NCBI GenBank assembly: GCA_048886185.1
Contig: JBHLKY010000028.1
Location: 1 to 32,000 of the forward strand
DNA length: 32,000 bases
Direction: 5' to 3'
DNA from: Candidatus Hermodarchaeota archaeon
GTDB lineage: Archaea; Asgardarchaeota; Heimdallarchaeia; Hodarchaeales; Hodarchaeaceae
The stretch's first letter is position 1; each line of letters begins with the position of its first letter. Below, one piece after another: positions 1 through 32,000 of the stretch. The notes beneath the pieces were generated by a model that saw only the letters and a program-made list of their open reading frames with translations, did no database searches and was not told where the DNA came from. The translations under genes and the position numbers were made by a program.

Positions 1-89
1 TAAGGAAAGCTCTGAGTATTTCATAACTCTTTTCCGTTTTGGAAAATTTACCTAGTCTATCTTATTCATTCTATTTAAACAGAATTATG

Positions 90-2204
90 TTAAAAATCCT
101 TCTGAGTTTTTCTAAACTCTTTGAAAACAACAATTGAGGGAATAGCAATCAATATACTACCTAGGATTAATACAATTGGACCATAGGGGAAAAAATGACC
201 TGTCATTCTATTATAAATAATCAGAGAGCTTTTGATTCCGTCTTCATTCTCAATAACGAGTTCGATAGTTGTTAAACTGGACGGAAGATTATTCAGTGAA
301 ATTTCTATAACCTTTGATTGCCATTGAGGTAGAAATTCAAAAGATTTCTGATAAAATTCTTCACTATCTAAGATTATTTTTATTGTCCCTAATGAAGTGA
401 ATTCTTGTTTAAAGGTATTCCAAGTTGAAAGATTGATCCATAAAGTTCCCTCAGCTAAATTAAGAAGTTTCTCATGGATAGTAATTAATGGTTCCTCATA
501 AAATCTTTCTACTCGCTGAACCCAATAATAGGAATTATTTTTTCCAGGAATTTGTAATTCCCAAGCAATAGTACCATTCTTCGTTACTTCAGTTATAATT
601 ACTGGATCACGTAGGTTGAGAACCAGGCCTTTATCACCAAAAGTACCAAGTGTATTTCCATTCGGTAATCTATCTGCATCTCCGCCTGATTCAGGGAAAT
701 AATAAGATTCATTTTGTGGTACCCATGACCATGTTTCCTTCATTATTTGATTTTCCTCATCTATTTCAAATTCCAATAGCCTCGAATAACCAGAAGAGTT
801 TTCTATTGTCATCGTGGAGGGATTAGATCTATTAAATAGATCGTTATCATAAATAATGAAGCTATTCGAGTCTAACCGCTCTAAACCATGGGGATGCCAG
901 AAAAGAGTATCTACCTCTGCACCAGATTCATCAAGTAATAAAAATTCCCCACCACGTCCAGCGTCCCAGATTACTTCACCTGTAGTGTAATTAATCTTTA
1001 AAATTGTATCTAAATTACGAACATTCAGATATATTACGTCTTGGGTTTTATCCCATACAAAACTGTTAGAATGCATCCAATCGGCTCCCCCACGGAATGT
1101 CTCGTTTATACCTAAGCTATTGTGACGTGTAGCATTAAACGGGAAATGAATTCGGGGATCCCATTGCCATACTTCTTCGCCTTCTCTGGTATATTCAGTA
1201 AGAAGGTCATAAATTACTCTTTTCCCATCCCATATTTCGTCAGAAAAGATGTATTCCAGCACCATAAAAGTTTCTGAAGAGGGATTATAGTCAAGATCAT
1301 GATGGCCGCACGGTACATCTAATGTTTCAACCTTACCTGTTTTATAGTTCCATAATTCCATAAAACCAGGATCTTGTCCTCCCATCATAATAGTAGTTGA
1401 ATTCATGAATTTATGGACTGAATGTCCAGAATTTCCGAGTTTTGCGATAATTTTCCCTGCATGATTTACAATGAAAACTGTACCTGAACCTATTAATGAC
1501 TTATGTTGCTCCCCAATGTGATCGGGATTAATAGTAACATTTATGCAGGGAAACAGGGTTAAACCCTTGTCGATATAAAGATCTCTATTATCAGAGGTGA
1601 TTTGAAAGGTTGGCCCACCAAATAAAGCTGGAGTATATGTATCCATAACAGTGGCACTAACTACCAATGTGATTTGAGAAACTTTGAGTGCATCATTGAA
1701 TGGACCTTCGTATGTCAAATCACCTTTCAGAAATGCTGATAATGGAGTTTCAATTTGTTTCAGTATATCTTTGAAGGTTTTGAAATTTAATCTGATAACT
1801 AAACCATAGTTCAGGGGAGGGGTTGGTCCAACTTCAACAACCGCTGTATCTTTACTAATTATCCACCACATGTTATAGGTAGAGTTTTCAATATCAAAAA
1901 GGACTGTTTGTTCCCAATTTTTAGCTAATGCTATGATATCTGGGCAATTATCAGCCATCCAATTACTAAAATCAAGGAATCCTTGTTTGTCTTCCTCCAA
2001 TGAAAACGTATCATTTTCTAATTTTTCTCTAATGTCATTTCTAGTGAGAATAATGTACTCTGGGGCCTCATCTAAGTTGAATGGTTTAGCTCTTTCCCCC
2101 ATCTTCATTACATTCGAGATCAGCAGAATCACTGGAATACTAGCAATAATTACAACAATACTGAGGATCAGGAGGATTTTTACAGATTTTCGCATGGATT
2201 CCAC
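90..2204 (-). CDS. Membrane-anchored SCP2 (sterol carrier-like) domain + arylsulfate sulfotransferase (ASST)-like beta-propeller fusion
   Basis: N-terminal TM (ILLILSIVVIIASIPVILLI). SCP2-like segment at about aa 70-182 (TVLFDI..WWII..LVIRLNFKTFKDIL..PLSAFLKGDLTYEG..ALK). ASST motifs GHHDL, DWMHSNS, NVRN, WHPHG, YDND, GDADRLPNGNTL. C-terminal TM followed by basic tail KEFRKTQK. Start is GTG 2204 or ATG 2195. Confidence 0.8.
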   Translation of the reverse strand: MESMRKSVKILLILSIVVIIASIPVILLISNVMKMGERAKPFNLDEAPEYIILTRNDIREKLENDTFSLEEDKQGFLDFSNWMADNCPDIIALAKNWEQTVLFDIENSTYNMWWIISKDTAVVEVGPTPPLNYGLVIRLNFKTFKDILKQIETPLSAFLKGDLTYEGPFNDALKVSQITLVVSATVMDTYTPALFGGPTFQITSDNRDLYIDKGLTLFPCINVTINPDHIGEQHKSLIGSGTVFIVNHAGKIIAKLGNSGHSVHKFMNSTTIMMGGQDPGFMELWNYKTGKVETLDVPCGHHDLDYNPSSETFMVLEYIFSDEIWDGKRVIYDLLTEYTREGEEVWQWDPRIHFPFNATRHNSLGINETFRGGADWMHSNSFVWDKTQDVIYLNVRNLDTILKINYTTGEVIWDAGRGGEFLLLDESGAEVDTLFWHPHGLERLDSNSFIIYDNDLFNRSNPSTMTIENSSGYSRLLEFEIDEENQIMKETWSWVPQNESYYFPESGGDADRLPNGNTLGTFGDKGLVLNLRDPVIITEVTKNGTIAWELQIPGKNNSYYWVQRVERFYEEPLITIHEKLLNLAEGTLWINLSTWNTFKQEFTSLGTIKIILDSEEFYQKSFEFLPQWQSKVIEISLNNLPSSLTTIELVIENEDGIKSSLIIYNRMTGHFFPYGPIVLILGSILIAIPSIVVFKEFRKTQKDF

Positions 2205-2317
2205 ACATTAGGAGATATAATAAAAACGTTTTGTTATATTAGTGGACTAATATCTTCAATATACAGTCAGTTCTTGAGTAACTTCATTCTATATTTAGTA
2301 CAGGAAGTATAGAGCTA

Positions 2318-3496
2318 TTAAAGAGTGTAATGATACTTCTTGGCGACTTTGCTGGTGATTCGAATTATGTCATCTTGTTCTTTTTCTGTGAATCTTGTTT
2401 TATAATAAGTAGGCCTACTTAATCGTTTACAATAATATTCTTTTACTCTGTCAAATTTCTTAGGATCCACTTCTATATGATCGATGATTTTATCAATCGT
2501 TGAATTTGATTTCTCGCAAAGGTCTTCATATCGAATCACAAGTGATGCCTTAGCTAAATTTAAATTAGATCGTAATTTTTCATGAATGTAGTTATACACC
2601 TCTGCCCAATAAATAGCCCAACCTTCGATATATGTGTCTTTCCGAAACCATGCCTGCCGAATTCTTTGGATCATTTCATGATTATCTAAATTCACACAAA
2701 CTCGAGCCGAACCAAACTCTCTATGCCCAATTATTTTAGTCCAATCAAGAAGTTTTGGGTCGTTATGTTCTAATTCTTTAAGAATGCCATCTTGTTTGGT
2801 TAATGAGGCAATATGATCGAAAGGATTGCGTACAACGATGAGAAATTTTACATCTGGAAACAATTTCTGTAAATATTCCATTCGGGCGACATTATAGTTG
2901 TTTTTTGCTAAATAGCGATATGCTTTTTGATTAATCAGTAATTTCTTGATGTGTTGTTGATAGAAGGTCTCGAATTGGATGTTCTTAACGTGAGCATCTA
3001 GTATATTTGAATTAGCTTCGTCGTGAGGATTGTCAAAAAATTTCTGCCAGAAAATTTCCTCAACTGCCTCCGGACTATCACGAGTAACCACTATTCGATC
3101 CTTATGTAATCGCTCGACTGGTGATGTCATCATGGGTGTTAAATCTGCAACTTTTTGGGTCCAATGGGGCGTATAAGGAAGAACCATATGCAAGTACCTA
3201 TGTGTTACTATCTCAGGATGCTTACTAAGCATTTCAAGGGTAATTGTTGTTCCTGCTCGAGCTAGTCCTGTGATATAAATCGGACGATCAATAAAAGTCT
3301 GTTCTAGAGCGTGTTTTAATTGAAATGATTCGATAGTATGAACCATGCTCGCGAGGAAAGGAAATTCATGAAAAAACTTAACTATAAAATACATTGGCAC
3401 AGGAAAATCGAATTCTTTGTATTTCTTTGTTTTCGTTTGTTTAATTTTAATCAATGCATTTTCCACAGTTTTTCTGGTTCTTGCTGTTAATTTCAA
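2318..3496 (-). CDS. PAPS-dependent sulfotransferase (P-loop sulfotransferase family)
   Basis: 5'-PSB loop IYITGLARAGTT; 3'-PB motif IVVRNPFDHIAS; LAKN and IRYEDL motifs. TTG start is uncertain. Confidence 0.88.
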   Translation of the reverse strand: MKLTARTRKTVENALIKIKQTKTKKYKEFDFPVPMYFIVKFFHEFPFLASMVHTIESFQLKHALEQTFIDRPIYITGLARAGTTITLEMLSKHPEIVTHRYLHMVLPYTPHWTQKVADLTPMMTSPVERLHKDRIVVTRDSPEAVEEIFWQKFFDNPHDEANSNILDAHVKNIQFETFYQQHIKKLLINQKAYRYLAKNNYNVARMEYLQKLFPDVKFLIVVRNPFDHIASLTKQDGILKELEHNDPKLLDWTKIIGHREFGSARVCVNLDNHEMIQRIRQAWFRKDTYIEGWAIYWAEVYNYIHEKLRSNLNLAKASLVIRYEDLCEKSNSTIDKIIDHIEVDPKKFDRVKEYYCKRLSRPTYYKTRFTEKEQDDIIRITSKVAKKYHYTL

Positions 3497-3731
3497 GTCT
3501 ATATGATTCTACATTGATATGATAATAATTATTTAAATGTGTGATGCTAAAATCTGGAGCCATAGCTAATAGAAAGTGAATTTCCTGCTCATATAATTGA
3601 TCTTTAAAGGAATTTTAATAGTAATCTTTGTGAGAAGTATCGAAGGTGAAAAGATTAGAATATATCTTGAGTAATTATAAATGGACTTTAATTCCATTTT
3701 TGTAAAAATTATCTTAAGGATTGTACGAAAT

Positions 3732-5636
3732 GTGACATCTAATAGCTCCAAAAAGGAATCTAAAGGAAGAACATTTAAATTTCAAGCTGAAATCCAACGA
3801 GTTTTGGACATTCTGATAAATCGGTTATATAAAGATCGTGAAATATTCTTACGCGAACTACTATCAAATTCTGCTGATGCTCTCCATAGAATGCGAATCG
3901 TTCAGCTCGAAACTAAAGATCCTATCATTGATCCAGAAATTGAACTTGGAATAAAGATTACCTTTGATGAAGATGAAAACACTCTCACAGTTACCGATAC
4001 TGGAATTGGGATGACTTACCAAGAAATCAAAACAAATCTTGGAACAATTGCTCAAAGTGGTACTTTAGAATTTCTAAAACAGATAGAAGAATCTCCTGAT
4101 GCAATTCATTTGATTGGTCAGTTTGGTGTTGGATTTTATAGCTCCTTTATTGTTGCAAATGAAGTGATTGTCCGGTCTCGGTCATATCATACAGATTCGC
4201 GAGGAGTTGAGTGGTCCTCTGATGGATCAGGGAACTTTTCTGTTGCTTATAAAGATAAATCTGAAAGAGGAACGGATGTAATTCTCCATCTCAAAGATGA
4301 TGCGAAGGAATTTGCTAACAGGTTTAAAATTGAATCTATTGTTAAAAAGTACAGTGATTTCATTGGTTTTCCTATCCGAATTGCAAATGATGATCAGATT
4401 GTGAACCGTCAGATCCCTATATGGCATCAATCAGAAGATGAAGTCAATGATGAAGAATACAACGATTTTTATAGACAAGTAAGCTTAGATTGGGTTGAAC
4501 CATATCATCGAATTCAGCTGAGTGTTGATGCACCAATTCAATTTAAAGCGTTGCTTTACTTACCTAAGCAGCGTAATCGAATGATGATGACCTCTATGTA
4601 TCAGGATTATGGTCTTCGATTGTATAGTAAAAAGATCTTAGTCCAAGAGAAAGCAAAAGATCTTTTACCCGAATATCTTAGGTTTATTTTTGGTGTTGTG
4701 GATTCAGAAGATCTCCCTCTTAATGTATCCCGAGAAGTGATCCAAGTTGATCGAACTATTCGACGTATATCAAAAGTGATCACTGGGAAAATACTAGATG
4801 AGCTTGAGAAGGTTGCTGATGAAAATGAGGAAAAATATTTAGAGTGGTGGGAGCAATTTGGTGTTTTCATAAAGGAAGGTATAACTCAGGATGAAAAGCG
4901 ACGAAAAAAGCTTTTAAATCACCTTAGAGTTCGAACATCAAAATCAGAAGATCATCTAGTAACACTTACGAAATATGTCGAGCAAATGCCAGAGGAACAA
5001 GAAGAAATACTCTTCCTCTTAGGTGATAACCTTCAAACACTCAAACACAGCCCACATTTAGAATATTATAAAAAATTGGATCATGAAGTAATTCTTTTCA
5101 CTGAACCAATAGATAATTTTGTAGTTATGCATGTTACTGAATTCCAAGGTAAGAAATTCAAAGCCATTGATCAAGCAGAACCCGAATCGTCTAAAATTAA
5201 AGATGAAGAAGAAGAAGGAACTGAACAGGAGGACGTGGGAGAACCTGAAAAAGATAATTTTTTAATTCGTTTGAAAGAAATATTAGAAGACCGAATCATT
5301 GACATTCGATATACAGATCTCTTAACTGATAGTCCTTGTCGTCTTGTGAATCCTAGTGGAACTACTGCTTTTACTCGAGTGTTAAAGTACATGGATGAAA
5401 ACTATATTCCTCAAAAGAAAATAATGGAAATCAATAAAGATCATATTCTTATAAAACAATTAAAAACTCTCTTTGAAAAAGACTCTGAGTCTCCTCTTCT
5501 TCAGACATATATTACACAATTGCTTGAAAATCAAGAATTAGCGGAAGGAATTTTACAAGATCCAACCAATATGATCAAACGTGTGAATAAGTTATTAGAA
5601 CAGGTATTAGAAGTACAATTAGATTCTAGTAACTAA
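3732..5636 (+). CDS. htpG: Hsp90 family chaperone HtpG
   Basis: FQAE, IFLRELLSNSADA, DTGIGMT, NLGTIAQSG, IGQFGVGFYSSF, LPLNVSRE (catalytic Arg), SPHLE. The ORF opens at 3681; GTG 3732 is preferred because AAGGA lies upstream. Confidence 0.97.
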   Translation: MTSNSSKKESKGRTFKFQAEIQRVLDILINRLYKDREIFLRELLSNSADALHRMRIVQLETKDPIIDPEIELGIKITFDEDENTLTVTDTGIGMTYQEIKTNLGTIAQSGTLEFLKQIEESPDAIHLIGQFGVGFYSSFIVANEVIVRSRSYHTDSRGVEWSSDGSGNFSVAYKDKSERGTDVILHLKDDAKEFANRFKIESIVKKYSDFIGFPIRIANDDQIVNRQIPIWHQSEDEVNDEEYNDFYRQVSLDWVEPYHRIQLSVDAPIQFKALLYLPKQRNRMMMTSMYQDYGLRLYSKKILVQEKAKDLLPEYLRFIFGVVDSEDLPLNVSREVIQVDRTIRRISKVITGKILDELEKVADENEEKYLEWWEQFGVFIKEGITQDEKRRKKLLNHLRVRTSKSEDHLVTLTKYVEQMPEEQEEILFLLGDNLQTLKHSPHLEYYKKLDHEVILFTEPIDNFVVMHVTEFQGKKFKAIDQAEPESSKIKDEEEEGTEQEDVGEPEKDNFLIRLKEILEDRIIDIRYTDLLTDSPCRLVNPSGTTAFTRVLKYMDENYIPQKKIMEINKDHILIKQLKTLFEKDSESPLLQTYITQLLENQELAEGILQDPTNMIKRVNKLLEQVLEVQLDSSN

Positions 5637-5782
5637 TGTGTCAGCAATGTATTAGCAACTGAAGATTTTAGCTTTTAATGAGTGGAGTTATAAATGAAAA
5701 GAAGTAACCAATAGCATATATATTTACTAAGAAAAACTTAATGAAAGACGAAAATTAAAGGAAAAACAAGTTTATTTAGTGG

Positions 5783-6817
5783 ATGCTTATTTATATGTCA
5801 ACGAATGATACATTAAAGGGAGAAGCTTTTACTGATGGATTAATAGTGACTATTTTTGATGATTCTGGGCCTCGAAATATCTATAATTCTTCCCCTTTAA
5901 CTGAAGAAGAAGCTTTCAATCTTGCTATAAAATCATTAACTGCTTTGAGTTCTGATATTCCCAGAATGGGGGAGATTCGTTCTTATGGCCCAATACCAAC
6001 ACCTCGTGATCCTTTTTCCACAATCGGGTTTATTTTGACTTTAAAAGCAGTGGGTTCTACAGACATTCGTATTACTCAGTTTGGGAGAATTGTTGTTTTT
6101 TGGGTTATTACCCGTTCAAGTTCTGCGGTAAAGTATGTCGGAGTCCTAAAACAAATGTTACGGAGAACTATCCGCTCATATAAAATACTGACGGATAGAG
6201 ATCTGCAAGAGAAAGGATTTTTAGCTAAAATTGATGAGAAATTAAAGATTGTTGAGACGGGGGTTGACTCGTATTATTTCTCAGATAGGGAGACATTTGA
6301 ACCATTTTTAGAACTTGCCCTCATTCCTGCAAACGCTCCTATTATGCTGGTTGATAAGCCAAATAAACAGGTAAATGTTTTGGTTCAAGAAAATATTTCA
6401 CCTTCTCTGAAAGTTAATTTACTCCATCATGTTAGGAATTTCACAAGCCAATTACCTAAGGGGTCTCTCTATAAAATTGAAATCATATCAGATACACTGA
6501 TTGTAAAAAGAATTCTATCAAAATCTGGGTTAATATCAGAAGTGGATTCAGGAATTAGATATCGGATTCGTCTCACAGATGAGTTAACTTTTGAAGAGGT
6601 TGATGAATACCTAGATTTTCAATTTAGTCCTAAAAGACAAACATTAACCACACTTATTATCCAATCCCATGAGAAAAAAGCTCCATTAAACCTTGGAGAA
6701 GCAGCAATTCAATCTGGGGTCTGCGAAAGATTAGTTGAAGAGTTCATTGTGAGTTTAATAAGTGCAGGCCTCATAAAAAATGGGAAAATCGAGAATGGTT
6801 ATTTGATTTACAGTTAA
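5783..6817 (+). CDS. uDENN/longin-like N-terminal domain protein with C-terminal winged-helix/PCI-like domain (NPRL2/FLCN-like architecture, inferred)
   Basis: IVTIFDDSGP (F-x-x-x-GP beta-hairpin), helix AFNLAIKSLTAL, YGPIPTP, then strands IGFILTL and IVVFWVI. The C-terminus LGEAAIQSG..VEEFIVSLISAGLIKNGKIENG resembles a winged helix. Alternative start ATG 5795. Confidence 0.5.
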   Translation: MLIYMSTNDTLKGEAFTDGLIVTIFDDSGPRNIYNSSPLTEEEAFNLAIKSLTALSSDIPRMGEIRSYGPIPTPRDPFSTIGFILTLKAVGSTDIRITQFGRIVVFWVITRSSSAVKYVGVLKQMLRRTIRSYKILTDRDLQEKGFLAKIDEKLKIVETGVDSYYFSDRETFEPFLELALIPANAPIMLVDKPNKQVNVLVQENISPSLKVNLLHHVRNFTSQLPKGSLYKIEIISDTLIVKRILSKSGLISEVDSGIRYRIRLTDELTFEEVDEYLDFQFSPKRQTLTTLIIQSHEKKAPLNLGEAAIQSGVCERLVEEFIVSLISAGLIKNGKIENGYLIYS

Positions 6818-6841
6818 TAGAGAATTAGGGAAAATAAATCA

Positions 6842-7747
6842 TTACAATAACTTACTTATTATTTCAGCAAGCTGTTCCATCTTTACAAGCACGTACTGGA
6901 GTGGCGCTATCTTTCGGGCTATCCCTGATAGTAGTAATTCATTTCTAAGTTTTTGAAAAATAAAAATATAGTCATTTGTTTCTAAAGTTGTTTTAAAAGT
7001 TTGATCTGAAGCAAATTCGTCGCTGAGTCTATCATAATTTGTCAGCCAGAGATTTGCAGGAAGGATAATACGATCTGCCATTTCTCCTTCTTCAAATACG
7101 GGGAGTCCCTCCTCAGCTGTGTACACTGCGATTCCTGATAGTTCTGTATGTGTGTGAATAAACTCTTGAATAGCTTCGGACACGGTTTTAGCTCTAGTTG
7201 TTTTTAATATTAATGTTTGAACCATTTCTCCTACTGCTAGGAAAATAGAATTGTCATGAATCGATGTCCCACGATAATGAATGTTAAATACTCCTCCTTC
7301 AGAAACAAAATAATTTTCCATAGTTTGAATTACTTGTTTTTTCATATCTGGTAATAATAGATCAATTTTATGGAAAAGACAAAAAATTTCAGCATCAGGT
7401 GAGTATTCACTTAGTCTTTTGACAGCATGATCAAAATAGAATTTGGAGGTACTGACAGCATCAAAATTACTTACATCTACTACCCAAACCAATATACTCA
7501 CTTCATTAAAGATAAATTCCGCTTGTTCACCAACAAAAACAGAAATGAATGATTCCTGACCTCCACAATCAAAAATTTGGAACGCGCTGTCAATTATATT
7601 TTTGGTGGATCGTGTGTAATTAATTGTCGCCTTATAATCCTTAACATCTTCTACTGATTTTCCTTCAAAGACTATGGAGCGGATACTACTTTTACCACTG
7701 GCCCCAAGTCCCATGAAAAGAACTTTCTGCTTTGCCACCGTGGACAC
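6842..7747 (-). CDS. Rag/Gtr1-family (RagA-like) small GTPase with C-terminal roadblock domain
   Basis: G1 MGLGASGKSS, G2 ATI, G3 DCGGQ, G4 HKID (within SPDAEIFCLFHKIDL), G5 TSIHD, then a roughly 120-aa roadblock-like C-terminus. GTG start with GAGGA RBS. Confidence 0.92.
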   Translation of the reverse strand: MSTVAKQKVLFMGLGASGKSSIRSIVFEGKSVEDVKDYKATINYTRSTKNIIDSAFQIFDCGGQESFISVFVGEQAEFIFNEVSILVWVVDVSNFDAVSTSKFYFDHAVKRLSEYSPDAEIFCLFHKIDLLLPDMKKQVIQTMENYFVSEGGVFNIHYRGTSIHDNSIFLAVGEMVQTLILKTTRAKTVSEAIQEFIHTHTELSGIAVYTAEEGLPVFEEGEMADRIILPANLWLTNYDRLSDEFASDQTFKTTLETNDYIFIFQKLRNELLLSGIARKIAPLQYVLVKMEQLAEIISKLL

Positions 7748-7754
7748 AATATAA

Positions 7755-7759
7755 TCCTC
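7755..7759 (-). promoter_or_regulatory. Shine-Dalgarno site of the Rag-like GTPase gene
   Basis: GAGGA on the minus strand, 7 nt before GTG 7747. Confidence 0.6.
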
Positions 7760-8150
7760 TTAATCCTGAATGTTTTTTGGGTATTTTATTAATAATGAGT
7801 TATTAGAAATTCAGGTTTTAATATATTGTTTTAAGATATATAAAATATCCTCATTATTCTCTCTTCAATCGCATTTAACTTATCGATGTATATAGCAAGC
7901 TTGTAAATTTATTTCTATAGATTTTTTTGTCTTGAAATTTTGATATCTTAAATTCCTTATAATGATAAAACTGTAAGCAAAATAAAAATTACTGACAATA
8001 TCGGAATTCGAATATTGAGTGATTAATTGATTACACAATTTGCCAAACAATTTTACGGATTAATGGCAATTTAGTGAATGGGTTTCTGATACAGAATTAA
8101 CAGTATAACTTAAAGAATATTTAGCTTTTTTTAAGTCATCATAAATCATT

Positions 8151-9467
8151 CTAGTATTCACTTATGATATGTTCAGCCAATCTCTTGGCAAATGCCATGA
8201 GTGTCAACACTAAAGGTCCTCCTAAAGAGCGTGGTAAAATACTTGAGTCACATACATAAAGATTAGGGATCTTTGTCTGAAGATTAGAATCTACTATATC
8301 ACCAATGCTATTTGAACCTCCAGGATGAGCACCACGGATAGTAGACGAAAAAATGTGGTTTGGTTTAGATCCTGCTTCTAATAAAACTTCCTTTGCTAAG
8401 GAGGTACCTTCTTCAAGACGTTTGTAATCTTCATCTGTCAATTTTTTAGTAATATTTATCCCAAATCTTCCTGTTGATATAGAACCATTCTTTTCATCTT
8501 GTATCTTTGACATGATCCCCATTAAGCTATGATAATGTCGAAATTTCAAAACTTTCAAAGGATTACGTTGGTAAAGAAAGGTTATCAAAAATAATCCCCA
8601 TGGATCTACAACTGGGCTTTGCATAATTCCCCTCTCTTCATGATATTTGTATGTCCCAACAGCCATGGGGATATTATGGATAGTTCGATGAGCTTTTTCT
8701 GATGTTACTCCATATGTGAATATTAAAGGGTCCATAAAAAAGTTCCTCCCAGCTTCTTTAATGCCTGACTTTTGTAGTAAAATAGGTGAGTGAATTCCTC
8801 CTCCTGAGACAATAATGTTAACCCCTTTAATTGTGTGTCCTCGCTTAGGTTTTACACCAACAGCCTTTCCTCCCTCAAATATTATTTGGTCTACCTCTTT
8901 TTTCTGGATCTCGAGACCCTGTGTTTTCGCTTCAATGATCAAGTTTCTTGCTGTGAATTTGGCATTTCTTTTACAACCCAACATACAGGCAGAACAGTTA
9001 GGAATGCAGTTCTTTGGATCAATGAATTTTGGTAAACGGATCCATTCCTGATCAAGTTGGTTGCCCGCTTCTAAAAGGTGAAGATTCCCCTGGCCGATCA
9101 AATCATCTGGTAGAATGGTTGTTTGGGTCTCTTTTTCTGCTTCGTCTAATTCTTGCTCGAGATCTATCCCCCAATGAGAGAAGAATTTTCGGGAGGGGCG
9201 AAACGCGGTTCCTGCACTAATCACTGAAGATCCTCCTACTGTAATACCGGATGCAACAAATAAATGCTCCTTCGTATAGCGAAATCCTTTTCGATCAACT
9301 ATTCTCAATGCTGCTACATGATTCCCTAGAAGACGATGATTTCCACCTTTTTCAAGAAGAAGAACATCTTGGCCTGCTTTTGTGAGATCGTGTGCAAGAG
9401 TTGCTCCTGAAATACCTGCTCCCACAATTAAGGTATCATAGACATTAGTCAAGGATTCTTGTCTCAT
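8151..9467 (-). CDS. GMC family FAD oxidoreductase
   Basis: IVGAGISG dinucleotide-binding motif, VGGSSVISAG, CIPNCSACMLGC, VSGGGIHSPILLQKSGI, HPGG, NLYVCDSSILP..PLVLTLMA. Confidence 0.9.
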   Translation of the reverse strand: MRQESLTNVYDTLIVGAGISGATLAHDLTKAGQDVLLLEKGGNHRLLGNHVAALRIVDRKGFRYTKEHLFVASGITVGGSSVISAGTAFRPSRKFFSHWGIDLEQELDEAEKETQTTILPDDLIGQGNLHLLEAGNQLDQEWIRLPKFIDPKNCIPNCSACMLGCKRNAKFTARNLIIEAKTQGLEIQKKEVDQIIFEGGKAVGVKPKRGHTIKGVNIIVSGGGIHSPILLQKSGIKEAGRNFFMDPLIFTYGVTSEKAHRTIHNIPMAVGTYKYHEERGIMQSPVVDPWGLFLITFLYQRNPLKVLKFRHYHSLMGIMSKIQDEKNGSISTGRFGINITKKLTDEDYKRLEEGTSLAKEVLLEAGSKPNHIFSSTIRGAHPGGSNSIGDIVDSNLQTKIPNLYVCDSSILPRSLGGPLVLTLMAFAKRLAEHIISEY

Positions 9468-9476
9468 TCCATTCTT

Positions 9477-10214
9477 TTATGGTTCTGTTTTATCAAAAGA
9501 AGCTTGGGAAAAGTTAACTTTAAAGCCTATTCGGTTTAAATATTGGAGAAAATTGACTGCTTCTTCATTTGCTGTCGTTTTAAAGCTAACTACTACAGGA
9601 GGTACAATTTCAGATAACGCAGTTTGTGCTAATCTTGTTGGAGTGGATTTTGTTTTCGATAAACGATCCTCTACAATTCTATTTCGAATAATAGTTGTTT
9701 TATCGTCAAATCTAATGTAAGTAAAACCCAAAATATCATCATCCCCTTCTGAATTACTTATGGGTTTTTCTTTTGTTATAAATTCAAGAATTGTATCTTG
9801 GAGTTTACTTCCTGTTTTATACGCTATTTTCGCTAGATCGTCAATACTTTGAACAAGGCCGTTTATCATGCCTTTTCTTTCTCCTTTTTTGTTTAAGGCG
9901 ACTGTACTATATGTAACAGTATAATAATTAGGCTCAAAAATCATGTTGAAGCGAGGTGGATATCCGATTTGATCTTTAATTAAGCGGTACGCAAAAGAAC
10001 CTCCTGGGATTAAAGAAAGCAGACCATGAAATGCAGATTCAATAGCAATGATTTTAGCTACTTCCGCTATTCCCTCAATATTTTGTTTATTGATCCAGAA
10101 ACAGCGTGGTTTTCTACTTTTTAGTTCTCCAGCAATAAGATATCCTTGGTAAACTTCTAGGGCTACTGGGCTTTTAAATTCAAGATATATACTTGCGAAT
10201 TGCTCAATCCTCAT
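9477..10214 (-). CDS. Hypothetical protein, probably co-transcribed with the GMC gene
   Basis: 245-aa ORF with GAGG upstream of the ATG; its stop is 9 bp from the GMC start. No motif recognised. Confidence 0.7.
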   Translation of the reverse strand: MRIEQFASIYLEFKSPVALEVYQGYLIAGELKSRKPRCFWINKQNIEGIAEVAKIIAIESAFHGLLSLIPGGSFAYRLIKDQIGYPPRFNMIFEPNYYTVTYSTVALNKKGERKGMINGLVQSIDDLAKIAYKTGSKLQDTILEFITKEKPISNSEGDDDILGFTYIRFDDKTTIIRNRIVEDRLSKTKSTPTRLAQTALSEIVPPVVVSFKTTANEEAVNFLQYLNRIGFKVNFSQASFDKTEP

Positions 10215-10561
10215 TAGGAATCCTCAAATGTGGTTATTCATCTTTCTTTTTAAGGAAAAATCTGAGTATGCTATGTGAAATGGTCCTTTCATCGTATAAA
10301 TGTACTGTAGGTGTAAAAATATAACAATTTAATCCATTTTACTAGATTTAGTAAATAAAGCAATCTTATGCAACAGTTAGGTCTTTATTACACTTAACAT
10401 TTAAGCGCTTTCCTCTTTCAAGTCAGAAATTATAATCATTCTTAACTATCTCCTTTCTCCACTTATTAAACGAAAATAATCTTGATTATCTAAATAAATG
10501 AACATACACTTCAATTATAAGCTACATCACATATCAATGATAATTTTTGCTAGTTGTTTTG

Positions 10562-10906
10562 CTAGACCCGAACTAAAACAATATTTTTAGTATCACTTAA
10601 AGTAAAACTAACTACTGCGTTTTCTCCTGCATTAAGGATAACAACAAACCCATTCTCCCCTGTAAGTATAATTTCTTGAATACTACCCCGATTAAATTCG
10701 GTTAAAACACGTTCAGATAATGAATGGCTTGCAGCAGTCATCGCAGCGATGACTATTTCGTTTTCATCCGATGTGGATGTGATTGGAAGTCCATCTGGGC
10801 TAACAACCGTAATAGCTTGAATAGAGGAGGATTTCGCAAAATACTTCTCTAGAATTCCCCCTAGTTCTCTATAATTAGAACTTATTCCTTTGATTGTATC
10901 AATCAT
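10562..10906 (-). CDS. Roadblock/LC7 (MglB/LAMTOR-like) protein, apparently truncated by a -1 frameshift (restored end would be 10527)
   Basis: IQAITVVSPDGLPI, IAAMTAASHSLSERVLTEF, IQEIILTGENGFVVI, AVVSF. The last helix is missing in frame but GLAKQLAKIIIDM* is encoded in the -1 frame. Confidence 0.88.
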   Translation of the reverse strand: MIDTIKGISSNYRELGGILEKYFAKSSSIQAITVVSPDGLPITSTSDENEIVIAAMTAASHSLSERVLTEFNRGSIQEIILTGENGFVVILNAGENAVVSFTLSDTKNIVLVRV

Positions 10907-11291
10907 GAAGAATCACAGGATTGTTCATGATGACTCAATCCTTCTTTGATTCATTAACTTCACTAGAGAGATTGTTATTATATTCGTTAGAAAGTCTATT
11001 TAAAATGTAGAATACCCTAATCAAATGAAACTTGTTCTTTACATGCAAAAAACCCAACAATTTGATAGATGAATAGAATTATGACACAAAAAAGATTGGT
11101 TGTACTTCGATTCTTTCAAAATTGTTAAAATAAGAAACCCAAGCAAACAATCATAAAGAAGGTATTCTTATTTGAGAAAGGTATTTATTTATCTTAGTAT
11201 TGTTAAGAATTTAACAGAGTATTAATATGCATATAAAAGGCTAAATTCTCACTAAAAGGAATATGACGACTCCAACACTTCGGTGCTCTGT

Positions 11292-12878
11292 ATGTCTGAA
11301 CAAATTAAAATCATCCTATTTAAAGGCCCTCATTGTGCTGCATGCCATCCCGTTTTACGTCATTTAAAGCGAATAGTTGACACATCTCAAGGTGGGGCAG
11401 CCTTAACTATTATAGACACTGACGAAAATCGAGAAATCGCTACTAAATATGGTGTATTTAATGTTCCACACGTGCTTTATAATGATGAGGTCATCCTAAC
11501 AGCAACGCAAGCAGCATCTATGTTTTCAAGTTTTTCAACTGAAGATACAGAATCTCCCACCATGTTTTCACCTGATCAATATGATTTATTCAATTATCTT
11601 TTTAATAAGCTAATTGAGGCGGGAGTTAAGGCGAGCGAGACGGATCGTGATCGTTGGCGTAAATTATCAATCATTAGTGTCTCTGAACGGTTATTAAATA
11701 TTGAAGAACTTGAGACAGTGACCCGTCCCTCTGTAGGCGATTATGTTCATATTGGACATCTTCAGTCTATTGTGACTTCTCTTTTAGCTATTAATCCGAG
11801 CGCAAAATCTTATCTATTTCGTTCTGGAGAATTAGCTGGAAAATTTGGATCAGCTCAGTCTTGGATTCATAGGTATAATCCTAAGATTATGGAAACTCAT
11901 CGAATGAAATCTCGCTTTAAAGAAATGCTAAAGGGATTCAAGATTCTATATGGGCCAAACCCTGAGGGCCTTAATATCTCATCGGAGCCTACTGTCACTC
12001 AAATTGCTCCTTACCATGCTAAATTACAAATTAAAGATTCTGGTCTTGCAGTGATGAACCATGATATTGGCCAAGATGTTTGTGGATTTATATCTGGTGA
12101 AATTGCTGGATTGATGGAAGTGACGTTAGGTGAAAAAGCTTCTGTTGTAGAAACAAAATGTTGGGGAATGGGCGATGATTATTGTGAATTTGACATAAGA
12201 CTCGGTGAAGAATCAACACATTATCGTCCATCCACCCTTGAGTCAAAGGAATTCTTCAGTGATTCTGACCGACTCCGTTTTGATGTTTCATTATCAACTA
12301 TTTCTCGGAATATGTTTGATTCAGTCCTCTTTCGTAGAAGAATGAGACCAGCTATTGGAGATTATTGTCATATCTCGGTTTTACAGCATATCATTACCTC
12401 TGTTAAATTTTCTGATCCATTTAATTCAACTTTATTGGCATACGCAGGTCAAAACTATGGTCAAATCCTAGAAGATGTGGGAAGTATCAGTCGAATTATG
12501 ATGAGGCAGAATCTGAATTATGCGTTTCCAATGGAATTTCCACAAGCTTGTGAAGTATTAGCACATTATTTCAATAAAAGAGGACATTTAACTAGAATAC
12601 ATGGGGATGTAACAGTCGAGATAATCGATGATGAATCAGCAATTTTCAGAATTTGGGAAAGTGCTGAAACATCTGGCATTGATTTATCAACAGTTGACCT
12701 CTCAGCCCTTTTTCCAGGCATAGAAAAGCCAACCAAAGTAAATACTTTGGATGATTTTATGGCAGGTTTCCTGAACGGGAGATTAAACTTATTGGTAGAG
12801 GATGAGATCATTGTCAGGGAGATAAACTGTCAGGCAAATGGTCATCAGTACTGTGAATTTGAAGCAGAGCTAGATTAG
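11292..12878 (+). CDS. Thioredoxin-like domain fused to two tandem V4R-type domains
   Basis: ILFKGPHCAACHP and VFNVPH (CxxC plus cis-Pro). Duplicated RP(S/A)(V/I)GDY.HI..LQ.I.TS units. V4R signatures CGFISGEIAG..VVETKCWGMGDDYCEF and DDFMAGFLNG..VREINCQANGHQYCEF. GGTG lies before ATG 11292; the ORF track start is 11283. Confidence 0.85.
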   Translation: MSEQIKIILFKGPHCAACHPVLRHLKRIVDTSQGGAALTIIDTDENREIATKYGVFNVPHVLYNDEVILTATQAASMFSSFSTEDTESPTMFSPDQYDLFNYLFNKLIEAGVKASETDRDRWRKLSIISVSERLLNIEELETVTRPSVGDYVHIGHLQSIVTSLLAINPSAKSYLFRSGELAGKFGSAQSWIHRYNPKIMETHRMKSRFKEMLKGFKILYGPNPEGLNISSEPTVTQIAPYHAKLQIKDSGLAVMNHDIGQDVCGFISGEIAGLMEVTLGEKASVVETKCWGMGDDYCEFDIRLGEESTHYRPSTLESKEFFSDSDRLRFDVSLSTISRNMFDSVLFRRRMRPAIGDYCHISVLQHIITSVKFSDPFNSTLLAYAGQNYGQILEDVGSISRIMMRQNLNYAFPMEFPQACEVLAHYFNKRGHLTRIHGDVTVEIIDDESAIFRIWESAETSGIDLSTVDLSALFPGIEKPTKVNTLDDFMAGFLNGRLNLLVEDEIIVREINCQANGHQYCEFEAELD

Positions 12879-14174
12879 TTCTATTTGGTCAAATATCTCA
12901 TCTTTTTTTTCACTTCGATAATTTAAATATAAAAGAGATGTAAAAGAAATTATAATCAGACCAACAATACTTATTATTGCAGAGATAGGAAAAAACGGAT
13001 TGGATAAGTAAGTTTCATACCCTTCAATTGACCAAAGTATGGACCAGAAGCCATAACCAAGATAAACAAAGAAAAGGCCAACAATTAGCATTCCAGGGAA
13101 CAAATTACTCTTCTTCTGTTCTTCAGGACTAGAATAATCAGCGATTAAAAAAAACAAACTAATAGTGAAAAATGGGAAGAAAAATGGGATGTAGTGAGGA
13201 TATAAAATTCGGTTAAAAGCCATAAAAATGGTCATAAAGGGGAGAACAGCTTCAATGAGTGTTCTAGATTTCGTTACAGGTACTTTAATAATCAAGAATA
13301 TGAGGTACAATCCAATAAAGACTAATTGAATAATAAAAGGGATGAGTGTTGCTGAAAGATCTTGGAGGAAATAAGTGTATAAGGACATACTTGGATCAGG
13401 CCTTTCAACATGAATAAGAAAAACATCACTGAGATACTCTACGGGGGCTAATAATAGAAAAGGAAGCGATCCAAGTAGAAATGTGATACCTGTAATTGCC
13501 CAAGGAATAATCGATTTAATTTCACGCATATGAACACCCCAAACTAGAATTGGTAACATGTAGATTCCCGCTATTGGTTTTACTAACAATGCGAACCCGA
13601 AAAATAAGCCACTTTTGCAATTGTTGTTATTTCTAAGCAAAATGAATCCTAATAGTACAAAAAAAATCATAAAATTTTCATGATATCCACCAAAGATGAC
13701 CCCGAGCGTTGAAGGGTTCAATAAAAACCAGTTCATGGCTGTTAGCGCAAGAAGGTTTCCTTTAGGATGGGATTGAAGATAATCTTTAATTATTAAATAT
13801 ATTAAGATTCCTACAATTAGGTTTACTATAATAAGAAACAACTTGGCCGTTTGCCATGTGAAAACATCCACTCCAATTATAGCTATTAAAAGCCCAAGAG
13901 TATATAGATAAAGGGGTGGATATTGTGGCCGAGGAAGTTCAACGCTATCTGTCATGAATTTTCCAATATCGCGATAAAGTAGTTTTCCTTGTGCAATCTT
14001 TTTAGCAGCCTCAAACTGAAGAACAAAATCCACAGGATTATAATAGACTAAGCCCAAAATCAAGTGAATAACTAAATTACAGGACAGTGAAAGAAGAAAC
14101 CATCTATATTTCTTGTTGAAATTGAGGTTAAATAAATAAAAAGGGGATTTTTTGTCAACCAGTCTATTCAACAT
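12870..14174 (-). CDS. GT-C fold integral membrane glycosyltransferase (GT87/DUF2029 or PIG-M-like)
   Basis: About 10-12 hydrophobic segments; first-loop motif DFVLQFEAAKKIAQGKLLYRD..QYPPLY; G..HE, LVKP and FNRILYPHY motifs. Overlaps the convergent V4R gene by 9 bp. Confidence 0.75.
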   Translation of the reverse strand: MLNRLVDKKSPFYLFNLNFNKKYRWFLLSLSCNLVIHLILGLVYYNPVDFVLQFEAAKKIAQGKLLYRDIGKFMTDSVELPRPQYPPLYLYTLGLLIAIIGVDVFTWQTAKLFLIIVNLIVGILIYLIIKDYLQSHPKGNLLALTAMNWFLLNPSTLGVIFGGYHENFMIFFVLLGFILLRNNNNCKSGLFFGFALLVKPIAGIYMLPILVWGVHMREIKSIIPWAITGITFLLGSLPFLLLAPVEYLSDVFLIHVERPDPSMSLYTYFLQDLSATLIPFIIQLVFIGLYLIFLIIKVPVTKSRTLIEAVLPFMTIFMAFNRILYPHYIPFFFPFFTISLFFLIADYSSPEEQKKSNLFPGMLIVGLFFVYLGYGFWSILWSIEGYETYLSNPFFPISAIISIVGLIIISFTSLLYLNYRSEKKDEIFDQIELI

Positions 14175-14353
14175 CCATTTACGCTGTGCATTGAATCTAA
14201 CTTGTATTTTAGAATGTTTTCAAATCTCTTAATTTAATTCAGTATGTATATTAAAAAAACAAAAAAACAAAAGAATATTTGTTACTTCAGTAATTTAGTA
14301 AGTGTATTCCTGGTTTAATTCAGTTATTAATCTCTTCAGGATGTCATAGAACT

Positions 14354-15118
14354 ATGGTTAAAAAAAAGCCTCAATGTCCCCAGATGGCATTCTTTATTGT
14401 CAGTCATGGGATTCCTACTGTTTCATTGGGTTTTTCCAGCGAACAGAGTCTCCTTTTTGGTGGAATCTTAACTGCTATCAATTCCCTCACACAATCAGAG
14501 ACTGGAATGGGACAATTAAATGACATCCAAGCGAAAGAAGGACGAATTTACATTCAAAACGCTGGCCAAGATGCTTTGGTGGGATTCTTTGTTTGGAGTA
14601 AAACAGGATTCCCCCAACAGATAAGCCAGCAGATGAGAGTACTTGCTGGAGGACTAGGAGCAAGATATTTATCCGATTACATATTCAATTCTGCATTTGA
14701 AGAAATCTTAATGGTGGGATCACTACCATCTAAGTTTCAAATCAAATTAGGTTACCAATCTATTTTCAATTGGCGTAAACAGCTGAGAGATTCACCTTTT
14801 CACGTAACTGACACCTTAGAAGAGCAGCTTAGAAATGTTGATCGGTCAATCTTTGAGAAGTTAGGATTAGCCCTCTCTGACCTGACATTTCCAGAGAGGA
14901 TAGAAAATGCGATTGATTCGGCCGTATGGTTCGCACTTGAGTCAGCTCTCGAAGATAGTGTTTCTTCCCTCATTACGGCTCGTAATATTGATCAAATAAT
15001 CCCTAACCTGCGCTTAAAAATAAAAAATTTAATGGCTGAAGAAATTAAACAACGTGGACCAGCTGCTCTTCTAAAAAAAGCACTCTTACAAGGAGTTGTA
15101 TTTGATTGGCCTCCATAG
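14354..15118 (+). CDS. Longin-like domain protein
   Basis: beta-beta-alpha-beta-beta-beta-alpha pattern: FFIVSHGIP, LLFGGILTAINSL..E.GMGQLNDI, RIYIQ, LVGFFV, followed by a helical C-terminal half. Confidence 0.55.
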   Translation: MVKKKPQCPQMAFFIVSHGIPTVSLGFSSEQSLLFGGILTAINSLTQSETGMGQLNDIQAKEGRIYIQNAGQDALVGFFVWSKTGFPQQISQQMRVLAGGLGARYLSDYIFNSAFEEILMVGSLPSKFQIKLGYQSIFNWRKQLRDSPFHVTDTLEEQLRNVDRSIFEKLGLALSDLTFPERIENAIDSAVWFALESALEDSVSSLITARNIDQIIPNLRLKIKNLMAEEIKQRGPAALLKKALLQGVVFDWPP

Positions 15119-16896
15119 AAAGTATTACTGCAGGAAAACTCCTTCAGGAATTCATTAAAGGATATGAAGATGATCCTTTTGGGGAGCAGGGCTTAGTAAT
15201 TGTAAAACAATTATTAGATCTAGCTTTTCCCAACCAATCTCTCGCTGAAATACTCTCATCTAAAGAGCTTCTAGAACTGTTAACAGTTGCAGCAACAGAG
15301 TACAATTTCCGAAAACAACCTTTTTTCTTAGCTTTTACTAGTTTTCTTATGGAAAAAACTTCACGAGAACTCCAAAAAATGGATGGTGTTCAATTAAAAA
15401 AGGAATTGGCCAATTTACTTAAAGAAGACACTCGTTTACCAAACCTAGAAATAGATCGAGCCGCTTATGATTTATCTGGGAATCCTGAGTCAGCATCATT
15501 AGCTCGAAACATGTTAGAAAGAGCATTGATTAGTACTACAGCCTCATTATTCGGGTATCTATTAATACAAGAAGAGAATCGGGCTGGGAAGTTTTTTCAC
15601 AATTTAAACAGTAATTGTAGATTCTTTGCACAACGTGTTAGAAAAATAAATACACTTTCAATCATTCTCAAAGAGCTCGTAAACTTTAATTGGCGATGGT
15701 TTTCGATGGTAGGATCTTTACCTACTCTAGAAGATTTAGGAATAAATGATATTTGTAAATACGTTGAAGAACAACCTCAAGCATATATGGAGAAAATTCA
15801 AGCTAAATTCTTTGAAAAACTTGAAAAAGAGTTCAGAAATCCGTTAATGTCTTTGATAGATAAGTGTAGGACTCAGGTTGAAAACCAAAATACTAATTTT
15901 ATGCTAGAAATCGAGTTTGATTTTATCCAATTTGAAAATATTAAGGAAAAAATAATTCGTGATTTAACTAAACTTCAATCTCGAGTCGAAAGTGGTAAAA
16001 AAGTTTCTGCTAAAGAATTTGAGTCAATAAAAGAGAACCTTGAAAAGGAATATAACAAAATAAAGCAAGATATTATCAAAGAATTTACAAATTTCATGAA
16101 ACAAGTGAAACTATCAACGGAACCTCCATGGTTTAAATTTTATAAGCAGGAATTACAATGGGAGTTAGAATCATCAGTAGTTGTAATGGAGGAACTTAAT
16201 GACCAACTGTCATTAAATAATGCGTTTCGTAATGAAAAAAAATCAAAATCCCTCCAGATTGCGCTTGCTATTTTTACGCAGCTTGGAGGGATCCATTTTG
16301 CATTAGAAAACATAATTGCTCACTATTTCTATGAACGTATTCCCTCTAAGCTATTAAGGTTACTTGAGACACCTACGAAACGTCAAAAAATCAAAGAACT
16401 TAAATTTCTTAAAGAAAAACATTATAATGAAGGATTAGACGCAGTTAGTTCGTTTCTTGTTCCATATTCAGAGACCATTATCTCTGGCCTTCTTACATTA
16501 GGAATTTCACAAATAAAAGAATTCTACATCAAAGATAATCCTATAGTATTCATTGATGAAGAAGATCCTAGAAATCCAAAGTATTTGGATATCTTGACTG
16601 TCCCTAGGGAATGGTTTGAGGAAAAACCTCCTGAATCCTATTTTGGAGATGAATATTTTAGTTTTCTGACGAATGAGAACCTAATTAAAGTGGGATTTCG
16701 GCTAAAATCCTTAGATGGGAAAGGTAATAATTTCTTCAAATTAATTGTGTCCTCCACTGCATTAGAAAATGCTCAGATTTATAAAAAGGCAACAAAAATT
16801 CTTGGAAACTTTTCTGGTTATGTCTTTTCAACCGCAATAGGAAATATGAAGGTGTGTCCCCCTGCCCTTAAAGCTGTTGATGATCTTTTTATGTGA
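15106..16896 (+). CDS. Hypothetical alpha-helical / coiled-coil protein
   Basis: 596-aa ORF rich in L/E/K with a heptad-like central region. TTG start overlaps the upstream gene by 13 bp, indicating an operon. Confidence 0.75.
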   Translation: MASIESITAGKLLQEFIKGYEDDPFGEQGLVIVKQLLDLAFPNQSLAEILSSKELLELLTVAATEYNFRKQPFFLAFTSFLMEKTSRELQKMDGVQLKKELANLLKEDTRLPNLEIDRAAYDLSGNPESASLARNMLERALISTTASLFGYLLIQEENRAGKFFHNLNSNCRFFAQRVRKINTLSIILKELVNFNWRWFSMVGSLPTLEDLGINDICKYVEEQPQAYMEKIQAKFFEKLEKEFRNPLMSLIDKCRTQVENQNTNFMLEIEFDFIQFENIKEKIIRDLTKLQSRVESGKKVSAKEFESIKENLEKEYNKIKQDIIKEFTNFMKQVKLSTEPPWFKFYKQELQWELESSVVVMEELNDQLSLNNAFRNEKKSKSLQIALAIFTQLGGIHFALENIIAHYFYERIPSKLLRLLETPTKRQKIKELKFLKEKHYNEGLDAVSSFLVPYSETIISGLLTLGISQIKEFYIKDNPIVFIDEEDPRNPKYLDILTVPREWFEEKPPESYFGDEYFSFLTNENLIKVGFRLKSLDGKGNNFFKLIVSSTALENAQIYKKATKILGNFSGYVFSTAIGNMKVCPPALKAVDDLFM

Positions 16897-16912
16897 AATA
16901 GTTGATATACTA

Positions 16913-16921
16913 TTTTTTTTT
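16913..16921 (+). terminator. Oligo-T tract, possible archaeal terminator
   Basis: Nine consecutive T, 16 nt after the stop at 16896, between convergent genes. Confidence 0.4.
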
Positions 16922-16943
16922 AACATCAAATTCAAATGAATCT

Positions 16944-18302
16944 TTAATTTATATCTCCGTATAGTTTTGAAATCTTTTCTCGCCAGACTGGAAATCCATC
17001 AGGATTTTTCGGATAATTCTCATATAATTCTCGAGCTCTATCCATTCTTTTTAAAACGCCCCTGAATTTAAGAAGAGTTCTCAGGATTCTTTTACCACGA
17101 TAAGCGCGCTGAAGAGTTTTAAAAAAACCTCCAGATATTTCCCCAGTTGCATTTCCATATAATAAATCTCCTCCTTCTACGACTCTATTGTGAAAAACAG
17201 TATTTATTATCGAACTTGGTAAATGAATGATAAAATCTTTCATGATCGCTAATGGTGCATTCACAGGAGCAATAGTAGTCATGAATTCAACACTATAGTC
17301 CCAAAGATTTTTCATAGAAACATCATCATTCTCTAAGGCTGAAGTGATTACCTTTCCAGCCGTTGCAGCAGCGTTAACAGAGATTCCTATTCCTCCACCA
17401 TCTGTGGGTTTCACTTGGGTTCCTGAATCACCAACAAGAAGAAATCCATTCCATACAAGATTATCCTGAGGACGACGAAGAGGAACTCTCCAAGCACCAG
17501 CATGAATTAACTTTGAGTTACGATAAAATGCCTTTTCTCTCTCCAGATATTGATTAAACTGAGTATGAGCGTTCAACTTATGTATTCTCATCACCCCTAG
17601 CCCTGCGTTCATTGAGGACTCTCCTCGTGGGAACTCCCAAAGATATCCACCTGGGCATAAATCTTGATCAAAAGATATTCGAATGAATTCTGGTGATTCA
17701 ATTTCGGTTTGTACATCACGAACTTCACGATAACAGTTACAAACATCCTTAGGGGCTAGTTCACGATCCATAAATGTTTTTTCAGGATCAAGTTTTTTCC
17801 GAAGTACCGCACCAACACCTGATGCATCAACTACAACCTTTGCTGACATTTCGTGAATATTTTTATCTTCTCCCCTGTATTTAATGCCAACTACCTGATC
17901 TTGATTAATAATTGGTTCCTGTACATAAGAAGAGTCGTGAAGTTCTGCTCCAAAATCGATAGCATTGTTTAAAATTCTCATTCCAAGTTTAAATCGGTCA
18001 ATGATTATCCCTGTTCCTCCTTTCTCTACCAATTCAAATTTGACTTCTCTATCTGGGGAAATTAACCAAGCACCTTTGATTTTTTGTCTGATTTCATCTC
18101 CTTTTGGAGGTTCTATTTTCGTAATCTTTTGAATGCGTTTAAAGTGTTCCCCACTTGTAGCATCACCGCATATTTTCACCCCAATCTTTTCTTTAGGTTG
18201 CCTATCGAGGAGTGCTACTTTTAATCCCTTATTTGCTAATGTGGCTGCTGTTACTGAGCCTCCGGTGCCAGCTCCAACTACAATAACGTCATATATTACC
18301 AT
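16944..18302 (-). CDS. Geranylgeranyl reductase family (digeranylgeranylglycerophospholipid reductase-like)
   Basis: YDVIVVGAGTGG, KICGDA, IDRFKL, VVDASG, PGGYLWEFP (YxWxFP), VGDS..VKPTDGGGI. ATG 18302 is preceded by GGTGG; the ORF track start is 18311. Confidence 0.9.
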   Translation of the reverse strand: MVIYDVIVVGAGTGGSVTAATLANKGLKVALLDRQPKEKIGVKICGDATSGEHFKRIQKITKIEPPKGDEIRQKIKGAWLISPDREVKFELVEKGGTGIIIDRFKLGMRILNNAIDFGAELHDSSYVQEPIINQDQVVGIKYRGEDKNIHEMSAKVVVDASGVGAVLRKKLDPEKTFMDRELAPKDVCNCYREVRDVQTEIESPEFIRISFDQDLCPGGYLWEFPRGESSMNAGLGVMRIHKLNAHTQFNQYLEREKAFYRNSKLIHAGAWRVPLRRPQDNLVWNGFLLVGDSGTQVKPTDGGGIGISVNAAATAGKVITSALENDDVSMKNLWDYSVEFMTTIAPVNAPLAIMKDFIIHLPSSIINTVFHNRVVEGGDLLYGNATGEISGGFFKTLQRAYRGKRILRTLLKFRGVLKRMDRARELYENYPKNPDGFPVWREKISKLYGDIN

Positions 18303-18418
18303 TAATTCCACCCAGAATTCACATTGATTTGATTCCAGATAAGTTCGTAATATAATAAGTATTTTGAGGAAATACTAATCTATTTTCTGATACGATTCTT
18401 TGGTAGGTAGAATTATTT

Positions 18419-19540
18419 TTATCCAAAAAGACTGCCTAAGTCAGCTATCATTTTAGATTGAGTTTGTTTACGTTGTTGCAGCTGTTCTTTAAGATAATCT
18501 ATACTATCAACAGTATTTGGATCCTGATTGTTAAGAATTGCAAGATACATGGAGATATAATCACCAAAATATGTAGCGGAGAACAATTGGCTCAATAAAT
18601 TTTTACCTCTACCTCGAATTTCAATTATTTCAGCTTTTTTCTCTATTAACTCTTTTGTTATTTCGAATCGTAAGGTAATATTTGGATGTTCTGTTGGGAA
18701 ACGAAAAGCAATGACAATAAATGGATTATTATCAGCCCAAGATTCCCAACCTACGATATGATTATGGTTAAATTCGGGTAATTCTTCCGCCATGGCTAAT
18801 ATTTTTGCATTCTCATTTAGTTGACACTTCATCCGATTAGCTATGCAGCCAAATGGAGACCAAATCACAGGAATGCGTTGATATAAACTTTGTGCAATTT
18901 GTTTCGCCTGATTTTCAGCAATTGGTTTCTCGAAATGAAATTCCTGTCTCATTTGACGGAATAATGAGATTGTTTCATCAATAGCAGGTTGATCATAAGG
19001 AATAATATTCATTGTTGTTAGGATCTTCAATAGAGGAAAAAATAATAGTGGAAATGATGCTCTTGGTTGAAAACCAGAGGGAATTGGAAAGAAAGGAAGG
19101 GTTTTTTTTCTCAAAAATTCCTCAAGAATTCCTCCTGATCCAATTCCTACTATTTTAGCAGACTTCTGAAGTGCAGCTATCAAACATGATATAGTTTCTT
19201 CTGTATTTCCTGAATATGAAATAAGAATAATCAATGTGTTTTTTGAGACAAAAGCAGGGAGATCATAACTTCGTTGGATAATGATTGGGATTGGTGATAT
19301 CTTTTCTAGGTAAGTTCGGAGATAATCTCCACTTACTGCAGATCCTCCCATTCCACAAATTACTATTTGAGAAACAGGTTCATTATATGAAATTGTATAT
19401 TGACTCACGGAAATTTGTGCTGGAACCTTGAATGATTGTTGGAGTAATTCTTCAACTAACTCCGCCCATTTATAAACTATCTGGAACATGCCTTGGGAAT
19501 CTAATTCAGAAATTTTGCCTAAATTATCTAGATGAATCAT
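18419..19540 (-). CDS. Bifunctional phosphoglucose/phosphomannose isomerase (SIS domain)
   Basis: ICGMGGSAVSGD, SYSGNTEET, GFQPRAS, KCQLNENAK, PEFNHN, GDYISMYLA. Confidence 0.93.
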   Translation of the reverse strand: MIHLDNLGKISELDSQGMFQIVYKWAELVEELLQQSFKVPAQISVSQYTISYNEPVSQIVICGMGGSAVSGDYLRTYLEKISPIPIIIQRSYDLPAFVSKNTLIILISYSGNTEETISCLIAALQKSAKIVGIGSGGILEEFLRKKTLPFFPIPSGFQPRASFPLLFFPLLKILTTMNIIPYDQPAIDETISLFRQMRQEFHFEKPIAENQAKQIAQSLYQRIPVIWSPFGCIANRMKCQLNENAKILAMAEELPEFNHNHIVGWESWADNNPFIVIAFRFPTEHPNITLRFEITKELIEKKAEIIEIRGRGKNLLSQLFSATYFGDYISMYLAILNNQDPNTVDSIDYLKEQLQQRKQTQSKMIADLGSLFG

Positions 19541-19781
19541 TATCAGATCACTACCTTATCATTATAAATTCTCTAATTTTTTGGTATAAGCACTTTGAAA
19601 CATTTCTTAAATAATAAATAAACATTCTACAATCCTTTTCACGATAATATCCTCATGTTAGCAAGCTATTTCTTCAATACTTTAAATGGTCTTTTCAGAA
19701 TTTGATGAAATCAATGTGACAACACACTCAAAGCAACGATCTCTCATGCTTAAAGAGTCAAATAACACTTAATTCTCTCAG

Positions 19782-20261
19782 ATGGCGATGAATATGGAAA
19801 CTATATTCCTTCAAATATTACAATTTCTAGGTGATATAGGATATTATGCCCGAACAGAGGCAGAGAAAGAAATATTACAAGGTCTAGTTGATAAAGGATA
19901 TGTACAGATCAAACATGGAACCAAGAGTATCTTTCAGATTACTTCTGATGGTGAGCGACATTTTAACCGTGAAATGAATCCCAATACAACAATTGGTGAT
20001 CAAGAATTTCTTGCCTGCCTTAAAAAAGCATACGAAGATCTTGCCAATCCAATGAAACCTCTCGTGAGAATACCAGACATCAGACGAAAATTAAGTGAGA
20101 AAAGGATTCCTGACAGCTTGTTTAATCAAAAGATGTTGTCTCTACACGATCAAGGAATTCTTACTTTACAGACAGCACTATCAAAGTCACACGCGGTCCA
20201 CGGTGGAATTGAATCAAACTCTGGAACAGGTGTGTTCTATTTTATGATGCTTGAGGCGTAA
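19782..20261 (+). CDS. Small protein with probable tandem winged-helix domains
   Basis: EILQGLVDKGYVQI..FQITSDG (wHTH wing) and VRIPDIRRKL..FNQKMLSLHDQGILTL..GI...YF. Ends 6 bp before the ATPase gene. Confidence 0.6.
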   Translation: MAMNMETIFLQILQFLGDIGYYARTEAEKEILQGLVDKGYVQIKHGTKSIFQITSDGERHFNREMNPNTTIGDQEFLACLKKAYEDLANPMKPLVRIPDIRRKLSEKRIPDSLFNQKMLSLHDQGILTLQTALSKSHAVHGGIESNSGTGVFYFMMLEA

Positions 20262-20267
20262 ATAACG

Positions 20268-21635
20268 ATGACTATTGCGACATCCTTGGTTGTAGAGAAT
20301 CCTTTTCATAATTTCACTGCACGCTCGGATATTCCAGAGCTTTTCAATCTAAATCGTCCGAATAAAGAAGCTCTGAAACAAGTAATCCGGTTTTTAGAAA
20401 TTGTGAGAAGAAAAAAACGTGAATCAGTTGTTCTCCCGATTATTGCTGAAGCTGGCTATGGAAAAACACATTTTTATTGGGTTTTACGGGAATCAATCAC
20501 AGATGCTTACGTGGTGTATATCCCAGTTCCTACTAATCCGAACCGTGTGTACTCACATTTTTACTTTGAAACAATCAAAGCTGGGGGCGCTCCTCTTCTA
20601 GAATACGTTGCAGATGCTTTAACCCAAAAATATCGAAAGGTAGAACATGCAGCCATTAATTTCCCAGGTATGGGGAACATTGTAATTAATGGATTTTTTG
20701 CATTAAAAGATCCCGCTCAATCTAAGCTGGCTCTTAAGTGGTTGACTGGGTTTGATATTGACGATGATACCGCTAACTTTAAACGAACGATCATGGATGA
20801 TGAAGAACTAGCATTAGCAGCATTAAAGGTTTTATTGAAGGTTATTGACAAACCTATCATTTTTTTCGTTGACGAACTTGAATCGCTGTTTATTTCGCTT
20901 GGTCCTGAGGCTGAACTGCAGTTTCTTGAAACCCTGAAAAAAATGCATAATGAAGCTTCTAATTTTGTCATATGCTTGGCTTGTCTTACCACTCTGTGGG
21001 ATACAATTCTTGATCTTTCAAGTACAGCAGTCCAGAGTCGTATTGAACCTCCTGTTGTCTTGAAACGCTTTTCAAAGAAAGATATCCAAGAATATTGTGC
21101 ACAAATGTTACAAAACTTCCACCAAAAGTTTGAAATCATTCTACCAGCTGAAGATGCTTTATGGCCCCTTAATAAAGCTGATATTGAATCATCCTATGCC
21201 TATTCTCATGGTAATCCAAGAGAAGCAATTAAATGGTTGGCAGGTTGTATTGAGGAACGAAAAAATCCTTTACTAAAAGACCTGGAGAAAAATCAAAATC
21301 ATTTAACAAAATTAAGTAAGCAAATTAAGACAATTATAAATAATATGAAACAATATAGCGTTGGTATCCTACAAAAGAATAATGGTGCGTTCATCTCATT
21401 TTCTGGATCCGAAAAGAGAGTACTGGTTGCCCTTCCTCCTCTAAATGGTATAGATAATGTTTTTCATCAGTCTTATTGGAGTAATCTTAACAAGAATATT
21501 ACTAGCGAGGATCACAATGAAATCATCTTCATTGGGAGTATTCCTGAAAATATATTGGACAAAAACTTAGAAATTAAGATTTTCCCTGAATCAGAACTAC
21601 AAAAACAATTTCAAGATTATTTAAAAGAAATCTAA
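20268..21635 (+). CDS. AAA+ P-loop ATPase (Cdc6/ORC- or BrxD-like clade, unassigned)
   Basis: N-terminal NPF, Walker A AEAGYGKTH, KWLTG, Walker B IFFVDELE, candidate Arg finger VQSRI, sensor-2-like GNPRE. Confidence 0.82.
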   Translation: MTIATSLVVENPFHNFTARSDIPELFNLNRPNKEALKQVIRFLEIVRRKKRESVVLPIIAEAGYGKTHFYWVLRESITDAYVVYIPVPTNPNRVYSHFYFETIKAGGAPLLEYVADALTQKYRKVEHAAINFPGMGNIVINGFFALKDPAQSKLALKWLTGFDIDDDTANFKRTIMDDEELALAALKVLLKVIDKPIIFFVDELESLFISLGPEAELQFLETLKKMHNEASNFVICLACLTTLWDTILDLSSTAVQSRIEPPVVLKRFSKKDIQEYCAQMLQNFHQKFEIILPAEDALWPLNKADIESSYAYSHGNPREAIKWLAGCIEERKNPLLKDLEKNQNHLTKLSKQIKTIINNMKQYSVGILQKNNGAFISFSGSEKRVLVALPPLNGIDNVFHQSYWSNLNKNITSEDHNEIIFIGSIPENILDKNLEIKIFPESELQKQFQDYLKEI

Positions 21636-21778
21636 TCTACAATGTAGACTTCCAATTTTATCTCTATCACTCCTTAACAGCCTTTTTATTATTAAAGTTT
21701 TTTGCCTAAAAACGATTTAATGGACTCTCTAAAATCGAGTCCTATAACTATTTCCTGTTTTAGAATGGAGAAATCTCA

Positions 21779-22882
21779 TTGAGTAAATCGTTTCAGGACC
21801 CACTCGTCATAAACAAACTAAAATCACAGATTCACAAACTAGCGGCCGAATTCGGTGATCAACAGATTAGAATTTGTCATGTTTGTGGCACACATGAGTA
21901 TACAATTTCTCATTGGGGTATTAGATCACTTTTGCCAACAAATATTGAAGTCATTGCAGGCCCAGGTTGTCCTGTATGTGTTTGTCCTAATGAGGATATC
22001 GAACAGAGTATTTGGCTCGCTAAGAAAGGCTATACTTTGACTACTTTTGGAGATATGGCACGAGTGCCTAGTAATCAGGGGTCTCTTCTCAAGGCACGTG
22101 CAGAAGGGGCTGATATTCGAGTTGTTTATAGTTTTCTTGATACTATTAAAATAGCAAAGAATAATCCTCATAATGATGTTGTCTTTTTTTCTATAGGTTT
22201 CGAAACTACGGCTCCAACTGTTGCCATTGAAATAATAAACAAGAGAATCCCTTCGAATCTTTTCATTTTAAGCTCTCATAGACTTGTTCCTCCCGCAATG
22301 AGAATTTTGCTTGAGCAACCAGATATCTCCCTGGATGGTTTTATTGCACCAGGACATGTTTCTGCAATAACTGGTTATGGTATTTATGAGTCTATTAGCA
22401 ATGAACATCAAATTCCAATTGTAGTAGCAGGTTTTGAACCTGCAGATGTTATGTTTGGTGTTCTTGCAATTCTTCAGCAGTTATCTCACTCCCGTTCAGC
22501 AACAGAAAACATCTATTCGCGTGTTGTCACACGAGAAGGAAATAAAACTGCATTAAAAGCAATGCAAGAAGCTTACTCTGTTATTGATGCAAAGTGGCGA
22601 GGGATAGGAATGATTCCATTATCAGGATTGGAAATTAAGGAAAAATTCTCAGAACTCAATATCCGGATGAGAGAAGAGATTCATGTTAGTGATGGAATGG
22701 ATATTCCTAAAGGCTGTAAATGTGCTGAGGTTATGTTAGGAAAGATATACCCAGAAAGCTGTCCATTATTCAATAAGAAATGTACTCCTGAAGATCCAAT
22801 TGGTCCCTGTATGGTGGGTAATGAGGGAACATGCTCCATTCACGCAAAATATGGAGGACACATTAAATTCCAAGAAGAATAA
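21779..22882 (+). CDS. hypD: [NiFe]-hydrogenase maturation protein HypD
   Basis: HVCGTHE, GPGCPVCVCP, TFGDMARVP, GFETT, PGHVS, GFEP and a C-terminal Cys cluster CKC..CPLF..CTP..GPCMV..EGTC. TTG start with GGAG upstream. Confidence 0.97.
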   Translation: MSKSFQDPLVINKLKSQIHKLAAEFGDQQIRICHVCGTHEYTISHWGIRSLLPTNIEVIAGPGCPVCVCPNEDIEQSIWLAKKGYTLTTFGDMARVPSNQGSLLKARAEGADIRVVYSFLDTIKIAKNNPHNDVVFFSIGFETTAPTVAIEIINKRIPSNLFILSSHRLVPPAMRILLEQPDISLDGFIAPGHVSAITGYGIYESISNEHQIPIVVAGFEPADVMFGVLAILQQLSHSRSATENIYSRVVTREGNKTALKAMQEAYSVIDAKWRGIGMIPLSGLEIKEKFSELNIRMREEIHVSDGMDIPKGCKCAEVMLGKIYPESCPLFNKKCTPEDPIGPCMVGNEGTCSIHAKYGGHIKFQEE

Positions 22883-22904
22883 ATGGAATTACAAACCATT
22901 CTAA

Positions 22905-24551
22905 TTAATCATGTAGATAGAATTTCATTAATTGTCCTTCGTAGGGGCGAAGGACTAAGTATTTCCCTGTTTTTATTGATAAATTTAGATCATAACTGGA
23001 AAAAATTACTAGACAAGTAGGATAGGGATTCATTATCCTTACAGCCTTCTTGTGAAAGTTCAGAAAAACCAGAATTCCCTCTTGATCCACCTTTCGTTTA
23101 TAAACAAGAACTTTTGTATTCTTTAGGGGATCAAGCTCTAAAATACCTTCCCTAAGCGATTCTTCAGACTTTCTAAGATGTATTATGCTTTTAAAAAATG
23201 ATAGCATTGATTTCTCATCATTTTCTTGCGCTAAAACGTTTATTGAAGATGAAGCTATTGATATAGGTAACCAAGGTTTAATGCTAGGATTAGAGGAAAA
23301 ACCAGCATTTTTACTTGATGGAGTCCACTGCATTGGAGTACGACATCCATCTCGCCCGAAAAATTTTCCAATGGGAATTCCCATTACTTTAAGGGAAGCG
23401 ATAGGATCTTTTAATGATTTTTTAGGAATCTTCACCTGCTGCATTCCTATTTCCTCCCCGTAATAAATGAAAGGAGTACCTCGTAATGTCAACAAAAGTA
23501 ATGACATCAATCTTGCTTTCTTTTCATTATTGCCATACCGTGAAATCATACGTTTTTCATCGTGATTTGAAAATACATAACAAGGCCAATAGGGCTCTTT
23601 TAATATTTTTTCCGTTTCCTGTATTGTTTCATTAAATTTACGTGATGAAAAACGCTGTTTCATGAATTTAAAATTAAAAACTAAGTTTAAACCATCATTA
23701 TTGTTACCATACAAAGGATAAATTATGGATGGGCCTCCCATCCATGCCTCACCTACAAGTATCCTGTTGGGTGTATACGAATCTATTACTTTTCTGATTC
23801 TCAAACACATTTCGATCGTTTCGGGAAGAAATGAGGTGTATTGTGGTTTCTGAAATAGATACGCTGTGGAATTATATGATGGAAGAAGTCGCCAACTATG
23901 TGGATTATTCCGAAAGTACTTATCTTCGAAAAGGACATGAATTATATCAAGACGAAAGCCATCTACTCCCTTATCTAACCAAAATTGCATGGAGTTTAAC
24001 ATTTCCTCCTGAACTTCAGGATTTCGCCAATTCAGATCAGGCTGACACGGCAGGAATTGATGTAAGTAGAATTGTTTTGTTTGATCATCCCATTCCCATG
24101 CTGATCCTCCAATGATAGATCTCCAATTATTCGGAGGTTTTTTACCATTTTTTCCTTTTCCTTCTATCCAGATATACCAATCGCGTTTGGGATTTGTTCT
24201 ACTAGCTCTGGACTCTAGAAACCACTGATGTTCATCTGATGTATGATTTAAAACCATATCTAAGATTATTTTAATGCCTAGGGAATGTACATTTTTTAGT
24301 AATTCCTCAAAATCCTGCATTGAGCCATATTCAGGATTTATTGACCGATAGTCTGAAATATCATATCCATAATCTTTTTGAGGTGACGGAAAAAAAGGTG
24401 AAAGCCAAATTGCGTCGATTCCAAGCTTCTGTAAATATTCTAGTTTATTAATTATTCCTTGGAGATCTCCGATCCCATTGTTGGTGCTATCAGCAAACGA
24501 TCGAGGATATATATGGTAAAAGACAGCCTTATGCCACCATTTCAATTCCAT
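22905..24551 (-). CDS. GH13 alpha-glucosidase / oligo-1,6-glucosidase family
   Basis: YHIYPRSFADS..GIGDLQGI, DMVLNHTS, QPDLNW, GFRLD (nucleophile), GEAW (acid/base), SNHD, GTPFIYYGEEIGM, RDGCRTPMQW. Confidence 0.95.
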   Translation of the reverse strand: MELKWWHKAVFYHIYPRSFADSTNNGIGDLQGIINKLEYLQKLGIDAIWLSPFFPSPQKDYGYDISDYRSINPEYGSMQDFEELLKNVHSLGIKIILDMVLNHTSDEHQWFLESRASRTNPKRDWYIWIEGKGKNGKKPPNNWRSIIGGSAWEWDDQTKQFYLHQFLPCQPDLNWRNPEVQEEMLNSMQFWLDKGVDGFRLDIIHVLFEDKYFRNNPHSWRLLPSYNSTAYLFQKPQYTSFLPETIEMCLRIRKVIDSYTPNRILVGEAWMGGPSIIYPLYGNNNDGLNLVFNFKFMKQRFSSRKFNETIQETEKILKEPYWPCYVFSNHDEKRMISRYGNNEKKARLMSLLLLTLRGTPFIYYGEEIGMQQVKIPKKSLKDPIASLKVMGIPIGKFFGRDGCRTPMQWTPSSKNAGFSSNPSIKPWLPISIASSSINVLAQENDEKSMLSFFKSIIHLRKSEESLREGILELDPLKNTKVLVYKRKVDQEGILVFLNFHKKAVRIMNPYPTCLVIFSSYDLNLSIKTGKYLVLRPYEGQLMKFYLHD

Positions 24552-24603
24552 TACGCTAACATCTCTACATAGTGATCCATAATTAAAATCGCAATAAAAT
24601 CCC

Positions 24604-25452
24604 TTATTTTCTGCTAAACTCGCTTAGATTCATTTTATTGGAAAACTGACGCACCTTTCGCATGATAAAAGGACGTTTAATTCTCACTTGAAGCTTATGA
24701 AGATTTTTTCCAGCAATTCCTAACATAAGCATATAGGAGGAAAAAACTTTATTCAAATCGAATATAGATCTCGGGCCTAGTTCCATTGTGACAATTCCTG
24801 AAAAGGATATTTCGTGTAAGAATTTTTTAACAGGATCTAGTGGTATATCTCCTTCCGTTAACAACGGAAAATGCATATCTTCCTCCCGTGTTCCTCCTGA
24901 GATGTGAATATACCCTGTGGAACTTCGAAGATAATTTAAACATGAATCAGGAAGATCTAAGTATTGATCACTGTTTGTTATCCATGAATGTGGAATATCA
25001 AAACACATCCCCAATTTACTGCCAACATTAGCCTGAGTAGTTTCAAGAAACTCTTGAAATTCTTCCCACGACTGGTAAGGCATGTTTTCGAGTAAGGGAA
25101 ATGGCAATTTTTCTAATCTGTCATAGAATTTTTCTAGAGAACCACCTGCATCAGTTGGAGGATGAACCACTACTCCTATTGTATTCAATTCTCGTCTGTA
25201 ATCAAGAACATTCTTAACAAATTGATCAGCAGAATACTCGGTTGTAGAGAGATCGATACCATAATCTTCGATATATGGTGCATGAATAACTGTTTGGGGA
25301 GCTTTCAATACGCGAGTAACATTTTCAATGTCATCAAAGACTGTTAGGTCAAATTCAATGTGCTGTAATCGAATAGTAGACGCAATTTCTACCCACATTG
25401 ATGGAAGAATGTCTCCAACCCGTTGAATTGATAATCCAGTTGTAAAAGTCAT
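24604..25452 (-). CDS. Sugar phosphate isomerase/epimerase, AP-endonuclease-2 family TIM barrel
   Basis: IHAP, VVHP, LENM, CFDIPH, IHIS, MHFP, TME: the family's metal-ligand pattern. AGGTGA RBS. Confidence 0.8.
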   Translation of the reverse strand: MTFTTGLSIQRVGDILPSMWVEIASTIRLQHIEFDLTVFDDIENVTRVLKAPQTVIHAPYIEDYGIDLSTTEYSADQFVKNVLDYRRELNTIGVVVHPPTDAGGSLEKFYDRLEKLPFPLLENMPYQSWEEFQEFLETTQANVGSKLGMCFDIPHSWITNSDQYLDLPDSCLNYLRSSTGYIHISGGTREEDMHFPLLTEGDIPLDPVKKFLHEISFSGIVTMELGPRSIFDLNKVFSSYMLMLGIAGKNLHKLQVRIKRPFIMRKVRQFSNKMNLSEFSRK

Positions 25453-25456
25453 ATCT

Positions 25457-25462
25457 TCACCT
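25457..25462 (-). promoter_or_regulatory. Shine-Dalgarno site AGGTGA
   Basis: AGGTGA on the minus strand, 4 nt before ATG 25452; matches the archaeal anti-SD. Confidence 0.6.
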
Positions 25463-25487
25463 AGTATTGTTTAGTTGCTTTCGACCA

Positions 25488-26801
25488 CTACATGAAACTA
25501 TGATCAGGAAAGTGAGGCTCCCAATCATCCTGAATTGTTCCACTGGCATACACCGTCATTTTTAAGTCTTCTAGAAGGTTCTTCTTAGCGTCTTGAATAT
25601 CTTCAGGAGTAATTTTCATTATTTCCTCTTGAAATTCTCTTAAAAAGAGTGGATGACGGAATTTAACGAATTTCTGGGAAAGATCAATACCATAATTAGT
25701 AGGATCTTCGATTTCGGAGAGATATGCTCCCCAGGTTTCTTCCTTCAATACAGAAGTAATTTCCGAGGTGATCTCAAGGTCATGAAGGTGAGCTAGTAGG
25801 TCTATGACCTTTTGAAAAACATTTTCTATTTCATTAGGGGGAGTGATGAAAAAAATACTACTTATAGAGACGTCATTGAGCGCCTCAAAGCTGTAACGAC
25901 AAACACTGGCTATTCCTTTACTGGTGATTTCACGATATAATAAAGAGGTTCGTGAATTCCCAATATAAGTGTTTAGCAACAATAAAGGTATAAAATTTGT
26001 CGATTGGACGCCTGGAGCTGTCCAAGTCAGAGTCACATAAGAAAGGGGTTTAGAAAAATCCTTTTTATGAAAAGAAATATCATTAAGAGTGTTTCTATGA
26101 GATATGTAGTTAATTTGGGGTGGATAAATGGGATTTATTTTTGGTTGAAGAATCGGATCGTTGAAAAGAGAAATTAAATACTGTTTTTCCACTTCAAGAT
26201 CGAAACCTCCCACAAGAGTAACAATTGCATTATCGAGTGAGTAATATCTAGAAACATAATCAATCATCATTTCATAAGTAATTGACCCAACAGAATCATG
26301 TGTTCCAAGAATATTGTGCTCTAGCGGTGTCCCTTTGAAGTGCTTTTTTCGGGCTTCATAGTTGGTATCGAATTCTGGCATATCTGCATATAGTTGAATC
26401 TCTTGCAATATAACCTGTTTTTCAGATTCAAATTCTTCTCTATTAATGACCTTATTAACTAATAAATCCTTCCAAATTTCAGCAGCTTGGTGTAAATTTC
26501 GTGTAGGTATCTTAGCATAATATAATGTATGGTCATATGTGGTATAGGCGTTTAAATCGGCACCTAATCGGGTGAATGCTTCATTGATCTGTTTTGAGGT
26601 TCTATTTGGAGTACCTTTAAAGAACATATGCTCTAAGAAGTGGCTAATGCCATCATTTGATCCAGGGCCAAATCCACTTTCGTACATACTTCCAGCGTGA
26701 AACCCCACTGCAAATAGAGTTGTTTTACCCCCTGGAATAGAAATTAATTGGATTTTCAGATTATTATCCATCGTAACTATTTCTGATTGTTCAACACTCA
26801 T
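25488..26801 (-). CDS. M16 (pitrilysin/MPP) zinc peptidase, catalytic subunit
   Basis: GISHFLEHMFFKGT (HxxEH), LNAYTTYDHTLYY, EKQVILQEI. GAGG RBS overlaps the upstream stop codon. Confidence 0.93.
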   Translation of the reverse strand: MSVEQSEIVTMDNNLKIQLISIPGGKTTLFAVGFHAGSMYESGFGPGSNDGISHFLEHMFFKGTPNRTSKQINEAFTRLGADLNAYTTYDHTLYYAKIPTRNLHQAAEIWKDLLVNKVINREEFESEKQVILQEIQLYADMPEFDTNYEARKKHFKGTPLEHNILGTHDSVGSITYEMMIDYVSRYYSLDNAIVTLVGGFDLEVEKQYLISLFNDPILQPKINPIYPPQINYISHRNTLNDISFHKKDFSKPLSYVTLTWTAPGVQSTNFIPLLLLNTYIGNSRTSLLYREITSKGIASVCRYSFEALNDVSISSIFFITPPNEIENVFQKVIDLLAHLHDLEITSEITSVLKEETWGAYLSEIEDPTNYGIDLSQKFVKFRHPLFLREFQEEIMKITPEDIQDAKKNLLEDLKMTVYASGTIQDDWEPHFPDHSFM

Positions 26802-26811
26802 TTAAAATTCC

Positions 26812-28065
26812 TCAATTCACGCTATAAGTATTACTTTGCCAATGCTGCCGAATTTTTACAGGATTAATATCACCTGCAACGGCTAAACTAAAATTATCTG
26901 CATTAAGAAGGGTGTTCTTCCACCAGGAATGGATATTTTCTTTTGTAACACCTTGAATCTCATCATAACCAGATTCGATGTCTGGAGAGAGACCATGAAC
27001 TTTTCTGTTAATGATTCTAGAAGCTGTTAAACGGGAATCATCAAACGCTAGATCAAGTTGTCCTAAAATAAAATCACGTGTGGTGTTATATTCTTCTTGT
27101 GATATTCTTTGTTTTCCCATATCAATGAGTATTTCTACTAATGAGTCAATTGCTTCTTCTACTCGTTCTGGAGAGGTTTCCATATAACATCGAATAATAA
27201 TTGTGTTTGCAAGGAGTTTTAAAGTCGCTCCAGTGATGTACCCAAAAGCTTTTTGATCACGTAAAACTGAAAACATTCTAGATCCAAAAGATTCTCCTAG
27301 AAGAGCACTTGAAAATCTAGCTACTCCAATTAAAGCTGGGTTAACTTCTGTTATAACATTAAGACATAGATAAACACTACCCTCTTCTTTAACTGGGGTA
27401 GCAATTATCTGATTGGGTGAAACATCCCTTGGAGGAAAAGAATAGGGATTTTGAACATTGCTTTTTAAGCTAGTGAAAAATCTAGAATATTTCTGATTGA
27501 TTTGTTCACCGAGAGAGTCTGAAATTGCTCCAACCGCAAATCCCCAAGGTGATACTAGCAATTTTTCATGAGCTGTCTGAAGATTGTCTCTCGTAAGCTG
27601 GTCTAAAGATTCTGGTGTTCCAATCTGAGAGCGACCTAAAGGATGGTTCTCTCCAAAGGCCGCTTTATCCGCGTCAAAGATCATCATTCTTCTTATAGGA
27701 TTTGAATTAACCTGATGGAAAATTTGGATCAGGTTTTGCTTTTCTATTAAAACATGATCTTTTTCTAGGGTTGGGTGTAATATCATTTCAAAAAGAAGAT
27801 CAAGGGTTCTTATAGCATATTTTGGTTGAATTTGGGCTCCAATCACAGAAAAATCTTTTTCAGTTGTTGAAAATAACGACCCACCTGTCCCATCAATTAA
27901 TCTAGCAATTTCAATCTCATTATGTTGTTCTGTGCCGCGTGCCATAGTTTGTAATAAAACTTGGGTAGTACCTGCTAAGGAATCATGAGCTGCACCATGG
28001 TTGGTTACTATTCCTAAGCATACATTGCGTAGGTTAGGATAAGAACGAATTACTTGTGGGAACAT
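26812..28065 (-). CDS. M16 peptidase homolog lacking the zinc motif (non-catalytic subunit)
   Basis: GTTQVLLQTMARGT in place of HxxEH; HPLGRSQIGT; LGESFGSRMFSVLRDQKAFGY (M16 C-terminal SRLF..LR motif). GGAG RBS. Confidence 0.85.
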   Translation of the reverse strand: MFPQVIRSYPNLRNVCLGIVTNHGAAHDSLAGTTQVLLQTMARGTEQHNEIEIARLIDGTGGSLFSTTEKDFSVIGAQIQPKYAIRTLDLLFEMILHPTLEKDHVLIEKQNLIQIFHQVNSNPIRRMMIFDADKAAFGENHPLGRSQIGTPESLDQLTRDNLQTAHEKLLVSPWGFAVGAISDSLGEQINQKYSRFFTSLKSNVQNPYSFPPRDVSPNQIIATPVKEEGSVYLCLNVITEVNPALIGVARFSSALLGESFGSRMFSVLRDQKAFGYITGATLKLLANTIIIRCYMETSPERVEEAIDSLVEILIDMGKQRISQEEYNTTRDFILGQLDLAFDDSRLTASRIINRKVHGLSPDIESGYDEIQGVTKENIHSWWKNTLLNADNFSLAVAGDINPVKIRQHWQSNTYSVN

Positions 28066-28130
28066 TGTATAAACTCCATAAAGGGGTAACTCAAGTTATA
28101 TTGAAATATAAAGCTAGTTTATAGTTATAA

Positions 28131-29678
28131 TCATTGAGGAAGGTGTAAGCTTGAAGCACGGTCTGGAGCAAGTTTTGCTCGTCCTTTTTTCCACCACCAA
28201 AGGAAAGCAAGTCCTATAGCCCCAATGAAAAGAAGTAGCTGAGCTCCCATAACTATCCACAACAAATTAAATGATTGGTCAAGTTGTGGGTTAATAGTAG
28301 CTAATTGCCTAGCGAGAGTAACCTGAAGGTTAACACCAAATAAGAAATCGAAAGCTGGCATTGCTCCTCCACCAATCGTACCTGCCAAAGCAGCGACTTT
28401 ACTAAAACGATGACTAGCTACGGAGAGCTCTGGAAGATTAAGTTTAAGTAGAACTGTTTCTACCTCGTTTTTGACTAATATCGATCCATTTAAAGGAGTT
28501 GCTCGGAAACCTGCTGTAACTAATGGAGTAATAAAGAATGTCAAGACCTTTGGAAGGTTTTGAGGTCGTGGGTCAACGAATTGGGAAGTAGGTTGAACCA
28601 AACATCCACTCAACAAGGGTTCAATTATTAATCGTTTGATACTCTCAGTTACTTCAAACTTTCCTCGTGTTTCCTTTTCTTTCTCGCCAGATAGGAAATG
28701 AGACTTATCTGCTGCAATCTTTTTTGCTATTCTAGAAAGAGTGATTGTAAGTGGATATGTTTTTCGTGAATTCATACGAGCATAATAATGAGCATGAGTA
28801 TGAAATGTTTCAGTAGGAATACTACTGAGCTCTTCTTCGGGTTCTTCTTTTTGGGCCTTTTCTTCAATAGAAGCTTTTCTTTTCTTGTGGTTTTCAAAAG
28901 TATCGGTTTTTATAATTGGAGCTAGGTTTGGTGTTGGTGGAGCTGGTTTAGCTGCAAGTGGGGGTGGTGGAACAGGCTGAGAAGCTGGAGGGGCAGATCT
29001 TGTAGCAGCATGAGAAGGTGAGGGTGGGGCACCACCAGGAAGACCAGTATCAGCTCGCTTGATTCCTTTGGGAGCTGGCTGAGCAAATGGGGGAGTGGGA
29101 ATTTGGGCTGCTTCTGCTGGTGCAATTTCATCTCTAGTTATTGCCATAAAATCTTTAAGTTCAGGAGATGCTTTCTCTCTCCGTTTTTCTGATGAAATCT
29201 CCTCTAAAGCCCCCTCAAGGATATCATCGAGAAGAGCTTCATCAGCAAATGCCTCATCTTTACTTTCATATAAAACCTCAGCGATTTCTTTCTCATCTTT
29301 CGATGTGTGAATATCTTCAAGTTTTCTTGATAATATGGCTGCGTTCTTCGAATAGATTCTCTCTGTTGATAATGCTAAGCCTGTTAGAATTGGTTGAACA
29401 GCGATATCTTGAGCCAATGTTTCCCAGATAGATTCTGCAAGAAGTAATATTTCTAATAGAACATACTTTCCAGCCTCTGTGCCATCTGTTAAAATTGTGG
29501 AAATTCTGTTAAGAAATTCAGTAGAAGCCTCTGGAAAGAATGTCTCCAACGAGGAAGCAAGATATTGATGGAATTCTTTGTTTTGTAGATAAATTGATTC
29601 ATCTGGGAGGACTAGAAGAAATTTAGGGACTAAATCCAGCCAGTTTGAAGCAGATTTCAGCGAGAATGGGAAATACAT
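28131..29678 (-). CDS. Hypothetical C-terminally membrane-anchored protein with acidic/proline-rich linker
   Basis: Helical N-terminus, Pro-rich segment (PPSPS, PVPPPPL, PAPPTP), beta-rich domain (HYYARMN..YPLTITL..LIIEP..GCLVQP..LTFFITP) and two hydrophobic segments ending WWWKKGR. GAGGT RBS. Confidence 0.8.
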   Translation of the reverse strand: MYFPFSLKSASNWLDLVPKFLLVLPDESIYLQNKEFHQYLASSLETFFPEASTEFLNRISTILTDGTEAGKYVLLEILLLAESIWETLAQDIAVQPILTGLALSTERIYSKNAAILSRKLEDIHTSKDEKEIAEVLYESKDEAFADEALLDDILEGALEEISSEKRREKASPELKDFMAITRDEIAPAEAAQIPTPPFAQPAPKGIKRADTGLPGGAPPSPSHAATRSAPPASQPVPPPPLAAKPAPPTPNLAPIIKTDTFENHKKRKASIEEKAQKEEPEEELSSIPTETFHTHAHYYARMNSRKTYPLTITLSRIAKKIAADKSHFLSGEKEKETRGKFEVTESIKRLIIEPLLSGCLVQPTSQFVDPRPQNLPKVLTFFITPLVTAGFRATPLNGSILVKNEVETVLLKLNLPELSVASHRFSKVAALAGTIGGGAMPAFDFLFGVNLQVTLARQLATINPQLDQSFNLLWIVMGAQLLLFIGAIGLAFLWWWKKGRAKLAPDRASSLHLPQ

Positions 29679-29830
29679 AGTTTTACCTCAATTTAAGACA
29701 AATTAATAGTAGGTTCTTAAAGCATTTTAGATTAGAATTATAATCATTATCAACAGCAAGAATGAAAAAAGAAACAATCAGAATGAGAAATCCTTCATGT
29801 TCTAAGACGAAAATTCTCTATCATAAAGAA

Positions 29831-30214
29831 TCATTGCTGGGTTGCTTTCTCCTTCCGTAGTTTGATGATCTCATCTTGAATTTCTTTAATTAATTGATCA
29901 TACGGACAGAGAAGGCATAAATCAATGTTTCTGATTTCTTCAGGATTATTAACATTAAAAAGAGAACCCTCATCAACTAATGTAGCTAACCCTTGAGGTA
30001 CGTAGACAATACCCTCCTGAATAAGTCTAAATATCTCTCTTAGCATATTTTCTTTTTCCTTAAGTGTACGAATCTCAAGAAGGTTGAGTATAAATTGTAG
30101 GTTTTGTTTTTCTGTGTCTTTAAATGATAGCAACAGTAAAGCACGATCTGTTAACTGTTTTCTTTCTTCCTCTGTTATTTGAATTTCTTTCAACATATTT
30201 TTCTTTGATATCAT
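29831..30214 (-). CDS. Hypothetical protein, paralog of 30794..31258
   Basis: 60/96 ungapped identities with the 30794..31258 product (manual count). GGAAGGT upstream. Confidence 0.8.
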   Translation of the reverse strand: MISKKNMLKEIQITEEERKQLTDRALLLLSFKDTEKQNLQFILNLLEIRTLKEKENMLREIFRLIQEGIVYVPQGLATLVDEGSLFNVNNPEEIRNIDLCLLCPYDQLIKEIQDEIIKLRKEKATQQ

Positions 30215-30892
30215 TGAAATTCAGACCTTCCTAACTAGGTAATATAGGTTTCAAAGATGATTCTTGAAGTAGGTTATTTTTGAATAATGATTAAGGAACA
30301 GATAGATTACATGTTTCAAATTAAGTTTTCACTTTCTCAGACTTGGTTTTTGATAGGTAAGTAATATTTTAATAACTGTTTAAGTAAAGAATCCTTTTTC
30401 AGTCCCAAGAATGGAACCAACTCTCGTTCAATTTGGGATAGGACATCAGATGTTGAACAAAAATCTGGAAGGTGTAATTTTTGTCTGATGGAATTTATTT
30501 CACAAAAGATTTCATATAATTGGACAAACTTGTTAACATGAAAATTGAAGGTTTTCCGGACATCTTCAAGATTATTGAAAAGTTTCACAAGATCTTCAAT
30601 GGAAGTGTGAGGAGGTAGATCTAACGCTGATTGCATATGCTTTATACAACGCCAAGTGGCAATCAGATCATGTTCAGAGGATCCACTAGCTATTTTTAGA
30701 TAATCTTTAAGCTCTTGATATTCCTTTTGTCCTTTAAGATCCTCTAATATGAGATTTTCATAAGTCATAATTTTTCACTCTTTTATTGACATATCAGATA
30801 CTATTAATTGGTTTTTTAATTTGTATCTGAGATAATTCGTTCTGAAATTCTTTGATCAATTCCTCAAAAGGACGAAGAAGGCATAAATCAAT
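29910..30892. repeat. Gene-scale direct duplication; exact 17-mer AGAAGGCATAAATCAAT at 29910-29926 and 30876-30892
   Basis: Direct comparison of the two paralogous genes at DNA and protein level. Confidence 0.85.
30337..30768 (-). CDS. Hypothetical protein with 3-4 internal helical repeats
   Basis: YLKIASGSSEHDLI / ALDLPPHTSIEDLV / KLHLPDFCSTSDVL, plus a weaker FLGLKKDSLLKQL. Confidence 0.72.
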   Translation of the reverse strand: MTYENLILEDLKGQKEYQELKDYLKIASGSSEHDLIATWRCIKHMQSALDLPPHTSIEDLVKLFNNLEDVRKTFNFHVNKFVQLYEIFCEINSIRQKLHLPDFCSTSDVLSQIERELVPFLGLKKDSLLKQLLKYYLPIKNQV

Positions 30893-31258
30893 ATTGTCAG
30901 CTTCAAAAGGACTGTGAATGTCAAGACACGAACCATAGTCTATCAATTGGGGAAGTCCTCGGGGAACATAGATAATCCCTTCACGGATCAACCGATAAAT
31001 TTCTTGTAAAATATTCCTCTTCTCCTCTAATGTACGAATCCCAAGAACATTGAGTACATATCTTAAATTTTGAGTAGAAGTATCTTTAAATGATAATAGT
31101 AACAAAGCCCGATCCGCTAAACGATTAGCTATAAGATCATCCCTTAATTCTTCCCTAATTTTCACGGATTCTTGGATAGGATTATTCAGTAGGGCTTCAT
31201 GAGCCTTATCGTTCCTATTTGGTTCTTGTTTTCTGATATAAGTAAAATCTGAGTACAA
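30794..31258 (-). CDS. Hypothetical protein, paralog of 29831..30214
   Basis: Shared core DRALLLLSFKDT..IRTL.EK.N.L.EI.RLI.EGI.YVP..NIDLCLL. TTG start with GGAGGT 8 nt upstream. Confidence 0.8.
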   Translation of the reverse strand: MYSDFTYIRKQEPNRNDKAHEALLNNPIQESVKIREELRDDLIANRLADRALLLLSFKDTSTQNLRYVLNVLGIRTLEEKRNILQEIYRLIREGIIYVPRGLPQLIDYGSCLDIHSPFEADNIDLCLLRPFEELIKEFQNELSQIQIKKPINSI

Positions 31259-31260
31259 AT

Positions 31261-31530
31261 TTAGAAACCTCCAGTAAGAGCATAACGAGAACTATCAGCT
31301 GGGTCTTGAATCATTTGCAGCTTTTCATGCGAGAAATACTCAATCAAGTCAAGAAAATACGAGAGAAGCTGTTTAATTTCTGAGTCAGAAAGATTGTCTT
31401 TATTCTTCATTTGGAGAATGCAAATCCTATTGTGAACTTCTAATGAGGAAAAAAGATTAGTGGACATGAATAATAACTGAAAAATCCGATCTAACGATTT
31501 TTTGATGCCAAATTGGTCTGTAACTTGCAC
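31261..31530 (-). CDS. Small hypothetical protein (5' end uncertain, possibly frameshifted)
   Basis: 89-aa helical-looking ORF ending 2 bp before the next start. An in-frame TAG lies just upstream of the GTG and there is no clear RBS. Confidence 0.45.
   Translation of the reverse strand: MQVTDQFGIKKSLDRIFQLLFMSTNLFSSLEVHNRICILQMKNKDNLSDSEIKQLLSYFLDLIEYFSHEKLQMIQDPADSSRYALTGGF
31267..31272 (-). promoter_or_regulatory. Shine-Dalgarno site GGAGGT within the end of the upstream ORF
   Basis: GGAGGT-TTCTAAAT-TTG. It supports the TTG start at 31258 and possible translational coupling. Confidence 0.65.
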
Positions 31531-32000
31531 TCTTATCTACGTCCGTGTAATTTTTGATAAATTCGCTTTGAGTGCCTTTCAAAACCGGACTTTGATATAA
31601 TGGGAAGATATTCGAATCTGACAAAATTCGTTGGAATGTGTCTACAAATGTGCAAATATCATATGGTAAGATATACAATATTACGACAAAAAACACCTGG
31701 GAGTATCTAAAAGGTAAATTTCCCCCCATTGCTATAGAAGTGTGCGATTGTTATGATGGATGACCAAAAACCAAAGCACTTGACGCTTGAAGAGAATTAA
31801 TAATATGTTATATAATATACCTAAGGTACTTTGAGGGATTTAGAGGGCCATTAAAAGGCCACGTATTACCCAGGGAGGATTATCATCCTGAGTCGATTCA
31901 AACAATACTAGGTACAATGTACAAAAGGACTACTCTAGGGTTAAGTTCGTAAATTTCCTCTAATATAAGGATATTTATTGGTCATTTTGATGAGTTTTCT

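Follow-up and report, generated by a model that had tools for sequence, protein, structure and literature searches.

In Streptomyces sp. MK730-62F2, caprazamycins undergo a two-step sulfation that involves Cpz6, Cpz8 and Cpz4 (PMC4257720, PMC6731281, PMC13426309). PAPS-dependent sulfotransferases are also encoded with type III PKSs: the adipostatin system pairs AdpST with a type III PKS and also has a PAPS cassette (PMC12135136), and the Pks18/Rv1373 operon of M. tuberculosis combines a type III PKS with a PAPS-dependent sulfotransferase (PMC13141999). Among the PAPS-independent ASSTs, E. coli AssT uses a catalytic histidine, His436, that is transiently sulfurylated (PMC13426309). The natural donors and acceptors of exported ASSTs have been unknown ever since these enzymes were discovered, as PMC13426309 states for most of them. 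Our search of the literature turned up no report of ASSTs in Asgard archaea. We know of no mechanism for prokaryotic sulfation outside the cytoplasm, where PAPS is absent.

The window analysed here, a 32,000-nucleotide stretch of contig JBHLKY010000028.1 (assembly GCA_048886185.1) from a Hodarchaeales-type Asgard archaeon, carries on its minus strand a pair of genes which, like the Cpz system, places a PAPS-type sulfotransferase (ST; P0002, 2318–3496) together with an ASST, the SCP2-ASST surface protein P0001 (90–2204). Coordinates, strand and gap bear out the initial annotation, which had described a soluble sulfotransferase lying 113 bp upstream of, and co-oriented with, an ASST-like protein. 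Our preferred reading, held with only slightly better than even confidence, is that the ST and the ASST form one module for sulfation outside the cell through a Cpz6/8/4-like relay; transfer, carrier and acceptor have not been shown. The spacer between the two genes (2205–2317, minus strand, read as 113 bp from the sequence) contains only a 6-codon ORF and has, roughly 30 nt upstream of the ATG that encodes M4 of the ASST, the sequence TTTTTATTATAT. By inference only, this element may be a TATA box belonging to the ASST gene itself and/or an oligo-T terminator; since the spacer could thus hold a separate promoter, co-transcription of the two genes is uncertain. The corresponding spacer is about 50 bp in congeners. 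On the ST side, the neighbours in this genus are Hsp90, longin and RagA. Sediment and estuary metagenomes are the source of the organism. Positions 90–3680 of the window are present wholly or partly in nine runs, of which eight are presumed DNA metagenomes, the ninth is of unknown type and none is listed as RNA.

The ST gene encodes 392 aa if read from a TTG; public gene calls begin 14 codons later, giving 378 aa, and the TTG at 3452–3454 is the likely start. The protein is predicted to be soluble and cytoplasmic, with no hydrophobic segment detected by Kyte-Doolittle hydropathy. It matches Pfam Sulfotransfer_3 (PF13469; 7e-21, 75.9 bits) and, more weakly, Sulfotransfer_1 (3e-6); its N-terminal 75 residues remain without a Pfam match even at an E-value limit of 1, and NCBIfam offers no useful equivalog for either the ST or the ASST. 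Both PAPS-binding elements are recognisable by alignment to TPST. The 5'-phosphosulfate-binding loop TGLARAGTT (3245–3271, minus strand) aligns with GGVPRSGTT, and four of its residues (R80, G82, T83, T84) do not vary among 11 orthologs; the 3'-phosphate-binding motif RNPFDHIAS (2804–2830, minus strand) aligns with VRDGRASVHS, and R223, P225, H228 and S231 are likewise invariant in the 11 orthologs. The AF2 model (pLDDT 76) retrieved only PAPS-dependent sulfotransferases among its best 50 Foldseek matches, led by Stf1 (2zq5), Stf9 (2z6v) and TPST. By family, by both PAPS loops and by predicted fold P0002 is a PAPS-dependent sulfotransferase, its activity being inferred.

P0001 (704 aa from a GTG; orthologs begin at M4) comprises, in order, a TM helix, an SCP2 domain, an ASST beta-propeller, an Ig-like stalk, a second TM helix and a basic tail. 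The N-terminal TM helix or signal anchor (residues 8–33; 2106–2183, minus strand) reaches a Kyte-Doolittle peak of 3.25 and is modelled as a helix over residues 6–35. It is followed by a predicted SCP2-fold lipid-binding domain (residues 49–187; 1644–2060, minus strand), which is matched by Pfam SCP2 at 1.5e-4 in the whole protein and at 5e-5 as an isolated segment; in profile searches this segment matches the fatty-acid-binding protein 4jgx and the SCP2 protein 4uei in the PDB, and its modelled alpha/beta pattern is consistent with the SCP2 fold. The propeller (residues ~200–570; 495–1607, minus strand) is defined by the fold matches and by Arylsulfotrans (PF05935; 2.4e-27), which covers residues 244–557 and model positions 31–370 of 374 with 96.4 bits against a cut-off of 24.2. 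The beta-sandwich stalk (residues 573–665; 210–488, minus strand) is all-beta with pLDDT above 90 in the model and lacks any Pfam match at E-values up to 1. The C-terminal TM anchor and basic, predicted cytoplasmic tail (FPYGPIVLILGSILIAIPSIVVF-KEFRKTQKDF; 93–191, minus strand) show a Kyte-Doolittle peak of 2.65 and a modelled helix at residues 675–702. With the full-length AF2 model (pLDDT 87.9, pTM 0.82) as a query, the best 11 Foldseek matches are all chains of Cpz4 and E. coli ASST, with E-values from 3e-22 to 5e-14 (Cpz4 9kf4 at 3e-22, E. coli ASST 3elq at 6e-15); Cpz4 is the best PDB match both by fold and by sequence profile (4.7e-7). Homologs of P0001 fall into 96 clusters, all of approximately 700 aa, and the names given by the source are all those of Asgard lineages. 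This genome encodes five ASST propellers including P0001. The SCP2 domain is found only on the ST-linked one and is missing from the other four.

Six ASST active-site positions are kept in P0001 and its orthologs over 42–73% sequence divergence, five of them invariant. H439 (888–890, minus strand), the equivalent of the sulfo-histidine His436 of E. coli AssT, is present in 44/44 orthologs, and in P0001, just as in E. coli AssT and Cpz4, a spacing of 14 residues separates this histidine from the (F/Y)DN motif. An HMM alignment of GADWMHSNS..NVRN in P0001 to GRNWAHVNS..SSRH equates H378, N380 and R396 (1017–1073, minus strand) with His356, Asn358 and Arg374 of E. coli AssT; the His-to-Arg spacing is an identical 18 residues, H378 and R396 are found in 44/44 orthologs and N380 in 42/44. 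The H301-H302 pair of the GHHD motif (1299–1304, minus strand; 44/44) aligns with the HD of Cpz4, and H302 is the probable His252 equivalent, an assignment inferred from that invariant motif only. Finally, S506 (687–689, minus strand) corresponds to Thr501 of E. coli AssT in the alignment of YYFPES to FYSPIT501, a Thr-to-Ser change that is invariant in 44/44 orthologs; the four other paralogs of this genome have I, V, V or Y here. Family membership, predicted fold and active-site residues thus agree that the propeller is an ASST, from which sulfuryl transfer activity is inferred.

The hydrophobic helices of P0001 (residues ~3–36 and 669–697) both have basic flanks at the protein termini. MRKSVK precedes the N-terminal helix; across 44 orthologs the net charge of the first 10 residues ranges from +1 to +5 and that of the last 14 residues averages +3.0. 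P0001 contains 13 N-x-S/T sequons against 6.2 ± 2.2 expected, a density of 1.85 per 100 aa compared with 0–1.16 in 19 other proteins of the window, and seven sequon positions are conserved across the 44 orthologs. This two-fold excess places the ectodomain outside, and we predict that the catalytic region faces outward with both termini in the cytoplasm. The initial annotation had proposed this orientation and had held that loss of the catalytic His geometry would undo the relay; the orientation is supported, as a prediction, by the basic termini, the sequon excess and the conserved sequon positions, and the catalytic histidine is in place in all 44 orthologs, alongside the other AssT residues (N380 in 42/44). 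A surface-anchored ASST beside a cytoplasmic ST, the two being kept or lost together in relatives, suggests, without proving, a route by which activated sulfate could cross the membrane.

In 61 related genomes, an ST ortholog is encoded by 12, a full-length SCP2-ASST ortholog by 13 and both by 12, so that the two genes have been gained or lost together in 60/61. The exception, G019, counts as having SCP2-ASST without ST; its ASST gene is cut by a contig end. All 12 genomes with both genes have them at one locus, directly adjacent in 11/12. We distinguish four arrangements – tandem ST>ASST, tandem ASST>ST, head-to-head, and 4.4 kb apart with an ASST paralog in between – and, across several families and Thorarchaeota, the other neighbours all change while the pair is retained. 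In a quick IQ-TREE tree of the ST, the window's clade (Heimdall/Hod and Thor sequences) has an ASST beside the ST at 19/27 loci, and of five Thor genomes with an unlinked ST four carry SCP2-ASST elsewhere. No ASST was found within the flanks searched, 8–10 kb on each side, near Loki/Hel-type ST relatives (44–51% identity) or near the distant relatives at loci L063, L064 and L066, and the linkage is therefore clade-specific and not universal for the ST family. The compared genomes are kin, so that these counts overstate independence; the pairing is nevertheless far beyond chance and survives changes of gene order across the Hod/Heimdall and Thor lineages, as the relay first proposed for this locus needed it to. 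In G010, the one closed genome of the genus with the pair, the ASST gene is frameshifted. No conserved flippase or exporter gene was found beside the pair at the loci examined. TauE/SafE was rejected as a conserved part, being present between the APS kinase and ASST genes in G019 and elsewhere only as a weak 26% match at locus L079; so was an MFS transporter, which lies near a Thor ST at one locus only.

In relatives, gene context points to a supply of PAPS for the ST. The window's assembly encodes ATP sulfurylase (sat; contig C6, 17–1162), and no APS kinase was found in it; the sat operon is cut there by the contig end. Since sat ends 16 bp from the contig start, at the very point beyond which congeners encode a phosphodiesterase and APS kinase, an assembly gap is the likely explanation, though not a demonstrated one. 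Thorarchaeota have sat–APS kinase–ST operons, implying that PAPS is made for the ST, and at three loci sat, ST and ASST are grouped, two of these loci also including APS kinase. In the congener G019, a distance of 0.9 kb separates APS kinase from the ASST gene, and within the genus the kinase is present in 4/7 genomes with the module versus 1/15 of the others. Both sat and APS kinase are missing from the closed genome G010.

A compound for the ST to sulfate is suggested by more distant relatives. Type III PKSs were found in G055, G043, G042, G046 and G051, and 5/6 of the non-congener genomes with the pair have one. Genes for such enzymes with an intact Cys/His/Asn triad immediately adjoin the pair in G055 and G043; in G042 the neighbour is an ASST paralog. 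In the bacterial sister clade of the ST, a type III PKS always directly precedes the ST gene, and no ASST lies beside these bacterial relatives within the flanks searched, up to 10 kb on each side. No type III PKS (Chal_sti_synt_C) was found in the window's genome or its 21 congeners (22 genomes, seven with the module), and the carrier in this genus therefore cannot be named.

Taken together, the relay that we favour would run as follows. Inside the cell, judging from its family and context, the ST would transfer sulfate from PAPS to a small hydrophobic compound with a hydroxyl group. A phenolic or pyrone lipid from the adjacent type III PKS is the probable substrate in some relatives; in the window's genus the compound is unidentified. 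The resulting amphipathic sulfate ester would then arrive, as we infer, at the outer face of the membrane. There the ASST, whose two terminal helices keep it near the membrane, would capture the ester through its SCP2 domain and take the sulfuryl group onto His439 in a ping-pong reaction as in E. coli AssT and Cpz4, a step for which the fold and residues are in evidence and the activity is inferred. The group would pass to an extracellular acceptor, for instance a lipid, a glycan of the surface or an exogenous phenol, and the desulfated carrier could then be recharged. Much more tentatively, and with the odds against it, a membrane phenolic lipid sulfate ester could serve Asgard archaea as a recyclable carrier of activated sulfate, charged inside by the ST, extracted by SCP2 and discharged by the five surface ASSTs onto glycans, lipids or proteins. 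By an analogy that is just as tentative, its role would resemble that of polyprenyl phosphates for sugars.

The same genes could share a pathway without any relay. The sulfated lipid or metabolite may itself be the end product, which the ASST would bind, trim, redistribute or recycle; we regard this as unlikely, yet as a reading to be taken seriously. Sulfated phenolic lipids are the final products of bacterial pairs of a type III PKS and a PAPS-dependent sulfotransferase, namely those of AdpST (PMC12135136) and the Pks18/Rv1373 operon (PMC13141999); the bacterial ST relatives have the PKS and, within the flanks searched, no ASST; and an SCP2 domain indicates lipid binding, not turnover. However, the complete sulfo-His active site suits transfer and not binding, and Cpz4, the nearest solved relative, has a PKS-derived sulfate ester as its donor. 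The genome moreover encodes four more surface ASST paralogs with the same catalytic residues and just one PAPS-dependent ST, so that some extracellular donor is needed.

Nor need sulfate flow outward. Aryl sulfotransferases can work in reverse with PNPS and PAP. The ASST could move sulfate from environmental aryl or alkyl sulfates onto a lipidic phenol, with the ST working on the same class of compound, possibly running backwards to regenerate PAPS, and with detoxification or sulfur acquisition as the purpose of such scavenging. This reversibility, the sediment and estuary origin of the organism, the ST-bearing closed genome G010 without sat and APS kinase, and the generally unknown natural substrates of exported ASSTs (PMC13426309) leave room for reverse flow, but we think both it and the scavenging purpose improbable: the Thorarchaeota operons imply PAPS made for the ST, and APS kinase tracks the module in the genus. 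Slightly less credible still is that the propeller is not a sulfotransferase in vivo but, for example, a hydrolase, a lectin or a structural surface protein, its link to the ST being regulatory or historical. P0001 is only ~15% identical to characterised ASSTs, and its broad Pfam family has no characterised archaeal member; against this stand the six active-site positions kept through extensive divergence and the near-perfect co-occurrence with the ST across 61 genomes. That the two are chance neighbours with unrelated functions is strongly disfavoured. The other genes on the ST side are unrelated (Hsp90, longin, RagA), and synteny within a genus can be passively inherited, but the pair has been kept through four arrangements, several families and Thorarchaeota.

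Were the carrier reading true, this would be the first described extracytoplasmic sulfation route in prokaryotes and would give 'donor-less' exported ASSTs a physiological role. The module offers a concrete candidate that can be tested: both soluble domains are expressible, the catalytic histidine is defined, and some relatives encode a defined PKS expected to supply the carrier. It is present in Hodarchaeales, Heimdallarchaeia and Thorarchaeota. These are the closest archaea to eukaryotes, and the chemistry of their cell surface has hardly been explored; if glycans or lipids on it are sulfated, this would bear on interactions with partners. The SCP2-ASST fusion and the PKS-tied ST clade also offer a genome-mining handle for sulfated phenolic lipids.

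Compared with known systems, P0001 resembles E. coli CFT073 AssT (PDB 3elq, 3ets, 3ett, 4p04–07) in having a six-bladed propeller outside the cytoplasm and the equivalents of His252, His356, Asn358, Arg374, His436 and Thr501, at ~16% identity. However, AssT is a soluble protein of the periplasm that begins with a beta-sandwich at its N terminus and lacks the SCP2 domain and TM anchors that P0001 has; it is encoded with dsbL/dsbI and is not known to be encoded with a PAPS-dependent ST. The alkylsulfatase SdsA1 has an SCP2-like C-terminal domain. It shares with P0001 an SCP2 fold on a sulfate-ester enzyme, presumably recruiting hydrophobic substrates, but SdsA1 is a metallo-beta-lactamase sulfatase, P0001 has an ASST propeller, the domain order differs, and the comparison concerns the SCP2 fold alone. 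AdpST and Pks18/Rv1373 have the PKS>ST layout of the bacterial sister clade of the window's ST; they end at the sulfated polyketide without an ASST, whereas the window has an ASST and no PKS. The caprazamycin system differs in that two TM helices hold the window's ASST at the cell surface and the protein has an SCP2 domain and a stalk in addition, whence its donor would have to cross the membrane, and in that the window has an archaeal host, no antibiotic gene cluster and no PKS found in its genus. The Cpz analogy drawn in the initial annotation, though no PKS was found in this genus, proved closer than that annotation could foresee: by analogy alone, without a sequence comparison, the ST is suggested to take the Cpz8 role, some relatives have next to the pair a type III PKS that would fill the role of Cpz6, and Cpz4 (9kf4, 9kf6) is the closest solved relative of P0001 in both sequence and fold.

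The sulfotransferase (ST) and the arylsulfate sulfotransferase with an SCP2 domain (SCP2-ASST) are encoded by two long ORFs on the minus strand, P0002 (ST, 392 aa, 2318-3496) and P0001 (SCP2-ASST, 704 aa, 90-2204), with a 113-bp spacer between them that may hold a separate TATA box. The window comprises the initial 32 kb of C28, one of 75 contigs in a 4.84-Mb genome (G000). The closest homologs bear the names Hodarchaeota, Heimdallarchaeota and Promethearchaeota, and the gene content includes a Gtr1/RagA GTPase, Roadblock and Hsp90; both identify the source as an Asgard archaeon of Hodarchaeales type. Since just 89 bp remain between P0001 and the contig end, genes downstream of P0001 are invisible in the assembly. 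On the other side, 3681-16896 encodes Hsp90, a protein of 344 aa that has no Pfam hit, a Gtr1/RagA-like GTPase, a Roadblock/LC7 protein and a thioredoxin-V4R-V4R fusion; conservation of these neighbours is confined to the genus, and they appear to have no relation to sulfation.

We found ST orthologs (44-74% identity) in 12 of 61 related genomes and full-length SCP2-ASST orthologs in 13, with 12 genomes in common and neither gene in the other 48. The exception is G019, where a 4.4-kb contig breaks off at residue 57 of the ASST gene, exactly at the point where ST would come next. In all 12 genomes the two genes share a locus, in four arrangements: tandem ST>ASST in the window's genus, tandem ASST>ST in G042, head-to-head in G046, G050, G051 and G055 (the last with two ST-ASST pairs), and, in G043, separated by 4.4 kb that include an ASST paralog. 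All other neighbours vary between the arrangements. Nominal Fisher values (7e-12 for co-occurrence of ST and ASST) overstate independence because the genomes compared are kin; retention of the pair through rearrangement is the stronger argument. A wider survey of 80 ST loci, placed in a quick maximum-likelihood tree, resolved a bacterial clade, an Asgard clade (Heimdall/Hod plus Thor, including the window) and a Loki/Hel clade. Within the window's clade, SCP2-ASST adjoins ST in 19 of 27 loci, and ATP sulfurylase (sat) and/or APS kinase does so in nine; one locus alone lacks both, and it is truncated where its contig ends. Where Thor genomes carry ST in a sat-APS kinase-ST operon, SCP2-ASST is found elsewhere in the genome in 4/5 cases. 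That the ST and ASST genes form one module is well supported.

Equally well supported is the assignment of ST as a cytoplasmic PAPS-type enzyme. P0002, the only Sulfotransfer_3 gene in G000, matches Pfam Sulfotransfer_3 (7e-21) and Sulfotransfer_1, and no hydrophobic segment was found in it. Its 5'-phosphosulfate loop (GLARAGTT) and 3'-phosphate motif (RNPFDHIAS) both align with the corresponding motifs of tyrosylprotein sulfotransferase and are invariant in 11 orthologs. The top 50 PDB matches of its AlphaFold model (pLDDT 76) are without exception PAPS-dependent sulfotransferases, the best being mycobacterial Stf1 and Stf9.

P0001 matches Pfam Arylsulfotrans (PF05935, 2.4e-27) and, at residues 93-178, SCP2 (5e-5 with the segment alone). 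As read from its AlphaFold model (pLDDT 87.9, pTM 0.82), the protein has, in order, a helix near the N-terminus (residues 6-35), an SCP2-like domain of alpha/beta type (49-187), the beta-propeller, a stalk made up of beta structure throughout (573-665) and a C-terminal helix (675-702). By both sequence and fold its top PDB matches are 9kf4 and 9kf6 (phmmer 4.9e-4; profile 4.7e-7; Foldseek 3e-22), both of them crystal structures of the caprazamycin-biosynthesis ASST Cpz4; E. coli ASST structures come next. The active site of the E. coli enzyme (EcAST) comprises His252, His356, Asn358, Arg374 and Thr501, and the residue that becomes sulfurylated is His436 (PMC13426309, a review). In our HMM alignment 'GADWMH378SN380S...NVR396N' of P0001 falls on EcAST 'GRNWAH356VN358S...SSR374H', and 'PES506' on 'PIT501'. 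H439 lies 14 residues ahead of an (F/Y)DN motif, the same spacing as for EcAST His436 and the equivalent His of Cpz4. Residues H301, H302, H378, R396, H439 and S506 are invariant across 44 orthologs (42-73% identity) and N380 is retained in 42 of them. A complete catalytic site in the ASST is well supported.

On which side of the membrane this site lies had been inferred in the initial annotation from the basic C-terminal tail, with the catalytic region facing outward, and that inference holds. Across the 44 orthologs the first ten residues carry a net charge of +1 to +5, and that of the last fourteen averages +3.0. P0001 contains 13 N-x-S/T sequons where its composition would predict 6.2 +/- 2.2, at a density of 1.85 per 100 aa versus 0-1.16 in 19 other window proteins, and seven sequon positions are conserved, each in 29-43 of the 44 orthologs. 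Given these terminal charges, the excess and conservation of sequons and the periplasmic location of EcAST, the SCP2 domain, propeller and stalk are placed outside the cell with both ends tethered. The outward orientation of the ASST is well supported.

As for the supply of PAPS, G000 encodes sat (C6:17-1162, locus L048), and no APS kinase was found in its assembly. In three congeners sat is followed by a 464-478-aa protein of the type I phosphodiesterase/nucleotide pyrophosphatase family (PF01663), for which PAP removal is one possibility, and then by APS kinase (L045:5739-8820; L046:3886-6972; L047:824-3906). The last two genes of this operon are missing from the G000 assembly. With 16 bp left between sat and the start of contig C6, and with the upstream gene order still matching that of G017, the APS kinase most likely lies in an assembly gap. 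In G019 the end of this operon lies 0.9 kb from the ASST gene (L152, G019:C305:1-4427), and contigs C6 and C28 of G000 may, by inference, likewise be neighbours. Between APS kinase and SCP2-ASST G019 encodes a TauE/SafE-family anion transporter (264 aa, PF01925 6.5e-45). It is a candidate for carrying a sulfur anion out of or into the cell, yet none of the other loci was found to have it near the module. In the genus as a whole, APS kinase was found in 4/7 module genomes versus 1/15 others. Counting against the PAPS link is G010, a closed genome that has ST and lacks both sat and APS kinase. On its chromosome (CP070695.1) a frameshift near residue 484 interrupts the SCP2-ASST ortholog (L027:7946-10086). 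The frameshifted gene looks like decay; together with the absent sat and APS kinase it could mean that the module is decaying, or it could stem from assembly indel errors.

Does the ST feed the ASST? Reasoning from the Cpz precedent, the association with a type III polyketide synthase (PKS) and the SCP2 domain, we lean, without firmness, towards a relay in which the product of ST would cross the membrane and serve as the ASST donor. No conserved exporter accompanies the pair among the loci examined. All five ASST paralogs of G000 share the H/H/N/R/H set and carry hydrophobic segments at their termini, and P0001 alone has the SCP2 domain and S506, which fits a role as the entry point for a lipid-borne donor. 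The four others (C11:153005-153862, C4:97718-98458, C6:56668-57381 and C32:15154-15864; L002-L005) are 531-699 aa long, with N-terminal hydrophobic segments, mostly with C-terminal anchors, and without SCP2. In relatives, ASST paralogs of ~1050 aa adjoin the module (L032:6036-9194, L035:10110-13283, L060:7806-10982). As for the acceptor, in G050 (L036:11118-13310) and G051 (L037:7077-9837) ST is directly followed by a 567-aa cytidylyltransferase-GT28 fusion and a NeuB-type nonulosonic acid synthase, and PKD-domain surface proteins lie near the pair in congeners; these local observations are no more than hints of a surface-glycan context.

In the PKS linked to the module in relatives, both Chal_sti_synt domains are present and the Cys/His/Asn triad is intact. 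Its gene lies directly between SCP2-ASST and a further ASST-like gene in G055, directly after ST in G043 and head-to-head with a 1058-aa ASST paralog in G042. Such a PKS occurs in 5/6 non-congener genomes with the pair versus 3/33 without it (nominal p = 5e-4). In the window's genus the search of 22 genomes found no PKS, and for that reason the carrier there remains unknown. A second PKS subtype, 59% identical to the module-linked one, sits away from any ASST in a different conserved cluster, which also encodes a double 4Fe-4S protein, IMP dehydrogenase and a protein of metallo-beta-lactamase fold (L057:8323-13992, L058, L059, L061, L062).

Within the bacterial ST clade, a PKS gene directly precedes ST in 19/19 loci of the Eremiobacterota/Cybelea/Acidoferrum subclade. 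These conserved tandems of a ~450-aa PKS and an ST 41-42% identical to that of the window (L127-L145, e.g. L129:8673-11206) come from Eremiobacterota (Cybelea, Vulcanimicrobiota) and an Acidoferrum bin. AdpST (PMC12135136) and Pks18/Rv1373 (PMC13141999) are known cases in which a PKS and a PAPS-dependent ST together produce sulfated phenolic lipids, and the bacteria with these tandems are probably producers of such lipids. In another bacterial bin a 698-aa ASST (PF05935 1.6e-44; N-terminal parts DUF4842 and DUF4114) and a homolog of the window's ST overlap at the start of the latter (L125:3075-6402); this is a bacterial ST-ASST pair of the same ST family.

We found no paper on ASSTs, or on ST-ASST pairing, in Asgard archaea, and the archaeal, SCP2-fused, doubly anchored ASST is a new variation on two-step sulfation of the Cpz type. 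The three-part relay of type III PKS (Cpz6), PAPS-dependent ST (Cpz8) and ASST (Cpz4) is known from caprazamycin biosynthesis (PMC4257720, PMC6731281), and the Asgard loci bring the same three parts together. Unlike Cpz4, however, the Asgard ASST is placed outside the membrane and carries a lipid-binding domain.
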